Assembly: GCA_963749655.1 (NCBI GenBank) | Contig: CAVVOB010000021.1 | Coordinates: 32,001 to 96,000 of the forward strand | From: Nitrospirota bacterium | GTDB taxonomy: Bacteria > Nitrospirota > UBA9217 | Length of the DNA: 64,000 bases | Direction: 5' to 3' | Shown here: positions 1-64,000 of the stretch, piece after piece | How positions within the stretch are numbered: position 1 is the stretch's first letter | Layout of the letters: every line of letters starts with the position of its first letter | Notes under the pieces: generated by a model | Seen by the model: only the letters and a program-made list of their open reading frames with translations | What the model was told of the DNA's origin: nothing | Database searches by the model: none | Program-made: the position numbers and the translations under genes

Positions 1-10
1 GTGTTTGTCA

Positions 11-1147
11 CTATTTCATCAATATTTCCTGCGCCGCACCGACACCGGTTCCAAGTTTGACCGGATGGCCCAGGCCCTTCAACACCATCTCGATGCCGGC
101 GATAGCCGTGATCACGTCGAAGGTGTCGGCATAGCCCAGGTGGGCGATACGGAAGATCTTGCCCTTCAACTTGTCCTGTCCGCCCGCGCCGGTAATCCCG
201 TACTTGACGCGCAGATCTTTGTAGATCGCCTGGCCGTCGACGCCTGCCGGCGCCTCAATGGCGGTCAGCGCGTTGCTCGGATTTTCCTTCGGGAACAGTT
301 TGAGGCCCAGGGCCGTAGCACCCGCCCGAGTCGCCCTTGCAAGCCGTTCATGGCGGGCCAGCACGTTTTCCAGCCCCTCATCCTGCAGCATCTTGATGCA
401 GGAGTTGAGCCCGATAATGAGCGTCACCGCCGACGTGAAGAGGGTCTGGTTCTTGGCAAGATTCTCCCGTTCCTTCTTGAAGTTGAAATAGAACTTGGGT
501 GTCTTGGACGTATCAGCCATCTTCCAGGCCTTATCCGATACCGACACGAAGGCCAGCCCGGGTGGCAGCATGACACCCTTCTGGGAGCCGCCGATCATGA
601 CGTCGATGCCCCACTCGTCGGTCCTGATATCGTGCGCCACGAGAGCCGAAATCGCGTCGACCACGAAAATGGCGTCGGTCTTTTTGACAACGGATGCGAG
701 CGCCTTGACATCATGGTAGACGCCCGTCGAGGTCTCATTGGCCTGGACGAACACGGCCTTGATCTTCGGATTTTTCTTGAGCGCTGCCTCTACCAGCTCG
801 GGCTTGATCGCGTAGCCCCACTCCACGACGATCTCCTCGACCTTCATGCCATAGGCCTGGCAGATCTTGGTCCAACGCTCGCCGAACTTTCCGCCGTTGA
901 TGACAAGCACATCGTCACCGGGAGTCAAAAAATTGTTCACCGATCCGACCATGCCGCCGGTGCCAGTCGAACACAGGATGAGCACGTCATTTTTTGTCTG
1001 ATAGAGCCACTGCAGGCCCTTCTTTGCGGAATCGAGCACCGGAAGAAAGTCCGGGGCACGGTGGTGTATGATCGGCATGGCCATGGCCAGAAGCGCCTCA
1101 GGCGGCACCGGTGTCGGGCCGGGGGCCAAAAGATATTTTTTTTGCAT
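11..1147 (-). CDS. Class V PLP-dependent aminotransferase (alanine-glyoxylate / serine-pyruvate family)
   Basis: LLAPGPTPVP N-terminus, VQANETSTG, VVDAIS, GGSQKG (PLP lysine), FRIAHLG; GGAGG RBS at 1156-1160 favours the ATG at 1147. Confidence 0.92.
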   Translation of the reverse strand: MQKKYLLAPGPTPVPPEALLAMAMPIIHHRAPDFLPVLDSAKKGLQWLYQTKNDVLILCSTGTGGMVGSVNNFLTPGDDVLVINGGKFGERWTKICQAYGMKVEEIVVEWGYAIKPELVEAALKKNPKIKAVFVQANETSTGVYHDVKALASVVKKTDAIFVVDAISALVAHDIRTDEWGIDVMIGGSQKGVMLPPGLAFVSVSDKAWKMADTSKTPKFYFNFKKERENLAKNQTLFTSAVTLIIGLNSCIKMLQDEGLENVLARHERLARATRAGATALGLKLFPKENPSNALTAIEAPAGVDGQAIYKDLRVKYGITGAGGQDKLKGKIFRIAHLGYADTFDVITAIAGIEMVLKGLGHPVKLGTGVGAAQEILMK

Positions 1148-1464
1148 GAGTAGATCCTCCATTTAATTTTGAGCGAAAACGTCCATCAGATGTTCTCGGG
1201 AAAAAACGTGATACGTGATAACGGAATTGTATTGTCTGTACTTAAGATTATAGTCCCGTCGGGGCGGGACCTATGCCCGGGGTAGGTGTGTCGCTGGGAT
1301 ATTGCGGATGTCTGTGCTGTTTCAACGTCTTGTTGCCTCTCTTTATGCCCGATTCTGGAGAAAAACCATATGACAGTAGCATAGGCCGGTAAAAAATGTC
1401 AAGAAAATAAGTGCCGCCTCGTCCCATTCTGCTCAATGGGCCGGACAATAAAAGCGCCGCCTTG

Positions 1465-1860
1465 CTACTTTTGAACTACATTCATGATCATGCTGAACGA
1501 CAATATGGGGTTTAAACTGTCGTTGGAATAAACGATAAAGTTCTTGATAAGACGTCCTTTTCTTCCTGCTGTCTTGACGCTCGCTTTGATCTGGCTCGTG
1601 GCTCCCGGCTCCAGGTGATCCGAACTGATCACCGCTGCAGTGCATCCTCAGGATGCGTGAACCCGTTCAATGACTAGGTTCCCGGTCCCTGTATTGCGTA
1701 TCTCGAAGACATGAGTTGCTTCCGTGCCTTCCGTCACCTGTCCAAAGTCGTACTGGAGTTCTTTGGCCGTCAGCTTCGGCCCTGCGACATCCTGAGCCCC
1801 AAGAAAGCCGGTAAACACGACAGCTGACAGAACGAAAAACCCGATTAACGCTCTTTTCAT
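1465..1860 (-). CDS. Exported DUF1573-like (Ig-like) protein, probable selenoprotein (UGA at 1648-1650 read as Sec), 131 aa
   Basis: Signal peptide, YDFGQV...HVFEIRNTGTGNLVIERVHAS-UGA-GCT; the frame continues with family-like sequence (LEPGATSQIKASVKTAGRKGRLIKNFIVYSND) to TAG at 1465; SECIS-like hairpin downstream. Confidence 0.82.
1614..1633 (-). promoter_or_regulatory. Bacterial SECIS-like hairpin
   Basis: GGUGAUC-AGUUCG-GAUCACC, 7-bp perfect stem; loop begins 21 nt after the UGA with G at loop position 2. Confidence 0.72.
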
Positions 1861-1897
1861 TGCTATTCCCTTCTCGCGGATTGAATCCGCATTTGGA

Positions 1898-2605
1898 TCA
1901 CAGTCCCATCTTTTTCGAGTAGATCATACTGACGAGTTCATCGCGGGTAATCAACCCTTTTTCGATGAGCAGGGTCGTCAACGCGTCTATCCGGAGCCTG
2001 CAGTCCTGCACGCCCTGCTGCAGGGACTCGTCTGAGGAAAGAATCGGCGAACCTGCGGTGGTTTTATCGGACTTTGCCATCGTGAGATCGCTGCCCCGGA
2101 TAATCTCCATTTTCCCGCCTGAAGAATGGCCCCGCTGGGGGAGAGGGCTCAGCGCCTGTTTGCGGACGACGGTCTCGCCGTCGTAGTATTTCCTGATAGC
2201 GTCCCTGATCTCAGACGCCATGGCAAGCGACGGTTTGATGTTGAAGCCCGTTGCAAAGCGAATTGCGTCGATGGCTTCGATGTCGAGGGGGTCCGACATT
2301 GCGAGGGTGAGGGTGCCTTTTTCCTTCCGTACGGGAACGACAAGGTACTTTTTGGCGACCTCCGCCTTGACCAGCTTGATAAACTCCCCAGGGAGTTCGG
2401 GCTCGAACAGATTAATATAGGGAGTCTTGAGTTTTTCGGCGATGACCTGCGCGAGATCTTCCTCGCGGACGAACTCCAGTTCAATGAGGATGTTGCCTAG
2501 TTTTCCTCCCCAGTTGCGCTGGTGGGAAAGCGCCGACTGGAGCTGGAAATCGTCTATAAGACCGGCATCCTTCAGCATGTCCCCAAGCTTTCTTTGTTCG
2601 GCCAT
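1898..2605 (-). CDS. Stand-alone MshEN / T2SS-E N-terminal domain protein (putative c-di-GMP receptor), no ATPase domain
   Basis: RKLGDMLKDAGLIDDFQLQSALSHQ and KLGNILIELEFV repeats match the MshEN pattern; LAMSDPLD of GSPII_N; no Walker A. Confidence 0.82.
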   Translation of the reverse strand: MAEQRKLGDMLKDAGLIDDFQLQSALSHQRNWGGKLGNILIELEFVREEDLAQVIAEKLKTPYINLFEPELPGEFIKLVKAEVAKKYLVVPVRKEKGTLTLAMSDPLDIEAIDAIRFATGFNIKPSLAMASEIRDAIRKYYDGETVVRKQALSPLPQRGHSSGGKMEIIRGSDLTMAKSDKTTAGSPILSSDESLQQGVQDCRLRIDALTTLLIEKGLITRDELVSMIYSKKMGL

Positions 2606-2656
2606 AAAATCCGACCTCCCTCATAGCCCCCTGCTCATGAAACACGGATTTCATGA

Positions 2657-2686
2657 ATTATATGCCCGGCCAATGCGGAATGTCAA
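2657..2686 (-). promoter_or_regulatory. Sigma70 promoter of the MshEN-DUF1573 gene pair
   Basis: TTGACA-18 nt-TATAAT, perfect consensus hexamers. Confidence 0.75.
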
Positions 2687-2958
2687 CGTATTTTAGGCGA
2701 AAACAGCATTTTGCAGGCCTCTGCCATAACAGCTCCCCGCCGGCAAAGAACGCCGTGCTGTCCGGAGACAACGCTCATGTTCTCAAGGCACACACCGTGA
2801 GGAAAGACTACGTGAAGGTCAAAGTCGGATGAGTATGGATCCGGGGGTGAAAAAATCGGCTTTACGGTGTTGCTTCGGCTTGTGCGGTTGACGCTGCCTG
2901 AGGCAGCTGCAGGATCGCCTCTTACCCGGCGCGGGGCTTCAGCCTCTGATTCCCACGA

Positions 2959-3732
2959 TCATTTGTCCTGCTTCATCTCAGCAGTGTCCTGCCCGGCGGG
3001 CAAGTGCCTCAGATCCACATGCCCCAACGCTGAGAGCAAGCTTGCCTTGATTCCCGGATGCTCCTGTTCGAGAAGTGCAAGCAGGTTTTTGATCCTTGCC
3101 CGTTTCATGTCCTGGTCGCCGCACGCCGGACAGGCGCAGCAGGCAATGGGAAAGCCGGCCTCCGCGGCATAGCGAATGATATCATCTTCAGGCACATAAA
3201 CAAGGGGCCGGATCACCACATTGGTGCCGTCGTCAGCGTGCAGAAGCGGCGCCATGGCTTTGATCCTGCCGTTGTAAAAAAGGTTCAGCAGAAGCGTTTC
3301 AATGAAATCGTCTCGATGATGGCCGAGGGCGATCTTGGTGCACCCGAGCTCCCGTGCCTTCGTGTACAGAACTCCCCGTTTGATCCTGGCACAGAGCGCG
3401 CAGGGAGTGTCATCGGGCGACAACTTGTCGAGCAGGAGCCGGTGGACCGGAGCGTGTGCAATGTGATACTCGAAGTTCCGGCTTTCGAGGTACTCTTCCA
3501 GGGAGTCGGTCCGGAATCCGGGGAACCCGGGATGAACTGTAACGGCGACGAGCGAGAACGTCACCGGGGCCCGCTTTCGGAGGTTTTCAAGAACCTGCAG
3601 CAATGTCCAGCTGTCTTTGCCGCCCGACAGGGCCACGAGAATCCGATCGTGGTTCCCGATCATAGCGAACTCCCCGATCGCGCGTCCCGCAAGACGCCTG
3701 ATGTCGTGCTCCAGACATTCTGCTTTTTGCAT
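2959..3732 (-). CDS. ttcA: tRNA 2-thiocytidine(32) synthetase
   Basis: SGGKDS PP-loop, PCALCARIKRG, ALGHHRDD, IRPL, C-terminal CxxC. Confidence 0.92.
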   Translation of the reverse strand: MQKAECLEHDIRRLAGRAIGEFAMIGNHDRILVALSGGKDSWTLLQVLENLRKRAPVTFSLVAVTVHPGFPGFRTDSLEEYLESRNFEYHIAHAPVHRLLLDKLSPDDTPCALCARIKRGVLYTKARELGCTKIALGHHRDDFIETLLLNLFYNGRIKAMAPLLHADDGTNVVIRPLVYVPEDDIIRYAAEAGFPIACCACPACGDQDMKRARIKNLLALLEQEHPGIKASLLSALGHVDLRHLPAGQDTAEMKQDK

Positions 3733-3832
3733 GCATCAATCCTAAATCCCGACACGGAATTAGTCAACCGAAAAGGACGCGCCATTTTTCGGAGCCGTCC
3801 TGTCCGGAATGCCGGCTGTTGAGGTGGAAAGC

Positions 3833-3865
3833 AAAAGGGGCTTCCGGATGAATCCGGAAGCCCCT
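3833..3865 (-). terminator. Rho-independent terminator of the H1-like gene
   Basis: AGGGGCTTCCGGAT inverted repeat followed by a T run on the minus strand. Confidence 0.8.
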
Positions 3866-3881
3866 CGACAAAGCAAAATGT

Positions 3882-4241
3882 CTAGCGTTTTTTCCTGGCC
3901 GCCTTCTTTTTCCCGGCCTTTTTTCCGGCCTTTTTGGCAGCCTTCTTTTTCGCGGTTTTCTTCTTGACCGCCTTTTTTGCAGCCTTTTTTGAAGCCTTTT
4001 TCTTGGGCTTTGCCTTTACGGCTTTCTTTTTTACAGCCTTTTTCTTCGCTTTCTTCTTTGCCGCGGGCTTCTTCTTCGGCGCTGCCGCCGACGCCACACC
4101 GGACACTTCAGGAACATTCACTTCCGCTGCTTCCAGACCGCAGCAATAAACCGGTTCCTCGTAGACATCGCCTGTTCTCGTCACATCGATCCTTCTGCCG
4201 CATACCCTGCAACCATACTGCACAACCCTCTCAATAGCCAT
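3882..4241 (-). CDS. Desulforedoxin-like metal-binding domain fused to a Lys/Ala-rich histone H1-like tail
   Basis: YGCRVCG...VYCCG followed by KKAAKK-type repeats; AAGGAGG RBS before the ATG at 4241; own promoter and terminator. Confidence 0.75.
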   Translation of the reverse strand: MAIERVVQYGCRVCGRRIDVTRTGDVYEEPVYCCGLEAAEVNVPEVSGVASAAAPKKKPAAKKKAKKKAVKKKAVKAKPKKKASKKAAKKAVKKKTAKKKAAKKAGKKAGKKKAARKKR

Positions 4242-4379
4242 ATGCGCTGCCCTCCTTGGCAAGCTGATAACCCGCTTCGAAACGGGTTGAATAACGCTCC
4301 CGGCTGGAGAAGCAAAGGCCCGGAACGGTGTCCTTTGTGCGGCTCAGTCGCCGATATGCAGTCATGTTGCTTAAAAGTT

Positions 4380-4408
4380 ACTGTAGAATCATACGCGAAA
4401 AATGTCAA
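4380..4408 (-). promoter_or_regulatory. Sigma70-like promoter of the H1-like gene
   Basis: TTGACA-17 nt-TACAGT. Confidence 0.5.
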
Positions 4409-4430
4409 GTTTTTTTCAGCTTTTCAGCTG

Positions 4431-4622
4431 TCAACACCACAACCTCGGCTGCTTCCTGTTTGCGTTGACCATGGCGGTGCGCCTTTTGTCCGCCTGTTGC
4501 ATGTCCCAGATTCTTTCCATCCCTTCGATCGCTGCAGAGAGCGCTTCGTCGGTTATTTCTCCATCCCAGCTCTTTTTTTCGGCCAGCCGGTAGAGTTCCA
4601 GGATTACATCTTCAATCGTCAT
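4431..4622 (-). CDS. Small hypothetical protein (63 aa)
   Basis: AAGGAG RBS, helical protein-like composition, sits in an intergenic gap. Confidence 0.6.
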   Translation of the reverse strand: MTIEDVILELYRLAEKKSWDGEITDEALSAAIEGMERIWDMQQADKRRTAMVNANRKQPRLWC

Positions 4623-4693
4623 GGGAATCTCCTTTTAAAATAATAGGTTGGCTGATTTAGTTTCTTTAAGGTCTTTTCCGATCGCTCCGGGTA

Positions 4694-4725
4694 AAAAAGA
4701 AAGCCGGGTGGATACGCCCGGCTTT
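4694..4725 (-). terminator. Rho-independent terminator downstream of nrdJ
   Basis: AAAGCCGGGCG-TATC-CACCCGGCTTT followed by CTTTTTT. Confidence 0.75.
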
Positions 4726-4872
4726 GCGACAGGTACGGTTGCCCTTCGGCAAAAGAACATTGGTTATATGAGATTTGATCACTTGCCCTCCGGTCAAACA
4801 GCTCTCAGGACAACAGCGGCTGGGTGCCGGACTGAAACCGTTCCAGCCGGACTCATGCAGCCCGCAGAGAAA

Positions 4873-7224
4873 TCAACCGCACTTCGAGAACCCGCAGCCC
4901 CTGCAGAAGGCGCACCCTTCGCCGAACTCCAGCAGACTTCCGCAGTCCGGGCATTCGGGGCAGAGCCCGAGATGGTTTTTGTTCCCGCCTTGGGCGCAGT
5001 CCGATGATGCATAGGCAACGGTCGCCTGGGGCGCTGCGGCGGCCTTCGGTTTATGCTGGTGATGGTGGCCCTCCTTGGCATACCGTTCGAGAGCGCGGCC
5101 GATCGCGTCGGGACAGGAGAGGATAGACCCCCCCTCTCCCCAGGCCGGCGACGGGCAGCGGATGCCCTTCACCTGCTTGATGATGGCGTCCATGGAAACG
5201 CCAGAACGGAGCGCCAGGGAAACCATGCGCGAGACCGCTTCGGACTGGCTTGCCGCGCACCCGCCCGACTTGCCCATGGTCGAAAAGACCTCGCAGATGC
5301 CCTCGTCGTCCTCATTGATGGTGATGTAGAGGTTGCCGCAGCCGGTGGGTATCTTCTGGGTCACGCCGTGGGTGAGAAGCGGCCGCTGGCGCGGCTTCTT
5401 CTCCTCTGCAAGCTCCGGCGACGCCGATGCCACCGTTATATGCTGGGCAGCGGCTTTGCGCGCCTTCTCCGTCGCCCCGGTGGACAGGACCTGCTCGTCG
5501 CGGGACCCGTCGCGGTAGATAGTAACGCCCTTGCAGCCCGTCTTGTAGGCCATCAGGTAGACCTTCTCAACGTCCTTCTGGGTCGCGCTGTGCGGGAAAT
5601 TGACGGTCTTGGACACGGCGTTGTCGGTGTACTTCTGGAATGCCGCCTGCATCCGGATATGCCATTCGGGAGTGATGTCGTGGGCCGTGACGAAAACCTG
5701 CTGCACGTCCTCGGGCACGGTCGGGATGTTTGTGCAGCCACCGTGCTCCGCGATCTCCTTCATGAGTTTCTCCGAGGCAAAGCCCCGCGCTTTTGCCACA
5801 CGCTCGAACACGGGGTTTACTTCGAGGAGCTCCGCCCCGTCGAGCACCTTCCGGACGAACGTAAGGCCGAAGAGCGGCTCAATGCCGCTCGAACAGCCGG
5901 CGATGATGGACAGGGTGCCCGTCGGTGCGATGGTCGTCACGGTCGCGTTCCTGATGCCCTGGGGCCGGGTGCCGTCGTCGTAGATGCTGCCCTTGAAGTT
6001 CGGGAAAGCACCGCGCTCCCTGGCGAGTTCGGTGCTCACGGCGCGTCCCTCATCGGTGATGAATTTCATGATCTTCTCGCCGGTCCGTACGGCCTCCTCG
6101 GAGTTGTAGGGAATGCCGATCTCCAGCAGCATGTCGGCAAAGCCCATGACTCCCAGGCCGATCTTGCGGTTTGCCCGGGTCATCTCGGAGATCTTGTCGA
6201 TGGGATAGCGGTTGACATCGATCACGTTGTCGAGGAAATGGACCGCCTGACGGACCGTATGCCGGATCTTGTCGAAGTCGATCTCCCTGCCCGGCGTCAG
6301 CATTCTGGCCAGGTTGATCGAACCCAGGTTGCAGGATTCATAGGGAAGCAGCGGTTGCTCGCCGCAGGGATTGGTGGACTCGACCTTGCCGATGTGCGGT
6401 GTGGGATTGAACTGGTTGATGCGGTCCAGGAAGATGATGCCCGGATCGCCGTTCTTCCAGGCCATGTTCACGATGGTGTCGAAGACCTTGCGGGCCTGGA
6501 GCCGCTTCACCGCGGTCCTGTTGCGCGGAGAGACCAGCTCGTATTCCCCGTCCGTGTCCACGGCGTCCATGAAGGCGTCGGTCATGGCCACGGAGATGTT
6601 GAAGTTGTTCAGGCGGTCGTTCTGCTGCTTGCAGGTGACGAAATCGAGGACATCAGGATGGTCCACCGAAAGGATGCCCATATTGGCGCCCCGGCGGGTG
6701 CCTCCCTGCTTCACCGTCTCCGTAGCGGCATCGAACACGGTCATGAAGGAAATAGGGCCGGAAGAAACGCCCTTGGTCGATTTCACTACATCGTTCTTCG
6801 GCCGGATGCGGGAGAAGGAAAAGCCCGTACCGCCGCCGGACTTGTGAATGAGCGCGGCGTTCTTCACGGACTCGAAAATCTCGTCCATGGAGTCGCCCAC
6901 CGGCAGCACGAAGCACGCCGAAAGCTGTCCCAGTTCGCGACCGGCATTCATCAGCGTGGGGCTGTTCGGAAGGAACTCGAGGGAGGTCATGAGGCGGTAG
7001 AATTCCGTGGCCGTCCGTTCCACATCGGCGGCGGTCCCGCCGTAGGCCCGGTCGGCCTCGGCAATGGTCCTGGCCACGCGGGTAAACATGTCAACTGCCG
7101 TTTCCACAACAGTCCCGTCTTCATTCCGTTTGAGATACCTTTTTTCAAGAACCTTGATGCAGTTTTCGGAAAGATTTAGTCCCTTGCCGGAAGCCGTTGT
7201 CGAAACAGAAGCTGTACTCTTCAT
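4873..7224 (-). CDS. nrdJ: Class II (adenosylcobalamin) ribonucleotide reductase with C-terminal TSCPD and Zn-ribbon domains
   Basis: [49 protein letters not shown]...CRGCGFSKCG. Confidence 0.96.
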   Translation of the reverse strand: MKSTASVSTTASGKGLNLSENCIKVLEKRYLKRNEDGTVVETAVDMFTRVARTIAEADRAYGGTAADVERTATEFYRLMTSLEFLPNSPTLMNAGRELGQLSACFVLPVGDSMDEIFESVKNAALIHKSGGGTGFSFSRIRPKNDVVKSTKGVSSGPISFMTVFDAATETVKQGGTRRGANMGILSVDHPDVLDFVTCKQQNDRLNNFNISVAMTDAFMDAVDTDGEYELVSPRNRTAVKRLQARKVFDTIVNMAWKNGDPGIIFLDRINQFNPTPHIGKVESTNPCGEQPLLPYESCNLGSINLARMLTPGREIDFDKIRHTVRQAVHFLDNVIDVNRYPIDKISEMTRANRKIGLGVMGFADMLLEIGIPYNSEEAVRTGEKIMKFITDEGRAVSTELARERGAFPNFKGSIYDDGTRPQGIRNATVTTIAPTGTLSIIAGCSSGIEPLFGLTFVRKVLDGAELLEVNPVFERVAKARGFASEKLMKEIAEHGGCTNIPTVPEDVQQVFVTAHDITPEWHIRMQAAFQKYTDNAVSKTVNFPHSATQKDVEKVYLMAYKTGCKGVTIYRDGSRDEQVLSTGATEKARKAAAQHITVASASPELAEEKKPRQRPLLTHGVTQKIPTGCGNLYITINEDDEGICEVFSTMGKSGGCAASQSEAVSRMVSLALRSGVSMDAIIKQVKGIRCPSPAWGEGGSILSCPDAIGRALERYAKEGHHHQHKPKAAAAPQATVAYASSDCAQGGNKNHLGLCPECPDCGSLLEFGEGCAFCRGCGFSKCG

Positions 7225-7346
7225 AAATCTTCCTCCTCATAAAATTGGCTGACTGTGGAAACAAACTGAGATAGAGCACCCCGCAGGCTGCTCACAAAAT
7301 TACATAAAAAATATGTTGAATGCTTATTTTTTGGTTAGAACAGGGT

Positions 7347-7394
7347 GCACTCTATTTTGTGGAACGGCATAATTATAGCCACAAGATGTTGTGT
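7347..7394. promoter_or_regulatory. Tandem NrdR boxes
   Basis: GCACTCTATTTTGTGG (7347-7362) and CCACAAGATGTTGTGT (7379-7394), 32 bp apart start to start, matching acaCwAtATaTwGtg. Confidence 0.8.
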
Positions 7395-7401
7395 TTGTCA
7401 A
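7372..7401 (-). promoter_or_regulatory. nrdJ sigma70 promoter
   Basis: TTGACA-18 nt-TATAAT; one NrdR box lies in the spacer. Confidence 0.8.
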
Positions 7402-7616
7402 ACTAAAATTAAAGAATTGCACAATGTCGCAAAATGCCTGTTTATGCTTGTTTCATGCGGTTTTTTTTACCCTTTCGCAGTTCTCAAAGCCACCATCAAG
7501 GCCAAAATAAAACAGTATCTTAAAACCGCAGGCCAGGGGCTCCATTTCTTTGATGTTTTTTTTACGAAACCGCTCCTTAAAGACCGGATAGGTCTGGTTT
7601 ATAAAAAAGGAGCACT

Positions 7617-7797
7617 CAGTTTCAAGTCTCCGGTCTCAAGTTTCAAGTTTTGAGTCTCCAGCATGGGGTTCGGATCTTGTGTTTACTAAAGCCAGCTGGC
7701 AGGCCTGCAGGCTGACCAGCTCACAGGCTTGCGGACTAACCGCTTGTACGCTTTCATGCATTCACGTTTTCCCCATTCCGCATTCCGCATTCCGCTT
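7617..7797. repeat. Degenerate 7-8-mer tandem repeats (TTTCAAG, GCAGGCTN, ATTCCGC)
   Basis: Directly visible arrays such as attccgc x3 and tctcaag/tttcaag. Confidence 0.7.
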
Positions 7798-8382
7798 GCC
7801 CGCTGTTGCCGATTTCACGAGGACCACGGCACGACTGAACCGGACAGGCGGGGCATTGCTGGTCAGGAAACCTGCCTGTCGGGCGTGGCCGATGATTTCC
7901 CGAAACCGCAGTTCGCTCACATGCATCCTCGGCTCCGCGTACAGGACCCTTCCTTCGCTGACGAGGAGGGATGAAACCTGACGGAAAAAACGGGGGATGT
8001 CCCGCACCTCGTGCACCATCCAGAAAGCGAGCGCGAAATCCACGGAGCTGCGCAGCATGATGTCGTCCTCTGCGGCAAGCAAAGGTTTGATGCGGCCCGC
8101 TATACCGGCCTTTGTCGCACGATTCAGCATCACGTCCAGCATTTTCTGCTGAAGGTCGACCGCGATGACGGCCCCGCTCGCGCCCACCATCCCGGCCATG
8201 GCGATCGTAAAATATCCCATGCCGCATCCGATGTCGGCCACGGTCATCCCTTCCCGCACGAGGGACCCGAGCATCTTTCGGGGATCGTGCAGGAACCTGC
8301 GGAAGGGGTTATCGAAAGTATACGCCAGCCACCAGGGGCAAACGTGGTCTTCCCGCATAAGAACACTTCGGAGTGATTTCAT
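7762..8382 (-). CDS. Class I SAM-dependent methyltransferase
   Basis: HVCPWWLAYTFDNPFRR N-terminus, VADIGCGMGYF motif I, VIAVDLQ, FWMVHEV. Confidence 0.88.
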   Translation of the reverse strand: MKSLRSVLMREDHVCPWWLAYTFDNPFRRFLHDPRKMLGSLVREGMTVADIGCGMGYFTIAMAGMVGASGAVIAVDLQQKMLDVMLNRATKAGIAGRIKPLLAAEDDIMLRSSVDFALAFWMVHEVRDIPRFFRQVSSLLVSEGRVLYAEPRMHVSELRFREIIGHARQAGFLTSNAPPVRFSRAVVLVKSATAGKRNAECGMGKT

Positions 8383-8607
8383 GGACTGTCCTCGTCCTAT
8401 CCTGGGTCAGATTGCTGAATCATCATTGATCTAGAAAACAAGGGGAATGGAAAGACAAGATTGTACTGCCGTTATCTCAGCACAAACGTATTCATCCAGG
8501 CTGAGGTTTCCATTGTTTCATTGAACGAACATCTGAAAAAATCTCGAGCACCGCCACCCCTGCTGAGATCGCTCCGTCCTGCACCAGGACGGTCAGAATA
8601 TGCCGAA

Positions 8608-8766
8608 TCACTTCTTGGGAGCCTTGGATTCCTTCGCCTGTCCTGCCGGAGAAACGGCGCTGTTCTTGCCGCCCCCCGGCTCGCCTGCCGGCTCATGGGC
8701 CGCATAGATGCCGCAGCCTGCCATGAGCAGTGCAGCTGCAGTAACTATGAGCAGATATCGAATCAT
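8608..8766 (-). CDS. Small putative lipoprotein (52 aa)
   Basis: GAGGT RBS, MIRYLLIVTAAALLMAG-C lipobox. Confidence 0.55.
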   Translation of the reverse strand: MIRYLLIVTAAALLMAGCGIYAAHEPAGEPGGGKNSAVSPAGQAKESKAPKK

Positions 8767-8830
8767 CGGCTGGTTAACCTCTCGGAAAAGATTTCGGTAC
8801 ACTCCTCATTGATCCAGCGCGGACGAAGCC

Positions 8831-9247
8831 TCAAGGTGTTGCTGCTCCATCCGCTGGTTGCGCTTTGTCGGACAGGTTCGCAAAATCCCGTCGTACCTTC
8901 TCGATGTTCTCGCGGAACCCCTCGCCGTCACGTTGAGGTGCGGGAGCGCATGGCGGTCCAGCATGATGTAGTCGCGGCGATGCACCTTGGGGATGCCGTA
9001 GATCGGGAAGCAGACGGCCTGGAACAGGGTCATCATGAGATCGAGCACCAGCGCCGCGGGCCCCGCGGATAAAGGGCATGATCTTCTTGATTAACGCCTT
9101 CTGCCCATGCTTGACCCATTCCTCAAAAGTCACCTTCCCGCCGAAGATCTTGTAATAGTACTCCACTTCCTTTTTCTGGATCTCCAGGACAAGCTCCAGC
9201 TCGAGTCCCTTGATCCTGGCGACCAGCGCCAGTAATCTCTTTTCCAT
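8831..9247 (-). pseudogene. Decayed conserved hypothetical membrane protein
   Basis: Family-like segment LDLMMTLFQAVCFPIYGIPKVHRRDYIMLDRHALPHLN lies in a different frame from the N- and C-terminal parts; internal segments appear to be missing. Confidence 0.55.
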
Positions 9248-9291
9248 GACGCCTCTTGTCCGGCCGATAGAGGCGCCGGCACGCGGATCCG

Positions 9292-9699
9292 CTATGCTTT
9301 AAGCTTCAGGAACATCCCCAAAGCCCGGTCGGAGTATTTGATATGGTTGAGCAGCCAGTCCACGCACAGGTCCGTTATCTCATCACCCAGCTGTTTGCTG
9401 AAGCCCTCCCTGAACAGGCGTGCCTTCTGCTTGTCGAAGGTCTTCACGAACTGCTCGTGCTGAGCCTTATGCTGGGATGTGCTGGAGTACTTGAAGCGGT
9501 CCATGTGTTTTTCTTCCGTCCCGAAGTGAAAAACGACATAGTCGGTCAGATACTGAATGATCTTCTCGAGTTCCTGCCTGTCGACCGCATTTTTGTCGAA
9601 GGATGCAAGCAGGCTGTTGATGCGGCTGAAAAGTTCCTTGTGCTGAGTATCGATTTCCGACGACCCCGACGCCAGGTTCTCGTTCCATTGTATCGGCAT
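9292..9699 (-). CDS. Bacteriohemerythrin
   Basis: IQWNENL, IDTQHKELF, HFGTEE, HKAQH, WLLNHIKYSD. Confidence 0.93.
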   Translation of the reverse strand: MPIQWNENLASGSSEIDTQHKELFSRINSLLASFDKNAVDRQELEKIIQYLTDYVVFHFGTEEKHMDRFKYSSTSQHKAQHEQFVKTFDKQKARLFREGFSKQLGDEITDLCVDWLLNHIKYSDRALGMFLKLKA

Positions 9700-9805
9700 G
9701 GTGTACTCCTTTTCCCCGGTGTTTGTGCCGCGGACCCGGTCCGCAGCGAGCCTGAACTATACCACAGTTTATAACGGTTACAATACAATTATTGCCGCGC
9801 GCCTT

Positions 9806-10276
9806 TCACTCCACAACCCAGACGGCGCAGTTTTTGGCTTCGTGAATGAGCCGGTTCGACGTGCTGCCGAAAAGGAACTCCTCGGCTTTTGATTTGTGAT
9901 GGCGTCCGACAACAATGGTGCAGCAGGTCAGGTCGCACCGCGTATCGAGAATGGCTTCGGACAATGAGGTGGAGTCTCCGACGCAGGACCGGATGCGGAC
10001 CTTGTCGGGATCGAACCCGGACTGGATCAGGATCTGCCGATACTTTTCGAGCATGATGTTCGCCTTTTCCAGGTGTTCTTTCGTCCAGGCGATCCGCTCC
10101 TGCTCGTCTTCGAAGAAGTCCTCCTCGGGCTCGGGAATGACCGAAAGGAGCGTCGCGCGGAAGCCGGGGAAACCGCCGAGAACGTCGGCAACGTACAGCA
10201 CTGCGCGGCGGGAGCTGTCGCTCTCCTCCACGGCGATCAGCAGGTGCTTGTCCTTGACCGGGTTGCCTGTCTGCAT
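9806..10276 (-). CDS. Universal stress protein
   Basis: LLIAVEESDSSRRAV, IVVGRH...FLFGSTSNRLIH...VWVVE. Confidence 0.9.
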   Translation of the reverse strand: MQTGNPVKDKHLLIAVEESDSSRRAVLYVADVLGGFPGFRATLLSVIPEPEEDFFEDEQERIAWTKEHLEKANIMLEKYRQILIQSGFDPDKVRIRSCVGDSTSLSEAILDTRCDLTCCTIVVGRHHKSKAEEFLFGSTSNRLIHEAKNCAVWVVE

Positions 10277-10316
10277 GAGGGGCTCCTTTTAAAAATGCAA
10301 TAACGTTTACAGTCTC

Positions 10317-10428
10317 TTGTTTCGAGTTTCGAGTTGCAAGATGATAAAAAAAGACCGACAGGGAACCTTCGACCTGAGACTTGTATCGAAACCTGAAACT
10401 CGAAATCCGAAACTAAAAACTCGAAACT
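10317..10428. repeat. Inverted heptamer arrays (TTTCGAG / CTCGAAA)
   Basis: tttcgag tttcgag on the left, aaactcg/aaatccg/aaactaa on the right. Confidence 0.65.
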
Positions 10429-11419
10429 ATCTCCCGGATATCCGCCGCAACTCTTCCCTCGCGTCTCCCAGGTCTTCCAAAAGCTCCCGCGTTTCTTCGT
10501 AATAGACCTGCGAGCCCAGGGAGAAATGCATCAGCACCCGGTTCAACTTCTCCGGGATGTAGGGATAGATCTTCCGGAGATTGTTCACGCGATTGCGGAA
10601 CACGATGTTCACATCGTCGGAAGTCAAACGATCGAGCAGCGCCGGGGCCTGGTCGAGCAGGCGGTAGGTGGTCACGTCGCCCCGGCCCGTGATGAAGAGC
10701 AGTACATTCCCAAGCCCGAAAAGGTCATACCCGAAGCGGCTCTCACCATGGCGGTAGTTGAAGTCGAAATCGATCCAGCGATAGCCGCCGGTTGCGTCGT
10801 CCCGGATGATGTGATCGCGCCTGATGTCGCCGTGCTTTTCGTTGTTCTCGTGCAGAAACCGGATGGCCTCGACGATCGTGATGAAGTCGTCGAGCAGACC
10901 CGGGTAGCGGTTGAAAAAAAAATATTCGTGGTCGTCCCTGATCTCAACCACGAGCTGCCCCAGCGTCCTGCCCTTGATATAATCGAGGATGCGGAGCTGT
11001 CCGCCCGATGAGTCCAGCACCGTTTTGCCCTGCATGAACTCCGGTCTGCCGCGCACCAGTTCGAGGATCCGCGCCTCCTTCTGGGGGCTCCTGACGCAGT
11101 CGAACACGAGGTCCCCGATCCTCGCCTGGAACCGCTCCCGGAACACCCATTTCAGTATCTTGACCTCGCCGGTCCGGAGGTCCCGCGCACGCTTGACCCA
11201 GAACTTCTGCTCGTCCTCGAGGCCGAACCGCCCCTCGCGCTCGTTGTTCCTGACGAAATACGGCACCCCGTCGAGAAGAACGACATCATCGTAGTCCACG
11301 CGAAAAAAATCGGCGGTGTCTTTGACCGTTACCCGTCTGGGCACGCGTTCGCGCGGAACCCACCTGCGGATCATGCGCAGAAGGTCCTTCTCGCTGAAAC
11401 CGCCGTACTCAACTGCCAT
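10427..11419 (-). CDS. Atypical Ser/Thr protein kinase-like protein
   Basis: VKILK, HGDIRRDHII catalytic-loop variant, WIDFD, YDLFGLG. Confidence 0.75.
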   Translation of the reverse strand: MAVEYGGFSEKDLLRMIRRWVPRERVPRRVTVKDTADFFRVDYDDVVLLDGVPYFVRNNEREGRFGLEDEQKFWVKRARDLRTGEVKILKWVFRERFQARIGDLVFDCVRSPQKEARILELVRGRPEFMQGKTVLDSSGGQLRILDYIKGRTLGQLVVEIRDDHEYFFFNRYPGLLDDFITIVEAIRFLHENNEKHGDIRRDHIIRDDATGGYRWIDFDFNYRHGESRFGYDLFGLGNVLLFITGRGDVTTYRLLDQAPALLDRLTSDDVNIVFRNRVNNLRKIYPYIPEKLNRVLMHFSLGSQVYYEETRELLEDLGDAREELRRISGR

Positions 11420-11472
11420 AGGGCGTCCTCATCCTAGTGACATTATATCAAGTTTCTCCTGACATAGGGCGT

Positions 11473-11650
11473 TGCCTGGGCCGCGGACCGCCGCACAGCG
11501 AAAGCCGGCGAGAGCCGGCGTCTTTAATACCGACGAGTACCGACGGACCCGACTGGATTCAACGAGAACCGACCGTCGACACTCGTCGCCTCTTTGTCTT
11601 CTCGCTTCCTCGTCAGCTTCAACGCCCGAACAGCCCGCGGCGCCTCGGCA
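11473..11650 (-). ncRNA. Candidate 6S-like rod-shaped RNA (about 178 nt)
   Basis: On the minus strand two long helices with many G-U pairs (16-bp inner stem, 11531-11546 with 11573-11588) flank an A-rich bubble of about 15 nt per side. Confidence 0.55.
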
Positions 11651-11842
11651 GAGAGGGATTCTTTTCAGGGGGCCTCCGGATCGCGGCGAACCCTTCCGAT
11701 AAAACCAGGGAATTTGAGCGCATTTTGCGGGAAGATCATGCATTGTTCCGCGGTTTTTTCTTGACTTTTCGGGCAAATAACGATAATTTCCCCTGTAACG
11801 AATCTGCATGGCCGGGCCATGCACGGAGGCGCTGAACCACTC

Positions 11843-12605
11843 ATGTCGTATCAGATAAAGACTCGAGATCTTCGAAGGTCCCATGGACCTTCTTCTGCAC
11901 CTCATCAAGAAGCACGAACTCGACATCTACTCCATCCCCATCGCTCTCATCACCCAGCAGTATCTCGAATACATCGACCTCATGAAGAGCCTCGACATGG
12001 AGATCGCCGGTGAGTTTCTCGTCATGGCGTCGACGCTCACGCATATCAAGTCCAAAATGCTGCTGCCTCCTGTCGAGGACGCCGATGCCGATGAAGACGG
12101 CGTCGACCCGCGGGCCGAGCTTATCCGGCGGCTGCTGGAGTACAAGAGCTTCAAGGAAGCGGCGGGCTCCCTCGAGAACAAGGAAGAGACCTGGTCGCAA
12201 GGTCTACACCCGGCCCGCGGATTCCCTGCCCGACGCCCCGACCGAGGATGAGCCCCTGCTGTTCGACTTTCACCTCTTCGACCTGCTCGCGCGCGCTGAA
12301 GGACGTCATGGCGCGCGTGCCCGATGCCGAGCTTCGAGATCACGGCCGAGGCCGTCTCGATCACGGAAAAGATTTCCCAGATCCTCGCCCGGCTCGAGAC
12401 GATCGACAGCATTCTTTTCACCGACCTCTTTGAAGGGAGCACGTCCAAGGCCCAGGTGATCGGCACGTTCCTGGCGATCCTCGAGCTGATCAAGACGCGG
12501 GTCATCAAGGCTTTCCAGATCGAGCAGTTCGGCGCCATCAGGATCATGAAGTCCGTCACCGACACGCAGAACAAGGACACGGCGACGGGGAATTTGTTTG
12601 GATAA
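11843..12605 (+). CDS. scpA: Segregation and condensation protein A (kleisin), frameshifted
   Basis: [48 protein letters not shown] spread over several frames. Confidence 0.9.
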
Positions 12606-12619
12606 ACCGAGAAGAAGGC

Positions 12620-12694
12620 TTGAGTTGTGAATTTTTAGTGTTGAGTTAAAACAGCCGGTTAACTCAAAACTCAGAACTCAAAACTCAGAACTCA
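12620..12694. repeat. Inverted heptamer array (TTGAGTT / AACTCAA)
   Basis: ttgagtt...ttgagtta, spacer, then aactcaa aactcag aactcaa aactcag. Confidence 0.75.
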
Positions 12695-12699
12695 CCATA

Positions 12700-13548
12700 A
12701 TGAAACCCGACATCAAGACACTCGCTCACGAAAAAAAGTTCGGCGACATCGAGACGGCGGTCTACGAGGACCGGTCGCTCATCGGCGACTTGGTGCAGCT
12801 CCTTGCCGAGAAGAACGGCGATGTCCGGTCCGGCGTGCTGAATCTGCTGTCGCGCGTGGGCTTCGATTTTCCGAACGATACGCGTCCGCACCTTCCTGTC
12901 CTGATCGCCCTTCTGGACGATCCCGATATGTTCATCAAGATCGACGCGGCCAACGCGGTCGGGCAACCTGGGTTTCAGTTTCAAGGACTCCGCAACCAAG
13001 GCCGCGCCGAAGCTGAAGGCGCTCCTGGACCACGAACAGAGCCTGGTGCGGCAGGAGGCCGCCTACGCCCTCGGGAACATCGGCTTTGCGCACACGGACC
13101 TGGTCAAAGACACGGTCCCGCGCCTGATCGCCATGCTCGAACGGGGCGACGATGACGAACGCGAAGCAGCGGCGCATGCCCTGGGCAAGGTCGGCATCAA
13201 CGCTCCGGAGCTGATCCGCGGCATCCTGCCGAAGCTCGTCGAAGTGCTCGAGTTCTCGAAAGAGGCGACCTGCGGCGGCGTGCTCTTCGCGCTGGGAGCC
13301 ATCGGCCTGCACTATCCCGACGAGGTGGCAAGCCTGGTGCCGAAGCTGATGACCTACCTGGACAGCGGCCACCCCAACGCCGTCAAGAACGCGGTCGCTG
13401 CCTCGGGAACATCGGCAGCTCGAATCCCGAACTCGTCAAGGACGCGGTACCCAGGATACGGCAGATCATGGAAACGGCGACGGACATCGACGTCAAGATG
13501 AACGCCAAAGTGGCGCTCGGCAGGCTCGGCGATCCGGCAGCGATGTAA
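12700..13548 (+). CDS. HEAT/PBS-lyase repeat protein, frameshifted
   Basis: Repeats such as VRQEAAYALGNIG, EREAAAHALGKVG, VLFALGAIG, VKMNAKVALGRLG across frames. Confidence 0.78.
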
Positions 13549-13552
13549 AGCC

Positions 13553-13642
13553 AGTTTTTAGTTTTGAGTTTTGAGTTCTTAGTAATAGCAAAGGCGGATG
13601 TGCCGGTAGATCCATAACTCACAACTAAAAACTCAAAACTAA
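13553..13642. repeat. Inverted heptamer array (TTGAGTT / AACTCAA)
   Basis: gttttta gttttga gttttga ... aactcac aactaaa aactcaa. Confidence 0.75.
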
Positions 13643-13662
13643 TCACTCACCAGAGGTGAAGT

Positions 13663-14392
13663 TTGGAAGATCAGGAACTGAAATCGGCAATCGAAGCGAT
13701 CCTTTTCGTCGCAGGCAACCCGCTGTCCGTGGATCGGCTCCAGGGGCTGTTCGAGGAGACGCCGCGGGAGCAGATCGAGATGCAGCTCGCCGCGCTTTCC
13801 CGGGAATACGACGAGCGCGGTTCGGGCATCATGCTCGCGGAGGTGGCCGACGGCTACCAGCTGGCGACGCGGCCCGAGCAATGTCGCCTGGATCCGGAAG
13901 TTCAAGGCCGTCAAGGTATCGACCAGGCTGTCCCGGCCGGCGCTCGAAACGCTCGCCATCGTGGCGTACAAACAGCCCATCACCCGCACCGAGGTGGAAG
14001 CGGTGCGCGGCGTGAACATCGGCGGCATCATGCGCAATCTTATGGAGCGCAGGCTCGTCAAGATCGTGGGCAAGAAGGACGTTCCGGGCAAACCCATGAT
14101 GTACGGCACCACGCCGGAGTTTCTCCAGTATTTCGGGTTAAAGGACCTCTCCTCCCTGCCCACGCTCAAGGAGTTCCAGGAGCTCGAGGCGGGAGAAGAG
14201 ATCATGGAAGAGGTCCCCGCCGGCGAAGAGTCCGTCGACGTGGCAGGTGAAGAGGGCGCCGGCGAAGCGGCTCTTCCGAATACCGGACCGCAAAACGAGG
14301 CCGACAGCGCCGATGAGGCGGAGGCCGGCGAAGAAGTCAGCCATGACGAACCGGTGACGATGTCGTCAACCGAGGAGAACGGACCGGGATGA
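13663..14392 (+). CDS. scpB: Segregation and condensation protein B (kite), frameshifted
   Basis: IEAILFVAG, GYQLATRPE, AYKQPITRTEVEAVRGV, YGTTPEFLQYFGL; acidic tail. Confidence 0.92.
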
Positions 14393-15335
14393 TCGAACTT
14401 CAGGATGCCCTGCGCAAGAAAGAGATCTGGGCCATCGGCGGCGGCAAGGGCGGGATCGGCAAGAGCCTGATCACCGGCAATATCGGCATCCATCTCGCCC
14501 GCCTGAAGAAGAAGGTCCTGCTCGTGGACGCGGACCTGGGCGGGCGCCAATCTCCATACCACCCTCGGCATCGGCGTGCCCGAGATGACGCTTTCGGACT
14601 TCCTGAACCGGCGCGTCGAGAACATCCAGGACGTCATCATCAAGACCAGCATTCCCAATCTCTCACTCATCAGCGGCGCCCAGGACTTCCTGGACGCGGC
14701 CAATCCCAATTTTGCCCAAAAAGCGCGGCTGCTGCGCCACCTGGAGACCCTCGATGCGGACTACATCCTGCTCGACCTCGGCGCCGGCACGTCGTTCAAC
14801 ATCCTGGACTTTTTCCTCTTCTCCGACCACGGCATCCTCGTGGTGCTGCCCGAACCGACGGCCATCGAGAACGCCTACCGGTTCATAAAGAGCGCGTTCT
14901 ACCGCAGGTTCAAAAAGGTCGTGGCAAGCCAGAACATCAAGGACCTGATCGACGCGGCGATGGATCAGAAAAACTCCATGGGGATCCGCACGCCGCATGA
15001 CCTCATCGAGCGGGTGAAACAGATCGAAACGGGAAGTGGGCGAAATCCTCGAGCTCGAAGTGCTCAAGTTCAAGCCCAAACTGATCGTGAACCAGGTAAG
15101 AACAAAAAACGACATCCAGATCGGGTTCTCGATGAAGAGCGCCTGCCAGAAGTACTTCGGCATCAACCTCGAGTACCTCGGTTACGTCGAATACGACGAC
15201 TGCGTATGGCAGTCCATCCGGAGCAAGCGTCCGCTGGCCATCGAGTATCCCTACTCGCGGCCGTCACGGTGCATCGAGCGCATCGTCCACAACCTGCTCC
15301 GGAAGGAGCAGTTGACGCTCAGCATGCTATACTAA
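14389..15335 (+). CDS. MinD/FlhG-like P-loop ATPase, frameshifted
   Basis: IGGGKGGIGKS deviant Walker A, LLVDADLG, LLDLGAGT, PEPTAIENAY, KLIVNQ. Confidence 0.88.
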
Positions 15336-15523
15336 GCTTGACAGCCTGCAAGCTGCCGAGCCTGAGTTTTGAATTGCGGGTGCCGTGTTGCGAGGTCCTC
15401 AATTCCGCATTCCGCCTGTACCCAACGATTACGAGTGCGGATGCACGTAGTGCAGGGTGAAATCCGCATTCCGCATTTAAGGTCGCATGTCCGCTTGTCA
15501 ACGTGTCACGGAGTTGAACCACC

Positions 15524-16222
15524 ATGAAGAAGATCGAAGACCTCAATTACTACGAGCTGCTGGAGGTCCCTCCCACTGCGTCAGCGCAGGAGATTCATCG
15601 GGCTTATGAACGGGTCCGGAAGATCTACGAACCGAACAGCATTGCACTCTACTCGCTCTTTACGCCCGAGGAGACTGCCGCGATCCACCAGCGGATAGAG
15701 GAAGCGTACCGCACGCTTGTCTACGAGGACAACCGGCGGCGGTACGATGCGACGCTGAAGGGGGAGCCGGAGGAACTGCCTACGCCTGAGCCGACACGGC
15801 CCCGTCCCTCGCGCCCCTCCTATCAGTCGGCTCCGGCGCAGCCGGTGTTGTCACTGCCTGCGCAGAACCACTACCTTGCCTCCGAGGCGAAGCAGTCGCT
15901 GCCTTCTCCGAAGCCAGATCGGGAAGAGCCTGCAGCAGCTCCGGTATCGGAGTATATCGGGGAGTTTACCGGGCCCGCCCTCAAGGCGTTGCGGGAACAG
16001 CGGGGCCAGGACCTGCGCGCCTGCGCTGACCTGACGAAGGTAGGTCTGAGGTACCTCGAGGCGATCGAAGCGGAAAACTACCAGAAGCTGCCTGCCCGGC
16101 CATACTTACGCGGCTTTCTCATGCTCTATGCAAAAGCCCTCGGCTGCGATCCCGGGCGGGTGGCAAGCGACTATCTAAGGCGCTACGAGGCGATCATGAA
16201 ACCGGGGCAGGTAAAGAAGTAG
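15524..16222 (+). CDS. J-like domain plus RodZ-type helix-turn-helix protein
   Basis: NYYELLEV...EIHRAY...IEEAYRTL...RRRYD without HPD; C-terminal LKALREQRG...YLEAIE...YLRGFL..YAKALG. Confidence 0.8.
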   Translation: MKKIEDLNYYELLEVPPTASAQEIHRAYERVRKIYEPNSIALYSLFTPEETAAIHQRIEEAYRTLVYEDNRRRYDATLKGEPEELPTPEPTRPRPSRPSYQSAPAQPVLSLPAQNHYLASEAKQSLPSPKPDREEPAAAPVSEYIGEFTGPALKALREQRGQDLRACADLTKVGLRYLEAIEAENYQKLPARPYLRGFLMLYAKALGCDPGRVASDYLRRYEAIMKPGQVKK

Positions 16223-16302
16223 AGACCGCGACCAGCTATCAGCTTGAGGCTTGGCTGACAAGCTGGTCTTCTTGTTTAATTCCGCATTCCGAATTCCGCA
16301 AT

Positions 16303-19300
16303 TTATCCTTCTCTCCCCAGCTCCCGTTCCTTCCAGATCACATAGATGGCCGGATAGATGATGAGTTCCAGGATCGTCGATGTGACCACGCCTCCCACCA
16401 TGGGGGCCGCGATCCGCTTCATCACGTCCGCGCCCGTGCCGGTCGAAAACATGATCGGCACGAGGCCCGCGAGGATCACCGACACCGTCATGATCTTGGG
16501 CCTGATCCTCTTGACGGCGCCTTCCATGACCGCGTCTTCGATGTCGCGCAGGGTGCTGATTCTGCCTTCCTGCCGCCAGCGGTTGTACGACAGATCGAGG
16601 TAAAGCAGCATCACGATGCCCGTCTCGGCGTCGAGGCCAGCCAGCGCGATCACGCCGACCCAGACCGCGGTGCTCGTGTGATAGCCCAGGAGGTAGAGAA
16701 ACCAGACCGTGCCCACAAGGGAAAAGGGCACCGCCAGTAGCACGATCGACGTCTTGGTCCACGATGCCGTGTTCAGGTAGATCAGGACGATGATGATGAA
16801 CAGCGTGAGCGGGATGACGTAAAAGAGCTTGGCCTTCACGCTCTCCATGTACTCGTACTGCCCGCTCCACTGGAGCCGGTATCCTGCCGGGATCTTCATC
16901 TTTTCTGCGATCATCTTCTTCGCCTGCTTTACGTATCCGCCGAAGTCGCTCCCCTCGATAGTGAGCGTCACCGCCGCTGTAAGCCTGCCGCCTTCGCTCT
17001 GCACCATGCCCGGCCCGCGCGTGACGCGGATGTCGGCGAGCTGTCCCAGCGGCACCTGGGCCAACTCGGCATTGCGCACTGAGGATCCTTCCGGGGAGCC
17101 CATGGACCCGGCATTCGTTGACACCGGGACGAGCACCCGCTTCAGCTTCTCGATGTCGTCGCGCAGCTCGCGTCCGTAGCGGATGTTCACGGGATAGCGC
17201 TCGCGCCCTTCCACCGTGGTCGTCAGGTTCATACCGCCGATCGCCGACTCGATCACTTCCTGCACGTCCTCGATCCGCAGACCGTAGCGCGCGATCTCGT
17301 CGCGGTTGATGTCGAAATCGAGGAAATACCCCGTATTCGCCCGTTCTGCATAGACGCGCGCGTTCCCGGCACCTCGCGCAGCGTCCTCTCCAGGTCGAGG
17401 CCGATGCGTTCGATCTCGTCGAGTTTCGGTCCGAAGATCTTGAGGCCCAGGGGCGTCCTGATGCCCGTGGAAAGCATGTCGATCCTGCCGATGATCGGCA
17501 TGGTCCAGTTGTTGCCCACGCCGGGGATGGTGAGCGCCGTGTCCATGTCGTCGCGCAGGTCCTCCCATTTCTTGAACTGCGGCCGCCACTCGCTCTTCGG
17601 GCTTCGAGCGTTACATTGGTCTCGATCATCTCGAGCGGCGCCGGGTCGGTCGGCGTTTCCGCGCGGCCCGCCTTGCCGAACACCTGCTCCACCTCGGGGA
17701 ACTGCTTCATGATGCGGTCCTGGGCCTGCAGGATGCCGGACATGGTCGTGATCGACGCGCCGGGCACCGCCGTGGGCATGAACAGGAGCGTGCCTTCGTA
17801 CAGCGGCGGCATGAACTCCGAGCCGAGCTGCGGAAGGGGAAGATCGTGACGAGCACGATCACGATGGCGACGGCGATCACCGTCTTTCTGAACCGGAGCG
17901 AGAACTCCGCCACCGGGATGATAGACCTTGACGAGAAAATGGCTGATCGGGTTGTCGTCCTCATGCCGGATCTTCCCCTTGATGAACAGGGTCATCAGCA
18001 CCGGCGTGAGCGTGATGGCCAGAAAGCTCGCGAACAGCATGGAGAAGGTCTTGGTATAGGCAAGCGGCTTGAACAGCCTGCCCGCCTGGTCCTCGAGCGT
18101 AAAGACCGGCAGGAACCCGACGGTGATCACGAGCAGCGAGAAAAAGAGCGACGGCCCCACTTCCTGCGCCGCGTGGATGATCACGTCAACGCGCGAACCG
18201 TGGACGCGGCCCGCCTTCTCCCAGTCTTCGAGCTTTTTGTGGGCGTTCTCGACCATGATGATCGAGGCGTCCACCATGGCGCCGATGGCGATGGCGATGC
18301 CGGAGAGGCTCATGATGTTCGAGCTGATCCGCAGATAGTACATGCAGATAAAGGAGATGAGGATGGCGATCGGCAGCGTCAGGATCACGACCAGGGCGCT
18401 CGGCAGATGGAACAGGAAGACGATGCAGACCACGCTCACGGCCAGGCCGAGCTTGATCGATCTCTTCCTTGAGCGTGTCCACGGACCGGTGGATCAGCTC
18501 CGACCGGTCATAGGTCGTGACGATCTTCACCCCTTCCGGCAGCGATGGCGTCGATCTCTTTGATCCTGGCCTTGACGCGGTCGATGACCGACAGCACGTT
18601 CTCGCCGAACCGGACGACCACGATGCCGCCCACGGCCTCGCCCTTGCCGTCCAGGTCGGCCGCGCCGCGCCTGATCTCGGGACCGAGCTGGACCGCCGCG
18701 ATGTCGCGCAGCAGGATCGGCGTACCCTTGCCGTCGGTGCCGACGGCGATCTTTTCGATGTCGGCCTTATCCTTGATGTAGCCCCGGCCGCGCACCATGT
18801 ACTCCCGGCCGGACCATTCCACCACCCGGCCTTCGACGTCGCGGTTGCTCCTGCCGGACCGCCTCCATGATCTTCGATGAGCGACAGCTTGTAGGCGAAG
18901 AGCCGGTTCGGGATCGACGGTGATCTGGTACTGCTTCACGAACCCGCCCACGCTCGCGACCTGGGACACGCCGGGCACGGATTCGACAGCGTATTTGAGG
19001 GTCCAGTCCTGGAGCGAGCGGAGCTGGGCAAGGTCGTGCTTGCCGGTCTCGTCGACGAGCGCTACTGGAAGCCCCAGCCCACGCCGGTCGCATCGGGACC
19101 GAGCACGGGCGTCACGCCCGCGGGGAGCCTGCCGGGCACGCCCTGGAGATATTCGAGGACGCGGCTCCGCGCCCAGTAGATGTCGGTGCCGTCCTCGAAG
19201 ATCACGTACACGAAGGACAGGCCGAGGAAGGACTTGCCGCGCACCACGCGCACCTTGGGCGCCGAGAGCATGGACGAAACGATGGGATAGGTGATCTGGT

Positions 19301-19488
19301 CCTCGACCAGGTCCGGGCTCCTGCCTGCCCATTCGGTGAAGACGATCACCTGCGCGTCGGACAGGTCGGGGATCGCGTCGAGCGGCGTATGGTACACGGC
19401 CCAGACGCCCCAGCGCGGTCAGGAAGACGACAGCGAGAAAGACGAGGAACTTGTTCCGGGCGGATAGTTCGATGATTTTTGCTAACAT
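16303..19488 (-). CDS. cusA: CusA/CzcA heavy-metal RND permease, several frameshifts
   Basis: [58 protein letters not shown] across frames. Confidence 0.9.
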
Positions 19489-19503
19489 TGATGACACCAT
19501 TTT

Positions 19504-19610
19504 ATTAGTTCGGAGTTCATTAGTTCCACAACCCAAAACTCACCACTCAAAGACTTATAACTCTCTACCGCCCTTGTTCCCCAACTCAAAACTCAAAACT
19601 TGAAACTCCG
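19504..19610. repeat. Heptamer arrays between cusB and cusA
   Basis: aactcaa aactcaa aacttga aactccg and inverted tagttc units. Confidence 0.6.
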
Positions 19611-19617
19611 CACTGCC

Positions 19618-20781
19618 CTATTGCCCTGTCCTCAGCTGGCTCTCGGAGTCGATCAGGAAGTTGCCGGACGTCACGACGCGTTCGCCCTTCTTGATGCCTT
19701 TCAGGACCTCGACGTACTTTTCCCCGCGCACGCCGAGCGTCACGGTGCGCATCTCGTACACGCCGGGTTTTTTCTCGACATACACGATCTGGCGCGTGCC
19801 GGAATCGATCACCGCTTCGCGGGGAATGACGAGCCTCGATCCCGAGGAAACGATTGATCTCCACGTTGGCGAACATCTCCGGCTTGAGGAGCAGACCGGG
19901 ATTCTTCATCGCAATCCGCACCTTGACCGTTCGGCTCACGGGGTCGAGGACCGGGTAAATATAGTTCACCTTGGCGCGGTAGCGCCTCGCCGGAGGAGTA
20001 CGGCAGGGTCACGATGCGCGGTCTGGCCCGTCCTCACCAGGGGCACCTCGTACTCGTAGATATCGGCGATGATCCAGATGGACGAAAGGTCCGCGATCTT
20101 GTAGAGGTTCATCCCCGGCGGTGACGTAGGCGCCGTCGAGCACCATCTTGTCGAGCACGATGCCGTTCAGCGGCGCCTCGATGGTCATGTCGGTCTCGGG
20201 CTTGCCGGTCTTTTCGAGCTCGTCGATCTGCTGCGTCAGTGATGTCCCAGAGCTGCAGCCGCCGCTTCGCCGACTGCGAGCAGCTCATTGCGCGACGACT
20301 CGAGCTCCCCCAGATCGCCGGTCCCGGTCTGCGACGACCGCACGGACCGGAGCGCGATCAGATATTCCTCCTGGGCGGTCACGAGGTCGGGACTGTAGAT
20401 CGAAAGCAGCGGCTGCCCTTTCTTCACTTCCTTGCCCGTATAATCGACAAAGAGCTTCTTCACCCATCCCGCGATCTTGGTGTTCACGAAGGCCAGCCGC
20501 GTCTCATCGGGCTGCGACTTTGCCGACGGTGCGGATGCTGCTTGTCCAGAGGACGCGCTTCGGCAACGGCCGTGCGCACGCCGATCAGCTGCACCTTGTC
20601 CGGCGATAGGGTGATGATGGGAGCGGGCGTCTCCTGCTTCGGTTCCCGACCCCCTCGCAGCCGCTGCCTTGCCCTGCTGCTGCCCTGCATGGCCCGCATG
20701 CTCCTGGGCAAAGGCCGTTCCGACCGAGATGAAAACGACGAGTGAAAGGGCAAGCGACGATGCGTAGATGCGTGCAAGCAT
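19618..20781 (-). CDS. cusB: CusB-like RND periplasmic adaptor, several frameshifts (start approximate)
   Basis: KGQPLLSIYSPDLVTAQEEY, YIYPVLDPVSRTVKVR, LKPEMFANV, VTSGNFLIDSES. Confidence 0.85.
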
Positions 20782-20904
20782 GCGATAATGCGCGCAAACT
20801 CGCTCCCTATTCCTCTTTCCGCATTCGCACCCCTGCCCCTTGCCCCTTGCTGCTGGACCTGTCTTTTCAATATTCCGAATTCCGCAATCCGCAATTCGCA
20901 ATTT

Positions 20905-22152
20905 CTACTCATGTTCTTCTCCCGTAATCTCATGAAGCATAGACAGCGTCTTATTGAGGTTCACGATCTCCTCCTGCTCCATGAGCTGGTATTTAAGCAG
21001 CATGTTCTCGCTCTCGACGAGCGACAGGAAGTCGGTCTTGCCGACCTGGTAGTTCGACGTAGCGGACTGGAGCGCCAGCCTTGCCTGCGGAATGATCCCC
21101 ATCTCGTAGAGCTGCAGGTGGTGCTCCGAGGTGGTCACCGCGGAATAGAGGTCCCGGACCCGGGCGATCGTGTCGAGCCGCTCGGCGTCGTATTCGTGTT
21201 GCGCTGCACTGAGGTCCGCGGAGGCCGCGTGCACGCCCGCCGACTTGTTCCAGAAGTAGAGCGGAACTCTGAACATGATGCTCGCCTGCCAGACGTTCGA
21301 CTTCTCGCCCCGGTCGAACACGCCGCCGGAGACGACCATGTCGGGCAGAAATTCCCTGCGGCTCAGGGAAAGGTCCTCGCGGCTCTGCTCCACCATGAGC
21401 TTCTTCCCCTGCAACGCAGGGGCATGGTTCAGCGCCCGGTCGGCCAGCTCGTCGACGGACATGAGCATGGCCTTCGCCGGCAGTTCGGCAGGCTTACCCA
21501 GGGGGGCCCGGGGATCGCGGCCCGCCAGCTTGTTGATGCGCGTCGCCTGGGTCGCTTTCTTCAGGTCCTCCTCGGCGATCCGGTCGAGGAGCATGGACAC
21601 CTCAAGCTGCGCCCGGATCACGTCCTGCTGGGTCCCTACACCGGTCGCGTAGCGAGTTTCTGCGATGCGCTGAAAGTTCTTCATGAGCTCCTTGGTCTGG
21701 TCCAGGATCTCGGCAGAGCGATGGGCGAGATAGTAGTCGTAATAGGCCTGGCGCAGCTCGTTCAGCACCTTGAGCTGTGCAGCGCGGACCGACTCGTGCA
21801 TCTGCTCCGCCTCCTTTCCCGCAGCGCGGCCTTTGGTCCCGAGCTTTCCAGGAAAGGGAATCTCTTGGGTGAAGACAACGCCCTGCATACTCATATCTTC
21901 CGAGCCCACGCTCCACGAGAACGGAGCCCCCACATTCTGTACCATGTAGCCGATCATGGGGTCGGGCATGGCGGCGGCAACAGTCTTCTTGTCGTCGGCA
22001 GCCTCGGCCTTCCTGGCTGCCGTAAGTATTTCGGGATTGTTCCCGAGCGCCTCCTGCTCCAGATCTGAAAGCGAGAGCAGCGCCTCGTCGGCATGGACGC
22101 CGGAGGGAATAAGAAATAGAGCTATCACGGCAGAATTCAGGATTGTTCTCAT
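20905..22152 (-). CDS. TolC-family outer membrane efflux protein
   Basis: Signal peptide, QEIPFPGKL, two OEP repeats; first gene of the cus-like operon. Confidence 0.9.
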   Translation of the reverse strand: MRTILNSAVIALFLIPSGVHADEALLSLSDLEQEALGNNPEILTAARKAEAADDKKTVAAAMPDPMIGYMVQNVGAPFSWSVGSEDMSMQGVVFTQEIPFPGKLGTKGRAAGKEAEQMHESVRAAQLKVLNELRQAYYDYYLAHRSAEILDQTKELMKNFQRIAETRYATGVGTQQDVIRAQLEVSMLLDRIAEEDLKKATQATRINKLAGRDPRAPLGKPAELPAKAMLMSVDELADRALNHAPALQGKKLMVEQSREDLSLSRREFLPDMVVSGGVFDRGEKSNVWQASIMFRVPLYFWNKSAGVHAASADLSAAQHEYDAERLDTIARVRDLYSAVTTSEHHLQLYEMGIIPQARLALQSATSNYQVGKTDFLSLVESENMLLKYQLMEQEEIVNLNKTLSMLHEITGEEHE

Positions 22153-22535
22153 CTTCAGGGCCTCCTCGCCGTATTTTGCAAAGTCCGGGCCATGGGGAGA
22201 GCAAAATAATACGACATAAATTCAATTACTTGTAGACAAGGCTGCAGTCCACCTTTATCATGCTGAAGCCTCTGCTTTACTCTCTGTAGTATTTGAGACA
22301 GCAGGAGGGTGTTTGAATCAGCTTTCGAAGATAATTTTACCAGAAAATCCAGCTGTCAGTGGGCGGCATGCATCCGTCAGCTTGCAGCGAACAGATTCAA
22401 AAAACAAGGGAAATGGATAAATGCGGAATTCGGAATGGGTAATGAAAATACGTACTGGCAGTCGGACAAACCGAGGCTTTAGAATCTTTGAGTTTTAAGC
22501 CGAACGCTGACCGCTGGCTGCTGATTTTACTGCGG

Positions 22536-22576
22536 AAAAAACAACCGGCCGTACCGGCTTGTGCCCGATACGGCCG
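22536..22576 (-). terminator. Terminator-like hairpin between galE and the cus operon
   Basis: CGGCCGTATCGG...CCGGTACGGCCG stem followed by GTTGTTTTTT. Confidence 0.55.
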
Positions 22577-22870
22577 TATCGCGGGGGGGTAACCGCACGA
22601 TTATAGGGAGGATTCGCCTGCATCCATATTGCAGCAGGATCAGAGTATAGTTATTGATACCGTAAATATAGCAGAATGTAAATCACCCGGGCGGGGTATT
22701 TTCAGGGTAGATGGAATCGGGCAGGAGGCCATTCTGAATTGTGGATTACGAGAACCAGCTAACAGGCGAAGCTTACGAGCTGTTCAGCTTACATGCCAAC
22801 CAGCTTGTCGGCTTGCCAGCTTGTACGTTTGCTTCATTCCGCATTCCTCATCCCGCAGTGCGTAACACTG

Positions 22871-23878
<1,008 letters not shown>

Positions 23879-24169
23879 TCAGCGGTCTATGTCAGCTGAC
23901 TAGCTTGGTTCATTAACCTGCGCTGAAAGCCGAAGCGGGATTGCTGGCATTCTTCATTTTTGCATTCCACATCTGGAGAGCCTTTTGTTTGACTGTGATT
24001 CGTTGCAAGCTGAGTGCTGATAGCCAACACTGTCCGAAATATACTCTAATCGTGGCGGAAATACAAGGGGAGGGGGCTCTGTTTAAAAAGGCAGCTGTTA
24101 GTGATCAGTCGTTCGTTTGTCAACTCGATTCCTCTACTCGATCGCCTGGCACTCTCCCTGAGACCTCTG

Positions 24170-24550
24170 TTACTGCGGCTCTCTGTTTTGCAGCCTTAGT
24201 TCAGGCAGACGCTTCAGCGATTCCCCTGTCACGCGCAAACGCTTTTTAATTCCTTTAGGCAGCGGATCGATCGCGACCCTGCTTCCCGAGCTCTTCAGGC
24301 TGCCGTCTTTTGCATGCACAGCGTAGTTCCAGTACCCGCTCTTTTCTTCACGCACGATTGTATAGCCGTCGGCAGTCTCCCAACCGTGCATGCGTTCGTC
24401 GCCCCAGAGCACGGCGCAAAACGTTGTTCCGTCGGGCTGTGACAGCTCGCGGACTCCGGGAAACGCGGGAACGGCGTGCGAATTCTTCGGCCAGGGTACT
24501 ACGAGTACAAATACGAACATTATGAGAGCAGCGGCTGCAAAATGCCTCAT
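24170..24550 (-). CDS. Secreted protein resembling only the N-terminal pro-region of M6 (immune inhibitor A-like) metalloproteases
   Basis: Signal peptide then VPAFP...QPDGT...GDERMHGWETADGYTIV; no HExxH domain. Confidence 0.7.
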   Translation of the reverse strand: MRHFAAAALIMFVFVLVVPWPKNSHAVPAFPGVRELSQPDGTTFCAVLWGDERMHGWETADGYTIVREEKSGYWNYAVHAKDGSLKSSGSRVAIDPLPKGIKKRLRVTGESLKRLPELRLQNREPQ

Positions 24551-25417
24551 TGTTGTGACCCCTGTGCCGGGCGCGATCCCACCCCTTTGTGCTCATAGAA
24601 CAGATCGCGCTTTCGGCACTTCCATGCGTCATCCTGTCAAAGGGAACCCCAAGTCCAGTCCAAAGCTTCCTACGCGATCCCGTAGGACTTATACAGATAG
24701 CTAGAAAAAGTGGCCTCTGAAAACGGTATTAGCAAAAGAGCGCCCTCGGGAGCCTGAGGATATCGCTCGTGTGCAATGTGTTGCGTAATTACAAATTCAA
24801 AATTATGACGGCTTGCTACTTGCCCATTGCCACTGGACCCTTGCGTTATTGATTCCGCACTCCGCAATTAGTTTTTTCTCTCCCTTTCTTCATTATACAC
24901 GGCACTGCAGGTGATGCGCCAATCCCCACCACTCCCGAACCTGTCTCCAGCTTGCCAGTACCACAGTTTAAAACAGTCATTTCGAGCAGTGATAACGGCA
25001 TTTCCTTATCTCCGAGCGACTGCCTGTTTTTTATCAGGATGATTACAAACAGAATCAACGATGTCGACCTTTGATTTCGCCCTATGAAGGAGTGACGAAT
25101 ATCGCTGCGGAAGGGATCGGGGCTGCAAATGACCATACGGAGACAGAGGGAGCATCTTGTCTGACATCAAGTCGATAAACCGGCCAGATGTAGAGTCAGA
25201 AGACATATGCTTTATCCTGAATGCGCTCTAAAAGCGGCGGTCTAAATGCACCGCAATGAAAATGACAGGGAGATGCTGCAAATCAACACCGACCAAGAAA
25301 GACAGAAAAACAAAGCAGGTTTTTTCAACGCAGGATCGCTCTCTTCGTTTAAAATCTTGAGTTTTTTGTGTGCATCTCCGGGAGGCGATCGAGGGAAGGA
25401 ATGGTTAAACCCGGCGG

Positions 25418-26287
25418 CTACTTTCCCATCTTGGCGAGCCTACCTTTGGCGATTTCAGCTTCGTTCGTTCCCGGATGCTCCTTGATCACCTTGTGAAAAT
25501 ACTCTTTTGCTTTGGCTGAGTTCTTTTCGCCCAGGTAGGAAAGTCCTATTTTAAGCTTGGCTCCTGCGACCTTGTCGCTCCGGGGATAGGTCTTGATGAC
25601 TTTGCTGAAAGCGTCGACGGCTTTTTTGAAATCATTCTTGGAATAATAACATTCTCCGATCCAGTACTGCGCCATGGCCGCCTGGCTGGCTTCGGGGAAC
25701 TGAGTGATATAATTCTGGAACCCTGCGAGCGCAAGATCGAAGTTGCCCGCGTCGTAATCACTCTTCGCCTGGCGATAGGCGTCTGAGGGTTCGATGGTTT
25801 TGGGAGGCGCTTGTTTCTCGAAAGCCGCCGATCCGGTCTGTCCCGAGACTGCGCCCGCTGCAGCGCCGGCCTGCTTCAGTTTCTGCTCGAGTGCTTCGAC
25901 CCGCGCGGTGAGCTCGACAACCTTGACCCCGCGGTCGTCGACCTTCTGCGCAAGCTCGGCGATCCGATAGTTATTCTCTTCGAGCTTGCCTTGGAGCAGC
26001 TGGATATCGGTCAGCAGCTGGTCGGATTTTGCCCCGTAGTCCGCCATGACCTTCTGCACATCGACCGTTCCCTTGAGGTTCGCGTCGAGGCTGTCGACAT
26101 GCTTCTGGAGCGCCTGCACGTCCTTGTCCAGGCGCTTCTGAATATCCTGGACTCGCTGTTTCGTCGTATTCACGTCGTCGCGCAGGCCGGTCATGTCAGA
26201 TCTCGTCTTGACCAACTCGGCCTGCGGCGCGCATGCCGAGACCAGAAACAGGACAGCGAAAACAGCAATTGAGCGGCTGATCGTCAT
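25418..26287 (-). CDS. cpoB: Tol-Pal system protein YbgF/CpoB
   Basis: Lipobox LVSAC, coiled coil, TPR AQYWIGECYY; downstream of pal. Confidence 0.9.
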   Translation of the reverse strand: MTISRSIAVFAVLFLVSACAPQAELVKTRSDMTGLRDDVNTTKQRVQDIQKRLDKDVQALQKHVDSLDANLKGTVDVQKVMADYGAKSDQLLTDIQLLQGKLEENNYRIAELAQKVDDRGVKVVELTARVEALEQKLKQAGAAAGAVSGQTGSAAFEKQAPPKTIEPSDAYRQAKSDYDAGNFDLALAGFQNYITQFPEASQAAMAQYWIGECYYSKNDFKKAVDAFSKVIKTYPRSDKVAGAKLKIGLSYLGEKNSAKAKEYFHKVIKEHPGTNEAEIAKGRLAKMGK

Positions 26288-26382
26288 GGGGACCTTTCGC
26301 GCAGAGGGAAGATAAAAAGCTGCCGGAACGGGATTACGGGGACCGTAGGAGCACGGCCCGCTTTTCCCGCTCCGGACGTCGG

Positions 26383-26934
26383 CTACTCGGCAGCAACGAA
26401 ATCGTTACGCCGGTTCTTCTGCCAGCAATCCTCCGTGCCTTGTGTGCAGACGGGCTTTTCCTTGCCGTAGCTGATGAGCGAAATACGCTTGCCCGATATG
26501 CCCAGGTCGGTGAGGTACTTCTTGGCGCTCGCTGCGCGACGCTGGCCGAGGGCCTGGTTGTACTCTATCGTGCCGCGTTCGTCACAGTTTCCCTCGATCT
26601 TGACCTTGGCCTTGGGATTGGCCTTGAGCCAGTCGGCATTCGCCTTCATGACCGCCTTGGCATCGTCGCGGACAAAGGATTTGTCGAAATCGAAATAAAT
26701 CGGCTGCAGGCCTGCCTGGGCGGCCGGGGCCTGTTCCTTCACCTCTTCAGCGGGCTTGGCCGCTTCCGGCGCAGGCGCTGCCGGCTGCTCGGCTTTCGGT
26801 TCTTCCTTCGCAGGCGCGGTCTCGGCGGGCGTCTCGGGAGCGGTGGTCACTTCAGCCTTCTTGGGACATCCCCAGAGAACAAAGACACTTAACAATAAAA
26901 TGATCGGAACATTCATACGAAAGATGCGTTTCAT
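26383..26934 (-). CDS. pal: Peptidoglycan-associated lipoprotein
   Basis: IYFDFDKS, IEGNCDERGTIEYNQALGQRRA, SYGKEKP. Confidence 0.95.
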   Translation of the reverse strand: MKRIFRMNVPIILLLSVFVLWGCPKKAEVTTAPETPAETAPAKEEPKAEQPAAPAPEAAKPAEEVKEQAPAAQAGLQPIYFDFDKSFVRDDAKAVMKANADWLKANPKAKVKIEGNCDERGTIEYNQALGQRRAASAKKYLTDLGISGKRISLISYGKEKPVCTQGTEDCWQKNRRNDFVAAE

Positions 26935-27140
26935 GAGCTCCTCCTCTGTGATTCCATCATTTTTTCATCCGCAAAAATACGCACATGAGCATGCTTATTC
27001 CCGTCTTTAAAATATCATAGGCCTCCTCCCTTGTCAACCTTTGTCAACGGGAAACAGGGCCGCATCTGTTCGCTTTCGTTGATGCATACCTGCGATACAA
27101 AAAAGCAGCGGTCAGTAAAAGCAGCGTCAGCTTTTGAACT

Positions 27141-27649
27141 CTACCATCGATTTTCATGCACCCGCGAGGCATCAAATCGGTCAGTCGCAGTCCTGGTTTC
27201 CTCGGGAAAACCCAGCGGGACTAGGGAAAAGGGAACAACGGTTTCCGGCAGCAAAAAAGCTTGCGAAAGTTCGCGACACGGTCATCGGTCGGGTAGACAC
27301 CGCACCACACCGCGCCCAGGCCCTTTGCATGGGCCGCGAGCAGCATGTTCTCCGTTGCCGCCGCACAATCGAGCACCCAGTGACCGGCGTAACGTTCCAG
27401 GGCCGTATCGCCGCAGACGAGAATGGCGACCCGGGCATGCTTCAGCATCGCCGAGTAGGGATGGAATTCCATAATCTTGCCGAAGATCGCGGGATCGGAA
27501 AGGACAATGAAATGCCACGGCCGCTCATTGCCCGCTGACGGCGCGCTCATCGCGGCTTTCAGGACGTCGTTGACGGCGTCAGGGGACACCTGCTTTGCCG
27601 CGTAGAGCCGTATGCTGCGTCGCGTAAATATCGCCTCGAGTGCGTCCAT
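27141..27649 (-). CDS. Nitroreductase family protein (frameshift in an A run near 27255)
   Basis: RRSIR, APSAGNERPWHF, MLLAAHAKGLGAVW; C-terminus LPETVVPFSLVPLGFP...HENRW in another frame. Confidence 0.88.
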
Positions 27650-27780
27650 GGTGCACCTTCCTTTCAAGAGCTGCTGTCAGCGGCCAGCCGTCAGCTTTCA
27701 GCTTGAACCAAGAAGAGACAAAACTCCTGATTTTTTACTGCTTGCATCGATCTATGCTTTGACACAAGCTGACCGCTGCT

Positions 27781-28845
27781 TTACCCCATGAAACACTGCG
27801 GGTCGTCGGCAAGAAAGTCCTCTCCGCCTTGAGCGCGGGAATAGGCATAAGCGATCGCCCTGCAGCCCCTGCAGAGCGCCCAGCGGCTGCAGCTCCCGCA
27901 TTTCCCCGTGTATCTCTTCCGGTCCCTGAGCGCCTCGAGCACGGGAGAGGCGGCCCAGACCTCCCGCAGGGAATCGCGCCTGACATTGCCGAGCGAAAGG
28001 GGAAGCCGTCTGCAGGGCAGCACGTTGCCGTTCGGTTGAATGGTCAGCCCCGACACACCGGCTGCGCAGCCGCTTACCGCCGTCGCGCCCGCGTCTCCGT
28101 TCGCGGCGATCTTCATCTGCGCCGCGACGGGATCGCCGGTAGTAATATCGAGGTTGACGATCTCCAGGGACAGGAGCGACTGGTACAGCTCCCGGAGCGG
28201 CTCACGGTCGAGCATGCAGGACATCAGCGTCCGTCCCTTTCCCGAGGGAACCAGGCGGGAGAACCCGATGCGCTGCACGCCGGCATGGGAGCCGAAGGCC
28301 ACGACTTTTTTCGCCTGGTCCGCGTTCAGGCTCGAGAGTGTGATATTGAGGGTCACGGCGAGGCCCGCGTCGACGAGCCGCTCGATCCCCGCTGCGGCAG
28401 CGGAAAAGCTTCCCCCACCACGGATGGAGTCGTGAACATCTTCCGGACCTTCGATACTCACCTGCACGCCCTTGACGCCGAGGTCCGCGAGCTTCCGGGC
28501 GCGCACCTGGTCCACGAGCGTCCCGTTGGTCAGGAGGAACACGTCGAATCCGGTGTTTTTGATCTCCGCGAGAATGTCGAACAGATCGTGCCGCAGGAAC
28601 GGCTCTCCTCCCGTTACATTTATGCTTCGGGTAAAAGCCATATCGTAGGTCTCGGACCATGCATCGACCAGGTCCGCGGCCTCATGCAGGGCTTTCCGGA
28701 TTTCCGAAAGGGACATCTCGTCGATGCCGCGCTCGCCCTGGTAGCAGTGCCGGCACCAGAGGTTGCAGCGTTCGGTGAGATGCCACTGAAAAAAGAAATC
28801 AAAGGGCTTGTGGTCTGGCTGACCGTTATGACGGTTAGTAAGCAT
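27781..28845 (-). CDS. Radical SAM/SPASM domain protein, putative peptide maturase
   Basis: FQWHLTERCNLWCRHC, TGGEPF, SPASM CAAG...PC...CGSC...CRGC...DPQC. Confidence 0.92.
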   Translation of the reverse strand: MLTNRHNGQPDHKPFDFFFQWHLTERCNLWCRHCYQGERGIDEMSLSEIRKALHEAADLVDAWSETYDMAFTRSINVTGGEPFLRHDLFDILAEIKNTGFDVFLLTNGTLVDQVRARKLADLGVKGVQVSIEGPEDVHDSIRGGGSFSAAAAGIERLVDAGLAVTLNITLSSLNADQAKKVVAFGSHAGVQRIGFSRLVPSGKGRTLMSCMLDREPLRELYQSLLSLEIVNLDITTGDPVAAQMKIAANGDAGATAVSGCAAGVSGLTIQPNGNVLPCRRLPLSLGNVRRDSLREVWAASPVLEALRDRKRYTGKCGSCSRWALCRGCRAIAYAYSRAQGGEDFLADDPQCFMG

Positions 28846-28857
28846 GATTGATGGCAG

Positions 28858-29093
28858 TTAATGCGATTCCGGAAAAGTTACGACGGCACAGGCCGGAGCG
28901 CCCTGCATAGGAAGCAGGCGTCCTCACCCGGTCTGGCCGCCGGGCTCGTTTGTGTTGCTGACCAGCAACATCAGGTCTTTCAGCCTTTTCATTTGTGACA
29001 AAACAGGCCGGGGCTCGATTTGGCCCGCTCTTTCAGGGCCTTCCAATATGCGGCTTCCTTGAGAAGGACCTCCCTGCTCACATTCTTCTTCAT
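28858..29093 (-). CDS. Putative RiPP precursor peptide with in-frame UGA (candidate selenopeptide); reading frame of the 3' half ambiguous
   Basis: AGGGAGGTGA RBS and ATG at 29093, MKKNVSREVLLKEAAYWKALKERAKSSPGLF...; directly upstream of the rSAM/SPASM gene; absent from the ORF track. Confidence 0.68.
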
Positions 29094-29192
29094 CCGGTTC
29101 TCACCTCCCTTCGCTCCGCATAAAATAAAGCATAGCATATTCCGGCAGTGCCGGACGACAGTCGCAGATACTCACCGCGCAGGACTTGATTC

Positions 29193-29954
29193 TCAGGGAT
29201 GGGCGACAGGCCGTCGTGTAAGCAGAGCTGCGGCTTCGCGATCGATCATCCACGTGACCGTGCCGCGCTCCGGCTTTACGAGCCCGGCAGGACAGCGTTT
29301 CGGATTGCCGTCTTCGAGGATCTCGTGCAGCACAGCCGCCTTTGCGCTGCCCGAGAGGAGGTACAGGACCTTTGCCGCATGGTTCAGGACCGGGAGCGTC
29401 AATGACACACGGTTCAGGTCCGGCGGTTCACGGAAGACGGGAACGGCAAGCCGCGTTCGTTCGCGCAGTGCCGGCGATCCGGGAAACAGGGACGCTGTAT
29501 GACCGTCTGCGCCAGCGCCGAGAAGGACGAGATCGAACACGGGGTAGCTTCCCTTGCCGAAATAGGAAGACAGGGACACCTCGTACTCCCGGGCCGCTGC
29601 TTCCGGGTCCGCTTCTCCGCGGATCCGGTGTATGTTTCCTTCCGGGATCATGACCTCGTCGAGCAGCGTTCTCTTCAGCATCCCGAAATTGCTGTTCCGG
29701 TCGCCAGGGGGCACGCACCGCTCATCGGTCCAAAAAAGGTGAAGCGAGGACCAGTCGATGCGTGCGCGGTAGGGGTCCGCAGCAAGGATGCTGAAAAGCC
29801 GTTTCGGCGTCGTTCCGCCGGACAGCGCAACGGCGACTCCACGCGCTGGTTTGTCCTTCTGCTCCGAGCAGGAAACGACAACATCGGCAGCCGCGCTGCT
29901 CAGGTCCTCGATGCTGTCGTAGACGCGCACCGCGGGATGTTCATCCTTCCTCAC
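29193..29954 (-). CDS. pgl: 6-phosphogluconolactonase
   Basis: [31 protein letters not shown]. Confidence 0.94.
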
Positions 29955-31525
29955 AGCTGTCTCCAGGACCGGCCGTCCCGCCCGATCAGCTGCTGCGCAA
30001 CCGAAGGCCCGGCAGTGCCGGCGGCATAACGGGGAATGGTTGCTGCCGTGAGCGAGGCATCGAGTTTCTCGATCGCCGGCGAGAGGATCGCCCAGGACCG
30101 CTCCACATCATCCTCGCGGGTGAAGAGCATATGGTCGCCCTGCATGCAGTCCAGGAGCACCCATTCGTAGGCATCGAGCTCCACGTCCCGCGGATAGGAG
30201 TAGTCCATTACCACGGGAGCCAGGCAGACCTTCGTACCCGGCAGCTTTGCCTGGAAAATGAGGCTCATTCCGTCGTCGGGCTGCACCCTGAGCACTAGGA
30301 CGTTGGGCTCGATGGGTCCCTCTACCGTAGGAGGAAAGAGGAAGTGCGGGACCTGGCGGTAGTGGATCGAGATCTCGGTTATGCGACGGGGAAGCCGCTT
30401 GCCCGAACGAAGATAAAAGGGCACGCCGTTCCAGCGCCAGTTGTCGATCAATATTTTCATGGCCGCGAACGTGGGGGTCTTTGATTGGGACGATACACCC
30501 TGCTCCTCGCGGTAGCCCGGCACGGACGCGCCCTGGATGGCACCGCGGTCGTACTGGCCCACGGCGATGAATTCGTCCAGCTTGTCCGCGGGGAAGGGGC
30601 GGATGGAGCGGAACACCTTGATCTTTTCATCCCGCACCCGGTCCGCCTCGAAACCTGCCGGCGGCTCCATGGCCGTGAGCGCGAGCAGCTGAAACATGTG
30701 GTTCTGGAACATGTCGCGGATCACACCGGCATCCTCGTAGTAGCCGGCGCGGTGCTCGATGCCGAGGGTCTCGGCGGCTGTGATCTGCACGTGGTCGATG
30801 TAGCGCCTGTTCCAGAGGGGCTCGAAGATCGAGTTTGCGAAGCGGAACATCAGGATGTTCTGGACCGTTTCCTTCGCAAGATAATGATCGATGCGGTAGA
30901 TCTGACTTTCCTTGTAGTAGGTATGCATGAGCGCATTCAGCTTACGGGCCGATGCGAGATCGCTGCCGAAGGGCTTTTCCACGACCACCTGGCTCCGGCC
31001 TTTTTCCTCGCTTGCCAGTCCTGTGGCGCCGAGATTGTGGATCACATCCTCGAATACCGTGGGCGGGATGGCGAGGTAGAAGAGGCGGTTTCCGCCGGTC
31101 TGATGCTTCTTCTCCAGCTCCGGGAGCCGGTCCCGGAGGTCCCGAACATAGGAATTCCGGTTGCCGTAGTCGAAGGTGGAGTAGTACAGCTGGGGGGCGA
31201 AAGCGTCCCAGGCCTTGGGGTCGAAGTCACGCGGCAGGGCGATCTTCACCGCCTCCTCCATGGCGGTCCGAAACTGCTCCGGGGTCATCTCGATCCGGCT
31301 CGTGCCAAGGATGAAGAAGTGTCCGGGCAGGATACGGTTCTTGAAGAGCCGGTACAGGGAGGGAAGGAGCTTTCTTTTCGTGAGGTCCCCCGATGCGCCG
31401 AAAATGACGATGCCCGCAGAACGCGGAATCTCCATGTCGCAGTTCCCGATGGTCCGGTACTCAGGCTCTTCCGGGGAGCTCCGCTCCAGCACCGCTTCAC
31501 CGCCTTGTTTATCATGCTGCTCCAT
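29951..31525 (-). CDS. zwf: Glucose-6-phosphate 1-dehydrogenase
   Basis: [34 protein letters not shown]. Confidence 0.96.
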
Positions 31526-32405
31526 AGACCCTCGCTTTCGGCTCGCTGATCAGGGCATTCCAGTCCGCGGAGAATTTCTCCATGCCCTTCTTCGTGAGCT
31601 CATGGTGAATATCGTAGTCTTGCCAGGGTTTGCCGAGGTCGATATGCCGGTACGCGATCGGCCTGAGGCCCCTGCTCTCGTAGTGGTAATCTTCACGGGG
31701 AACCGGCATGCCGGCCTCGCTCCATGTTTTCAGGACCTCATAGGGTGCGGTAATGATGTCCGACCCCAGCCTGAGGGCATAGAGCATATGGTCGAGGCTG
31801 CGCACGCTCGCGGTAAGGACCTCGACGTGCCCGTCTCCGGCCGCGTACATCTCGAGAATATGGGCGATCAGGTCCATGCCCTCTTCTCCCCGATCATCGA
31901 GCCTGCCGACAAAGGGAGAAACGTAGACCTGGCCTTTTCGCGCGCCCCGCGTTGCTGCATACACTGCAGCGGCCTGCTCCTGGGAGAAACAGAGCGTCAG
32001 GTTCACCCGCATGCCTGCCTGCACGGCCTGCTCCGCCGCGTTCAAGCCCTCCCGCGTCGTCGGGAATTTCACGTGAGCATTCGCGATCCAGGAGAACATC
32101 TCCTTTCCCTGCCGGAGCATGGTTTCAGCCCGCGATGCTGCGTCCGAGTAGACCTCCACGGACACCGATCCCCCGGGGATCAGTGCGGAGATTGAGGTGA
32201 CGACTTCGCGGTAAAAAGCAAGAATCTCTTCAGCGCTGAACCTGCCGCCCGCTTCCAGACGTTTTCGCGCTTCGGGATTCTTTGCGATCAAGGTCGGATT
32301 CGTAGTCTGCCCGTCGAGAAACCCGAGCAGTTCCTTGATCGTCTTTGTTTCGTTCGGATCGCCTCCATCGAGAAATATTCTCGTTTTCAGATTCTTCGGT
32401 TTCAT
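31512..32405 (-). CDS. tal: Transaldolase
   Basis: [36 protein letters not shown]. Confidence 0.92.
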
Positions 32406-32548
32406 ACGCTCGCCTCCTTGTAAATTCAAAGGCCCCGAAGGCTGTTTCTAGGCTCAAGTTTCAAGTCTCAGTTTCAAGCTCCGGGCACCACGCATTCCTG
32501 CGTGCCCCTTGTCTTCATTTCGCATTCCGAATTCAAAACCATTACTTC

Positions 32549-33451
32549 TTACCCTTCCCGGCCCCCGACCTCATGGCCCCCGAACTGATTGCGCAGCGCA
32601 GAAATGATTTTGCCCGTATAGCTCGGGTTTTTCTGCGACGAGATCCGGAAATCCAGTGCCCCCTCGATGATCGGCGCCGGGATCCCAAGCTCTCTCGCCG
32701 CATCCACCGTCCACCGGCCCTCGCCGCTCTGCGCCGCGGACCCTGAAATGCCGCTCAAGTCCTTCCCGTACTGCTCATAGGCGTTCTTGAGCCATCCCAC
32801 GAGACGCGACTCGATCACGCTCCGGTGATTGTAGAGCTCGGCGATGGCGGAGAGATCGAGGTCGAAACCTGATGCCTTCATGACTGCAAAACCTTCTGCC
32901 AACGCCTGCATCATTCCGTATTCAATGCCGTTATGTACCATCTTGACGAAATGTCCGGCCCCGTGCAGGCCCATATATCCGTAGCCCCCTTCCGTCGCAA
33001 GATCACGGAACAGGCCCTCGCAGCGGCTGTAGGCAGCCTTCTTCCCGCCGGCCATGATGCACGCTCCGCGCCGCGCGCCCTCGGGCCCGCCGCTTACGCC
33101 GACATCGAGAAATTCAAGCCCTTTCCCCTTGAGTTCCCCTGCCCGGCGGATCGATTCCTTATAGGGCGAATTTCCGCCGTCGATGACCGTGTCTCCCTTT
33201 GCGAGGTGCGGCGCCAGGTCAGCCAGCACCGCATCAACGGCCGTGTGCGGGACCATTATCCAGACCAGACGAGGGGCTTCCAGGGACTGCGCCAGCGCCG
33301 CAACGGATGCCGCAGCCAGAGCTCCTTTTTTCGACAGCGCCTCCACGGCCTCCCGGCCCCGGTCGAATACCACAACCTGATGCCCCTTCTCCAGAAGCCG
33401 TTCGACCATGTTGAATCCCATCTTGCCCAGACCGATATAACCGAGTTTCAT
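32549..33451 (-). CDS. gnd: Decarboxylating 6-phosphogluconate dehydrogenase (short type)
   Basis: GLGKMG, DGGNS, VSGG, GHFVKMVHNGIEYG, ALRNQFGGH. Confidence 0.95.
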   Translation of the reverse strand: MKLGYIGLGKMGFNMVERLLEKGHQVVVFDRGREAVEALSKKGALAAASVAALAQSLEAPRLVWIMVPHTAVDAVLADLAPHLAKGDTVIDGGNSPYKESIRRAGELKGKGLEFLDVGVSGGPEGARRGACIMAGGKKAAYSRCEGLFRDLATEGGYGYMGLHGAGHFVKMVHNGIEYGMMQALAEGFAVMKASGFDLDLSAIAELYNHRSVIESRLVGWLKNAYEQYGKDLSGISGSAAQSGEGRWTVDAARELGIPAPIIEGALDFRISSQKNPSYTGKIISALRNQFGGHEVGGREG

Positions 33452-33722
33452 CCCTGTCTCCTTAGATACATCAGACGTACTATAATATTCCACCGCGAAG
33501 AGGTGTGGCCTGACTCGCGGGTTTCCATTCCGCATTCCAATTCCGCACTTCTCTTGCTTCATCCCCCGGTATAGCTGAAGGCGCAGAGATGTTTCGAGAT
33601 GCTGTTCCGCACTACGATTCCGGACAAGCCGGAATGACGACTTTTTACATCGCAAGTAATATTGTTATCATCACTTCCACAACACAAAGCGCAATTAAAG
33701 CTTAACTGAAAATCTTCCCCCC

Positions 33723-33812
33723 AATTCGTGATAATTCGTGCAATTCGTGGTCATCACCCGTTTTTTTTCGGTTTCCATTCCGCATTCCGCATTCCGCAAT
33801 CCGCATTCCGCA
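33723..33812. repeat. AATTCGTG and ATTCCGC tandem repeats
   Basis: aattcgtg x3, then about five attccgc/aatccgc units. Confidence 0.75.
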
Positions 33813-33823
33813 ATTGTTTCCTT

Positions 33824-34282
33824 TCATCCCAGCTTCGCCGCTTCCTGTTCGATCTTCTTTACTTTATTCAGGCGCCGCACGTGCCTTTCCTCTCCGGAAA
33901 AAGAGGCGCTGAGAAACACCTGCGTTATTTCCTTGGCGAGCTCCGGACCGATGACCCGTGCGCCCAGGCAGAGCACGTTCATGTCGTCGTCCTCCACGCC
34001 CTGGTGCGCGGAGAACGTATCATGGCAGATCGCGGCGCGGACCCCGGGAAATTTATTCGCCGCAATACAGGCGCCCACGCCGCTTCCGCAGAGGAGAATT
34101 CCCCGGTCTGCCCTGCCGTCGATCACGGCATCAGCCACGGCGCGGGCGAAATCGGGATAGTCTGCCGGTTCGCTGCTGTAGGTTCCCACATCCCTCACGA
34201 TGTATCCCCGTCCCGTCAGCGAGGCTACGAGCACGCCCTTGAGCTCATAACCGCCATGGTCCGCACCGATAACGATATTCAT
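33824..34282 (-). CDS. rpiB: Ribose-5-phosphate isomerase B
   Basis: GADHGG, DYPDFA, CGSGVG, ANKFPGVRAA, RHVRR. Confidence 0.95.
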   Translation of the reverse strand: MNIVIGADHGGYELKGVLVASLTGRGYIVRDVGTYSSEPADYPDFARAVADAVIDGRADRGILLCGSGVGACIAANKFPGVRAAICHDTFSAHQGVEDDDMNVLCLGARVIGPELAKEITQVFLSASFSGEERHVRRLNKVKKIEQEAAKLG

Positions 34283-34333
34283 GATCCTGCTCTCTTTCCG
34301 GTCGGCTCCCGTCGTTTCCCGCGGCAGCCCGCG

Positions 34334-36079
34334 TCAGCAATAGAGGGGGTCTGCGCAGGTAAGCACCTGACTGCTCTTGCTTCCACTCCGGAAAATCGTG
34401 ATGCCCTTCACGCCTTCGCGATAAGCAAGAAAAAAAGCCCGACGCACGTCCTCCTGGGTCGCCTGCGGAGGAAAATTGATGGTCTTCGACACCGCATTGT
34501 CCGTGTGGCGCTGGAAGGCCGCCTGCATCCGCACATGCCACTCCGGCGCGATATCAAAAGCCGTCACGTAGAGACGTTTGACGTCGTCCGGCACATCAGT
34601 CATCCGCTGGATGGACTCGCCTGCCATGAGACGCATCTGAAGCGAGCTGCTGTAGAATCCTCTCTGCTTCGCCGTATCGAGGAAATCCCCGTTGACCTCC
34701 GGAAGCTCCACGTCCCCAAGTACGTGCCTCGTAAAGAACAGTGCAAAATGAGGTTCGATCCCGCTCGAGCATCCGGCAATGATCGACAGCGTCCCCGTGG
34801 GCGCCACGGTCGTGACGGTCGCATTCCGGAGCCTCGGCCCTCCCGGCGCGTCGTATCTGCTTCCCGCAAAATTCGGGAAAACTCCGCGCTCCCGCGCAAG
34901 CTCGGCGGACCGCTCCCTTCCCCGCTCGCGGACAAAGCGCATGACTGCCTCACCGGTCTGTAAAGCCTCCTCGGAGTCGTAGGGAATGCCCAGGCGGACC
35001 AGCAGGTCGGCGAAACCCATGACGCCGAGCCCGATCTTCCTGTTGCCCTTGGCCATGCGGTCGATCTCATCGAAAGGGTAGCGGCTGACGTCGATGACGT
35101 TGTCCAGGAAGTGCACCGCCGTCGCGATGGTCCGTCCCAGCTTGTCCCAGTCGATTTCCAGCGAGCCGCCGCGATCCCTAATCATGAGCCCCAGATTGAT
35201 GGACCCCAGATTGCACGGCTCGTACGGAAGGAGGGGCTGCTCGCCGCAGGGATTCGTGCTTTCCATCTCCCCGAGCTGCGGCGTCGGATTGTCGCGGTTG
35301 ATCCTGTCCAGAAACACCACCCCGGGGTCGCCGGTCTGCCAGGCAAGCTCGACGATCCGGTCGAACACCTCGCGGGCTCTGATCGTTCTTACGGCCTTCC
35401 GCGTCCGCGGGTTTATGAGAGAGATCGCGCCGTCCGCTTCCACGGCTTCAATGAAGCCTTCGTCGATTGCCACGGATATATTAAAGTTGGCCAGTTCCTT
35501 ATTGTCTTTTTTCGCGGAAATGAACTCAAGAATGTCCGGGTGGTCAACGCGCAGAATCCCCATGTTTGCGCCCCGCCTCGCGCCGCCCTGCTTTATCACC
35601 TCGGTCGCCATGTTGAAAACACGCATGAACGAGACCGGGCCGCTGGCCGCTCCTCCCGTGGTCCGCACGGTATCATCCCGGGGCCGCAGCCTGCTGAAGG
35701 AAAAGCCCGTCCCGCCGCCGCTCTGATGGATCAGTGCCGTGTTCTTGACGCTTTCAAAAATAGATTCCAATGAGTCCTCGATAGGCAGGACAAAACAGGC
35801 CGCCAGCTGCTGGAGAGGCCGGCCTGCGTTCATGAGGGTCGGCGAGTTGGGCAGGAACTCCAGGTTCGCCAGAGCTTCAAAAAACTCCTCCTCCGGTGAA
35901 GGTCGTCCGGCGGCTCCATGGTACTGGTGGTCTGCCGAGGCTACATTGCGGGCCACCCGGCGGAACATCTCGTCGGGCGACTCCACCACCTTGCCGAGCT
36001 CGTCTTTTTCAAGATACCGCCGTGTAAGTACGGTGAGGGCATTCGCCGTCAGACGCGCTTCAGTGTCCTTCACTGTCAT
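34334..36079 (-). CDS. nrdJ: Second, shorter class II ribonucleotide reductase lacking the TSCPD domain
   Basis: [32 protein letters not shown]; ends TCADPLYC. Confidence 0.93.
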
Positions 36080-36163
36080 GGGAACGCCTCCGTATGTATA
36101 TTTTACCACTCAGTGCTGCCAAAAGAGGCGTACCGGCACGACAGGGCCCGACGACGGGCGTCT

Positions 36164-36856
36164 TTAGTAGTAAAGGTCGAACAGGATGAGGAATACCAGG
36201 CTTTTGGCGAGTTCGATCCAACCCGTAGTCCGGAGCCTGACCTGGTATAGGGTGACGGCGACAGCGATGTTGTCCAGGAGCGGCAGGAGAATGATCAGAG
36301 GGAGGTGCATGCCGCGGTACGCTGCGGCGCTCACGAGAACTGCAAGTAAGGTCAGAATTCGATGCCCTGTCGTTTTGAAGAGCAGGGCTTTGATCTTGAA
36401 CACGCCTGCGGTGAAGTAGAAAACCACGCCCACGAACAGTCTCACATCGAGCCCGCCGGTGAGCTCGAATTTCGCCAGCACCGCCGCCAGGCTCAGGAGA
36501 CAGAATCCGATCCATTCCGTCACGAGGGAATGCTCTCCCGCGTACACACTGGCCAGCAGGTAGGCGGCGGGAATGATGAGCAGGGGGAGAAGCCTGGGGA
36601 TGTCATCCCCGAAAACGCCGATCAGGAGGAGCGATGCGGCAATGACCTGGCCCAGAAGCTGGAAGAATGCCTTTTTTTGATCCCTTTTCCTGACCCACGC
36701 CGTGAACGCCAGTTTGGAATTGACGAGCAAGCTCAGGGCGATATAAAGCGGCACCAGCGCCCACGAAAATGTGCGGCAGACCAGGACGCCGATAAGAAAG
36801 GACGCTGCGAGGACGCTCCAGGAGCCGTATTCTTTTAATAGGTAGCTTTGTCTCAT
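36164..36856 (-). CDS. YwiC-like membrane protein
   Basis: KEYGSW N-terminal motif, several TM segments, TGWIEL C-terminus. Confidence 0.7.
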   Translation of the reverse strand: MRQSYLLKEYGSWSVLAASFLIGVLVCRTFSWALVPLYIALSLLVNSKLAFTAWVRKRDQKKAFFQLLGQVIAASLLLIGVFGDDIPRLLPLLIIPAAYLLASVYAGEHSLVTEWIGFCLLSLAAVLAKFELTGGLDVRLFVGVVFYFTAGVFKIKALLFKTTGHRILTLLAVLVSAAAYRGMHLPLIILLPLLDNIAVAVTLYQVRLRTTGWIELAKSLVFLILFDLYY

Positions 36857-37020
36857 CGCTATGAGTATACCACGACCCCGCCGGACCGGTTATAAGTAAG
36901 GATCCATAGAGCGCCCAAGTGATCCTGTTGATCCTGCATGGAGTCCATTATCAGGGTGAAATTTTATTGCCGGAGGGGATGGGCGAAGGGGCCGCAGTCA
37001 ACGCACAGCGTGTTCAGCTG

Positions 37021-37944
37021 CTATTCAAATCCGAGGTAGATACCGGCCCCGAGATAGGAGATTCTATCGTTGTAAAACTGACCGTAGGGCGTAAAGCCCT
37101 GGTAGTGTTCGGCGAGAACGCGGATATAGCGTCCGTTGCCCGCCGAGCTGTCAAACTGAAGTCCGGCCTTGAGAGAAGAGTTGACGCTCCAGTTGTGCTG
37201 CTCTTCGAGCTTCAGGTCCAGCCCGGCGACCACTCTTCCCCTCCCCAGGGCAGGCCCGGAGCCGTAGTATTCCATACCGGTATGGATTGTCATCGGTCTT
37301 ATGTTGGTCGGCCCCTGATGGATGATGTAGTCTCCCCCGTAATAGAGGCGCCAGTTCCGCCATTCCTGCGATCTCAGCGCTTCGATGGCCTCGAAGGAAA
37401 ACTCGACCCGCTGAATATTATTATGCAGCAGGAATTCGTCGCCGAGATGGGAACTCTGGTGGTAAAGGACGACCCGGTAGGACTCGTTGTCCTTGCGGAA
37501 GCTGACGGGAAAACCGATGATATAGTCGGAATTCACCAGGTCAAAGGAAGGCGAATGAAGATTGAACTGGGCATGGATGGCTCCGCCGAAGTCCGACTGC
37601 CAGCTGTATCCTCCGGCGGTATTATTGTGGCGGTAAAGGCCGAACAGCTCTCCGAAGCCGCCTGCCGCGGTATAGAAGGTATCGGAGCGGTATCTGGATA
37701 TGCGGTAACTGACGTAGAACCGCGGTTCCTTGGGGTCGGCAATGAGGGGGTAGAAAAGATCTCCCGTGGGAAGAAAGGTCGTCTGTTCCGCCTGGCTGCT
37801 CTGTGCGGCGGGCCGCAGCTGCCCGTCGGCTGCGGGACAGTTCGGCCCCGGGGGGGCAGCAGGCTCGGCAGCAGCGGTCCCGTGGACCGCAATGCCCGCG
37901 CACACTGCAAGCGCCGCGCATATGATGGCATACTTGATGATCAC
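37021..37944 (-). CDS. DUF1207-like outer-membrane protein (start approximate)
   Basis: Signal peptide, PLIADPKEPR, DLVNSDY, HQSSHLGDEF, PYGQF. Confidence 0.78.
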   Translation of the reverse strand: MIIKYAIICAALAVCAGIAVHGTAAAEPAAPPGPNCPAADGQLRPAAQSSQAEQTTFLPTGDLFYPLIADPKEPRFYVSYRISRYRSDTFYTAAGGFGELFGLYRHNNTAGGYSWQSDFGGAIHAQFNLHSPSFDLVNSDYIIGFPVSFRKDNESYRVVLYHQSSHLGDEFLLHNNIQRVEFSFEAIEALRSQEWRNWRLYYGGDYIIHQGPTNIRPMTIHTGMEYYGSGPALGRGRVVAGLDLKLEEQHNWSVNSSLKAGLQFDSSAGNGRYIRVLAEHYQGFTPYGQFYNDRISYLGAGIYLGFE

Positions 37945-37997
37945 GTCCACGCTGAAGAAAGGCGGGCTGCTTGTTTCTGAACGGTTCTCGTTAGCGG

Positions 37998-39452
37998 CTA
38001 CATAACGCCGGTGATTGAAGCGCGCGCGTAGTTCAGGAGGTCGGCGGGAAACACGCCGATGACGATCACCGCGGTCACCGATATGGCGAGCGCAAGCGCA
38101 AGCGACGGCGAGGTGGTGAGCTCGATGGCCTCCTTCGGCTCGCTCATATACATGACCATGACGACCCGGAGGTAGAAGTAAGCGCTGATGGCCGAAAAAA
38201 GCACGCCGGCAATGGCAAGCCACACGAGGCCGGCCTCTATTGCGGACTTGAAAATATAGAACTTGCCGACGAACCCGGCCAACGGCGGGATGCCGGTCAG
38301 CGAGAACATGAAGATAAGCATGAGAAACGCCGCTGTTTTGTTGATTTTGCCCAGCCCCGCGAAATCGGCGATTTCCTCGCCCCGTTCCCCTGCTTTCCTG
38401 AGCATGATCACGATGCCGAAGGCGCCCATATTCATGAGGGCGTAGATGCAGACGTACAGCATGACGCTCGCGGCCCCTTCCGGTCCTCCCGCGGCGAGGC
38501 CCACCAGGGCGTAGCCGGCATGGGCTATAGATGAGTAGGCAAGCATGCGTTTGATGTTGGTCTGGGACAGGGCCATGATGTTGCCCACGGCCATGGTAAG
38601 GACGGCAAGACCGGCGAGGATCGCCGTGGAGTGCTCGTGCAGGGGCGCCAGGGTGTACAGGAAGACGCGGAGCAGGACGGCGAAGCCCGCAACCTTGGGG
38701 CCGGCCGACATGAAAGCGGTTACCGACGTGGGCGCGCCCTCATACACGTCAGGCACCCACATGTGAAACGGCACGGCCGCCACTTTGAACCCGAAGCTCA
38801 CGACCAGCATGATCATCGCGAGAAAGATGACCGGGTTCGTGAGGTCCGCGGTGCGGAGGAACTTCATGATCTCTTCGAGATTCGTCGTACCGGAGAGGCC
38901 ATAGAGGAGCGACATGCCGTAGATCATGATGCCCGAAGAGAACGCTCCGAGCACCAGGTACTTGATCGCCGCCTCGTTCGAACGGTTGCTCCGCCGCATG
39001 AAGCCGGCGAGGACGTAAATGGAGAGGGCCATGAGTTCGAGGCCCAGGTACAAGGTGATCAGATCTCCCGCCGACGCCATGAGCATCATGCCCGTCGTGG
39101 CGAAGAGCATCAGGGCGTAGTATTCCCCGCGGTTGATGTCCTCTACCTTCAAGTAATTGATCGACACCAGGATGCCGAGGCCGCAGGCAACGTAGAAAAC
39201 GAACTTGAAGTACGTGGCAAAAGGATCGACATAGAGCGTTCCCCCGAAAAACAAGCCGCTGACGTTCATGAGATTGTAGGTGGCAACCGCCGCAAGGACG
39301 ATGCCGGCCAGACTGAACCATCCGAGAACATGCTTGTACGCCTTCGGCACCAGGAGGTCGAGGATGAGCACGCAGAGGGCTACGGAAATCATAACGACTT
39401 CCGGCGCGATCGGGGCAAGCGTTTGCAGGAACTGCTGATACATGCTGGGCAT
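37998..39452 (-). CDS. nuoN: NADH-quinone oxidoreductase subunit N
   Basis: EAAIKY, FKVAAVPFHMWVPDVYEGAP, KRMLAYSSIAHAG. Confidence 0.96.
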   Translation of the reverse strand: MPSMYQQFLQTLAPIAPEVVMISVALCVLILDLLVPKAYKHVLGWFSLAGIVLAAVATYNLMNVSGLFFGGTLYVDPFATYFKFVFYVACGLGILVSINYLKVEDINRGEYYALMLFATTGMMLMASAGDLITLYLGLELMALSIYVLAGFMRRSNRSNEAAIKYLVLGAFSSGIMIYGMSLLYGLSGTTNLEEIMKFLRTADLTNPVIFLAMIMLVVSFGFKVAAVPFHMWVPDVYEGAPTSVTAFMSAGPKVAGFAVLLRVFLYTLAPLHEHSTAILAGLAVLTMAVGNIMALSQTNIKRMLAYSSIAHAGYALVGLAAGGPEGAASVMLYVCIYALMNMGAFGIVIMLRKAGERGEEIADFAGLGKINKTAAFLMLIFMFSLTGIPPLAGFVGKFYIFKSAIEAGLVWLAIAGVLFSAISAYFYLRVVMVMYMSEPKEAIELTTSPSLALALAISVTAVIVIGVFPADLLNYARASITGVM

Positions 39453-39467
39453 CTGGTTCTCCTTACA

Positions 39468-41006
39468 TTAGTTTCCTATGAGCGTATTGACCGTCTGTGC
39501 GACGGCCGGCGCCGCCTGGACCTTTGCATGCATGTGCTGGATCAGGTTGGAAACGGAGGCATGCATGACATTGAATGCCGAGTTCGGGTATAGACCGACC
39601 ACAAAAACCAGCACGACCAGGGGAAGCGCGGCAGCTGCCTCGCGCAGGTTCATGTCTGCAAGGTGCTCGTTATGGGGATTCGTAATCTTGCCGAAGGCGA
39701 TCCGCTGATACAGCCAGAGCATGTAGCCCGCGCCGAGGATGATGCCGAGGGACGCAATGACAGCAAAGGGCTTGTAATGCAGAAAGGCGCCGAGCAGGAT
39801 CGTGAACTCGCCGATGAACCCGTTCGTCCCCGGAAGGCCGATCGAGGACAGGGTGATCACCAGAAGGAACGTGGCATAGACCGGCACGCGGGCCGCGATG
39901 CCGCCGTAATCAGCGATCAGCCGGGTATGGGTCCGCTCGTAGATCACGCCGACGGCAAGGAACAGCGCTCCCGTCGAAACGCCGTGGTTCAGCATCTGCA
40001 GGATCCCGCCCTCGAGCCCCTGGCTGTTCAGAGCGAACAGGCCCAGCGTGACGAATCCCATGTGGCTCACGCTCGAATAGGCGATCAGCTTCTTGAAATC
40101 GGTCTGCGCAAAGGCCATGTAGGCGCCGTAGATGATGGCTATGACGGACAGAATCATGATGGCAGGCGTCCAGGCGATGGTCGCATCGGGGAAAAAGGGC
40201 ATCGAGAACCGGAGGAATCCGTACGCGCCCATCTTGATCAGAATGCCCGCCAGGAGGATGCTGCCGGCGGTCGGAGCTTCCACGTGGGCATCGGGCAGCC
40301 ACGTGTGGACCGGGAACATGGGGACCTTTACCGCGAAGGCCGCGAAGAAGGCTGCGAAGGCCACCATCTGGAACGTATAGCTGAACTTGTAGTTCATGAG
40401 CGCCAGCACATCGAAGGTGCGGCCGGCGGCGAAATACACGGCGATGATCGCAACAAGCATGAGAACGCTGCCCACGAGCGTGTACAGGAAGAACTTTACG
40501 GCGGCATAGAGGCGGTTCGGACCTCCCCAGATGCCGATCAGGAGGTACATGGGGATCAGCATGGCTTCCCAGAAGATATAGAAGAGGAAGAGGTCGAGGG
40601 CCACAAATACGCCGATGACCGCCGCTTCGAGAAAGAGCATGGCGACCATGAACTCGCGGACCCGGTCCTGTATCGCAGTCCACGAGACCATGATGGATAC
40701 CGTCGTAAGGAGCGCGGTCAGCGCGACGAAGAGGATGCTGATGCCGTCGATGCCGAGACGATAATTGATGTTCCAGGCAGCGATCCAGGGCAGGCTTTCC
40801 CCGAACTGCATATTCGCCGTCGAGCTGTCGAAATTCATGAGGAGCGGCAGGCAAAGGCCCAGCTCAACGATTGAGAATGCAAGCGCGATCCAGCGTGCCG
40901 TCGCCGCGTTCCGGACGAACAGGAGCAGGAACGCCCCGAGCACGGGAAGGAAGATCATAAGACTCAGCAGCGGATAACCGAGCATGTTCATTTTCAATTC
41001 GAGCAT
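39468..41006 (-). CDS. nuoM: NADH-quinone oxidoreductase subunit M
   Basis: FWEAMLIPM, HTWLPDAHVEAP, KKLIAYSSVSHMG. Confidence 0.96.
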   Translation of the reverse strand: MLELKMNMLGYPLLSLMIFLPVLGAFLLLFVRNAATARWIALAFSIVELGLCLPLLMNFDSSTANMQFGESLPWIAAWNINYRLGIDGISILFVALTALLTTVSIMVSWTAIQDRVREFMVAMLFLEAAVIGVFVALDLFLFYIFWEAMLIPMYLLIGIWGGPNRLYAAVKFFLYTLVGSVLMLVAIIAVYFAAGRTFDVLALMNYKFSYTFQMVAFAAFFAAFAVKVPMFPVHTWLPDAHVEAPTAGSILLAGILIKMGAYGFLRFSMPFFPDATIAWTPAIMILSVIAIIYGAYMAFAQTDFKKLIAYSSVSHMGFVTLGLFALNSQGLEGGILQMLNHGVSTGALFLAVGVIYERTHTRLIADYGGIAARVPVYATFLLVITLSSIGLPGTNGFIGEFTILLGAFLHYKPFAVIASLGIILGAGYMLWLYQRIAFGKITNPHNEHLADMNLREAAAALPLVVLVFVVGLYPNSAFNVMHASVSNLIQHMHAKVQAAPAVAQTVNTLIGN

Positions 41007-41092
41007 GAATGACTCCTCTGTTTTTTCAGTTCTAGGTTCAGGATATCGAGTTCACCGCTGGGGGCGTGAACGATGAGCCGGGAGCCGGGAAC

Positions 41093-43033
41093 TTAGTTAA
41101 TCAGTATGTAGTACAAACCCGCCAGCACGACGAGTCCGAGCCCCATGGTGAAGGCATACTGCTGCAGATATCCGGTCTGGAGTTTCTTGCCGCGTTCGCT
41201 CGTATTACCGATTGCAGCGGCGAAGCCGTTGATGAACCCGTCGATGATCTTCACGTCGCCCACGTTGTGGAGGATCCTCGAGAGCTTGATGACCAGGCCG
41301 TCGACGAAGATATAGTTGTAAATCTCGTCGACCTTGTATTTATTCAGGAGCAGGGTATAGGCGCCCTTGAATTTCTCGGCCCACCGGTCGGGCCGCGTCG
41401 GATTCTTTACGTACCAGAGATAGGCCAACCGGATTCCTGCAGCGGCGACTGCAACCGAGAACACCATCAGCCCGAGCTCCAGCCAGTGGCTCTCGGCGGC
41501 TGCGGCATGCTCCGTACTAGGGAAAAGCGGCGCAAGGTACTCGCCGAACAGGTTGCCGTGGGGGATGAGCGCACCCGGCGCGCCGATCCAGCCGATGAAG
41601 AAGGAGAAGAACGCGAGAATCATGAGCGGGATGGTCATCACCTTCGGCGATTCGTGAACATGATGTTCCACGTCATGGTCCATGCGCGATTTTCCGTAAA
41701 ACGTCAGATAGATCAGGCGGAAGGAATAGAAGGCCGTCATGAGCGCGCCGGCCACGCCGAGCACCCAGAGAGCGCGTCCGAGCGACGATGCGTTGTAAGC
41801 GCTCCAGAGGATCTCATCCTTGCTGAAGAAGCCCGCAAAGGGGAAGATGCCGGCGAGCGCCAGCGACCCGATAATGAACACCCAATGGGTGACCTTGATC
41901 TTCGACTTGAGCGCGCCCATCTTGCGCATGTCCTGCTCGCCCGAGAGGGCATGAATGACACTGCCGGAGGCGAGAAACAGGAGGCCCTTGAAAAAGGCAT
42001 GCGTGGTGAGGTGGAAGATGCCCGCCGCGTACGCGCCGACACCGAGACCGAGGAACATGTACCCGAGCTGACTGATCGTCGAATAGGCGATCACGCGTTT
42101 GATATCGTTCTGCACCAGGCCGATGGTCGCTGCAAAAACCGCGGTCAGGCCGCCGACGATCGCGACGGTGTTCATTGCGGTCTCGGAAAGCGAGAAGATC
42201 GGCGCACAGCGGGCCACCATGAACACTCCGGCCGTGACCATCGTCGCCGCGTGGATCAGGGCGCTGACCGGCGTCGGGCCCTCCATGGCATCGGGCAGCC
42301 AGACGTAAAGCGGCAGCTGCGCCGATTTGCCGGTTGCCCCGAGGAACAGCAGGAGCGCGATCAGGGTGATGACACTGATCTCTCCGCCGAACAGGCGGTA
42401 GGTCTGGTCCGTGACCGAGGTCCCCATCGTGGCAAAGACCTCGGAGAAGTCCAGCGTGCCGCAGGTCAGGAAGATGAGCAGCACGGCGAGAACGAAACCG
42501 AAGTCGCCGACGCGGTTCACCACAAAGGCCTTGACCCCGGCATCGGCTGCAGATTTTTTCTCGAACCAGAAACCGATCAGGAGGTAGGAACAGAGACCGA
42601 CGCCCTCCCAGCCCACGAACATGACCAGGAAGTTATTGGCCATGACCAGGACGAGCATGAAGAAGGTGAAAAGCGCGAGGTAGGCGAAAAAGCGGGGATA
42701 TCCTTTGTCCCCGTGCATGTAGCCCACAGAGTAGATATGGATCAGGGAGCTGAGCGTGGTTACCACGAGCAGCATGACCGAGGTGAGCTGGTCGATCTGG
42801 AAGCCGACGTTTACCGAGAAGGTCCCGATCGATATCCAGGTGTAGAAGTTCTCGTAGAGCTTCACCCCGCCGACAACATCGAAAAATGCACTTACGGACA
42901 GGATGAAGGCACCGATCACACCTGCGATGGGGAACCAGGCGGCCTTTTCCTTCAAAAATTTTCCGAAGAGCCCCGCGATCAGGAAGCCGGCGAACGGCAG
43001 GAGCGGAATGAATGCATATTTAAACATAGACAC
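41093..43033 (-). CDS. nuoL: NADH-quinone oxidoreductase subunit L
   Basis: GWEGVGLCSYLLIGFW, WLPDAMEGPTPVSALIHAATMV. Confidence 0.97.
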   Translation of the reverse strand: MSMFKYAFIPLLPFAGFLIAGLFGKFLKEKAAWFPIAGVIGAFILSVSAFFDVVGGVKLYENFYTWISIGTFSVNVGFQIDQLTSVMLLVVTTLSSLIHIYSVGYMHGDKGYPRFFAYLALFTFFMLVLVMANNFLVMFVGWEGVGLCSYLLIGFWFEKKSAADAGVKAFVVNRVGDFGFVLAVLLIFLTCGTLDFSEVFATMGTSVTDQTYRLFGGEISVITLIALLLFLGATGKSAQLPLYVWLPDAMEGPTPVSALIHAATMVTAGVFMVARCAPIFSLSETAMNTVAIVGGLTAVFAATIGLVQNDIKRVIAYSTISQLGYMFLGLGVGAYAAGIFHLTTHAFFKGLLFLASGSVIHALSGEQDMRKMGALKSKIKVTHWVFIIGSLALAGIFPFAGFFSKDEILWSAYNASSLGRALWVLGVAGALMTAFYSFRLIYLTFYGKSRMDHDVEHHVHESPKVMTIPLMILAFFSFFIGWIGAPGALIPHGNLFGEYLAPLFPSTEHAAAAESHWLELGLMVFSVAVAAAGIRLAYLWYVKNPTRPDRWAEKFKGAYTLLLNKYKVDEIYNYIFVDGLVIKLSRILHNVGDVKIIDGFINGFAAAIGNTSERGKKLQTGYLQQYAFTMGLGLVVLAGLYYILIN

Positions 43034-43074
43034 CCCTTAAATGTATCGGCATGGTAATGCTTGAACCCGGAATT

Positions 43075-43377
43075 TCAGCCCTTCAGAATATTGAACTCAT
43101 CCACATAAACGGTCCCGCGATTCCGCGCGATCAGAATGATTATCGCAAGCGCCACCGCCGCCTCGGCCGCGGCCACCGTGATGACGAAAATAGCGAAAAT
43201 CTGGCCCGTCAAGGTTTGAAGGTAATGCGAGAAGGCCACGAGGTTGATGTTGGCTGCGTTCAGCATGAGCTCCATCGACATCAGAATGATGAATATATTG
43301 CGGCGGCTCAGCACACCCACAACTCCGATGGTGAACAGCGCCGCGCTCAGCATGACGTACCAGGACAGGGGAATCAT
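43075..43377 (-). CDS. nuoK: NADH-quinone oxidoreductase subunit K
   Basis: RRN...ELMLNAAN...[11 protein letters not shown]. Confidence 0.95.
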
Positions 43378-43473
43378 TAAAACCTCCAGTTCCCATTGCG
43401 GATTGTCAATTGCGGATTGAGGAATGAACCACAAAGATTCTCATTCGAAATCCGAAATCCGCAATAGCTTTCT

Positions 43474-43977
43474 TTACTCTTTTGCGTTCTTCTTCGCCAG
43501 CATGACCGCGCCCACCAGCCCGACCAGCAGAATGATCGACGCAACCTCAAAGGGGACCAGGTACTTCTGATACAGCAGTTCGCCGAGCTCTCTGACGCCG
43601 ACCGCCTCGACCATGGGCTTGCCGGTGTCGGCGGGAAAGGACCCGCGGGAAACCAGTATCAATATTTCTACGGCGATCAGGATGCCGAAGGCGACCAGCC
43701 AGCCCCAGAAGCGGTTCGCCCGGGGAGAAGTGCTTTCCCGATCGACATTCAGAAGCATGACGACGAACAGGTAGAGGATCATGATGGCGCCGGCATAGAC
43801 GATGAGCTGCACCGCTGCGAGGAACTCCGCATTCAGAAGCACGAAGACGCCGGCGATGTGAAAGAAGAGAAGCAGCATGAACATCACGCTGTGCACGGGA
43901 TTCCGCCTGCTTATGGTGAGCACGGCCGTAACGAGAATGACCGCGGCAAAGTAGAGGAAAATGAGCTTGTTCATCAT
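43474..43977 (-). CDS. nuoJ: NADH-quinone oxidoreductase subunit J
   Basis: NPVHS, QLIVYAGAIMIL, PFEVASI. Confidence 0.95.
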   Translation of the reverse strand: MMNKLIFLYFAAVILVTAVLTISRRNPVHSVMFMLLLFFHIAGVFVLLNAEFLAAVQLIVYAGAIMILYLFVVMLLNVDRESTSPRANRFWGWLVAFGILIAVEILILVSRGSFPADTGKPMVEAVGVRELGELLYQKYLVPFEVASIILLVGLVGAVMLAKKNAKE

Positions 43978-43978
43978 T

Positions 43979-44446
43979 TTACTTTTTTCCCGCCTTCCTG
44001 CCCATGTAGTTGTCTCCCACGGCGACGAGACGATCCCTGGTGTAGAATGCGTCCTTTCGCGAATAACAGGCCAGCTCGAACTCGGGCGTCATGAGGATGG
44101 CCGACACAGGACATGCGTCGATGCAGAAGCCGCAGAACACGCACCGGAGCAGGTCGAGTTCATAGGAGTTCACGACTTTCTGGTGCTCCGGTCCCTCGGA
44201 GGTTACGACGGTGATCGCCTTCGAGGGACAGACGGCTTCGCAGAGACCGCAGCCGATGCACGCGGCCTTCCCCTCTTCATCGCGTCGCATGGCGTGGAGC
44301 CCGCGCGATCCGGCGATCGGTTTCCGCTTGAACGTCGGGTACTGGCGGGTGACCGCCGGGGTCAGCATGGTCTTGAGCGTCAGCCACATGCCCTGGGCGA
44401 TTTCTATCAGAAAGATCGTTTTAAACAGCTTTATCACTTTGTTCAT
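43979..44446 (-). CDS. nuoI: NADH-quinone oxidoreductase subunit I
   Basis: CIGCGLCEAVCP and CVFCGFCIDACP. Confidence 0.95.
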   Translation of the reverse strand: MNKVIKLFKTIFLIEIAQGMWLTLKTMLTPAVTRQYPTFKRKPIAGSRGLHAMRRDEEGKAACIGCGLCEAVCPSKAITVVTSEGPEHQKVVNSYELDLLRCVFCGFCIDACPVSAILMTPEFELACYSRKDAFYTRDRLVAVGDNYMGRKAGKK

Positions 44447-44491
44447 TCTCGTTAACTCCTTACGCCTTACTTCTCACTCTCTCACGGCTCA

Positions 44492-45571
44492 CTACAGCCA
44501 TCCCATCTGCTTCATGCCTGCTGCGACCAGAAGCGTGCCCAGCGACAGGGGTAAAAATATCTTCCAGGATATGTTCATCAACTGGTCGTACCGGTACCGG
44601 GGCAGGGTGGCCCGCAGCCACATATAGAAGAAGATAAAGAAGTACAGCTTTCCAAAGAGCCAGAGCGTCGGGGGAATCGCTGCAAGGAGCCAGTTGATTT
44701 TCCCGATCAGCCAGAGGTGGCCGAGCGTTTTCGGAAGGATCTGCACCGGAAGCCAGCCTCCCAGGAACATGACGCTCACCAGGAGCGACACCACCATCAT
44801 GTTCACATATTCAGCCATGTAGAAAAGGCCGAACCGGATCCCGCTGTATTCCGTGAAGTATCCTGCCACCAGTTCGCTCTCGGCCTCGGGCAGGTCGAAG
44901 GGCACGCGGTTCGTTTCCGCGATGCCCGATATGAGATAGAGGAAGAACGCCACGGGACCGACGGGCAGCGCAACGATGAACCAGCGGTCCTTCTGCGCGT
45001 TGACGATATCGGTGAGGTTCAGCGAACCGGCCATGAGCACCACGGTAATGATGGCGAAGGCCATGGGAATCTCATAGCTGATCATCTGCGCTGCGGAGCG
45101 GAACCCGCCCATAAGGGAGTACTTGTTATTCGACGCCCACCCCCCCATGATCACCCCGTATGTTCCGATGCTTGAAAAGGCCAGGATATACAGGATGCCG
45201 ATGTTCAGGTTCGACACCCAAAGCGGTACATCCCGTCCGAAGATTTTCATCACCGGTCCGAAGGGAACCACGGCAATGGCCCCGAAGGCCATCACAAAAA
45301 GAATCAGCGGCGCGAGGCTGAAAAGATCCACTTGTCCGCTTTCGCGGGGATCACGTCCTCTTTCAGAAGGAATTTGACCGCATCGGCGATCGGCTGCAAG
45401 AATCCCGTGCCAGCCCGCACGCATCGGGCCGAGGCGTGATTGCATGTGCGCGAGGACCTTCCGCTCCATGTACGGCAGGTACATGATGTTGGCGATATTG
45501 AATGCCGCCAGCACGACCGCGGGAATTCCGACGGCAATCACGAATTGCATTATCTGGGTCATATCGGGCAT
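44492..45571 (-). CDS. nuoH: NADH-quinone oxidoreductase subunit H (two compensating indels at about 45320-45400)
   Basis: [33 protein letters not shown]; [15 protein letters not shown] is in an alternate frame. Confidence 0.94.
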
Positions 45572-45580
45572 ATCGTGCTC

Positions 45581-47704
45581 CTATGCTTCTATCTTATAAT
45601 GACGGATCGTCCCTATTTCGTGGGACCGGGTGATGGTCATGCCGGACGAAAACAGGAGGCGTTCGGCAGTGATCACCTCTTTTTTCATGATCGAATCCGA
45701 TGAGAGCGAGAGGTCCTCGGCAAGACCGGCTACCGGTGATTTTTCCCGGGCCCAGCATGCGCCCACTTTGAGATCGCTGTATAAGGGCACGGACGAGCGG
45801 ATCTCTTTCATGATATCGCCGGCAGACCCGAAATTCATGGCTCCGCCCATTTTCGCCGCAATGTCCTGGATGATCTGCCAATCCGGCCGCGACTCGCCCA
45901 CCGGCTCCTCGGCCCTGTTCAGTTGCTGAAGCCTGCGTTCGAGATTCGTAAAGGTTCCCATTTTTTCCGACGAGCTCGCCGCCGGCAGCACGACATTCGC
46001 CAGCTTGGCCGTCTCTGTCATGAAGATATCCTGCACCACGAGGAATTCGAGCCTTGCCAGGTCCTGCTTCAGACTCTGGTCGCTCCCTGCGGGATCGTCT
46101 CCCATGATATAGAGGGCCGCGATCTTGCCGCTCTTGATCGCGCCGAGCATTTCAACGGCGTTCATGCCGGGCTTGTCGGCCTTCCGGTAACCGGGCAGAT
46201 ACGCCGGGTTGATTCCCATGTCAAAGGAACCCTGGAAATTGCTGCGCCGCACCAGGGGATAGAAGGTAACGTTCTGAAGACTACCCGCGAGCGCTCTGAT
46301 CCCTGCAAGCTCCTTGTCCGAGAGCTGTGCGGGGATCACCATGGCAATGCTCTTTGCTTTCTTCAGAAGCTCGACTGCCTGTTTGGCCTCATTGCTTCCC
46401 GCTGAGGTTGACAGTGCCGCAGCCAGATCCTCGATGGCCCGGTCCGTCGTTGTGGGCAGGACCACTTTCGCGACTTTGTTGAACTTGTTGAACTCATCGT
46501 TGACGAGGATCACCTTCCGGTCCTGTTTGTTGACGGCACGGACGATCTCGATGCCGGTGAGCGGATTGATCTCTCCGATGTTCTTATCGAGGATGAGAAT
46601 GACCTCATGCTCGGCCATGCGGGACAGCTCTCCGGAAAAGAAGGTTGTATTAATGCCTTTCGGCACCTTGAGCCGGGCCAGCATGTCCACGTTGTTCGTG
46701 CCGACCACCTCGCGCAGGAACTTCTGGAACACGTAGCTGTCTTCGTTGGTGGTGCGGACCGAGCCGAGGCCGCCGATGCTGTTGGCGCCTGTCCGGCTCT
46801 TGATCACATTGAGGTTGGTCGCAATGACCGAGAGCGCCTCCTCCCAGGTGCAGTCCACCAGCTCGTTGCCCACCCGGACCTTGGGCGTCAATAGCCGCTC
46901 TGCATGATGGACCGCGTCCCAGCCGAACCTGCCCTTGGTGCAGAGATAGTTGTTCTTTGCGGGACCGACGCGCATGATCCTGCCTTCCCGCGTTTCATAG
47001 GAAACATTGCAGCCGCAGCCGCAATAGTTGCATACCGACGATGTCGCTTCGAGGTTCCACGACCGGGCCTTGTATTTGAACTGCCGCGTCGTGAGCGCGC
47101 CGACAGGGCAGATCTCGACGCACTCGCCGCAGAATTCGCAGTCCAGCGGACGGTCGAAATCGGTGCTGATGCGGGCACGCGTTCCGCGCCTTGTGAACGC
47201 CCACTCGCCCACGGCGTTCTGTTCTTCGCAGATCCGGACGCACTTGCCGCAGAGGATGCAGCGGCTGATGTTGCGCTCGATGATCGAGCTCTCGTAATCC
47301 GGCGGGAGATAGCCCTTCTCGGCGTCGAACCTGCTCGGTCCGAGTCCGTATTCGTGCACTAGGTCCTGCAGGGAGCACTCACCCGCCTTGTCGCAGACCG
47401 GACAATCGAGGGGATGCTTGATCAACAGGAGTTCCAGCACCATCTTCCTTGCTTCAATGAGCGCCGGGGAGGTGGTTTTTACGACCATATTGTCCGTGGC
47501 CGGCGTGGTGCAGGAAGGCGTGAACTTGCGCGGTGTGCCTTCAACCTCGACGAGGCATATCCTGCACGCGCCGAAGGGATGAAGCTTATTGTCGTGGCAG
47601 AGTGTCGGGACCCGCGCCCCTGCCGCGCTGCAGGCCTCAAGAATCGTCGCTCCCATCGGTACTTCAACTTTTTTTCCGTCAACCGTTACTGTCATATTTG
47701 GCAT
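45581..47704 (-). CDS. nuoG: NuoG / BfuA-like Fe-S subunit with degenerate molybdopterin-oxidoreductase domain, no H-cluster
   Basis: CRICLVE, HPLDCPVCDKAGEC, CILCGKC, CEFCGEC, CNYCGCGC. Confidence 0.88.
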   Translation of the reverse strand: MPNMTVTVDGKKVEVPMGATILEACSAAGARVPTLCHDNKLHPFGACRICLVEVEGTPRKFTPSCTTPATDNMVVKTTSPALIEARKMVLELLLIKHPLDCPVCDKAGECSLQDLVHEYGLGPSRFDAEKGYLPPDYESSIIERNISRCILCGKCVRICEEQNAVGEWAFTRRGTRARISTDFDRPLDCEFCGECVEICPVGALTTRQFKYKARSWNLEATSSVCNYCGCGCNVSYETREGRIMRVGPAKNNYLCTKGRFGWDAVHHAERLLTPKVRVGNELVDCTWEEALSVIATNLNVIKSRTGANSIGGLGSVRTTNEDSYVFQKFLREVVGTNNVDMLARLKVPKGINTTFFSGELSRMAEHEVILILDKNIGEINPLTGIEIVRAVNKQDRKVILVNDEFNKFNKVAKVVLPTTTDRAIEDLAAALSTSAGSNEAKQAVELLKKAKSIAMVIPAQLSDKELAGIRALAGSLQNVTFYPLVRRSNFQGSFDMGINPAYLPGYRKADKPGMNAVEMLGAIKSGKIAALYIMGDDPAGSDQSLKQDLARLEFLVVQDIFMTETAKLANVVLPAASSSEKMGTFTNLERRLQQLNRAEEPVGESRPDWQIIQDIAAKMGGAMNFGSAGDIMKEIRSSVPLYSDLKVGACWAREKSPVAGLAEDLSLSSDSIMKKEVITAERLLFSSGMTITRSHEIGTIRHYKIEA

Positions 47705-47755
47705 TGGTTTACCCTTTAAAGGCTGATAGCTATCGGCTGTCAGCCGTGAGCTGGT

Positions 47756-49546
47756 TTAGTCTATCGACCAGAACCGGCACGCCTTGATGCAGGACTTGCA
47801 TTTCGTGCACTTCTCCGGATCGATGTAGGCGACCTGGCCTTTTTCCCACTTGAGAGCGCCTGTCGGGCAGGCCTTGAAGCACTGGCCGCACTTCTTGCAC
47901 TTCGACTGGTCTACTACGAACTTGACGAGCGGCGTACAGACCCGGGCAGGACATTTATGGTCCTTGATATGCGCCTCGTATTCGTCGCGGAAATACCTGA
48001 TCGTAGTAAGCACCGGGTTCGGCGAGGTCTGGCCCAAACCGCAGAGCGAGGTGTCCTTGATCTGCTGGGAAAGCTGGAGCAAAAGCTCGATGTCGCCTTC
48101 GCGGCCCTCCCCGCTGGTGATGCGCTGCAGTATTGAGAGAAGGGTCTTGTTCCCTATCCTGCAGGGAACGCACTTGCCGCAGGACTCATCCTCGGTGAAT
48201 TCGAGAAAGAACTTGGCCATGGCCGGCATGCAGGTGGTTTCGTCCATCACCACCATACCGCCGGAACCCATGATCGCGCCGGTTTTGTTGATATTCTCGA
48301 AGTCCACGGGCGTGTCGATCAGGGTATGAGGGATGCAGCCGCCCGACGGTCCGCCCATCTGCACGGCCTTGAACTTTCGGTTGTTTTTGATGCCGCCGCC
48401 GATCTCGAAAATGATGGTCTTGAGCGGAGTGCCCATCGGCACTTCTACCAGGCCGATGTTGTTTAACGCGCCGGAGAGGGCGAACACCTTGGTGCCTTTG
48501 CTTTTCTCGGTCCCGAGGCTCGCGAACCAGTCCGCGCCGTGCAGGATGATCGGCGGAATGTTCGCGAAGGTTTCGACATTGTTCAGCACCGACGGCCGCT
48601 GCCACAGTCCCTTGACCGCCGGGAACGGCGGCTTGGCGCGGGGCATGCCCCGTTTGCCTTCGATGGAAGCCATGAGGGCTGTTTCCTCGCCGCACACGAA
48701 TGCGCCGGCGCCCTGGTAGATCTCGATATCGAGGTCAAAACCGGTGCCGAGGATGTCCTTGCCCAGGAGCCCATGTTCTTTTGCTGAATCGATGGCGATC
48801 TGGAGACGATGGACCGCAAGAGGATATTCGGCCCGGACATAGATATATCCGTAATGAGCGCTGATGGCCTTTGCCGCGATGATCATGCCTTCGAGGACGG
48901 AATGGGGGTCGGCTTCCATGACGCTCCGGTCCATGAATGCACCCGGGTCGCCTTCGTCGCCGTTGCACAATATATATTTGATCTCGCCGGGAACACGGGC
49001 GCAGAGCTCCCATTTGAGGCCGGTAAGGAATCCGGCGCCGCCCCTGCCGCGAAGCCCCGACTTCTTCATTTCGGTCACGATCTGCTCGGGGGTCATCTCG
49101 GTGAGCGCTTTAGCCGCAGCCATGTACCCGTCGCGGGCGATATACTCCTCGATCTTTTCGGCGTCGATGAGACTTCTGTTCCGGAGGGCGCGGAGCACCT
49201 GGTGCTTGAAGAACGGGATCTCGTTCATCACCGGGATCGTTTTCTTTTCCGCCGGCGGCGTGTACAGGAATTTCTGAACCGGCCGTCCCTTGATGAAGTG
49301 CTCTTCCACCAGATGCGGAACATCTTCGGGCTTTACGAGCTGATAGAAAATGTCCTCGGGATAGACCACCATGACCGGGCCTTTGGCGCAGAAGCCGTTG
49401 CACCCCGTCAGGACTATCTTGACCTCGTTCTGCAGGTTTCGCTTGATGAGTTCGGTCTCAAGCGCGTCCTTCACCTTGAGCGAGCCGTTTGCAACGCAAC
49501 CCGTTCCGGCGCAGATCATTATGTTTGAGCGGTATGTCGTCTCCAC
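47756..49546 (-). CDS. nuoF: NuoF of the HydB/BfuB type (N-terminal 2Fe-2S, FMN/NAD domain, C-terminal 2[4Fe-4S])
   Basis: CAGTGC...GCNGFC, GRGGAGF, DEGDPGAFMDR, GAFVCGEE, GGPSG, ESCGKCVPC, two C-terminal CxxCxxCxxxC. Confidence 0.92.
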   Translation of the reverse strand: METTYRSNIMICAGTGCVANGSLKVKDALETELIKRNLQNEVKIVLTGCNGFCAKGPVMVVYPEDIFYQLVKPEDVPHLVEEHFIKGRPVQKFLYTPPAEKKTIPVMNEIPFFKHQVLRALRNRSLIDAEKIEEYIARDGYMAAAKALTEMTPEQIVTEMKKSGLRGRGGAGFLTGLKWELCARVPGEIKYILCNGDEGDPGAFMDRSVMEADPHSVLEGMIIAAKAISAHYGYIYVRAEYPLAVHRLQIAIDSAKEHGLLGKDILGTGFDLDIEIYQGAGAFVCGEETALMASIEGKRGMPRAKPPFPAVKGLWQRPSVLNNVETFANIPPIILHGADWFASLGTEKSKGTKVFALSGALNNIGLVEVPMGTPLKTIIFEIGGGIKNNRKFKAVQMGGPSGGCIPHTLIDTPVDFENINKTGAIMGSGGMVVMDETTCMPAMAKFFLEFTEDESCGKCVPCRIGNKTLLSILQRITSGEGREGDIELLLQLSQQIKDTSLCGLGQTSPNPVLTTIRYFRDEYEAHIKDHKCPARVCTPLVKFVVDQSKCKKCGQCFKACPTGALKWEKGQVAYIDPEKCTKCKSCIKACRFWSID

Positions 49547-49611
49547 GTTACCTTACCCCGTTTTACCGTTTAAACTGTTTGATCGGATCAAACGGCTTAA
49601 ACCGAATTTAC

Positions 49612-49989
49612 TCAGTACGTCGTTTCATGCCCAACGACCAGAGCGTACTCCTTGACCGGCTTTCCGCCTACCACATGTTCGGCAAATATCTTGCGCGTTT
49701 TTTCTTCGGTCAGTGCAATGTACTTCACCGGGGGCTCGCCGACCAGCTCGATGGTCGCCATCGGCTCCTGGCTGCAGAGGCCGGCGCAGCCCGACGTCGT
49801 TATCGCAACGTCTTTGAGGCCGGCCTTGCCGAGCTCTTCCATGACGGTGTTCATGATGGCACGGGCGCCTGCCGCGATTCCGCAGGTCCCCATGTGCACC
49901 GTTATCTTGACCCTGAACCCGCCTTCACGCAGTCCCTGGTGGTATTCTTCCTTGATCCGCTTCAAATCAGCAATCGTCAGTTTAGCCAT
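49612..49989 (-). CDS. HndB/HydD-like thioredoxin-fold 2Fe-2S protein
   Basis: VHMGTCGIAAGAR, SGCAGLCSQEPM. Confidence 0.88.
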   Translation of the reverse strand: MAKLTIADLKRIKEEYHQGLREGGFRVKITVHMGTCGIAAGARAIMNTVMEELGKAGLKDVAITTSGCAGLCSQEPMATIELVGEPPVKYIALTEEKTRKIFAEHVVGGKPVKEYALVVGHETTY

Positions 49990-50043
49990 GTTTGTCCATC
50001 CTTATTAATCCGCATTCCGAATTCAGCATTCCGAATTCAGAAA

Positions 50044-50553
50044 CTACTCGTACTTCTTGACGATGTCCATCACCTTCGTCGCGGCTACGTCGCCGTACGT
50101 ATCCTGACCGATCACCACGACGGGAGCGAGTCCGCAGGCACCGAGACACCGCACGGCCTCGAGCGAATATTTCTTGTCCCGGGTGATCTCGCCGACCTCG
50201 ATGTCCAGCTCATCTTTCAGCTTGTCGAGGATCTCCTCGCTTCGTTTCACGTAGCATGCCGTTCCCAGGCATACCCGGATGACGTGTTTGCCACGCGGAA
50301 CGAGGGTGAAAAATGAATAGAACGTTGCCACGCCGAAGACCACGCTGGGAGACATCTTCATCCCCTTGGCGATGTAGCGCTGCACGGCGTGCGGAAGATA
50401 ACCGCATACATCCTGTGCCTGTTGAAGCACGGGGATGAGCGAACCGGGCTTGTCCTTGTAGCGCTCGACGATTGCGTCGATCTTCCGGTACTGCTCGGGC
50501 GAGAAGCTGTCTGGAGGAGCTATGGGTTGTGCAACGGTATCGTTACTCATCAT
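50044..50553 (-). CDS. nuoE: NuoE / HydC-like 2Fe-2S subunit
   Basis: GVATFYSFF, VCLGTACYVK, CLGACGLAP. Confidence 0.92.
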   Translation of the reverse strand: MMSNDTVAQPIAPPDSFSPEQYRKIDAIVERYKDKPGSLIPVLQQAQDVCGYLPHAVQRYIAKGMKMSPSVVFGVATFYSFFTLVPRGKHVIRVCLGTACYVKRSEEILDKLKDELDIEVGEITRDKKYSLEAVRCLGACGLAPVVVIGQDTYGDVAATKVMDIVKKYE

Positions 50554-50582
50554 CTACCTCTTTTTTACCGTGGTAAACGGGG

Positions 50583-51116
50583 CTATTTGATTTTTATCTC
50601 TTCCCGCAGCAGCCCCCGAATGGCATTGAGCGCTTCTGCGGCATTGATCGGCACATCATCCAGTTCCGCCTTGATGTCACGGGTGTCGAACCGGAAGGTG
50701 CAGTCATGATCCTGTTCGACATAGAGGACATCGATTCCCGGATGCCCCGCAATCAAGGCGATCAATGTATCGGCAATATTCCCGATTGCCGGGCGGTCGA
50801 CATTGCTCCAGCCGAAGGTAACCGCCACCTGCGTCCCTGCGCCCGGCTGAGAATCTATGGCCAAGGTACCGCCGGCCATTTCTGCTGCCTGGGCCAGGAA
50901 CGGGATGCCGAGGCCCGTCTTCTTGCCCTTGGTGGTGAAGAAAGGATCCCGGACCCGGGCAAGCGTCCCCGCATCCATCCCTCTTCCATTGTCCACCACC
51001 TCGATGCGGAGCAGGTCCTTTCCGATGTCCCTGCTGACATTGATCGTTATCAGCGTTGCATCGGCCCGGATCGAATTTTCGGCGATATCCAGGATGTGCA
51101 AAGAGAGGTCCTGCAC
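50583..51116 (-). CDS. Stand-alone HATPase_c protein of the type found in [FeFe]-hydrogenase operons
   Basis: DLSLHILDIAENSI, DNGRGM, DPFFTTK, GLGIPFL. Confidence 0.88.
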   Translation of the reverse strand: MQDLSLHILDIAENSIRADATLITINVSRDIGKDLLRIEVVDNGRGMDAGTLARVRDPFFTTKGKKTGLGIPFLAQAAEMAGGTLAIDSQPGAGTQVAVTFGWSNVDRPAIGNIADTLIALIAGHPGIDVLYVEQDHDCTFRFDTRDIKAELDDVPINAAEALNAIRGLLREEIKIK

Positions 51117-51120
51117 CGCT

Positions 51121-51867
51121 TCAGCACTCGAACTTTCTGCCGTCCCTGCCCGTTAATGCCTTCTTGATTTCGTCTACCGTACCGTCTGCAACCGTGAACC
51201 ACGTAAAACGTTTGCCCACATCGTCGGGGCTGTGAGCATCGGAAGAGGTAATGATCGGGTACTTCCCGCAATCCGGGAACCGCTCCACGAGCTTGTCCGG
51301 GACGGATTGAGCCGAAACCTCGACAGCATCCAGTCCCAGAGAAGGAGGTATGAACCCGAGCTGCCCGATCAAGCTGAAGGACTCCCGGTCCACATGAGCT
51401 GCAATCACGAGGCTTCCGCCCCTCGCCGCCCTCGCTGCCGCTACGATTTTCTCTGCCGGCAGCGCCGTGGCCGCGATCAGCAGCCGGTCACAAAACCCGC
51501 TTACTCCATCCTCATCGTCCGCGATCACCTGCAAGCCGAAACTGTGTTCGTCATTGGACCCGCTCAGATTTCCATAAATAAGCTTCTGAAAGTCCAGCAG
51601 ATCCTCGTCATCTTCAAAGAACGTCAGGATGTGAGCCTCTTCCGAGGAGGTGACCTCCATCCCGCCCAGCACCATCAGTCCGTTCCGTTTGCCGGCCTTT
51701 TTCACGGCCAGGACGTTTTCCGCCGAGTTGTGGTCGCAGACGCCGATGAGGTCGATGCCCTTCTGGAGGGCTGCATTCACTACTTCACGCGGCGACATAT
51801 CCAGATCAGAGCAGGGAGACAGACACGTATGGACGTGCAGATCGGCCTTAATGCGCCTAAGCGCCAC
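51121..51867 (-). CDS. PHP-domain phosphoesterase
   Basis: ADLHVHTCLSPC, CDHNS, AAHVDR, SSDAH; GTG start overlaps the upstream gene. Confidence 0.88.
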   Translation of the reverse strand: MALRRIKADLHVHTCLSPCSDLDMSPREVVNAALQKGIDLIGVCDHNSAENVLAVKKAGKRNGLMVLGGMEVTSSEEAHILTFFEDDEDLLDFQKLIYGNLSGSNDEHSFGLQVIADDEDGVSGFCDRLLIAATALPAEKIVAAARAARGGSLVIAAHVDRESFSLIGQLGFIPPSLGLDAVEVSAQSVPDKLVERFPDCGKYPIITSSDAHSPDDVGKRFTWFTVADGTVDEIKKALTGRDGRKFEC

Positions 51868-52198
51868 GGATTCCCGCCTTGTACAGTCTGCCCACAAGCT
51901 CGAACGCCGACAGGTCGGTGACCATGATGGGAATCTGCTCTGCCTCGGCTTTTGCCACTGTGTCCTGTTCCGGAGACCTGCCCTGAACCAGCACGATTCC
52001 CGCCAGACCTTTGTGCGACGCCACTGCAACGATATTCTGATGGATGTGAAGAGTGACCCACAAGACGCCGTCATCGGCATGAGCCAGAACGTCCGAGAGA
52101 AGGTCGCTCACATACCCCCCGGATACTTCGGTATCGAGGTTTCCGGCACCTGCCTTCACGTCCAGACCGAACTCTTTTACGAGATCACTCAGCTTCAT
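51857..52198 (-). CDS. DRTGG domain protein
   Basis: GGYVSDLLSDVL, LWVT...HQNIVAVA. Confidence 0.85.
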   Translation of the reverse strand: MKLSDLVKEFGLDVKAGAGNLDTEVSGGYVSDLLSDVLAHADDGVLWVTLHIHQNIVAVASHKGLAGIVLVQGRSPEQDTVAKAEAEQIPIMVTDLSAFELVGRLYKAGIRGA

Positions 52199-52287
52199 GG
52201 ATGGTGGCGCCCTTCTTGCGGAGACCGACGGTTCTCTGGCTGACCGGTCGTCCCGCTGTCCCGCCGGCATCGTGCCGTATCAGGGAA

Positions 52288-53241
52288 TCAGCTCGTATAG
52301 TAAAATTGCATGGTCAAATGCGTTCCGTCCGGGACCGAGGATTTCAGCTCCATTTCATCGGCGCATTTTTTCATGTTCACCAGCCCCATGCCCGCGCCGA
52401 ATCCCAGTTCCCTGACCCACTCCGGTGCCGTCGAGTAGCCCGGTTGCATCGCTTTTTCAACATCCGGGATCCCGGGTCCGCTGTCCACGGCCTCTACGAT
52501 GATCCCCCACTTCTCTACCTGCGCCCTGATCTGGCCGCCCTTGGTGTATGAGGCAAGATTGATCTCGGCTTCATACGTTGCAACGCCGATCCGGCGGAGG
52601 AGCGGCGGACAGACACCCAGCTTCTTGAGCGCGTTCTTCAGTTCACTCGCCGCCTTTCCCGCCTCTTTCAAGGTCTGGCCGGCGACGTTGTATCTGAACG
52701 CAAAACTTATTTCATCGGCGGAGACGTCCTCGAAAAACTTCCTCATCGTCGGACGGTGACGGGTCAACGCCGCCTTTGTTTCAGACTGTTCGTACTCTAC
52801 TTCAAGCTTTCGCAGCAGGCCTTCGACAATGCTTCCCTTGGTAATGATCCCTACCAGCCGATCCTGCCGGTCCAGAACCGGGTATCGCCGGTACCCCAGC
52901 TTGGAAAACTTGGCAATGCAGTGAACAAGCAGCTCATCGGTATACAGACATTCGACCTTGGGCTTCATCCGCTCCCGCACGGGAGTATTGATAGCATTAT
53001 CATACAGGGCATTGATCAGGTCTTCGATGCTGACCATGCCTACCAGTTTGCCGTTCTCGACAACCGGCGTTCCGGAAATCCGATTGTCCCGCAGGAGGAT
53101 CCGGAACTCCGCCATGGTCTGCTCAGGCCCGACGGTGACCATCTTGGGGGCCATGACTTCGCCGACGGTGATCTCATAGACCATCTCCTGCGTCTTGGTC
53201 ACCCGGTCGAGTGTTCCTTGATCTTTGCCCTGCTGTTCCAT
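52288..53241 (-). CDS. CBS-pair plus RsbT-like anti-sigma/Ser-Thr kinase fusion
   Basis: ISGTPVV and YPVLD CBS repeats; YEAEIN, DSGPGIPDV, GFGAGMGL. Confidence 0.85.
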   Translation of the reverse strand: MEQQGKDQGTLDRVTKTQEMVYEITVGEVMAPKMVTVGPEQTMAEFRILLRDNRISGTPVVENGKLVGMVSIEDLINALYDNAINTPVRERMKPKVECLYTDELLVHCIAKFSKLGYRRYPVLDRQDRLVGIITKGSIVEGLLRKLEVEYEQSETKAALTRHRPTMRKFFEDVSADEISFAFRYNVAGQTLKEAGKAASELKNALKKLGVCPPLLRRIGVATYEAEINLASYTKGGQIRAQVEKWGIIVEAVDSGPGIPDVEKAMQPGYSTAPEWVRELGFGAGMGLVNMKKCADEMELKSSVPDGTHLTMQFYYTS

Positions 53242-53245
53242 CAGA

Positions 53246-53602
53246 CTATTGCCGCTCTTCCACTCCCCGCAGGCCGCTCATATACAGGATGCCGCATGCT
53301 TCGAACATGGTCAGCTTGGTAATGAAAAGCGGGATATCTTTCTGTTTTGCGAGGGCCACGGTTTCAGATTCCGGCAGCTTCCCCCGCACGACGCAGACCG
53401 CTTTGATATCTGCGATATCAGCAGTCCGTACCGCCTGGGGATTGGTGATCCCCGTAATCAGGATGCCGTTCGCATGGTTCCTGCCGAGCACGTCGCTCAT
53501 AAGGTCGGCACTGAAGCACCGGTCCACCTCAATCTCGTCCAGGAGACCCTCGCCGACGAGAACCTGCGCCTGAAGAAGGTTGATGATTTCTCTCAATATC
53601 AT
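53246..53602 (-). CDS. DRTGG domain protein
   Basis: SADLMSDVL, ITGITNPQAVRTA, MFEACGILY. Confidence 0.85.
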   Translation of the reverse strand: MILREIINLLQAQVLVGEGLLDEIEVDRCFSADLMSDVLGRNHANGILITGITNPQAVRTADIADIKAVCVVRGKLPESETVALAKQKDIPLFITKLTMFEACGILYMSGLRGVEERQ

Positions 53603-53617
53603 CCACGTCCCTCTCCG

Positions 53618-54814
53618 TTAGCGGTCGCACTCGCCAAGCACGATGTCGATGGTACCGATGCACGCAATGACGTCGGCAACCATATGGCCGGTCACCATCT
53701 TCGGAAGCGCGCTGACATGCACATACGAGGGTGCGCGAATCTTGATGCGGTAAGGTCTTCCACTCCCGTCGCTGACGATATAGAAGCCAAGCTCGCCCTT
53801 CGGCGCTTCCGTAGCCACATACACCTCGCCCTTGGGCATGGGAACCCACTTGCTCATGAGCACGAACTGGTGTGCAAGCGACTGCATGCTCTGCATGACC
53901 TGCGTTTTCTCGGGTATGGCGTAACGCGGATCGCTGGTCGTGACGGGACCGGGCTGAATCATGTCGAGACACTGCCGGATTATCCGGTTGCTCTGGCGCA
54001 TCTCATTGATGCGCACGATGTACCGGTCGTACACGTCGCCGTTCTTGCCGAGCGGCACCTCGAAATCCATCTTGTCGTAGGCGGCGTAGGGCTCGACCTT
54101 GCGAAGGTCGTAGTTAACGCCCGAACCGCGCAGCGTACCGCCGGTCAGGCCGTAATTGACTGCATCCTCGGCCGTCATCACGCCGATCCCCACGGTCCGC
54201 TTAAGCCAGATGCGGTTCTGGCGAATGAGGGTATCGTAGTCTTCGAGGCGCTTGGGGAACAATTCGGTGAACTCACGGCACTTGTCGATGAAGTCCCGGG
54301 GGATATCGTTTCTTACGCCGCCGATCCGGACGTAGCTCACTGTCTGCCGCGCGCCGGTCACCATCTCCGTGAGATCGAGTATGAGCTCCCGCTCCCGCAA
54401 GGTATACATGCAGACCGTCATGGCGCCGATATCGAGGGCATGGGTGCCGAGCCACACGAGATGCCCGGAAAGCCGCGTCAGTTCCGCCATCAGCGTCCTG
54501 ATGAATTGAGCCCGCTCAGGAACCTCGATGGCGGCGAGTTTTTCGACCGCCACAACGTAGCCGAGGTTGTTGTTCATGCAGGTAATGTATTCCAGGCGGT
54601 CGGTCATGGGGATGATCTGGTGGTAGGTCCTGCTCTCCATCCATTTCTCGATGCCGCGATGGAGGTATCCCGGACGCGGATCGCAGCCGACCACGGTCTC
54701 GCCCTGCAGATCAACCACCAGGCGCAGCACGCCGTGCGTGGCCGGATGCTGAGGCCCCATGTTCAGGGTTATTTCTTTTTGCACGATCTCTTTTTGCGTA
54801 TCGGTAGGAGACAT
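53618..54814 (-). CDS. nuoD: NADH-quinone oxidoreductase subunit D
   Basis: NMGPQHPATHGVLR, GYLHRGIEK, GTIDIVLGECDR; no NiFe CxxC pairs. Confidence 0.96.
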   Translation of the reverse strand: MSPTDTQKEIVQKEITLNMGPQHPATHGVLRLVVDLQGETVVGCDPRPGYLHRGIEKWMESRTYHQIIPMTDRLEYITCMNNNLGYVVAVEKLAAIEVPERAQFIRTLMAELTRLSGHLVWLGTHALDIGAMTVCMYTLRERELILDLTEMVTGARQTVSYVRIGGVRNDIPRDFIDKCREFTELFPKRLEDYDTLIRQNRIWLKRTVGIGVMTAEDAVNYGLTGGTLRGSGVNYDLRKVEPYAAYDKMDFEVPLGKNGDVYDRYIVRINEMRQSNRIIRQCLDMIQPGPVTTSDPRYAIPEKTQVMQSMQSLAHQFVLMSKWVPMPKGEVYVATEAPKGELGFYIVSDGSGRPYRIKIRAPSYVHVSALPKMVTGHMVADVIACIGTIDIVLGECDR

Positions 54815-54868
54815 AGATTCACCATTGGGTCAGGGTCCGGGTCCAGCGTCCGGGCCTCAAGTTATTTA

Positions 54869-55339
54869 TCAATAGCCTTTCAGCGGATATTCCTTCCTGA
54901 GCGGGTGTCCTTCCCAATCCTCGGGCAGCAGGATCCTGCGGAGGTCCGGATGGCCGTCGAACAGGACCCCCATGAGATCATAGGTCTCCCGCTCATGCCA
55001 GTCGGCCGTGTGCCATACCGAAGAGACCGTTGCGATCCGCGGATCATCTTCCGGCACCCGTACCTTCAGCCGGATCCGGTGATGATGAACCGTTGATATC
55101 ATATTGTACACGACCTCGAAGCGGGGACCCGAGTCTCCGGGGTACTTCGAATAGTCAACAGCCGTAAGATCGGCCAGATGGTCCATCTTCAGGGAAGGTT
55201 CGTCTCTCAGGAACAGGCATATCTCCCTGATCATGTCCCTTTTGACCGACACGGCGACCTGCCCCGCGTAGTTCGCCGTACCCAGCACGTGGCCGGCAAA
55301 TTTTTCTTCTATAATTTTTGCGATTTGTAGGGGGTCCAT
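54869..55339 (-). CDS. nuoC: NADH-quinone oxidoreductase subunit C
   Basis: ERETYDLMG, HPDLRRILLP, GHPLRKEYP. Confidence 0.95.
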   Translation of the reverse strand: MDPLQIAKIIEEKFAGHVLGTANYAGQVAVSVKRDMIREICLFLRDEPSLKMDHLADLTAVDYSKYPGDSGPRFEVVYNMISTVHHHRIRLKVRVPEDDPRIATVSSVWHTADWHERETYDLMGVLFDGHPDLRRILLPEDWEGHPLRKEYPLKGY

Positions 55340-55428
55340 GCTACCTCGTCCTTGCCCGCGCAGCCTGAACACTCTGAGTGCGCGATTCTCGCTTCGAACA
55401 TCGGTACATTAATGTTTGAGGTGGTTTG

Positions 55429-55908
55429 CTACTTCCGGATGTAGTGCTCTTTCTTGATCTTTTCCTGAAGCTGCATGATGCCGTTCATCAGGGCCTCGGG
55501 CCGCGGCGGACAGCCCGGGATGTAGACGTCAACGGGAACGATATTGTCCACACCCTGCACTACGCTGTAAGTGTTGAAGATCCCGCCGGATCCGGCGCAG
55601 CTGCCCATGGCGATAACGTACCGCGGCTCGGGCATCTGGTCATACACGCGCCTTACGATAGGCGCCATCTTTTTCGTCAGCGTGCCAGCGACGAGCAATA
55701 GGTCGGATTGTCTGGGCGAGGGACGCGGCACGGTGCCGAAACGGTCAAAGTCATGTTGCGGAGCGGAATAATACTGGATCATCTCGATAGCGCAGCAGGC
55801 GAGCCCGAACGTCATGGGCCAGATGGAATAGGACCGCGCGAGGTTCAAGAGTTCGTCGAGTTTCGTGGTGACGTATCCTTCCTCGAATACGTTCTGAATT
55901 ACTCCCAT
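55429..55908 (-). CDS. nuoB: NADH-quinone oxidoreductase subunit B
   Basis: [23 protein letters not shown]. Confidence 0.96.
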
Positions 55909-56273
55909 TCAAGTGCCCCTTTCTTCCATGCGTAGACATACCCCACAACCAGAATGGCGATGAAGACGACCATCTCTACGAAGCCATAGAGGCCGATATG
56001 GTTGTACGCAACAGCCCAGGGGTAGAGAAACACGGCTTCAATATCGAAGATGAGGAACAGCATTGCGATGATGTAATAGCGGATGGAAAACTTCTGATGG
56101 GCGTCCGTGAAGGGGGTTATGCCGGACTCGTAGGTGATAAGCTTTTCGGGATAGGGGTTCCGCGGCCGGAGAATCCGGCTGGCAACCAGCATCCCAACGC
56201 CTACCGCGATGCCTACCAGGAGAAATACCACAACTGGCAGGAAGTGTTCCGGAAGATAGGTACTTGGTGTCAT
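55899..56273 (-). CDS. nuoA: NADH-quinone oxidoreductase subunit A
   Basis: [22 protein letters not shown]. Confidence 0.95.
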
Positions 56274-56329
56274 ACACTACTCCCTGTTAATATTAAATTT
56301 TAAATTAGCATAACTTCTAAAACGCGTGC

Positions 56330-56358
56330 ATAATAAGACAACTCAAAACGTTTGTCAA
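56330..56358 (-). promoter_or_regulatory. nuo operon sigma70 promoter
   Basis: TTGACA-17 nt-TATTAT. Confidence 0.65.
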
Positions 56359-56465
56359 GAAAAACATTGTAACAGGACCTATTCGGTTTTGTATGGCGGG
56401 GTTATGAAACTGCGATATCCTGCAATCTGCAGCCTCTCTTGTTTTCAGCTCCATGATGCAGTACA

Positions 56466-57129
56466 ATGGACTGCATAATTTCGGAGGACTTTGTGGACCC
56501 TTACGCCAAGGAACAGCTCCTTTCGTTCTACAACTTTCATCTTCGGAAATTCGGCGATCGTCCCGAGGCGCTGCGATGGACGCCGCAGGGACAGTTGAGA
56601 CGGTATCAGATGCTGATGGATATCGCGCCGGTGTCGGAACTGAACAACAGCACCGTGCTGGATTACGGATGCGGAACCGGCGATTTTTACCGATTCCTGA
56701 AGCGACGGGGCATCAAAGTAAAATACACCGGCATCGACATCAACGAGAACTTCATCGGCCTCGCGAAACAGAAATACCCCGAGTGTACCTTCAGCGTCAT
56801 GAATGCAGATGCAGATGATGATGAGCTCGAGGGTTACTTCGATTACATATTCATCTGCGGCGTCTTCAACCTGGAGGTCCCCGGCGTCGACGACGACATG
56901 AAGAATGCACTAGTCACGTCTCTTCCAGCACTGCAACAAAGGCCTTGCCCTCAACGCCCTGTCATCTCATGCCCCCTTGCGGGACCCCGAACTTCACCTG
57001 ACATCTCCGGAAGACATGCTCAAGTTCGCGATCGAAAACCTGTCGCCTTCCGTTGCGCTCCGCCACGATCGGATTCCGAACGACTTTACGCTGTACATCT
57101 ATACCTCGCACAACGAGATCGACTTGTAG
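56466..57129 (+). CDS. Class I SAM-dependent methyltransferase (frameshift near 56920)
   Basis: VLDYGCGTGD, YTGIDIN; C-terminus KGLALNALS...LRHD...DFTLYIY in another frame. Confidence 0.82.
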
Positions 57130-57416
57130 CCGTCATCGCCCGGTACTATCCTGTATTGCCTTTATTGCCTTCTTTAACGGGATTAGGGTCATCTAACCTC
57201 TTTCCTCTGCATCTCCCCTCGCCCGCATCTTTTGCATTCGAACGAAGGCATGATGACCGTGCCGCGCGCCTCAACGCCTGATACTTTATGACGAAGCCGT
57301 GCAAACCAACACCAAAACACTCCCGTATTAACCGGTCTGTGGTATAGTTCTAATATCAGCCCTGAAAGTCGTCCCGCCTCCGGTTCGATCGTGTGGCTGA
57401 ACGCGGAGAAAATATT

Positions 57417-58979
57417 ATGCTAAGCCCCCGCCGTATGATCATAAAGAGCGTCGTCGTGACCGCGACAGGTGTGCTCCTGACCGCCTGCGTCGTGGGCCCT
57501 GACTTTCGAAAACCTTCCCCGCCCGACGTGAAAGCGTACACATCCCGGGAGCTACCCCAAAATACGGAATCAGCGGCCGGCCCGACCGGCGCTGCCCAGC
57601 ATTTTGTGACAGGACTGGATATCCCGGCTCAGTGGTGGCAGCTTTTTCAATCCCCGTCTTTGGACCAGGCCATCCGCCAGGCGCTCGCGGACAATCCGAA
57701 CCTTGCCGCAGCGCAGGCAACGCTGAGACAGGCGCAGGAAAACGTGAACGCAGCGGTCGGCTCGGCGCTCTTTCCGGCCGTGGATGCCAATGCTTCGACT
57801 ACGCGCCAGAAGATATCGGGCGCCTCTTTCGGGCAGCCTGACACCCATTTTCCACCGTTTACGCTCTACAATGCATCGGTAAGCGTCACCTATGCCCTGG
57901 ACTTCTTTGGCGGAGCTCGGCGCGAACTTGAAGCGCTTCGGTCACAAGTGGACTATCAGTGTTTTCAGTTCGAAGGCGCCTACCTGACGATCGCTTCGAA
58001 CATAGTCACCAACGCTGTAAAGGAAGCATCCCTTCGCGCCCAGATAGCAGCAACAAAGGAAATCATAGCCGCAGAAGAAAAACAGCTCGACCTCGTCGAG
58101 CGGCAGTTTCAACTGGGGGCAGCGTCACGGCCTGACACCCTGGCGCAGCGGACGCAGCTTGCACAGACGCGGGCTACCCTGCCGCCGCTCGAAAAGGCAC
58201 TCGATCAGAACCGCCATCAGCTGTCCGTCCTTGTCGGAAAGCTGCCGGGCGACGCCGCAACATTCCCGACGTTCGACTTTGATGCCCTGAAGCTGCCGCA
58301 GGATATCCCGGTCAGCCTGCCCTCGGACCTGGTCCGGCAGCGGCCGGACATACGCGCTGCTGAATCGCTCCTGCACGCCGCAAACGCCCAGGTCGGCGTT
58401 GCCACGGCCAATCTCTACCCCCAGATCAAGTTGAGCGGCAGCTTCGGATCGGAGTCGCTCACAACAGGACGCCTTTTTACCGGAGGATCCTCTGTCTGGA
58501 GCGCTTCGGGAGGGCTGACTCAGCCGCTCTTTCACGGCGGTGAACTGACTGCCCAGCGCCGCGCTGCTATCGCCGCCTACGATCAGGCGCTGGCCCAATA
58601 TCGCGCCGCCGTTCTGCAGGCGTTTCAAAATGTCGCAGACGTCCTGCGCGCCCTCGATGCCGATGCGGCTGCACTCAAGGCTGAGTCAGAGGCAGAAGCG
58701 GCAGCCCGTGACAGCCTCGAACTGTCGAAGAAGCAGTTTCAGCTCGGCGCCGTAAATTATCTCTCGCTGCTAAATGCGCAGCGCGGATATCAGGAAGCGA
58801 GGATCGGCACCGTACAGGCGCAGGCACTTCGCCTGGCCGATACGGCGGCCCTGTTCCAGGCGCTCGGTGGCGGCTGGTGGAACGAGGAACGCTCCGGGAG
58901 CAAGGCGGTCTCCGCTGAAAAGATAGCGGGAAAAGACAGCGGTGACGTGAGGGAGAAGTCGACAGGAGATATACCATGA
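57417..58979 (+). CDS. NodT/OprM-family efflux outer membrane lipoprotein
   Basis: LLTAC lipobox, WWQLF, RQRPDIRAAE, ALGGGWW. Confidence 0.93.
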   Translation: MLSPRRMIIKSVVVTATGVLLTACVVGPDFRKPSPPDVKAYTSRELPQNTESAAGPTGAAQHFVTGLDIPAQWWQLFQSPSLDQAIRQALADNPNLAAAQATLRQAQENVNAAVGSALFPAVDANASTTRQKISGASFGQPDTHFPPFTLYNASVSVTYALDFFGGARRELEALRSQVDYQCFQFEGAYLTIASNIVTNAVKEASLRAQIAATKEIIAAEEKQLDLVERQFQLGAASRPDTLAQRTQLAQTRATLPPLEKALDQNRHQLSVLVGKLPGDAATFPTFDFDALKLPQDIPVSLPSDLVRQRPDIRAAESLLHAANAQVGVATANLYPQIKLSGSFGSESLTTGRLFTGGSSVWSASGGLTQPLFHGGELTAQRRAAIAAYDQALAQYRAAVLQAFQNVADVLRALDADAAALKAESEAEAAARDSLELSKKQFQLGAVNYLSLLNAQRGYQEARIGTVQAQALRLADTAALFQALGGGWWNEERSGSKAVSAEKIAGKDSGDVREKSTGDIP

Positions 58980-60126
58980 TAAATATCAAGGACTCATTCA
59001 TGAACAAACGAATGCTGACCATGCTCGCCATTGTCGGGGTCCTGTTCGGCGGCGTCTTCGGCTTCAAGGTGGTCCAGGCGAGGATGATGCAGAAATATAT
59101 GACGTTCCAGATGCCCCCGGCAGTGGTGACGGCGATCAAGTCTGAGGTGCACCCCTGGCAGCCGCAGCTCAAGGCTGTCGGAAGCCTTCGTGCCGTGCGC
59201 GGAGTCGACGTGACGAGCGAGATCGCAGGCCTCGTCCGGGAGCTTGATTTCAGGTCCGGAGAGGCGGTCACGGCGGGACAGGTGCTGGTCCAGCTGAACG
59301 CCGACGCGGATATAGCCCAGCTCCATGCGCTCCAGGCGGCGGCTGACCTGGCGAAAACAACCTTTGAGCGCGACAAAAAGCAATTTGAGGTGCAGGCGGT
59401 CAGCCAGGCAACGCTCGACGCCGAGGCAGCCGACCTGAGGAGCAAACACGCCCAGGTCGCGCAGCAGCAGGCGTTGGTCGACAAGAAGACCATCAGGGCG
59501 CCCTTCAGCGGCCGTCTCGGCATCAGCACGGTCAATCCCGGCCAGTATGTGAATCCGGGCGACAAGATCGTGACCCTGCAGGAGCTCAATTCGCTCTATG
59601 TGGACTTCTATCTTCCCGAGCAGGAACTTTCGCGCATTGCTGCGGGACAGCCTGTTGTCGTCAGGACCGATACCTATGGGGGCCGCACCTTCAGCGGCAA
59701 GATCACGGTCATCAATCCCAAGGTCGATGCCGACACGAGAAATGTCCAGGTCGAGGCCACGATCACCAATCCCCGGCGCGAACTGCTGCCGGGCATGTAT
59801 GCGACGGTCGAGGTGCAGGCCGGTACAGCGCAGCAGTACCTCACCGTGCCGCAGACCGCCGTCACGTACAACCCCTATGGCAATACGGTCTTCATCGTGC
59901 TGATAAAGGAAAAGGCCCCGACGGCAAACCGCTTCTCGAAGTCCAGCAGACCTTCGTTACGGTCGGACCTCGGCGCGGCGATCAGGTAGCGATTCTGACC
60001 GGCGTGCAGGAAGGCGACCTGGTGGTCACGAGCGGGCAGCTGAAGCTGAGGAACGGCAGTGCCGTGGTGATCAACAACGCGGTCCAGCCCTCGAACGAGG
60101 CCGCGCCGAAGACGGAAGACCAGTAG
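58976..60126 (+). CDS. RND membrane fusion protein (MexH/MexV-like), frameshift near 59905
   Basis: IRAPFSGRLGI, LLPGMYA, VPQTAVTYNPYG; C-terminus VVTSGQLKLRNG in another frame. Confidence 0.9.
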
Positions 60127-60130
60127 CGGC

Positions 60131-60195
60131 AGTTTTTGAGTTTGTCAGTTATGAGTTTTTAGTTGGATAACTCAAAACTAAAAACTTAGAACTCG
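60131..60195. repeat. Inverted heptamer array (TTGAGTT / AACTCAA)
   Basis: ttttgagtt...tgagtttttagtt gga taactcaaaactaaaaacttagaactc. Confidence 0.7.
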
Positions 60196-60208
60196 ATACG
60201 AGGTACTT

Positions 60209-63200
60209 ATGCATTTCACCGATCTCTTCATAAAACGACCCGTGCTCGCCACGGTGGTGAGCCTGTTGATCCTGGTCCTGGGACTCCGCTCGATCGGGCT
60301 CCTGCCGGTCCGCCAGTATCCGCTGACCCAGAATGCGGTGGTGACGGTCCAGACCGTTTACTACGGCGCCGATCCCGGCCTGGTGGCGGGATTCATCACG
60401 ACGCCGCTCGAAAACTCCATTGCCCAGGCAAACGGCATCGATTATCTCACCTCATCGAGCAGGCAGAGCGTCAGCACCATCCAGGCGACCCTGCGCCTGA
60501 ACTATGATTCGAACAAGGCCCTGACCGAGATCAACACCCGGGTCAATGCCGTGCTGAACCAGCTGCCGCGGGACACGCAGCAGCCGGTCATCACCGTGGC
60601 CATCGGCGAGACCATCGATTCCATGTACATCGGGTTTTCGAGCAAGGTCCTGCCCACGAACAAGATCACCGACTATCTGATCCGGGTCGTGCAGCCGAAG
60701 CTGCAGGCCGTGGACGGCGTGCAGACGGCCGAGATCCTCGGCAAGCGCCAGTTCGCGCTTCGGGCCTGGCTCGACCCGGTGAAGATGGCGGCCTTCGGCG
60801 TGACCGCCACGGACGTGAGCAACGCCCTGGCCTCGAATGACTTCATCTCGGCGCTCGGCCGCACCCAGGGACAGATGGTGACCGTCGACCTGATCGCGGA
60901 CACCAGCCTGCATTCGGTCGAGGAGTTCCGGAACCTCGTGATCAAGTCGAAGAACGGCGCCCTCGTCCGCCTGGGCGATGTGGCCAAGGTGACGCTCGGC
61001 GCGGAGGACTACGACACGGCGGTCACCTTCGACGGCCAGAGCGCGGTCTACATCGGCATCAAGGTCGCGCCCACGGCCAACCTCCTGACGGTGATCGACG
61101 GCGTGCGCAAGGTCTTTCCCGTCGATCGCGGAGCAGCTGCCCGAAGGCCTGGACGGCCGCATCGTCTACGACGCCACGAAGTACGTGAACAGTTCGATCC
61201 GCGAGGTGGTCAGGACGCTGGTCGAGGCGCTCCTGATCGTGACCGTCGTGATCTTCCTGTTCCTCGGCACGGTGCGTTCGGTGATCATCCCGACGATCGC
61301 CATGCCGCTGTCGCTGATCGGCGCCTTCTTCATCATGCTGGTGCTCGGCTACACGATCAACCTGCTGACCCTGCTCGCGCTGGTGCTGGCCATCGGGCTC
61401 GTGGTCGACGACGCGATCATCGTGGTGGAGAACGTCCACCGCCACATTGAAGACGGCATGAAGCCCCTGCCGGCGGCGCTCCAGGGGGCGCGCGAGCTTG
61501 CCGGTCCGATCATCGCCATCTCGGTGGTCCTCATTGCGGTCTATATCCCCATCGGATTCATGGGCGGGCTGACCGGCGCCCTGTTTACGGAGTTCGCCTA
61601 CACGCTGGCCGGCGCCGTTGCCGTGTCGGCTGTCATCGCGCTCACGCTGTCGCCCATGATGGCCTCGCGCTTTCTGAAGCCCTACAACCATGACGGACAG
61701 GGTCGTTTCGCCGCCTTCATCGACCGCCAGTTCGCCGGTCTGCGCCGCGGCTACGAGCGGCTGCTGCACGGCTCGCTCAACACGCTGGCGGTGACGGGCG
61801 TGTTCGCCGCGCTCATTTTCGCGAGCATCTATTTCCTCTACGCGACCTCGAAGAGCGAACTTGCGCCGCAGGAGGACCAGGGCATCATCATCGCCCTGAC
61901 CACGGCCGCTCCCGACGCCACGCTGGAGCAGACGCAGCTCTCGACCCGGCAGGTGTTCGATGTCTTCACCTCGTTTCCGGAGACGGACCATGTGTTCCAG
62001 TTCGCCGGCGCGAGCGCGCTGAACATCGCCTTCGGCGGCATGGTGTTCAAACCCTGGGACGAACGGAAGCGCACGTCGATGGAGCTGCAGCCCCAGGTGC
62101 AGATGAAGCTGGGCCAGATCGCCGGTTCACGGTCGGCCGCGTTCCTGCCGTCGCCGCTGCCGGGCAGCAGCGGACTGCCGGTGCAGTTCGTGATCGGCAC
62201 GACGGAATCCTTCGAGCGCCTGAACGAGGTGTCCCAGGCGCTCCTGGCAAAGGCCTACGCCAGCGGCGTCTTCGCGTTCCTCGATACGGACCTCAAGATC
62301 GACAAGCCGCAGGTCACCGTGGATATCGACCGTGACAAGACGGCCCAGCTCGGCCTCACCATGCGCGACGTGGGCGGCGCGCTGGGGTCCATGCTGGGCG
62401 GCGGCTATGTCAACTACTTCAGCCTCGCCGGCCGCTCCTACAAGGTCATCCCGCAGGTGATGCAGCGCGACCGCCTGAACGCGGAGCAGCTCGGTAACTA
62501 TTACATCACCACGCCGAACGGCTCGTCGGTCCCGCTCTCGACGATCATCCGCCTTAAGACGGACGTCGTGCCTGAATCGCTGAACCATTTCCAGCAGCTC
62601 AATTCGGCGACGATCTCGGGCGTGTTGATGCCGGGGGTCACCCTGGGCCAGGCACTGGAGACACTCAAGGGTCTTGCTCGGGAAATCCTGCCCCAAGGCT
62701 ACAGCGTCGATTATGCGGGCCAGTCGCGGCAGTACGTGCAGGAGTCGAGCGCTTTGTTGATCACGTTCGTCTTCTCACTGATCATCATCTTCCTGGCGCT
62801 TGCCGCCCTGTTCGAAAGCTTCCGCGATCCTTTCATTGTGCTCGTCAGCGTGCCCATGTCGATCTGCGGGGCCATGATCTTCATCAGCCTGGGCGTGGGC
62901 GGGGCGAGCCTCAACATCTATACGGAGGTGGGCCTCGTGACTCTGATCGGCCTGATCAGCAAGCACGGCATCCTGATCGTGCAGTTCGCCAATGACCTGC
63001 AGCGCGAGGGCAAGGGCAAGCGCGAGGCAGTGGAAACGGCCGCCGCGATCCGGCTCCGGCCCATCCTGATGACGACTGCGGCCATGGTCCTGGGAGTGCT
63101 TCCGCTCGTGACTGCGTCGGGTGCGGGCGCCGCGGGCAGGTTCAACATGGGCCTGGTGATCATGACCGGCATCGCTATCGGCACGCTGTTCACCCTCTTC

Positions 63201-63299
63201 GTGGTCCCGGCAATGTATCTGTTCCTCGCCGCGGAGCACCGGCAGGAGGGCCAAGCCCGTGAAACAGCTGGGGGAATGCCGCAGGCCGCTCATTCGTAA
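60209..63299 (+). CDS. RND permease (MexI/MexW-like), frameshift near 61120
   Basis: FIKRPVLA, GLVVDDAIIVVEN, GLISKHGILIV, RLRPILMTT. Confidence 0.93.
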
Positions 63300-63470
63300 C
63301 GCCGACAAACCGGAACCAAAAAACTTGGGCCGCAATAACCCGCACTGTTCGCAGGACGGCAAATACCTTTAAGATCTCAGGTCGGGATCTATGCATTCTC
63401 CGCATTCATCGCGTTCTGCGGAAGATGGTAGACATTGTTATGAAGATTTCGGGCCACCCGGAGGGCGGCA

Positions 63471-64000
63471 ATGAACAAGCGGAACCTTGGAAAAGCCGGT
63501 TTGAAAGTAAGCGCGCTCGCGCTGGGAACCAATGTCTTCGGCTGGACGGTCGATGAACCGACGGCATTTGCGATCCTGGACGCCTTTGTAGATGCGGGCG
63601 GCAGCCTGATCGACACTGCAGATACCTATTCCCGGTGGGCTCCGGGCAACAGGGGCGGAGAATCGGAGACCATTATCGGAAAATGGCTCAAAAAAAGCGG
63701 AAAGAGGAGCAAGGTCGTCATCGCCACGAAGGTCGGGAGCGAGATGGGCCCGGACAAAAAGGGGCTTTCCCGGGGCCATATTCTCCGGGAGGTGGAGGCG
63801 TCGCTCCAACGGCTGCAGACCGATTATATTGATCTGTACCAGTCCCACAAGGATGATCCGAATACGCCGATCGAGGAAACACTCGGCGCATATGCGGAGT
63901 TGATTGCCGAGGAGAAAATCCGCGCGATCGGCGCGTCGAACTTCAGCGCCGAGCGGCTTGCCAGGGCGCTGGAGATCAGCGACAAAGCGAATTTGCCGCG
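63471..64000 (+). CDS. Aldo/keto reductase (runs off the window end)
   Basis: MNKRNLGKAGLKVSALALGTNVFGW, IDTADTY, ATKVG, LQTDYIDLYQSH, IGASNF. Confidence 0.92.
   Translation, partial: MNKRNLGKAGLKVSALALGTNVFGWTVDEPTAFAILDAFVDAGGSLIDTADTYSRWAPGNRGGESETIIGKWLKKSGKRSKVVIATKVGSEMGPDKKGLSRGHILREVEASLQRLQTDYIDLYQSHKDDPNTPIEETLGAYAELIAEEKIRAIGASNFSAERLARALEISDKANLP

What the first reader, a model, noticed from the sequence alone, without database searches (positions are those of the whole stretch)
27781..29110. Candidate new selenopeptide RiPP system: unannotated precursor with T-G-U-G plus radical SAM/SPASM maturase
Seen: a strong RBS (AGGGAGGTGA) and ATG 29093 open MKKNVSREVLLKEAAYWKALKERAKSSPGLF. 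An overlapping frame from ATG 28992 reads MKRLKDLMLLVSNTNEPGGQTG-UGA(28924-28926)-GRLLPMQGAPACAVVTFPESH-TAA(28858), ending 12 nt before the rSAM ATG. One extra base in the T4 run at 29000-29003 would fuse these into a 78-aa peptide (…PGLFLSQMKRLKDLM…), and such indels are common in this assembly. A weak hairpin with G-initial loop lies 24 nt after the UGA, competing with another stem. Established: SPASM rSAMs mature adjacent peptides, and the SbtA/SbtM (selenobiotic, TIGR04081/TIGR04082) system has Sec-containing precursors. From memory, to be verified: SbtM and ACGX-system maturases share the QWH[IL]T pre-motif seen here, and SbtA has an [ST]-G-[CU]-G core. The leader here does not resemble SbtA as I recall it and the maturase has no room for an N-terminal RRE. 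Inference: a distinct family of thio/seleno-modified peptides. The independent DUF1573 UGA suggests the host decodes Sec.
Basis: partly seen in the sequence, partly recalled or inferred. Interest (0 to 1): 0.88.

Follow-up and report, generated by a model that had tools for sequence, protein, structure and literature searches.

The report
Two-selenocysteine peptide beside radical SAM enzyme
A tiny unannotated gene next to a radical SAM/SPASM enzyme encodes a 40-residue peptide ending in Cys-x-x-Sec-x-x-Sec, and this peptide-enzyme pair recurs in several phyla of anaerobic bacteria, so it looks like a new family of selenium-containing modified peptides.

Summary

- **Real ORF:** it starts at ATG 29093 (- strand) and reads through two in-frame TGA codons, 28991-28989 and 28982-28980. 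It ends at 28973-28971: MKK...PGLFCHK-U-KG-U-KT-stop.
- **Conservation:** in 85 unique related loci from Nitrospirota, Thermodesulfobacteriota and Chloroflexota, position 1 is TGA in 84 and TGC in 1. Position 2 is always TGA, though the locating pattern required that. The terminal stop varies: TAA 41, TGA 29, TAG 15.
- **Unbiased check:** a metagenome scan allowing TGA/TGC/TGT gave TGA at both sites in 77 of 77 real matches.
- **SECIS-like hairpin:** a covarying 6-bp hairpin with a GGUC-type loop starts 9-12 nt after the second TGA in 81 of 85. It resembles the hairpin in a host formate-dehydrogenase-like gene.
- **Host machinery:** SelB, tRNA-Sec and TGA-containing FdhA are present.
- **Partner enzyme:** the 354-aa rSAM/SPASM reaches no curated family cut-off. 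Its closest solved relatives are RiPP maturases. A complex model docks the peptide's leader helix on it (score 0.85, best control 0.01).
the T-G-U-G core, the UGA at 28924 and the proposed frameshift are not conserved.

The chemistry is unknown.

The parts
29101..29110 (-). Shine-Dalgarno AGGGAGGTGA, 7 nt before the ATG
   Evidence: Read. An AAGGAGGTGA-like SD lies 6-8 nt before the start in nearly all of the 84 related peptide genes listed.
28971..29093 (-). Peptide gene of 40 codons plus stop: MKKNVSREVLLKEAAYWKALKERAKSSPGLFCHK-U-KG-U-KT-stop
   Evidence: Translation with TGA=U. Conserved in 85 unique loci. In the 45-sequence alignment, E13, C32, U35, U38 and K39 are invariant.
28998..29000 (-). 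Invariant Cys32 codon (TGT)
   Evidence: TGC in 68 and TGT in 17 of 85, a synonymous variation. Note that the locating pattern required Cys here.
28989..28991 (-). First in-frame UGA (Sec35)
   Evidence: TGA in 84 of 85 and TGC in L086. TGA in 77 of 77 in a scan that also allowed TGC/TGT. Cys at this site in P0215 and P0010.
28980..28982 (-). Second in-frame UGA (Sec38)
   Evidence: TGA in 85 of 85, although the regex required it. TGA in 77 of 77 in the unbiased scan. It lies 9-12 nt before the hairpin in 81 of 85. Contrary datum: one low-depth contig from an RNA library reads CGA here.
28971..28973 (-). True stop codon (TGA in this window)
   Evidence: The homologous stop is TAA in 41, TGA in 29 and TAG in 15 loci. 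It lies 2, 3 or 4 codons after the second UGA.
28954..28969 (-). SECIS-like hairpin GTTGCT-GGTC-AGCAAC. T28970 and A28953 can add a seventh pair.
   Evidence: 97.4% of cells are paired, 4 of 6 pairs covary, and 0 of 500 shuffles reach the score. RNAalifold predicts the same helix. The architecture matches the hairpin after the TGA of a host formate-dehydrogenase-like gene, L116.
28871..28942 (-). Long stem-loop (28942-28881) followed by UAACUUUUCC: terminator- or attenuator-like element between the peptide gene and the rSAM gene.
   Evidence: Fold. A comparable long helix with a U-rich tail occurs in 37 of 54 loci that have a spacer, against 71 of 540 shuffles. Function is inferred.
27781..28845 (-). 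Radical SAM/SPASM enzyme, 354 aa. CX3CX2C at C27/C31/C34; seven SPASM cysteines at C260, C278, C316, C319, C325, C328 and C351.
   Evidence: Pfam PF04055 and PF13186. All these Cys are invariant in 14 orthologues. No NCBIfam cut-off is reached. Closest solved structures are SkfB, SuiB, anSME, PqqE and CteB.

Best explanation
The locus is a two-gene cassette.

**Gene 1 (29093-28971, - strand)** encodes a peptide of about 40 residues. It has a conserved amphipathic leader (K-E-A-A-[FY]-W ... N-P-G) and a C-terminal core, C-x-K-U-K-x-U-K-x-stop, that holds two selenocysteines.
- Both UGA codons are read as Sec by SelB/tRNA-Sec. This is directed by one small SECIS hairpin (6-bp stem, GGUC-type loop).
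- The hairpin begins right after the true stop codon, 9-12 nt past the second UGA and about 19-21 nt past the first.
- A terminator-like stem-loop then lowers read-through into gene 2 (inferred).

**Gene 2** is a radical SAM enzyme with a full SPASM domain (two auxiliary clusters) and no RRE.
- It binds the leader helix directly on a conserved surface (predicted).
- It modifies the Cys/Sec-Lys core (inferred). The most likely chemistries are radical H-abstraction with Se-C or S-C cross-linking, or oxidation of the Sec/Cys side chain as in SbtM and anSME.

**Likely product.** No protease or exporter is conserved nearby, and the cassette is syntenic and widespread in anaerobes. The product therefore probably stays in the cell as a small modified selenopeptide with a redox, cofactor or metal-binding role, rather than acting as an antibiotic.

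**Shown:** the gene, the two conserved UGAs, the hairpin, the linkage to the enzyme, and the host's Sec machinery. **Inferred:** actual Sec insertion, that the peptide is the enzyme's substrate, the chemistry, and the role.
For: **Conserved ORF read through two UGAs**
- 88 of 99 rSAM loci (85 unique sequences) carry the peptide.
- First UGA: TGA in 84, TGC in 1. Second UGA: TGA in 85. Terminal stop: TAA 41, TGA 29, TAG 15, placed 2-4 codons after the second UGA.
- Codons after the UGAs are under amino-acid selection. Lys is AAG or AAA. Ser between the UGAs is encoded by AGC 17, AGT 8, TCC 9 and TCG 1.
- The alternative frame breaks in L003, L008 and L018.
- A scan of metagenome contigs that allowed TGA/TGC/TGT at both sites returned 80 of 102 matches. 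Of these, 77 are real and all 77 have TGA at both sites.

**Cys at the Sec positions**
- L086 has TGC at site 1, with the DNA seen.
- P0215 ends ...CLK-C-KS, i.e. Cys at site 1 and truncation at site 2.
- P0010 ends ...CLACKSCKGK, with Cys at both sites.
- 36 of 38 database hits are truncated exactly at the first UGA. So are nearly all of the 122 representatives.

**SECIS-like hairpin**
- 97.4% paired, 65 cells with changes on both sides, 4 of 6 pairs covarying, 0 of 500 shuffles reaching the score. RNAalifold agrees.
- Spacing from the second UGA is 9-12 nt in 81 of 85 loci, even though the stop position and reading frame differ.
- The host formate-dehydrogenase-like gene L116 has TGA, 12 nt, then a 6-bp stem with a GGUCU loop.

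**Sec machinery**
- Host SelB scores 367.5 bits against a cut-off of 242, tRNA-Sec 62.8 against 47, and FdhA carries one in-frame TGA.
- SelB was found in 17 of 19 related genomes that carry the rSAM (all but one of them with the adjacent peptide).

**The enzyme**
- Pfam Radical_SAM plus SPASM, with all cluster cysteines invariant.
- Closest solved relatives by sequence are SkfB (6.1e-25), PqqE, anSME and CteB. By fold they are SkfB, SuiB, anSME, ChlB, PqqE and CteB.

**Predicted binding**
- ipSAE was 0.85, 0.85 and 0.86, against a best control of 0.01. In the tool's calibration this mark was reached by 58 of 80 solved complexes and 2 of 110 mismatched pairs.
- The runs agree in at least 67% of contacts, and partner pLDDT is 60-68.
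- Peptide residues 1-28 touch rSAM residues 53, 56-59 and 284-299, among them the invariant W53, R286, W289 and R299.
- Caveats: I supplied my own alignments and ligands rode along. The pair was the L090 rSAM with the natural all-Cys peptide P0010, which is 31/39 identical to L090's own peptide. Solved leader-maturase complexes such as SuiB-SuiA exist, so the pass may partly reflect likeness to them.

**Genome-level co-occurrence**
- In 4 of 5 genomes whose rSAM lacks an adjacent peptide, a peptide gene with two TGAs was found elsewhere in the genome.
Against: - **No direct evidence.** There is no direct evidence of Sec insertion or of any modification.
- **First UGA spacing.** It lies about 19-21 nt before the hairpin, further than in the host FdhA example. 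No conserved lower stem was found: 51 of 81 sequences against 266 of 405 controls.
- **Cys at the second site.** This rests on P0010 alone, and I could not see its DNA.
- **A contrary read.** One low-depth (2.3x) contig from an RNA library, 95% identical to the window, reads CGA (Arg) at the second UGA.
- **Linkage is not universal.**
  - Seven loci with 1.5 kb of upstream sequence, and L077 with 547 nt, have no peptide.
  - L062 has a degenerate copy, CK-TAA-RG-TGA-KSHG.
  - G020, a 100% complete genome, has the rSAM but no peptide was found.
  - 15 of 72 metagenome peptide loci with room downstream lack a downstream rSAM. Seven of these show only a decayed N-terminal remnant of it.
- **No accessory genes.** No conserved protease, exporter or RRE gene was found.
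- **Core not placed.** The complex model did not place the core confidently.
- **Modest structure model.** The rSAM model has a mean pLDDT of only 73.
Confidence: 0.66

Rival explanations
1. The peptide is a genuine two-Sec mini-selenoprotein that works on its own, for example as a CxxUxxU redox or metal-binding tail. It may act as a partner of the rSAM (electron, sulfur/selenium or cluster-ligand donor) rather than as a substrate that gets modified.
For: - The peptide gene is unlinked from the rSAM in at least four genomes.
- It is retained with both UGAs and the hairpin where the adjacent rSAM has decayed (seven loci) or is absent.
- No protease or exporter is conserved nearby.
- Unlinked copies lie beside selD (L228) and beside an ArsS-family rSAM (L229).
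- UxxU motifs occur in predicted redox and metal-binding selenoproteins. I read this in Table 1 of the 2026 review PMC13188914.
Against: - The leader-plus-core layout resembles a RiPP precursor.
- The leader helix is predicted to dock on invariant rSAM residues.
- The closest solved relatives of the enzyme are peptide and protein maturases.
- Adjacency holds in 88 of 99 rSAM loci and in 57 of 72 metagenome loci with room.
Confidence: 0.2
2. Translation stops at the first TGA, giving a 34-aa peptide ending ...CHK. On this view, the conserved sequence downstream is only a regulatory RNA, such as an attenuator or terminator hairpin.
For: - Gene callers stop there. 36 of 38 hits and nearly all of the 122 representatives end at that residue.
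- The first UGA is further from the hairpin than in the host FdhA example.
Against: - Amino-acid-level conservation continues after the first TGA, including Ser encoded from two different codon boxes.
- The second TGA is invariant, while the following stop varies in codon and position.
- Cys codons replace the first TGA in L086 and P0215.
- The hairpin keeps its distance to the UGAs, not to the stop codon.
- A separate terminator-like stem-loop follows.
Confidence: 0.06
3. A frameshift or assembly error fuses the first ORF to the frame starting at ATG 28992. That would give a 78-aa precursor with a T-G-U-G core at UGA 28924-28926.
For: The frames and the UGA exist in the window. L002 also ends this frame with G-TGA.
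Against: - The same two-frame arrangement occurs in all relatives.
- Frame 2 is broken in L003, L008 and L018. Elsewhere it ends at non-homologous TAG, TAA or TGA codons after 19-64 aa.
- The UGA at 28924 lies inside a non-coding stem-loop.
Confidence: 0.02
4. The enzyme is the heme b synthase AhbD (some database copies are labelled 'AdoMet-dependent heme synthase') and has nothing to do with the peptide.
For: - AhbD is the best NCBIfam hit, at 181.5 bits over the full length.
- Several JGI homologues carry that label.
- No better AhbD candidate was found in the host genome, which is 86.6% complete.
Against: - The score is far below the cut-off of 500.
- No AhbC was found. The best hit, at 102 bits against a cut-off of 650, is this same gene.
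- Ferrochelatase HemH is present at 209 bits against a cut-off of 124.6. This points to a route other than the siroheme-dependent one.
- The gene is tightly linked to the peptide across phyla.
Confidence: 0.03

Closest known systems
SbtA/SbtM (TIGR04081/TIGR04082), the thio(seleno)oxazole 'selenobacteriocin' RiPP
   Same: Both pair a ribosomal precursor containing (at least) two Sec residues with a radical SAM/SPASM maturase that has three clusters. I read passages of the perspective PMC9204691. I also read Table 1 of the review PMC13188914, which lists it as the only rSAM-linked selenopeptide.
   Different: - The peptide here matches no family.
- The core is C-x-K-U-K-x-U-K-x at the extreme C-terminus, not G-G-U-G or S-G-U-G.
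- The enzyme is 354 aa and aligns only to positions 199-516 of the 516-position SbtM model, at 127.9 bits against a cut-off of 350. It therefore lacks SbtM's N-terminal part.
- It occurs in Nitrospirota, Syntrophales and other Thermodesulfobacteriota, and Dehalococcoidia. SbtA/SbtM is described as limited to Geobacter and Desulfobacteria.
SCIFF peptides with their ranthipeptide maturases (CteB, Tte1186) and PapA/PapB
   Same: - Both are two-gene cassettes: a peptide of about 40-45 residues with a Cys-rich C-terminus plus a SPASM rSAM. The cassettes are widely and vertically distributed in anaerobes, without a dedicated protease or exporter (system architecture recalled).
- CteB is among the closest solved relatives.
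- PapB and Tte1186 accept Sec in place of Cys and form Se-C links through an auxiliary cluster (abstract of PMC10177961).
   Different: - Here Sec is genetically encoded.
- The motif is Sec-Lys repeats.
- The enzyme has no N-terminal RRE.
- No SCIFF or ranthipeptide family model appears among the best 25 hits, and none of those 25 reaches its cut-off.
UXX-star selenoprotein families (NF041114, NF041211)
   Same: Sec sits two residues before the stop in 51 of 85 loci. The SECIS must therefore lie in the 3' untranslated region right after the stop. The family names come from the review's Table 1.
   Different: There is no sequence match to either model. The peptide here is a short leader-plus-core type with a second Sec, and it is linked to an rSAM.
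Mycofactocin (MftA/MftC) and PQQ (PqqA/PqqE)
   Same: In each, a small precursor is modified at or near its C-terminus by a SPASM rSAM that itself has no RRE, and the product is an intracellular cofactor (recalled). MftC scores 143.6 bits and PqqE 88 bits. PqqE is among the closest solved relatives.
   Different: Scores are below the cut-offs of 265 and 381. No separate RRE protein (MftB or PqqD) or further pathway genes were found nearby. The core residues are Sec/Cys/Lys.

Membership tests
SbtM (TIGR04082) / SbtA (TIGR04081) | The enzyme reaches the equivalog cut-off (350 bits) over the whole 516-position model | tested here: not met
   127.9 bits. Only profile positions 199-516 are aligned.
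SbtM (TIGR04082) / SbtA (TIGR04081) | The precursor matches the SbtA family, with Sec in a G-G-U-G / S-G-U-G motif | tested here: not met
   No NCBIfam hit for the window peptide at E up to 10, nor for 45 family members. The motif here is K-U-K. The SbtA motif is taken from PMC9204691 and PMC13188914.
SbtM (TIGR04082) / SbtA (TIGR04081) | A Sec-containing precursor encoded beside a radical SAM/SPASM maturase | tested here: met
Radical SAM / SPASM superfamily (PF04055 + PF13186) | CX3CX2C motif and the seven-Cys SPASM motif for two auxiliary clusters | tested here: met
   PF04055 at 83.7 bits and PF13186 at 44.1 bits, both over their cut-offs. C27, C31, C34, C260, C278, C316, C319, C325, C328 and C351 are invariant.
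Bacterial selenoprotein gene | An in-frame UGA conserved across homologues, while the true stop varies | tested here: met
Bacterial selenoprotein gene | A stem-loop (SECIS) at a fixed short distance downstream of the UGA, supported by covariation | tested here: met
   It resembles the host's own hairpin in L116. This is met for the second UGA. The first UGA lies 9 nt further upstream, and no hairpin of its own was found.
Bacterial selenoprotein gene | Homologues with Cys at the UGA position | tested here: inconclusive
   Site 1: L086 (TGC, DNA seen) and P0215. Site 2: only P0010, whose DNA I did not see. One RNA-library contig reads CGA at site 2.
Bacterial selenoprotein gene | SelB, tRNA-Sec and other selenoprotein genes present in the genome | tested here: met
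   SelA and SelD in the host were not searched.
Bacterial selenoprotein gene | Selenium detected in the protein | not testable with these tools
   Needs 75Se labelling or mass spectrometry.
AhbD heme b synthase (TIGR04545) | Equivalog cut-off of 500 bits, and a siroheme-dependent pathway context (AhbC) | tested here: not met
   181.5 bits. No AhbC over its cut-off. HemH is present.
ACGX system maturase (TIGR04340) | Cut-off of 400 bits | tested here: not met
   158.1 bits, split into two stretches.
UXX-star selenoprotein families 1 and 2 (NF041114, NF041211) | Match to the family model | tested here: not met
   No hit. Only the U-x-x-stop ending is shared, in 51 of 85 loci.
RiPP precursor/maturase pair | The enzyme binds and modifies the peptide | tested here: inconclusive
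   The complex model supports binding of the leader: 0.85 against a best control of 0.01. Modification cannot be tested here.

The most novel reading that the evidence does not exclude
One minimal SECIS hairpin in the 3' untranslated region directs Sec insertion at two UGA codons 9 nt apart. The resulting C-terminal Cys-x-x-Sec-x-x-Sec triad is converted by an RRE-less SPASM enzyme into a selenium-based intracellular cofactor or metal/cluster-binding peptide. On this reading it would be a selenium counterpart of mycofactocin or SCIFF, serving as a core physiological component in anaerobic Nitrospirota, Syntrophales and Dehalococcoidia.
Probability: 0.25. Interest if true: 0.9.

Novelty: new variant of a known kind. 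Interest (0 to 1): 0.78.

Why it matters
- **Second system of its kind.** In the literature I could search, only one rSAM-matured selenopeptide system, SbtA/SbtM, is listed among 119 prokaryotic selenoprotein families (2026 review, Table 1). This would be a second, unrelated and far more widely distributed one. At least 2114 enzyme homologues score E <= 1e-60, and the pair is found in at least three phyla.
- **An annotation blind spot.** Databases hold the peptide only as 34-aa 'hypothetical proteins' cut at the first UGA. Some copies of the enzyme are labelled as heme synthase.
- **A natural test case for Sec decoding.** Two Sec codons appear to be served by one very small SECIS placed after the stop codon.
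- **Possibly new chemistry.** The cassette is a compact two-gene target for finding new selenium-carbon or Sec-oxidation chemistry.

Tried and rejected
**Leads that gave nothing**
It is not conserved.
- **A lower SECIS stem enclosing the UGAs.** No enrichment: 51 of 81 sequences against 266 of 405 flank-shuffled controls.
- **A small ORF starting at the GCAGATATGGC motif after the hairpin.** Translations are not conserved. The motif is the 5' arm of the terminator-like stem-loop.
- **Rfam scan of 28800-29200.** Only chance-level matches.
- **Family scans of the peptide.** Pfam and NCBIfam gave nothing real. The ESM Atlas gave no usable hit for P0010.
- **Protein search with the window peptide alone.** No candidates. 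The alignment A3 was needed.
- **Neighbour clustering for a third conserved gene.** Only lineage-specific synteny appeared: pgl upstream in the Nitrospirota relatives, and a zinc-ribbon protein downstream in Dehalococcoidia-type loci.
- **Sequencing runs.**
  - No run held half of the sampled words. The best DNA run, X1 (share 0.27), covered only parts of the rSAM gene.
  - The T4 run at 29000-29003 was covered only by contig 9 of the RNA library X6, which showed no indel there.
  - RNA-library contigs cover the peptide gene and the start of the rSAM gene. This does not prove transcription.
- **P0162.** It shows W at all three TGA positions. I read this as a gene call under a TGA=Trp code, not as a variant.

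**Papers**
- Searches for a prior description found none.
- Haft & Tolstoy 2025 (mSystems) and Lewis et al. 2021 (Biochemistry) are not held. I saw nothing of them beyond their citation and table rows in the review. They, or their supplements, could already name this family.
- Supplementary files were not opened.
Full report
**What is in the window**

On the minus strand, a strong Shine-Dalgarno (29110-29101) precedes the ATG at 29093. With table 11 this ORF stops at TGA 28991-28989, after MKK...PGLFCHK. Read on in the same frame, the sequence is TGA-AAA-GGC-TGA-AAG-ACC-TGA.

The rSAM/SPASM gene follows at 28845-27781 and encodes 354 aa. Pfam finds Radical_SAM and SPASM, both over their cut-offs. 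No NCBIfam equivalog cut-off is reached:

| Family | Score (bits) | Cut-off (bits) |
|---|---|---|
| AhbD | 181.5 | 500 |
| ACGX | 158.1 | 400 |
| MftC | 143.6 | 265 |
| SbtM | 127.9 | 350 |

**Comparative evidence for the reading frame**

Related genomes gave 18 orthologous rSAM loci at 53-71% identity. A scan of one genome per species gave 80 more at 45-73% identity. Three of these are duplicates of the first set. They come from Nitrospirota, Thermodesulfobacteriota (Syntrophales, Geobacter, Desulfobulbaceae, Syntrophorhabdus, Desulfobaccales), Chloroflexota/Dehalococcoidia and a Deferribacteres bin.

In 88 of the 99 loci (85 unique sequences), a peptide of 35-45 residues lies upstream, with an AAGGAGGTGA-type SD. 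Its consensus is MKKxLSxxALxKEAAFWxxxKxAxxxxPGKxC-x-K-U-K-x-U-K-S. Codon counts:

| Position | Codons |
|---|---|
| First UGA | TGA 84, TGC 1 (L086) |
| Second UGA | TGA 85 (my locating pattern required it) |
| Terminal stop | TAA 41, TGA 29, TAG 15; placed 2 (51), 3 (32) or 4 (2) codons after the second UGA |
| Lys after the first UGA | AAG 68, AAA 12, AGC 4 (Ser), AAC 1 (Asn) |
| Lys after the second UGA | AAG 69, AAA 16 |
| Ser between the UGAs | AGC 17, AGT 8, TCC 9, TCG 1 |

Serine drawn from two separate codon boxes, and a stop that changes both codon and position, are hard to explain unless ribosomes read through both UGAs in this frame.

To remove the bias of my pattern, I scanned metagenome contigs with a degenerate pattern for the Dehalococcoidia-type core that allowed TGA, TGC or TGT at both sites.
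- 80 of the 102 matches were returned.
- Three are chance matches (L148, L185, L186).
- All 77 real ones have TGA at both sites.
- The next codon is TAG in 37, TAA in 26 and TGA in 13; one is cut off by the contig end.

**Cys/Sec pairs**

- L086 has TGC at the first site, with the DNA seen.
- In the protein databases, 36 of 38 profile hits, and nearly all of 122 representatives, end exactly at the residue before the first UGA. They are named 'hypothetical protein' at best.
- P0215 ends ...CLK-C-KS. That is Cys at site 1 and truncation at site 2.
- P0010 ends ...CLACKSCKGK, with Cys at both sites. I could not see the DNA of P0010, so I give it less weight.
- Against this, a 196-nt contig from an RNA library (X6, depth 2.3, 95% identical) covers the whole peptide gene. 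It carries four synonymous changes, one A19T change, and a T>C change that turns the second UGA into CGA. This may be an error or a real variant.

**The hairpin**

Directly after the stop lies GTTGCT-GGTC-AGCAAC (28969-28954).
- On the 85-sequence alignment A2, the six pairs are 97.4% paired. Four pairs covary (for example U-A, C-G and A-U at the closing pair).
- 65 cells show changes on both sides. None of 500 shuffles reaches the score, and slid registers drop to 13-58% paired.
- RNAalifold finds the same helix.
- The loop is GGTC(N) in 56 sequences and GGTTC in 14. The distance from the second UGA to the stem is 9-12 nt in 81 of 85 and 17 nt in 4.
- This distance is kept although the Syntrophales and Dehalococcoidia peptides have one more residue and no spacer, and although 0-2 spacer bases shift the downstream frame. 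The element is therefore tied to the UGAs, not to the stop or to coding.
- A host formate-dehydrogenase-like gene (L116) has TGA, then 12 nt, then a 6-bp stem with a GGUCU loop. From memory, the E. coli fdhF SECIS has a similar loop and an 11-nt spacing.
- The first UGA is 9 nt further away, and I found no conserved lower stem. UxxU motifs, which imply the same 9-nt spacing of two UGAs, are listed for three predicted bacterial selenoprotein families in the 2026 review.

**Host competence**

- SelB scores 367.5 bits against a cut-off of 242.
- tRNA-Sec scores 62.8 bits against 47 and lies on the same contig, about 4 kb from selB.
- FdhA scores 1543.6 bits and carries one in-frame TGA.
- Among the 19 related genomes with the rSAM orthologue, SelB was found in 17. 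It was not found in G016 (89% complete) or G021 (96% complete).

**Between the genes**

A long stem-loop (28942-28881) with a U-rich tail follows the hairpin. A comparable element occurs in 37 of 54 loci that have a spacer of at least 60 nt, against 71 of 540 mononucleotide shuffles. I read it as a leaky terminator that keeps the precursor in excess; this is an inference. In Syntrophales-type loci the rSAM coding region starts within or just after the hairpin.

**The enzyme and its link to the peptide**

- All three CX3CX2C cysteines and all seven SPASM cysteines are invariant.
- The N-terminus leaves only about 17-26 residues before the first cluster cysteine, so there is no RRE.
- The closest solved relatives are RiPP and protein maturases. 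By sequence they are SkfB, PqqE, anSME and CteB. By fold they are SkfB, SuiB, anSME, ChlB, PqqE and CteB, using a model of mean pLDDT 73.
- A complex prediction paired the L090 enzyme with the natural all-Cys peptide P0010, plus three [4Fe-4S] clusters and SAM.
  - It scored 0.85, 0.85 and 0.86, against a best control of 0.01.
  - In the tool's calibration this mark was reached by 58 of 80 solved complexes and 2 of 110 mismatched pairs.
  - The runs agree in at least 67% of contacts, and partner pLDDT is 60-68.
  - The leader helix (residues 1-28) lies on residues 53, 56-59 and 284-299, including the invariant W53, R286, W289 and R299.
  - The core was not confidently placed.
  - Solved leader-maturase complexes exist, so part of this pass may reflect likeness to them.

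**Limits of the linkage**

- Seven loci with about 1.5 kb of upstream sequence have no peptide. L077 has only 547 nt upstream and none. L045 and L052 have too little upstream sequence to judge. L062 has a degenerate copy.
- These enzymes are nested inside the peptide-linked clade.
- In 4 of the 5 such genomes tested, a peptide gene with two TGAs and the hairpin lies elsewhere in the genome. None was found in G020.
- Two of these unlinked copies have notable neighbours. One lies beside selD and one beside an ArsS-family rSAM.
- Among the 77 metagenome peptide loci, 72 have room downstream:
  - 56 have the rSAM directly downstream.
  - One (L134) has it upstream.
  - 15 have none. Seven of these show a decayed N-terminal rSAM remnant.
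- No protease, exporter or RRE gene is conserved nearby.

**The heme synthase label**

Some homologues are labelled 'AdoMet-dependent heme synthase'. The host has no AhbD or AhbC over the cut-offs; the best hit for each is this gene itself. It does have ferrochelatase. The label is therefore not supported.

**Comparison and novelty**

The closest known system is SbtA/SbtM. It too is a Sec-containing precursor with a SPASM rSAM. It forms a thio(seleno)oxazole at a G-G-U-G motif and is confined to Geobacter and Desulfobacteria (passages of PMC9204691). The present peptide and enzyme fail every SbtA/SbtM membership test except the general architecture.

In its layout the cassette most resembles the SCIFF/ranthipeptide cassettes. 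PapB and Tte1186 can form Se-C links when given Sec (abstract of PMC10177961).

The 2026 review's Table 1 (parts read) lists nothing like this peptide, and five literature searches found no description. Two relevant papers were not available.

**Verdict**

I rate this a new variant of a known kind.
- That the gene is a real two-Sec selenopeptide gene with a SECIS: about 0.9.
- That the adjacent rSAM modifies it: about 0.65-0.7.
- The chemistry is open.

Noticed in passing
L228 (G044:C26) and L229 (G042:C13): Where the peptide gene is unlinked from its rSAM, it lies convergent to selD in L228 (TIGR00476, 367 bits). In L229 it lies about 450 nt upstream of an ArsS-family radical SAM (seleno)protein gene (TIGR04167, 356.8 bits). 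This is only two cases. It may be chance, or a hint of a link to selenium metabolism.
   Followed up: partly
window 27221-27667 (-), just downstream of the rSAM: A nitroreductase-family ORF of 148 aa matches only the N-terminal part of the family models (BluB-like, 50.7 bits against a cut-off of 150). An overlapping ORF at 27181-27438 suggests a frameshifted or truncated gene.
   Followed up: partly
window 29193-33655 (-) and 25418-26934 (-): By eye from the translations, the upstream genes look like a pentose-phosphate operon (6-phosphogluconolactonase, glucose-6-phosphate dehydrogenase, transaldolase, a 6-phosphogluconate-dehydrogenase-like gene). The downstream genes look like Pal/OmpA and YbgF/CpoB. 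The lactonase-like neighbour is syntenic in 18 related loci. These names were not tested with family searches.
   Followed up: no
L147, L149, L159, L171, L176, L194, L201 (metagenome contigs): An intact two-Sec peptide gene and hairpin are followed by a decayed remnant of the rSAM N-terminus, with stops inside the FxxQWH motif region. In this lineage the peptide outlives its adjacent enzyme.
   Followed up: partly
L134, L153, L177, L184, L189, L195, L202: A Dehalococcoidia-type subgroup in which the peptide gene is followed by a long GC-rich terminator-like hairpin. In L134 the rSAM lies upstream on the same strand, so the gene order is reversed.
   Followed up: partly
L081-L098 (Syntrophales-type loci): The conserved FDFF(I/L)QWH start region of the rSAM begins only 32-47 nt after the first UGA. 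The SECIS hairpin must therefore overlap the 5' end of the rSAM coding region, and the two genes are probably translationally coupled.
   Followed up: no
G000 contigs C14, C19, C30, C13: The host carries several formate-dehydrogenase-like genes, each with one in-frame TGA. The C19 copy appears in several pieces.
   Followed up: no
P0162 (database protein): A database copy of the peptide is translated with W at all three TGA positions. This is evidently a gene call under a TGA=Trp code, and it illustrates how these genes get mis-called.
   Followed up: no

Follow-up and report, generated by a model that had tools for sequence, protein, structure and literature searches.

Closest described systems

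Complexes I with a NADH head of the electron-bifurcating (Bfu) type have been predicted from genomes under the name Nuo-Bfu. They are proposed to pump protons while menaquinone takes up electrons from both NADH and reduced ferredoxin (Schut et al. 2022, Front Microbiol 13:946711, PMC9304861). The text of that paper gives Nuo-Bfu 14 subunits. Among its numbered BfuB clades, from a set of 1558 sequences, clade 38 covers Deferribacteres and Proteobacteria, including Geobacter sulfurreducens, and clade 39 covers Planctomycetes and Nitrospirae. Neither DRTGG nor "histidine kinase" occurs in this text, whose figures may draw such genes. Our literature search found no biochemical data for any Nuo-Bfu and no work on Nuo-Bfu after Schut et al. 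2022.

The closest solved relative of the head is NiFe-HydABCSL of Acetomicrobium mobile (PDB 7t2r/7t30), a soluble hydrogenase from which electrons exit via HydS/L. HydD and HisK are encoded in its operon but were not detected in the purified enzyme (Feng et al. 2022, PMC8880783). Xiao et al. 2025 describe the flavobicluster of Bfu enzymes and where ferredoxin binds. For the rest of the complex the reference is canonical complex I, here that of Thermus thermophilus (Nqo1-14, PDB 4hea/2fug) and the Nuo complex of Escherichia coli. The HydABCD of Caldanaerobacter subterraneus and the HndABCD of Desulfovibrio fructosivorans we take to be [FeFe] hydrogenases with the gene order NuoE-like, small thioredoxin-like HydD/HndB, NuoF-like.

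A complete nuoA-N operon with a Bfu-type head

The window (the whole stretch of 64,000 nucleotides that was analysed) comes from a sulfite-reducing Nitrospirota. Its minus strand carries, from 37998 to 56273, a single nuoA-N operon. The 14 core nuo genes are all present in the gene map, as an earlier, sequence-only reading of this DNA had claimed, and were all matched by Pfam domain search. Intergenic gaps range from -10 to 207 bases, and a promoter-like site (TTGACA-17-TATTAT, 11/12) lies just upstream of nuoA at 56358-56330. All genes are on the minus strand. The operon begins with nuoA (55899..56273; PF00507, 139 bits), nuoB for the cluster N2 subunit (55429..55908; PF01058), nuoC (54869..55372; PF00329, 166 bits) and nuoD for the quinone-site subunit (53618..54814; PF00346, 396 bits). 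Four regulator-like genes, here called the cassette and absent from the sequence-only reading, occupy 50583-53602 between nuoD and nuoE. The segment 45581-50553 consists of exactly nuoE, a 125-aa HydD-like gene, nuoF and nuoG. The operon is completed by nuoH (44492..45571; PF00146, 360 bits), nuoI (43979..44446; Fer4 families), nuoJ (43474..43977; PF00499), nuoK (43075..43434; PF00420, 104.9 bits) and three genes for antiporter-like subunits, nuoL (41093..43033; PF00361, PF00662, PF01010), nuoM (39468..41006; PF00361) and nuoN (37998..39452; PF00361).

The locus is well conserved. Orthologues with at least 89% identity occur in 13 of 14 genomes of the same genus and, elsewhere in the family, in 6 of 10 genomes, and the order of the 19 genes is identical in 10 of the 11 orthologous loci compared. 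For positions 47000-54000, no RNA data set was listed as containing this DNA, and the six DNA data sets listed shared at most 0.14 of the sampled words.

Judged by its gene content, the operon very probably belongs to the Nuo-Bfu class. Like the published examples, it is a nuoA-N cluster with Bfu-type E and F genes and nuoG at its centre, and its phylum fits clade 39. Unlike the Nuo-Bfu in the text of Schut et al., it also holds the HydD-like gene and the cassette. The proposal that NADH as well as ferredoxin is coupled to quinone reduction and proton pumping is already in print and is not new (Schut et al. 2022, PMC9304861). Our interpretation matches that prediction, and the window is thus a further case of a known predicted kind. 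Our analysis adds the recurrence of the layout with HydD and the four-gene cassette, a relative with two heads, the suggested replacement of nuoEF within Nitrospirota and the HydD-NuoF model.

NuoF and NuoE

NuoF (47756..49546, 596 aa) is identified as a flavoprotein of the BfuB/HydB type by Pfam, motifs, solved relatives and cluster ligands. It exhibits an N-terminal 2Fe-2S_thioredx piece, Complex1_51K, NADH_4Fe-4S and C-terminal Fer4 domains. The FMN/NADH domain (PF01512, PF10589) has GRGGAGF at 167-173 and the NADH-type CGEETAL. The motifs listed in the sequence-only reading were all located: GAFM (in GDEGDPGAF, 196-204), GAFVCGEE (281-288), GGPSGGC (398-404), DETTC (435-439), EAH (524-526), CPARVC (532-537), the two C-terminal 4Fe-4S motifs (550-561 and 580-590) and the cysteines of the N-terminal 2Fe-2S domain. 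Compared with its counterpart in canonical complex I, NuoF is longer by about 130 residues at the N-terminus and 65 at the C-terminus, with three more clusters and a B2/Zn site.

NuoF scores 683-845 bits against Bfu-family flavoproteins (HydABC/NiFe-HydABCSL/Nfn-Stn-type: 7t2r_B, 7q4v_B, 8oh5_B, 9bov_B, 8a6t_B, 9n5u_B, 9mqx_B, 7p5h_B). This is about twice its scores against flavoproteins of complex I and formate dehydrogenase (365-392 bits; 6vw7_B, 2fug_1, E. coli NuoF, 6hl2_B). Its top solved relative is the A. mobile NiFe-HydB (845 bits over residues 4-595), with Nqo1 at 389 bits. NuoE (50044..50553; PF01257, 172 bits) behaves likewise as a BfuC/HydC-type [2Fe-2S] subunit: HydC of bifurcating enzymes is its best match (7t2r_C, 150 bits; Nqo2, 80 bits). 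Both subunits thus score highest with the Bfu family, in agreement with the head architecture first proposed, and a grouping of NuoF with non-bifurcating subunits, checked here by score, is not borne out.

Aligned with A. mobile HydB, NuoF retains all of the B1-B5 ligands. The B1 (N3-equivalent) [4Fe-4S] cluster has C456, C459, C462 and C502, invariant in an alignment of 19 sequences. B3 and B4, in the C-terminal ferredoxin domain, have C550/553/556/560 and C580/583/586/590, and B5, in the N-terminal thioredoxin-like domain, has C12, C17, C49 and C53. The HydB B2 ligands C438, C/T476, H525, C531 and C536 (Feng et al. 2022, PMC8880783) correspond to NuoF C439, T477, H526, C532 and C537, a site for either an iron-sulfur cluster or zinc. 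All 20 cysteine ligands of these sites and H526 are invariant in the 19 sequences, down to 63% identity: four Cys of B1, three Cys and H526 of B2/Zn, and 12 Cys of B3, B4 and B5. T477, at the semi-conserved C/T position of B2, lies outside the invariant columns. The C1 [2Fe-2S] ligands of NuoE (C95, C100, C136, C140) are invariant in 19 sequences as well.

NuoG, NuoD and the quinone module

NuoG (45581..47704, 707 aa; Pfam Fer2_4, NADH-G_4Fe-4S_3, Fer4_Nqo3, Molybdop_Fe4S4, Molybdopterin) bears the ligands of the chain N1b, N4 and His-ligated N5, and scores 453 bits against the NCBIfam NuoG model (cut-off 470). The membrane arm and the Q-module are complete. N6a and N6b ligands are present in NuoI (8 Cys, two CxxCxxCxxxC motifs) and N2 ligands in NuoB (Cys 38, 39, 104 and 133, including a tandem CC). 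The 14 core subunits and the N1b-N4-N5-N6a/b-N2 ligands are those of canonical complex I, as are the quinone-site residues. NuoD matches the ovine 49-kDa subunit (457 bits) and T. thermophilus Nqo4 (424 bits, offset +11). Its H27 and Y76 align with Nqo4 H38 and Y87, the quinone-site histidine and tyrosine. In contrast to the A. mobile enzyme, the chain in the window runs to NuoI/NuoB and a quinone site.

NuoG and NuoD had been described as free of hydrogenase features, and both descriptions hold. NuoG exhibits neither PF01568 nor the H-cluster domain Fe_hyd_lg_C (PF02906) by Pfam, and PF02906 has 0 matches in the organism's own genome (86.57% complete), unlike HydABCD/HndABCD, with which the window shares the gene order NuoE-like, HydD/HndB-like, NuoF-like. 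NuoD has cysteines at 44, 79, 135, 179, 282, 385 and 396, with no closely spaced pair at either end, and thus lacks NiFe ligand motifs.

Three other readings of NuoG were considered and rejected. Its best solved matches are FdsA-type, but the active-site column of formate dehydrogenase has no Cys/Sec-His: the window reads VDMLARL---KVPKG where locus L078 has CARLCHS and this genome's own Fdh-Bfu has CARLUHS. The full 8-Cys ferredoxin domain, a difference from canonical complex I, is common to NuoGs of related Nitrospirota nuo operons and is no mark of a Bfu-type subunit, the same eight cysteines being found in NuoGs with a short NuoF (the upstream operon of genome G021 and the neighbour of locus L012). 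A swap of the whole BfuABC module, with NuoG of BfuA origin, does not fit the identities either: NuoG is 63% identical to the G021 NuoG, which follows a canonical nuoE-nuoF at the end of a nuo operon, and only 36-43% identical to BfuAs of separate clusters. The 63% identity indicates that NuoG is a complex I subunit by descent. In a tree of N-terminal regions it shares an unresolved polytomy with BfuA-type proteins.

Function of the complex

The genome encodes a second complex I, which is of the canonical type and has a short NuoF of 423 aa. It also has futalosine-type menaquinone genes, two 2-oxoacid:ferredoxin oxidoreductase matches, dsrA and Rnf genes, and one cluster holds CODH/ACS subunits, a Sec-containing Fdh-Bfu and formate-THF ligase.

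The reading we prefer, with slightly better than even confidence, is that the window encodes Nuo-Bfu, a 14-subunit, menaquinone-reducing, proton-pumping complex I with a BfuC/BfuB head in place of NuoE/NuoF. NADH would bind at the FMN of NuoF. By analogy with solved Nfn-Bfu, reduced ferredoxin would dock next to NuoE, on the C-terminal domain of NuoF that holds B3 and B4. The FMN-B1-C1 site would join the low-potential and the NADH-derived electron streams and feed them through the NuoG-NuoI-NuoB chain to menaquinone, and the merged streams would give a greater driving force for proton pumping. The reaction may also reverse, the proton-motive force being used to make NADH and reduced ferredoxin. 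If NADH and ferredoxin electrons are indeed merged, many anaerobes that use menaquinone would conserve more energy from each electron pair at complex I than textbooks state, and the ferredoxin pool would have a direct link to the proton gradient that needs neither Rnf nor Ech.

Whether ferredoxin is really coupled we regard as an even question. The FMN-N3-N1b-N4-N5 chain is intact, and the oxidation of NADH by menaquinone along it is exergonic by itself. Ferredoxin is thus not required for turnover, which counts against coupling. To our knowledge, every characterised Bfu enzyme has a third couple between NAD and ferredoxin. Quinone as third substrate would lie above NAD (its potential is quoted as about -74 mV by Schut et al. 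2022, PMC9304861), and the logic of bifurcation may therefore not carry over.

One alternative is an ordinary NADH:menaquinone complex I, in which ferredoxin is neither donor nor acceptor and the Bfu extras are an ancestral legacy or have a role in stability, electron storage or regulation. In its favour, the canonical electron path is intact, and in solved Bfu enzymes B2 and B5 can each be zinc with activity kept (PMC12018979), so that not every extra site need be functional everywhere. The Rnf genes would serve ferredoxin:NAD coupling; they already connect the two pools, which also counts against ferredoxin coupling by Nuo-Bfu. We nevertheless consider this alternative unlikely. The invariance of the B1-B5 ligands at identities down to 63% argues against a mere legacy. 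The short NuoF of the second complex I indicates that the lineage does not simply have the Bfu head by default, and the relative G018 retains both a canonical nuoE-nuoF and the Bfu pair within one operon.

A complex that runs mainly in reverse is more doubtful still. Here menaquinol oxidation and proton-motive force would drive the bifurcating reduction of NAD+ and ferredoxin, feeding the Wood-Ljungdahl pathway and the 2-oxoacid synthases. The cluster of CODH/ACS, Fdh-Bfu and formate-THF ligase and the presence of dsrAB are consistent with such a role. By our own arithmetic, with four protons coupled to it, the forward confurcating reaction would be close to equilibrium and thus reversible. 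Against this, Rnf could likewise supply ferredoxin from NADH.

A division of the operon into two enzymes, an 11-subunit head-less ferredoxin-type complex I and an undocked soluble BfuC-HydD-BfuB-NuoG NADH:ferredoxin oxidoreductase, is highly improbable: in related Nitrospirota a separate cluster does hold bfuC-hydD-bfuB and a NuoG-like gene, but the NuoG of the window has no catalytic site, which would leave the soluble complex without a third substrate, and this NuoG resembles the NuoG of a canonical nuo operon, retains the His-ligated N5 cluster feeding NuoI and is followed after 9 bases by the start of nuoH.

Evolution of the head

Separate clusters of bfuC-hydD-bfuB with a NuoG-like gene lie beside a nuo operon in loci L009, L011 and L012 of related Nitrospirota, and the separate bfuC-hydD-bfuB clusters L014-L018 and L020 have no nuo genes within the flanks examined. 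Geobacter-type loci (11 complete or near-complete) contain neither the HydD-like gene nor the cassette, and their BfuB and NuoD fall in tree clades separate from those of the window. Comparisons of BfuB, NuoD and NuoG suggest that, within Nitrospirota, nuoEF gave way to the block cassette-bfuC-hydD-bfuB in an event separate from that of the Geobacter type. The window is a clean and conserved example of Nuo-Bfu. The canonical complex I of the same genome, the embedded cassette and the two-headed relative open its evolutionary route and its regulation to tests.

A more far-reaching scheme, which we put forward as a rather improbable conjecture, is that complex I of this family has an exchangeable, signal-controlled head. 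The cassette and bfuC-hydD-bfuB would have been inserted between nuoF and nuoG, and G018 would retain a NADH-only and a NADH/ferredoxin head on one NuoG. The cassette would gate ferredoxin electrons into the respiratory chain by phosphorylation or nucleotide sensing, and HydD, docked on NuoF, would be a fifteenth subunit that had been overlooked.

The HydD-like protein and the regulator cassette

The extra HydD/HndB-like gene noted between nuoE and nuoF is indeed present (49612..49989). It encodes a small thioredoxin-like protein of 125 aa with a weak PF01257 match, which among solved structures is related to the N-terminal domain of BfuB subunits. Its position between NuoE-like and NuoF-like genes is kept in 39 homologous loci; as a HydD query also matches the N-terminus of BfuB, loci were assigned from an overlap-resolved table. 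The protein has only three cysteines (36, 68 and 72), conserved in 39 of 39 homologues, and thus lacks the four-Cys [2Fe-2S] site of thioredoxin-like ferredoxins. Position 31, where BfuB has Cys, is V or I in all 39, and H32 is found in 30 of them.

Complex prediction gives HydD-NuoF a score of 0.71, a model result rather than a measurement, and the best of three controls 0.00. The prediction mark is attained by 116 of 157 solved complexes and by 2 of 215 mismatched pairs. Contacts agree by at least 89% between runs, with a partner pLDDT of at least 77. According to this model, NuoF probably binds the HydD-like protein as an additional small subunit, with a modelled position near NuoF residues 126-149 and the N-terminal domain. 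The resemblance of HydD to the N-terminal domain of BfuB, which is found in solved structures, may be the source of the score. The purified A. mobile enzyme, which shares the B1-B5 ligands and an operon with hydD and hisK, is devoid of HydD, and the window HydD has three of the four usual cysteines; both observations speak against a subunit.

The four cassette genes encode, in order from nuoD, a DRTGG-domain protein (53246..53602; PF07085, E-value 1e-4, below the curated cut-off), a protein with a CBS pair and a SpoIIAB/RsbW-like HATPase_c_2 domain (52288..53241; PF00571, PF13581), a PHP-domain phosphoesterase-like protein (51121..52080; PF02811, PF13263) and a stand-alone GHKL/HATPase_c protein (50583..51116; PF02518, 59 bits). 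The first is found at the same position in 11 orthologous loci with 64-88% identity. The second exhibits a partial NCBIfam spIIAB match (49 bits, below cut-off), the third is preceded by the 207-base gap, and the fourth matches histidine kinases only at their ATP-binding ends. NCBIfam yields no equivalog above cut-off for HydD or any cassette protein. A literature search on DRTGG with hydrogenase, PHP and NuoE returned no paper containing "DRTGG" among the matches listed. The cassette probably controls the BfuBC core by ATP-dependent, kinase/phosphatase-like chemistry. The same DRTGG, CBS-ATPase, PHP and ATPase genes lie alongside the gene order NuoE-like, HydD/HndB-like, NuoF-like in the Firmicutes loci L046, L050, L058, L060, L074 and L081, and the cassette accompanies BfuBC cores whatever their third substrate.

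Organization of the operon

The nuo genes form a single tightly packed operon on the minus strand (window 37998-56273), as delineated by the gene map and domain matches. It opens with nuoA, B, C and D, followed by a cassette of four non-nuo genes. Their products are a DRTGG protein, an RsbW/SpoIIAB-like ATPase fused to a CBS pair, a PHP protein resembling phosphoesterases, and a GHKL ATPase domain standing on its own. Then come nuoE, a HydD-like gene (125 aa), nuoF (596 aa) and nuoG (707 aa), and the operon ends with nuoH, I, J, K (ORF 43075-43434), L, M and N. The sequence-only reading had described a full nuoA-N operon, an extra HydD-like gene between nuoE and nuoF and a series of NuoF motifs; the operon and the gene are confirmed, and every motif was found where it had been placed. 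Neighbouring genes are separated by -10 to 86 bases; the one larger gap, 207 bases, precedes the PHP gene. The top sigma-70-like site of the region lies immediately upstream of nuoA; the totals of promoter-like and terminator-like sites over the region show no excess relative to shuffled sequences.

A DUF1207 gene (37021-38223, minus strand) follows nuoN. Its longest ORF overlaps the 3' end of nuoN by about 225 bases, so that its true start is probably further downstream. An oxidative pentose-phosphate run (29193-34282, minus strand; 6-phosphogluconolactonase-family, G6PD, transaldolase, 6PGD and RpiB) shares the strand of the nuo operon, a few kb downstream of its end at position 37998.

A bifurcating-type NADH head

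NuoF exhibits its highest score (845 bits, NuoF residues 4-595 aligned) against HydB of the A. mobile bifurcating NiFe-hydrogenase, and 683-811 bits against the seven next-best solved relatives. Seven of these top eight are HydABC, NiFe-HydABCSL or Nfn/Stn proteins by entry title, which we take to be demonstrated bifurcating enzymes; the title of the eighth (9mqx_B) gives only an NADH-binding 51-kD subunit. In contrast, formate dehydrogenase FdsB, Nqo1 and the E. coli and Aquifex NuoF score 365-392 bits, over residues 128-533 only. A grouping of NuoF with non-bifurcating subunits, which would have spoken against the sequence-only reading, is thus not what the scores indicate. NuoE is closest to a bifurcating-enzyme HydC (150 bits), ahead of mitochondrial NDUFV2 (116) and Nqo2 (80).

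The ligands of the unusual B2 cofactor site have been named in A. mobile HydB (Feng et al. 2022, PMC8880783). Aligning the cluster ligands of NuoF to this solved enzyme, as had been proposed, recovers at a one-residue offset C439, T477 (the semi-conserved Cys/Thr position), H526, C532 and C537, together with the N-terminal four cysteines, the N3-equivalent four cysteines and two C-terminal CxxCxxCxxxC motifs. The cluster cysteines and H526 are invariant in a 19-sequence alignment with identities down to 63%. The nucleotide-pocket motif is CGEETAL, with the glutamate of NADH-type enzymes. By these sequence comparisons, the NADH head (NuoE/NuoF) is of the bifurcating type.

Quinone module and NuoG

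Outside the head, the sequences are those of an ordinary complex I. NuoD aligns over its full length with 49-kDa subunits (457 bits) and keeps His27 and Tyr76, which by alignment offset fall on Nqo4 residues that we take to be His38 and Tyr87. NuoB has the tandem cysteines and two more, and NuoI has eight cysteines. NuoG retains the N1b, His-ligated N5, N4 and N7-like motifs, and its ferredoxin domain has a complete second CxxCxxCxxxC. The earlier claim that NuoG lacks an H-cluster is borne out, no such domain being detected by Pfam. At the formate-dehydrogenase active-site column NuoG reads 'LARL---KVPKG', against CARLCHS in a true formate dehydrogenase (L078) and CARLUHS, with a TGA codon, in the Fdh-Bfu enzyme of the same genome.

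Published prediction and proposed mechanism

Schut et al. (2022, PMC9304861) defined the Bfu (electron-bifurcating) family and predicted a "14-subunit Nuo-Bfu (A-N)", found in BfuB clades 38 (Deferribacteres, Proteobacteria; 26 Nuo) and 39 (Planctomycetes, Nitrospirae; 16 Nuo). They proposed that NADH and reduced ferredoxin are oxidised simultaneously with menaquinone as the acceptor. Within the literature searched, "Nuo-Bfu" occurred only in that paper, and no experimental follow-up was found. The observation is thus correct and the classification sound; since the idea is already in print and still at the prediction stage, the present operon is, from its sequence, a further member of the predicted kind. 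The words DRTGG and histidine kinase are absent from the text of the paper, the figures of which may show accessory genes. What is added here is the embedded cassette, a binding prediction for HydD, conservation across the family and a two-headed relative pointing to a head-exchange route.

The best-supported model combines the scheme of Schut et al. with Nfn-Bfu structures (PMC9304861, PMC12018979). NADH would bind at the FMN, and ferredoxin may dock where the C-terminal domain of NuoE meets the B3/B4 domain of NuoF. The two electron streams would be merged at the FMN-B1-C1 flavobicluster and would exit through NuoG, NuoI and NuoB to menaquinone. The main objection to such confurcation concerns redox potential: quinone lies on the positive side of NAD, which holds for the third couple of no Bfu enzyme characterised so far. 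A plain NADH:menaquinone enzyme, in which the extra features are vestigial, is a minority possibility of some weight. Operation chiefly in reverse, making ferredoxin and NADH, appears rather unlikely, and that two separate enzymes are encoded is very improbable.

The proposed merging of NADH and ferredoxin electrons may be set beside the gene content of the genome (86.6% complete). It encodes DsrA (560 bits, cut-off 393) with a dsrB-like neighbour, two 2-oxoacid:ferredoxin oxidoreductase matches, Rnf genes, two futalosine-pathway MqnA-family matches, and a Wood-Ljungdahl cluster in which bfuC and bfuB accompany CdhD, AcsB and a Sec-type FdhA. A search for [FeFe] hydrogenase in this 86.6% complete genome gave no hit. 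Its ferredoxin-linked and futalosine genes make ferredoxin donors and a menaquinone pool plausible. By its genes, a canonical NADH-only complex I coexists in the genome, with fused nuoCD and a 423-aa NuoF.

A multihaem cytochrome c552-family gene lies immediately upstream of the operon of this second complex I (L086, G000:C18:97001-116000). The last antiporter-like gene of that operon shows up as a pair of overlapping ORFs (16886-18031 and 17980-18351), and a frameshift or an assembly error may be the reason. The second Bfu core of the genome (L087, G000:C30:45000-64000, at 4528-16427) belongs to the Wood-Ljungdahl cluster, which contains CdhD, AcsB, bfuC, bfuB, a 23S-rRNA-IVP-family gene, fdh alpha, a cNMP-binding gene and formate-THF ligase. 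A single in-frame TGA, probably encoding selenocysteine, interrupts the fdh alpha gene at its CARL-U-HS active site.

HydD and the cassette

The solved relatives of HydD are BfuB N-terminal domains only. Across 39 homologues Cys 36, 68 and 72 are kept, and position 31, the first cysteine in BfuB, is always V or I, with a neighbouring histidine in 30; HydD therefore lacks the standard four-Cys [2Fe-2S] site in these homologues. A complex prediction of NuoE, NuoF and HydD scored 0.71, where three controls gave 0.00 at best; HydD's likeness to a domain in solved structures could inflate the score. Among solved complexes, 116 of 157 reach the mark for such predictions, as do 2 of 215 mismatched pairs; these counts apply only roughly here because the alignments were our own and three chains were modelled. 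The runs share at least 89% of contacts, with partner pLDDT of at least 77, and place HydD against NuoF at its N-terminal domain and at residues 126-149 and 257-267. As a prediction, this supports binding of HydD to NuoF. HydD was missing from the purified A. mobile enzyme (PMC8880783).

In the fetched loci, at least two cassette genes stand beside BfuBC cores whose partners fall into four classes: nuo operons, NuoG-like orphans, an Nfn-like BfuA (L039) and [FeFe] HydA, the last identified by Pfam in L046 and only by a 575-584-aa downstream ORF in L050, L058, L060, L074 and L081. This range of partners points to the NADH/ferredoxin core, and not one particular third substrate, as what the cassette may serve.

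Distribution and origin of the head

The nearest named relatives are Nitrospirota MAGs (NuoF identity 92-96%). Orthologues of at least 89% identity occur in 13 of 14 same-genus genomes (the one miss is 74% complete), in 6 of 10 genomes from other genera of the family, and in none of 16 from other Nitrospirota families, whose best match is 70% identical. The identical 19-gene order is found in 10 of the 11 orthologous loci fetched from relative genomes and in two further loci (L005, L007); L006 and L008 agree as far as their contigs extend. Among the 80 best matching genome-contig loci, two from Thermodesulfobacteriota-type MAGs (L019, L021) show a comparable in-line operon, in which two cassette genes stand ahead of nuoA. 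Eleven Geobacter-type loci are plain nuoA-N with a long NuoF, lacking HydD and cassette. In ten Nitrospirota/Deferribacterota-type loci bfuC-hydD-bfuB and a NuoG-like gene without the catalytic cysteine form a separate cluster, which adjoins a nuo operon in three (L009, L011, L012). In L010 (Candidatus Sulfobium MAG, 1665-14000) a bfuC-hydD-bfuB-NuoG-like cluster directly follows distant NuoM-, NuoD-, NuoB- and NuoL-like genes (25-38% identity), which suggests a membrane module of Mbh/Mrp type, not Nuo, as its partner.

The NuoF phylogeny proposed in the sequence-only reading (77 BfuB rows, rooted on the short NuoF of the same genome) places the window's sequence in BfuB clades next to Firmicutes HydABC(D). 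Its five-row clade (support 100) is nested in a 17-row clade (98) that also takes in L019, L021 and separate-cluster Nitrospirota sequences, and adjoins a Delongbacteria Nfn-like locus and the Firmicutes loci. Geobacter-type Nuo-Bfu sequences form a clade of their own (12 rows, SH-aLRT 97). Forcing all 19 Nuo-linked BfuB to be monophyletic costs 72.4 log-likelihood units (p-AU 0.020, a generous value as the group was chosen post hoc). The in-line operons share a NuoD clade (15 rows, 99) whose sister (99) is the NuoD of nuo operons adjoining a separate Bfu cluster; Geobacter-type NuoD (11 rows, 96) stands apart from it. The history of NuoG is unlike that of BfuB: NuoG shares 63% identity with a NuoG of genome G021 that follows canonical nuoE-nuoF, and 36-43% with the BfuA-like genes found in separate clusters.

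The operon of genome G018 runs nuoA-D, a cNMP-binding gene (between nuoD and nuoE), canonical nuoE, short nuoF, cassette, bfuC, hydD, bfuB, nuoG and nuoH-N. Its canonical nuoE (168 aa) and short nuoF (L096:16086-17390, 434 aa when translated, without extra domains) are both intact. On the simplest reading of these few genomes, the cassette and bfuC-hydD-bfuB block would have entered a Nitrospirota nuo operon at the nuoF-nuoG junction, the old nuoE-nuoF being lost later, and this entry would be independent of the Geobacter-type event.

The two-headed stretch lies at 15699-19580 of L096 (G018:C40:75000-94900), with L101, and has a single nuoG. Genome G021 (L100, G021:C9:1-15400, and L097) has two tandem nuo operons, the in-line Bfu-type operon directly following an upstream one ordered nuoC, D, H, I, J, L, M, N, canonical nuoE, nuoF and, at the end, the 63%-identical nuoG.

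Elsewhere in the window, AcrB-family transporter genes are fragmentary (16175-19536, minus; 60209-63299, plus) and may be frameshifted or pseudogenes: two neighbouring ORFs each align to a different portion of the ACR_tran profile, and a 704-aa ORF (61185-63299) covers profile positions 327-1020 only. Two class-II-like ribonucleotide reductase large-subunit genes lie at 4873-7224 and 34334-36109 (both minus); one has a TSCPD domain, and the barrel domain of the other is matched in two stretches.

Follow-up and report, generated by a model that had tools for sequence, protein, structure and literature searches.

Partner-switching modules consist of a kinase of the SpoIIAB/RsbW kind, a STAS antagonist (SpoIIAA/RsbV), and a PP2C phosphatase, with a sigma factor or another sequestered output. 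Schut et al. 2022 (PMC9304861) predicted Nuo-Bfu, a complex I of 14 subunits whose operon carries a BfuABC module (HydABC-type) in its middle, and named the Nitrospirae among its hosts (BfuB clade 39). The complex is predicted there to oxidize NADH and reduced ferredoxin jointly and to reduce menaquinone, and is presented in that account without a purified enzyme. Published work also notes a hisK/hydE gene whose product is not a subunit; in the accounts of the A. woodii and A. mobile enzymes, neither the HisK/HydE nor the HydD protein co-purifies, so that any contact they make with the enzyme is not a stable one. Putative sensory [FeFe]-hydrogenases of the HydS type with neighbouring kinases or phosphatases have been described (Zheng et al., cited in PMC5707799), a PP2C-linked hydS appears in a 2026 preprint, and the regulatory insert of CBS-pyrophosphatase is reported to sense adenine nucleotides.

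The locus described here lies in a window of 64,000 nucleotides, the whole stretch of Nitrospirota DNA that was analysed. Five co-oriented, tightly spaced genes occupy positions 50583-53602 on the minus strand, inside a nuo operon that is complete with 14 subunits, where nuoD and nuoE border them, and their domains and coordinates agree with those given in an earlier note on this DNA. The gene order is nuoABCD-cassette-nuoE-hydD-like-nuoF-nuoG-nuoHIJKLMN, with all 14 nuo subunits, as identified by Pfam, flanking the cassette. The features are as follows.

56330..56358, minus strand: best sigma-70-like promoter match, upstream of nuoA (TTGACA-17-TATTAT, 11/12)
55899..56273, minus strand: nuoA (Oxidored_q4, E 5.7e-41)
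55429..55908, minus strand: nuoB (Oxidored_q6, E 9.2e-30)
54869..55372, minus strand: nuoC (Complex1_30kDa, E 6e-49)
53618..54814, minus strand: nuoD (Complex1_49kDa, E 6.7e-119; TIGR01962 568 bits, exceeding the cut-off of 459)
53246..53602, minus strand: DRTGG-1, 118 aa (Pfam DRTGG 22.5 bits, under cut-off)
52288..53241, minus strand: CBS-CBS-HATPase_c_2 kinase, 317 aa (CBS E 1.8e-24 in two stretches; HATPase_c_2 E 5.3e-9)
51857..52198, minus strand: DRTGG-2, 113 aa (Pfam DRTGG 22.9 bits, under cut-off)
51121..51867, minus strand: PHP phosphoesterase, 248 aa (PHP E 1.3e-8; PHP_C E 7.1e-6)
50583..51116, minus strand: stand-alone HATPase_c protein, 177 aa (HATPase_c E 5.8e-16; HATPase_c_3 E 2e-6)
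50044..50553, minus strand: nuoE, BfuC/HydC type (2Fe-2S_thioredx E 8.9e-51)
49612..49989, minus strand: HydD/HndB-like thioredoxin-fold protein, 125 aa (2Fe-2S_thioredx 22.7 bits, under cut-off)
47756..49546, minus strand: nuoF, HydB/BfuB type (Complex1_51K E 3.4e-47; NADH_4Fe-4S E 4e-34; two Fer4)
45581..47704, minus strand: nuoG, BfuA type (Fer2_4, NADH-G_4Fe-4S_3, Fer4_Nqo3, Molybdopterin)
44492..45571, minus strand: nuoH (NADHdh, E 1.6e-107)
43979..44446, minus strand: nuoI (Fer4)
43474..43977, minus strand: nuoJ (Oxidored_q3)
43075..43434, minus strand: nuoK (Oxidored_q2)
41093..43033, minus strand: nuoL (Proton_antipo_M)
39468..41006, minus strand: nuoM (Proton_antipo_M)
37998..39452, minus strand: nuoN (Proton_antipo_M)

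Gaps within and around the cassette are short: 15 nt between nuoD and DRTGG-1, 4 nt between DRTGG-1 and the kinase gene, 4 nt between the PHP and HATPase genes, and 29 nt between the HATPase gene and nuoE. The start of DRTGG-2 was chosen by comparison with orthologues (a longer ORF begins at 52270), and the PHP gene, read from a GTG start, shares 11 nt with the end of DRTGG-2 (a longer frame from 52080 is listed among the ORFs). The single strong promoter-like site of the operon found in the scan is the one upstream of nuoA; as the whole scan returned 11 sites against 8.5 expected, it counts as no more than a match to the consensus. The cassette is probably co-transcribed with the entire nuo operon. 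A search of 44 further ORFs of the window found no hydrogenase catalytic domain, in line with the earlier note, and NuoD alone has the expected weak similarity to NiFeSe_Hases. Small indel errors are suggested in the window, where AcrB-like genes are split, and residues about 61-85 of NuoH have a frame-shifted look, diverging locally from three orthologues.

The NADH-input module is of the hydrogenase kind. NuoF combines an N-terminal 2Fe-2S_thioredx domain (residues 6-82), an FMN and 4Fe-4S core, and a C-terminal 2x[4Fe-4S] domain, with a weak SLBB match (E 1.2e-3); judged by Pfam equivalents, it holds the four InterPro domains that define BfuB in PMC9304861, namely the NuoF FMN domain, SLBB, the NuoF 4Fe-4S region, and a ferredoxin-type 4Fe-4S domain. 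BfuC (NuoE-like) and BfuA (NuoG-like) stand beside BfuB in the middle of the nuoA-N cluster, as in the definition of Nuo-Bfu. The best NCBIfam match of NuoE is HoxE (170 bits, under its cut-off), while NuoG is 40% identical to a related NuoG (locus L022) and 27% identical to that of E. coli. In the HydD-like protein, C36, C68, and C72 are conserved in 63-64 of 65 sequences, and the alignment of these 65 has no fourth conserved Cys. In quick tree searches, supported by SH-aLRT only, the nuo-embedded NuoFs fall inside a Nitrospirota clade (SH-aLRT 99), and the larger clade around it also includes hydrogenase- and Fdh-linked NuoFs; the E. coli NuoF branch has a length of 2.7. It is well supported that the operon, from an uncultured lineage of Nitrospirota, encodes a complete complex I of the Nuo-Bfu type, that a module of the HydC/HydD/HydB ("Bfu") kind replaces the canonical NADH module, and that this module brought its usual accessory cassette, which now lies between nuoD and nuoE. 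The HydB/BfuB architecture of NuoF and its place in the tree, far from E. coli, uphold the earlier suggestion that the block arrived with a bifurcating-type module.

Related loci were compared as the best 80 of 586 relatives, so the counts are no census. The nuo-embedded order of the cassette was found in 10/80 loci (L001-L010), all of them Nitrospirota MAG species and each a separate MAG record, with contigs of 1-2.4 Mb in some cases; since it recurs, the arrangement is not a misassembly. An assembly artefact or a decaying, functionless insertion could appeal to the indel signs in the window (the split AcrB-like genes and the frame-shifted nuoH stretch), but the same order stands in ten other MAG records, several with contigs >1 Mb, and all five frames are intact with their catalytic motifs retained and dN/dS values of 0.04-0.20 (0.036-0.199 for the five genes against six orthologous loci, with dS saturated at about 1-3). 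We regard such an origin as scarcely credible.

The cassette is a general companion of Bfu modules, whatever the partner enzyme: HydA [FeFe], [NiFe], Fdh-like, Hdr-like, or complex I. A BfuB-like NuoF lies within the flank of 65/80 loci and was not found in the other 15, 6 of which are cut by a contig end. In eight of the 80, the HATPase gene occurs without DRTGG, kinase, or PHP genes in the flank. As the earlier note had stated, a similar gene set accompanies hydC/D/B/A-type genes, and a HydS-like Fe-S protein is often part of it; the gene for this protein lies between the kinase and the second DRTGG gene. Three forms of input were found, namely a kinase-fused CBS pair (16 loci), a HydS-like gene or HydS-sized gap (21 loci), and neither (26 loci). 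The gap between kinase and DRTGG-2 is at least 1.2 kb in the 21 non-CBS loci and leaves no room for HydS in the 16 CBS loci; in 10/10 loci tested, the gene in this gap encodes Fe_hyd_lg_C, mostly with PF04060. The CBS pair and the HydS gene are mutually exclusive inputs. Six CBS-fused kinases belong to non-nuo loci of other phyla, and in a quick tree the 17 CBS kinases group together in a single clade, within which those of nuo loci are nested, which indicates that the CBS fusion arose once and earlier than the embedding in nuo. The gain of a CBS pair is not tied to complex I, as had been proposed, and the direction implied by the loss of an H2 sensor cannot be polarised, 26 loci having neither input.

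The neighbours of the cassette bear on what its output might be. In the non-nuo Nitrospirota loci L053, L046, and L035, a HAMP-HisKA-HATPase kinase lies upstream of the cassette, and response regulators or sigma-54 activators lie downstream in L046, L035, L037, L053, L065, and L011. Such bracketing would suit a signalling module that acts on gene expression rather than on enzyme activity, in which a metabolite or redox signal reaches regulators elsewhere and through them nuo (Bfu) transcription; HydS-type sensors are likewise thought to affect expression via kinases (Zheng et al., as cited in PMC5707799). However, the domain search of the operon proteins returned no DNA-binding or receiver protein, the cassette sits inside the structural operon rather than beside its promoter, and loci that lack two-component genes altogether still retain it. 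A transcriptional output is possible, though not the probable answer.

The kinase protein carries its CBS pair at about residues 26-145 and a SpoIIAB/RsbW-type Bergerat domain at about 176-317. Its HATPase_c_2 match (36.6 bits) exceeds the cut-off of 27.4, and its best named family is SpoIIAB (spIIAB, 49 bits against a cut-off of 135); the earlier label "RsbT-like" is loose. Searches of the PDB matched SpoIIAB chains at E about 4e-5 and many CBS proteins. The N-box E/E/N, DxGxG, and GxGxGMG motifs are invariant across 63 sequences. The first CBS domain retains a G-x-x-S-x-x-D stretch, which we take to contact ribose; in the second, the position that is Asp in the other CBS kinases is Ser or Asn in the nuo clade.

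Both DRTGG proteins score below the gathering cut-off of Pfam DRTGG (PF07085, 25.2 bits), but the assignment holds because homologues exceed it (39.6 bits in L042, 30.1 in L061, and 28.1 and 26.9 in L022 and L020, the last two being DRTGG-2 orthologues) and because the fold agrees. The AF2 model of DRTGG-1 (pLDDT 94.2) has AF1212 (2ioj; Pfam DRTGG) as its top Foldseek hit, at TM 0.76, and matches the DRTGG domain of CBS-pyrophosphatase (3l31/3l2b) at TM 0.65-0.70. A STAS fold was considered and rejected, no STAS chain being present among the 35 Foldseek matches listed (ranks 1-48 of at least 500); the analogy with partner switching is therefore functional only. Ser36 of DRTGG-1, in the motif DLMSDVL, is invariant in 56/56 sequences, and so is the Ser of the DRTGG-2 motif SDLLSDV in 70/70. 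In a reduced nuo-embedded form of the locus (L020, L022, and L032), the invariant Ser is kept without a kinase gene in the locus.

Co-folding of the kinase domain with DRTGG-1 gave an ipSAE of 0.62, compared with 0.00 for the best of 3 controls; this value is reached by 116/157 solved complexes and by 2/215 mismatched pairs, counts that are rough since the alignments were our own. At least 98% of contacts were common to the runs, and partner pLDDT was at least 88. On the DRTGG-1 side, the predicted interface comprises the invariant D33, S36, N54, Q56, R59, and T60, and on the kinase side the N-box helix and the G2 lid, including kinase-domain E49 paired with S36. Moreover, DRTGG and HATPase_c_2 are fused in single proteins in L029, L042, and L061. 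From these models, DRTGG-1 is likely the partner and substrate of the kinase.

The motifs HxH, DH, E, H, H-x-D, and SDAH of the PHP protein, presumably metal ligands, are at least 95% conserved in 65 sequences. Its nearest solved sequences are Endonuclease Q (the last 50 residues only) and nucleotide phosphoesterase-like proteins rather than protein phosphatases. PHP-type protein phosphatases are those of the CpsB/YwqE kind. These matches would fit a small nucleotide signal that the PHP enzyme hydrolyses (pAp, a cyclic nucleotide, or a dinucleoside polyphosphate) and that the CBS and DRTGG domains bind: the NCBIfam matches are nucleoside bisphosphate phosphatase, RNase RNM, and cyclic phosphate dihydrolase, those in the PDB include 3e0f and 2yb1, and the CBS-DRTGG insert of CBS-pyrophosphatase is reported to bind AMP, ADP, ATP, and diadenosine polyphosphates. 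However, the family matches are all weak and far under their cut-offs, and the co-fold sets the invariant DRTGG Ser at the ATP site of the kinase. We consider a nucleotide signal of this sort improbable. The PHP enzyme is the putative phosphatase of the switch.

The stand-alone HATPase_c protein, with relatives in 132 clusters of 50% identity at E<=1e-30, has D10, N14, D42, G44, G68, G70, and G83 invariant. Its AF2 model (pLDDT 94.5) consists of one Bergerat domain and a small alpha/beta second domain, and its best full-length Foldseek matches are MutL N-terminal domains (TMq 0.55-0.60, rmsd 5-8 A). The matches to MutL, PMS2, and TopoVI-B span about 180-209 columns, those to histidine-kinase CA domains only about 100. 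GHL ATPases (MutL, GyrB, TopoVI-B) have a second domain after the Bergerat domain and dimerize with ATP. In its model, the "HisK/HydE" protein looks like a miniature MutL/GHL-type ATPase. A two-component histidine kinase, as the name HisK implies, was rejected, HATPase_c being the sole domain in 177 aa with no DHp/HisKA domain, the part that would carry the phospho-accepting His. Of the cassette genes, this one is tied most tightly to nuoE and the HydD-like gene, being the only gene between the two in L013, L015, L040, L054, and L066; PHP and HATPase are fused in the proteins P0140 and P0153. The GHL-type fold and this gene placement would also suit a cassette, above all its MutL-like ATPase, PHP, and DRTGG-2, that helps the flavin/Fe-S input module to mature or assemble, during its construction and its docking on the membrane arm; for HydE/HisK, "assembly" or "maturation" has been suggested by the A. 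woodii and A. mobile authors. The combination of a sensor input (CBS or HydS) and a Ser-kinase-type partner suits signalling better, however, and production of many Bfu enzymes proceeds with less than the full cassette, as in the 8/80 loci with the HATPase gene alone. Such a role therefore seems unlikely.

Our preferred reading is that the cassette probably forms a nucleotide-sensing phosphorylation switch. The CBS pair, in the place held by the HydS-like sensor gene in hydrogenase-linked versions, would bind an adenosine-containing ligand and set kinase activity, as family knowledge suggests. The SpoIIAB/RsbW-type kinase would then dock on DRTGG-1 and phosphorylate the invariant Ser36, a step to which the co-fold, gene fusions, and invariant residues point. 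The PHP enzyme may remove the phosphate, working with the HisK/HydE protein as a miniature GHL-type ATP switch and with DRTGG-2 as the likely partner of the latter. Finally, the phosphorylation state might be passed to the NuoE/HydD/NuoF module, affecting activity or assembly and tuning electron entry, as synteny would suggest. Position is the one result that supports a link between the cassette and complex I. Also counting against the reading are the failure of HisK/HydE and HydD to co-purify, the nucleotide phosphoesterase-like relatives of PHP, the two-component and sigma-54 neighbours in non-nuo loci, the loci with no BfuB-like NuoF or with the HATPase gene alone, the retention of the invariant Ser in L020, L022, and L032 where the locus has no kinase gene, and the Ser or Asn in the second CBS domain of the nuo clade. 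The "phosphorylation switch on complex I" of the earlier note had co-location as its sole support, and "energy-charge-responsive" drew only on the behaviour of CBS pairs elsewhere. Taken whole, a Nuo-Bfu operon whose accessory cassette acts on the input module as a CBS-set kinase/DRTGG/PHP switch has, in our judgement, an even chance of being correct. We put forward only tentatively, as doubtful, the broader proposal that DRTGG proteins are the phospho-acceptors of a novel partner switch (RsbW-type kinase; HydS, CBS, or no input; PHP; MutL-like switch) that gates Bfu input post-translationally. If true, electron entry into complex I in this Nitrospirota lineage would depend on an adenine-nucleotide signal, which would make this the first bacterial complex I known to be under phospho-regulation.

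Comparing the locus with known systems, the operon shares with the published Nuo-Bfu (PMC9304861) the nuoA-N order, the mid-operon Bfu genes, and a NuoF extended by a 2Fe-2S domain at its N-terminus and a 2x[4Fe-4S] domain at its C-terminus, but adds five regulatory genes and the HydD-like gene. In a word search, "kinase" was absent from the text of that paper, and kinase, DRTGG, and PHP from the supplement searched. The earlier impression that the arrangement was undescribed applies to the five-gene cassette, for which we found no description in the literature, and not to Nuo-Bfu with mid-operon BfuABC or to hisK/hydE, both of which are in print. The window HATPase_c gene has putative counterparts in hydE of Acetobacterium woodii (hydC-hydE-hydD-hydB-hydA) and in hisK from the NiFe-HydABCSL operon of Acetomicrobium mobile, an equivalence based on description and gene order rather than direct sequence comparison; L013, L015, L040, and others have the gene in the corresponding position. 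Unlike hydE/hisK, the window gene is accompanied by four further genes and linked to complex I. Published HydS neighbourhoods, as described, name PAS, Ser/Thr kinase, or PP2C and not DRTGG, PHP, or HATPase; related loci have a HydS-like gene in the kinase/DRTGG-2 gap (10/10 tested), whereas the window has a CBS pair in the input position and no HydS. The CBS-DRTGG-CBS insert of CBS-pyrophosphatase (3l2b, 3l31) also brings both domain types together, and the DRTGG-1 profile matches its chains at E 1.2e-3, but in the window DRTGG stands as a protein of its own and the CBS pair has a kinase, in place of a pyrophosphatase, as its fusion partner. Likewise, the cassette resembles partner-switching modules in its small Bergerat domain of the Ser-kinase type, its small alpha/beta partner, whose invariant Ser is predicted to sit at the ATP site, and its phosphoesterase gene. 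It differs in having DRTGG in place of STAS, PHP in place of PP2C, and a second ATPase and second DRTGG protein; the operon contains neither a STAS gene nor a sigma factor. New to these comparisons are the co-fold of the kinase with the DRTGG Ser, the DRTGG-kinase and PHP-HATPase fusions, and the MutL-type likeness of HisK/HydE.

The nuo genes form a tightly packed string on the minus strand (37998–56273) in the order nuoA-B-C-D, five extra genes, nuoE, a gene for a 125-aa thioredoxin-fold protein, nuoF, nuoG, and nuoH to nuoN, and all 14 Nuo subunits were confirmed by Pfam and NCBIfam. The earlier note had placed a kinase/phosphatase cassette at 50583–53602, and five genes lie exactly there.

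Genes of the cassette between nuoD and nuoE
53246–53602, minus strand, DRTGG-1, 118 aa
52288–53241, minus strand, CBS pair fused to a HATPase_c_2 kinase domain (CBS-kinase), 317 aa
51857–52198, minus strand, DRTGG-2, 113 aa, start backed by orthologues
51121–51867, minus strand, PHP phosphoesterase, 248 aa
50583–51116, minus strand, stand-alone HATPase_c protein (ATPase), 177 aa

The gaps at the junctions are 15 nt (nuoD/DRTGG-1), 4 nt (DRTGG-1/kinase), 4 nt (PHP/ATPase), and 29 nt (ATPase/nuoE), and PHP begins before DRTGG-2 ends. With the orthologue-supported start, a spacer of 89 nt (52199–52287) separates the kinase stop from DRTGG-2; the alternative is a 24-codon N-terminal extension of DRTGG-2 from 52270. 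At the same junction, the related locus L003 and others have only ~10 nt. Promoter-like scans, which are weak evidence, gave a single strong match upstream of nuoA (11 of 12 positions) and nothing notable at the cassette borders. The earlier note had seen no hydrogenase catalytic subunit in the window, and no such domain was found in 44 other ORFs.

Judged by its sequence, the operon encodes a Nuo-Bfu complex I, an already known enzyme type in which complex I bears the Bfu module, a HydABC-type NADH/ferredoxin input made up of NuoE, a HydD-like protein, and NuoF. At 596 aa, the window NuoF has parts that are not found in the 445-aa NuoF of Escherichia coli: a thioredoxin-like 2Fe-2S domain at the N terminus and a pair of 4Fe-4S motifs at the C terminus. 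NuoE scores highest against HoxE, and a HydD/HndB-like gene (49612–49989) lies between nuoE and nuoF. Its product retains just three conserved Cys (C36, C68, and C72, present in 63–64 of 65 sequences), and a normal four-Cys 2Fe-2S site is doubtful because no fourth Cys is conserved across the 65 sequences. In a quick-search tree of 64 NuoF cores, supported by SH-aLRT only, the window clade (100) belongs to a clade of 18 rows (99) shared with other Nitrospirota NuoFs, which are linked to an 820-aa NuoG-like protein, and this is in turn part of a clade of 30 rows (98) that takes in Syntrophales-type enzymes; the E. coli NuoF branch is 2.7. In Schut et al. 2022 (PMC9304861), the Nuo-Bfu type is defined and 51 sequences are reported, BfuB clade 39 occurs in Planctomycetes and Nitrospirae, the enzyme is predicted to oxidize NADH and reduced ferredoxin together while reducing menaquinone, and Fig. 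3 marks “regulatory” genes.

To collect related loci, a 25-row alignment of the 177-aa ATPase was scanned against one genome per species of the GTDB set (a 112-row HATPase alignment was too diverse for this use), and the best 80 loci of 586 relatives were kept (L numbers below); these are the closest relatives, and proportions among them are not a census. Ten of these best 80 loci (L001–L010), all Nitrospirota MAGs, have the nuoA-nuoN order with the five genes as in the window; several lie on contigs above 1 Mb, and the ATPase frame was checked. This synteny, for which the earlier note had proposed a search, rules out an assembly artifact as the source of the arrangement. Identity to the window proteins is 59–68% for the ATPase and 73–96% for the others. 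Against six of the ten loci, dN/dS of the five cassette genes is 0.036–0.199, the same range as for nuoE and nuoG; by this measure, with dS saturated, the cassette genes are evidently under selection. The CBS-kinase has more than 100 near relatives (83–90% identical) in metagenome protein sets, and those bearing an organism name are Nitrospirota except one labeled Betaproteobacteria.

Several other features of the window were recorded. NuoH residues ~61–85 (~45316–45391) are unlike three orthologues that share a conserved run, and both flanks align well; this looks like a compensated frameshift, due either to real damage or to an error in sequencing. Each of two AcrB/RND-type transporter genes is split in two frames, overlapping or adjacent (60209–61450 with 61185–63299, and 16175–18439 with 18508–19536), whose ACR_tran matches follow one another along the profile, further signs of assembly indels or else pseudogenes. 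There are two genes resembling the ribonucleotide reductase large subunit, one of 783 aa with TSCPD (4873–7224) and one of 591 aa without it (34334–36109), the latter directly downstream of nuoN and beside a pentose-phosphate gene set (29193–34282).

More generally, the cassette accompanies Bfu modules. Among the best 80 of 586 relatives, a BfuB-like NuoF lies in the flank at 65 loci, DRTGG, kinase, and PHP occur together at 56, and the ATPase gene stands alone at 8. The partner enzyme is an [FeFe] HydA at 18 loci (BLAST against one copy verified by Pfam), and other partners are Hox-like [NiFe], HdrA/MvhD-like, the 820-aa NuoG-like protein in Nitrospirota, complex I, and, in Syntrophales, an Fdh-like enzyme with a NuoF-GltD fusion. 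These loci show that the cassette follows the module over at least five partner-enzyme classes and many phyla. The NuoF-GltD fusions are ~1020–1050 aa long (Fer4_20 plus Pyr_redox_2; L014:11490-14555, L041:2216-5368, and L075:2350-5493), and at L014 and similar loci the fusion is followed by an Fdh-like gene split in two frames, which could be due to a selenocysteine codon.

Three Thermodesulfobacteriota loci (L020:2898-9070, L022:6434-19784, and L032:760-6347) carry only DRTGG-2 and the ATPase at the nuoD/nuoE junction, without kinase or PHP, and the motif Ser is still invariant. Because their NuoF forms a separate clade, this reduced form suggests a second embedding event, of which a quick tree is no proof. 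Two other Nitrospirota loci look like intermediate arrangements. In L017:663-13078 the cassette is directly upstream of an 11-subunit nuoABCDHIJKLMN, and in L053:642-15596 an 11-subunit nuo operon is divergent from a string of histidine kinase, cassette, regulator, nuoE, hydD-like, nuoF, and an 844-aa NuoG-like gene. In the NuoF tree as in the kinase tree, L019 is among the nearest of the non-embedded relatives; it has a HEPN-domain gene and other small ORFs inserted between cassette and nuoE (3314–4059).

The input side of the cassette takes three forms. At 16 loci a CBS pair is fused to the kinase and the next gene is at most 191 nt away; at 21 the kinase is ~140–170 aa long (up to ~275 aa if fused to DRTGG-1) and a gap of 1.2 kb or more comes after it; 26 have neither CBS nor gap. 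A gene resembling HydS, a putative sensory [FeFe]-hydrogenase-like protein, fills the gap in all 10 gap loci tested, with weak Fe_hyd_lg_C matches in 10/10 and PF04060 in 6/10. Six CBS-fused kinases lie outside nuo: L019, L031 (Dehalococcoidia), L056, L063 (Aerophobetes), L070 (Anaerolineaceae), and L074 (Spirochaetota). In a quick-search tree of the kinase domain alone (SH-aLRT only), the 17 CBS-fused kinases all group together (96), the nuo-embedded ones among them as an inner clade (100), so the fusion appears to have arisen once in this sample, before embedding; a separate clade (98) holds the plain kinases from other Nitrospirota. The earlier note had inferred a gain of the CBS pair, giving a switch on complex I; the window kinase is indeed CBS-fused, but the fusion seems older than the embedding and occurs at the six non-nuo loci. 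The histories of kinase and NuoF do not agree in full, as would fit a cassette moving between Bfu operons.

All 63 kinase sequences compared keep the N-box (E, E, N), DxGxG, and GxGxGMG unchanged, and the nearest solved sequences to the kinase domain are SpoIIAB chains (E ~4e-5). DRTGG-1 and DRTGG-2 share the motif D-L-(M/L)-S-D-V, whose Ser is invariant in 56/56 and 70/70 sequences, respectively. A single-sequence search of DRTGG-1 against PDB sequences gave nothing significant (best E 0.37), and profile and fold searches were needed. Its model (pLDDT 94.2) matches AF1212, the DRTGG domain of a CBS-pyrophosphatase, and the N-terminal domain of HPr kinase/phosphorylase; a STAS-like fold was rejected, as no STAS protein was among the fold matches listed. 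Co-folding of the kinase domain with DRTGG-1 gave an ipSAE of 0.62 (runs 0.61, 0.64, and 0.62; best of three controls 0.00). Of 157 solved complexes 116 attained this mark, as did 2 of 215 mismatched pairs, counts that are rough because our own alignments were used. Contact agreement between runs was at least 98% and partner pLDDT at least 88. The predicted interface sets the invariant residues of DRTGG-1 (33–37, 54–56, and 59–60) against two kinase elements, the N-box helix and the G2 lid, with Ser36 adjoining Glu49 of the kinase domain. The model supports the predicted binding of the kinase to DRTGG-1 with the invariant Ser at the ATP site. DRTGG and HATPase_c_2 are fused in single proteins at L029, L042, and L061. 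The 360-aa “kinase” of L048 was rejected as a new fusion: the ORF call had joined a kinase to RecR domains.

The ATPase model (pLDDT 94.5) matches the N-terminal regions of MutL, PMS2, and TopoVI-B over ~180–209 columns (TMq 0.55–0.60), whereas histidine-kinase CA domains match over only ~100 columns. D10 and N14 are invariant, and Pfam finds no DHp domain in the protein. It may be better called a miniature GHL-type ATPase than a histidine kinase, a reading that remains a lead because the TM scores are moderate. PHP keeps all conserved His/Asp/Glu motifs across 65 sequences, and its nearest named relatives, at weak scores, are nucleases and nucleotide phosphoesterases. PHP and HATPase_c are fused in two proteins (P0140, 433 aa, and P0153, 431 aa).

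The cassette's gene content, conservation, association with Bfu modules, and exchangeable inputs are established by these data; its most likely mechanism is a switch. The CBS pair would sense an adenosine ligand and gate the kinase, which would dock DRTGG-1 as in the co-fold model; PHP would reverse the phosphorylation, and the ATPase would pair with PHP and DRTGG-2. From the position of the genes, the resulting state may be relayed to the NuoE/HydD/NuoF module. This relay is weakened because the products of hydD and of hisK/hydE, the names given to the probable counterpart of the ATPase gene in Acetomicrobium mobile and Acetobacterium woodii, are missing from the purified enzymes of both organisms. 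The main rival reading has the output at transcription, as two-component and sigma-54 genes suggest: at L046, L035, L037, L053, L065, and L011, all Nitrospirota, the genes flanking the cassette encode a HAMP-HisKA-HATPase kinase and either sigma-54 activators or single-domain response regulators. Should the switch act on the enzyme, it would account for the way anaerobes throttle hydrogen metabolism and NADH/ferredoxin-driven respiration. The analysis offers one invariant serine, one predicted kinase–substrate interface, and one CBS ligand for cheap, concrete testing. To our knowledge, essentially nothing is known of post-translational control of Bfu/HydABC-type enzymes and bacterial complex I.

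In the literature searched, which covered few subscription journals, we did not find the five-gene cassette described as one unit, nor the three forms of its input, nor its occurrence within complex I operons; a DRTGG serine as likely phospho-acceptor and a MutL-like character of the ATPase did not turn up either, and nothing linked DRTGG with hydrogenase and PHP or a bifurcating hydrogenase with a PHP domain and kinase. By title or abstract, none of the DRTGG papers concerned the cassette, and matches for DRTGG with hydrogenase were unrelated. Neither “nuoEFG” in the Nitrospirota papers listed nor the term “Nuo-Bfu” beyond a single source was found. The earlier note knew of no description of the arrangement; this holds for the cassette in that literature, but Nuo-Bfu itself is described in PMC9304861. 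The Thermoanaerobacterium hfsABCD genes were rejected as the same cassette, being in the accessible text a PAS-bearing HydS hydrogenase operon with no DRTGG/PHP set named. Already known, then, are Nuo-Bfu, HydS sensors beside kinases or phosphatases, and the hisK/hydE gene with its role unassigned. The portions of the literature available set hisK/hydE genes aside as “maturation and/or regulation”; our analysis shows that they are part of a conserved, modular five-gene cassette that tracks the NuoE/HydD/NuoF module.
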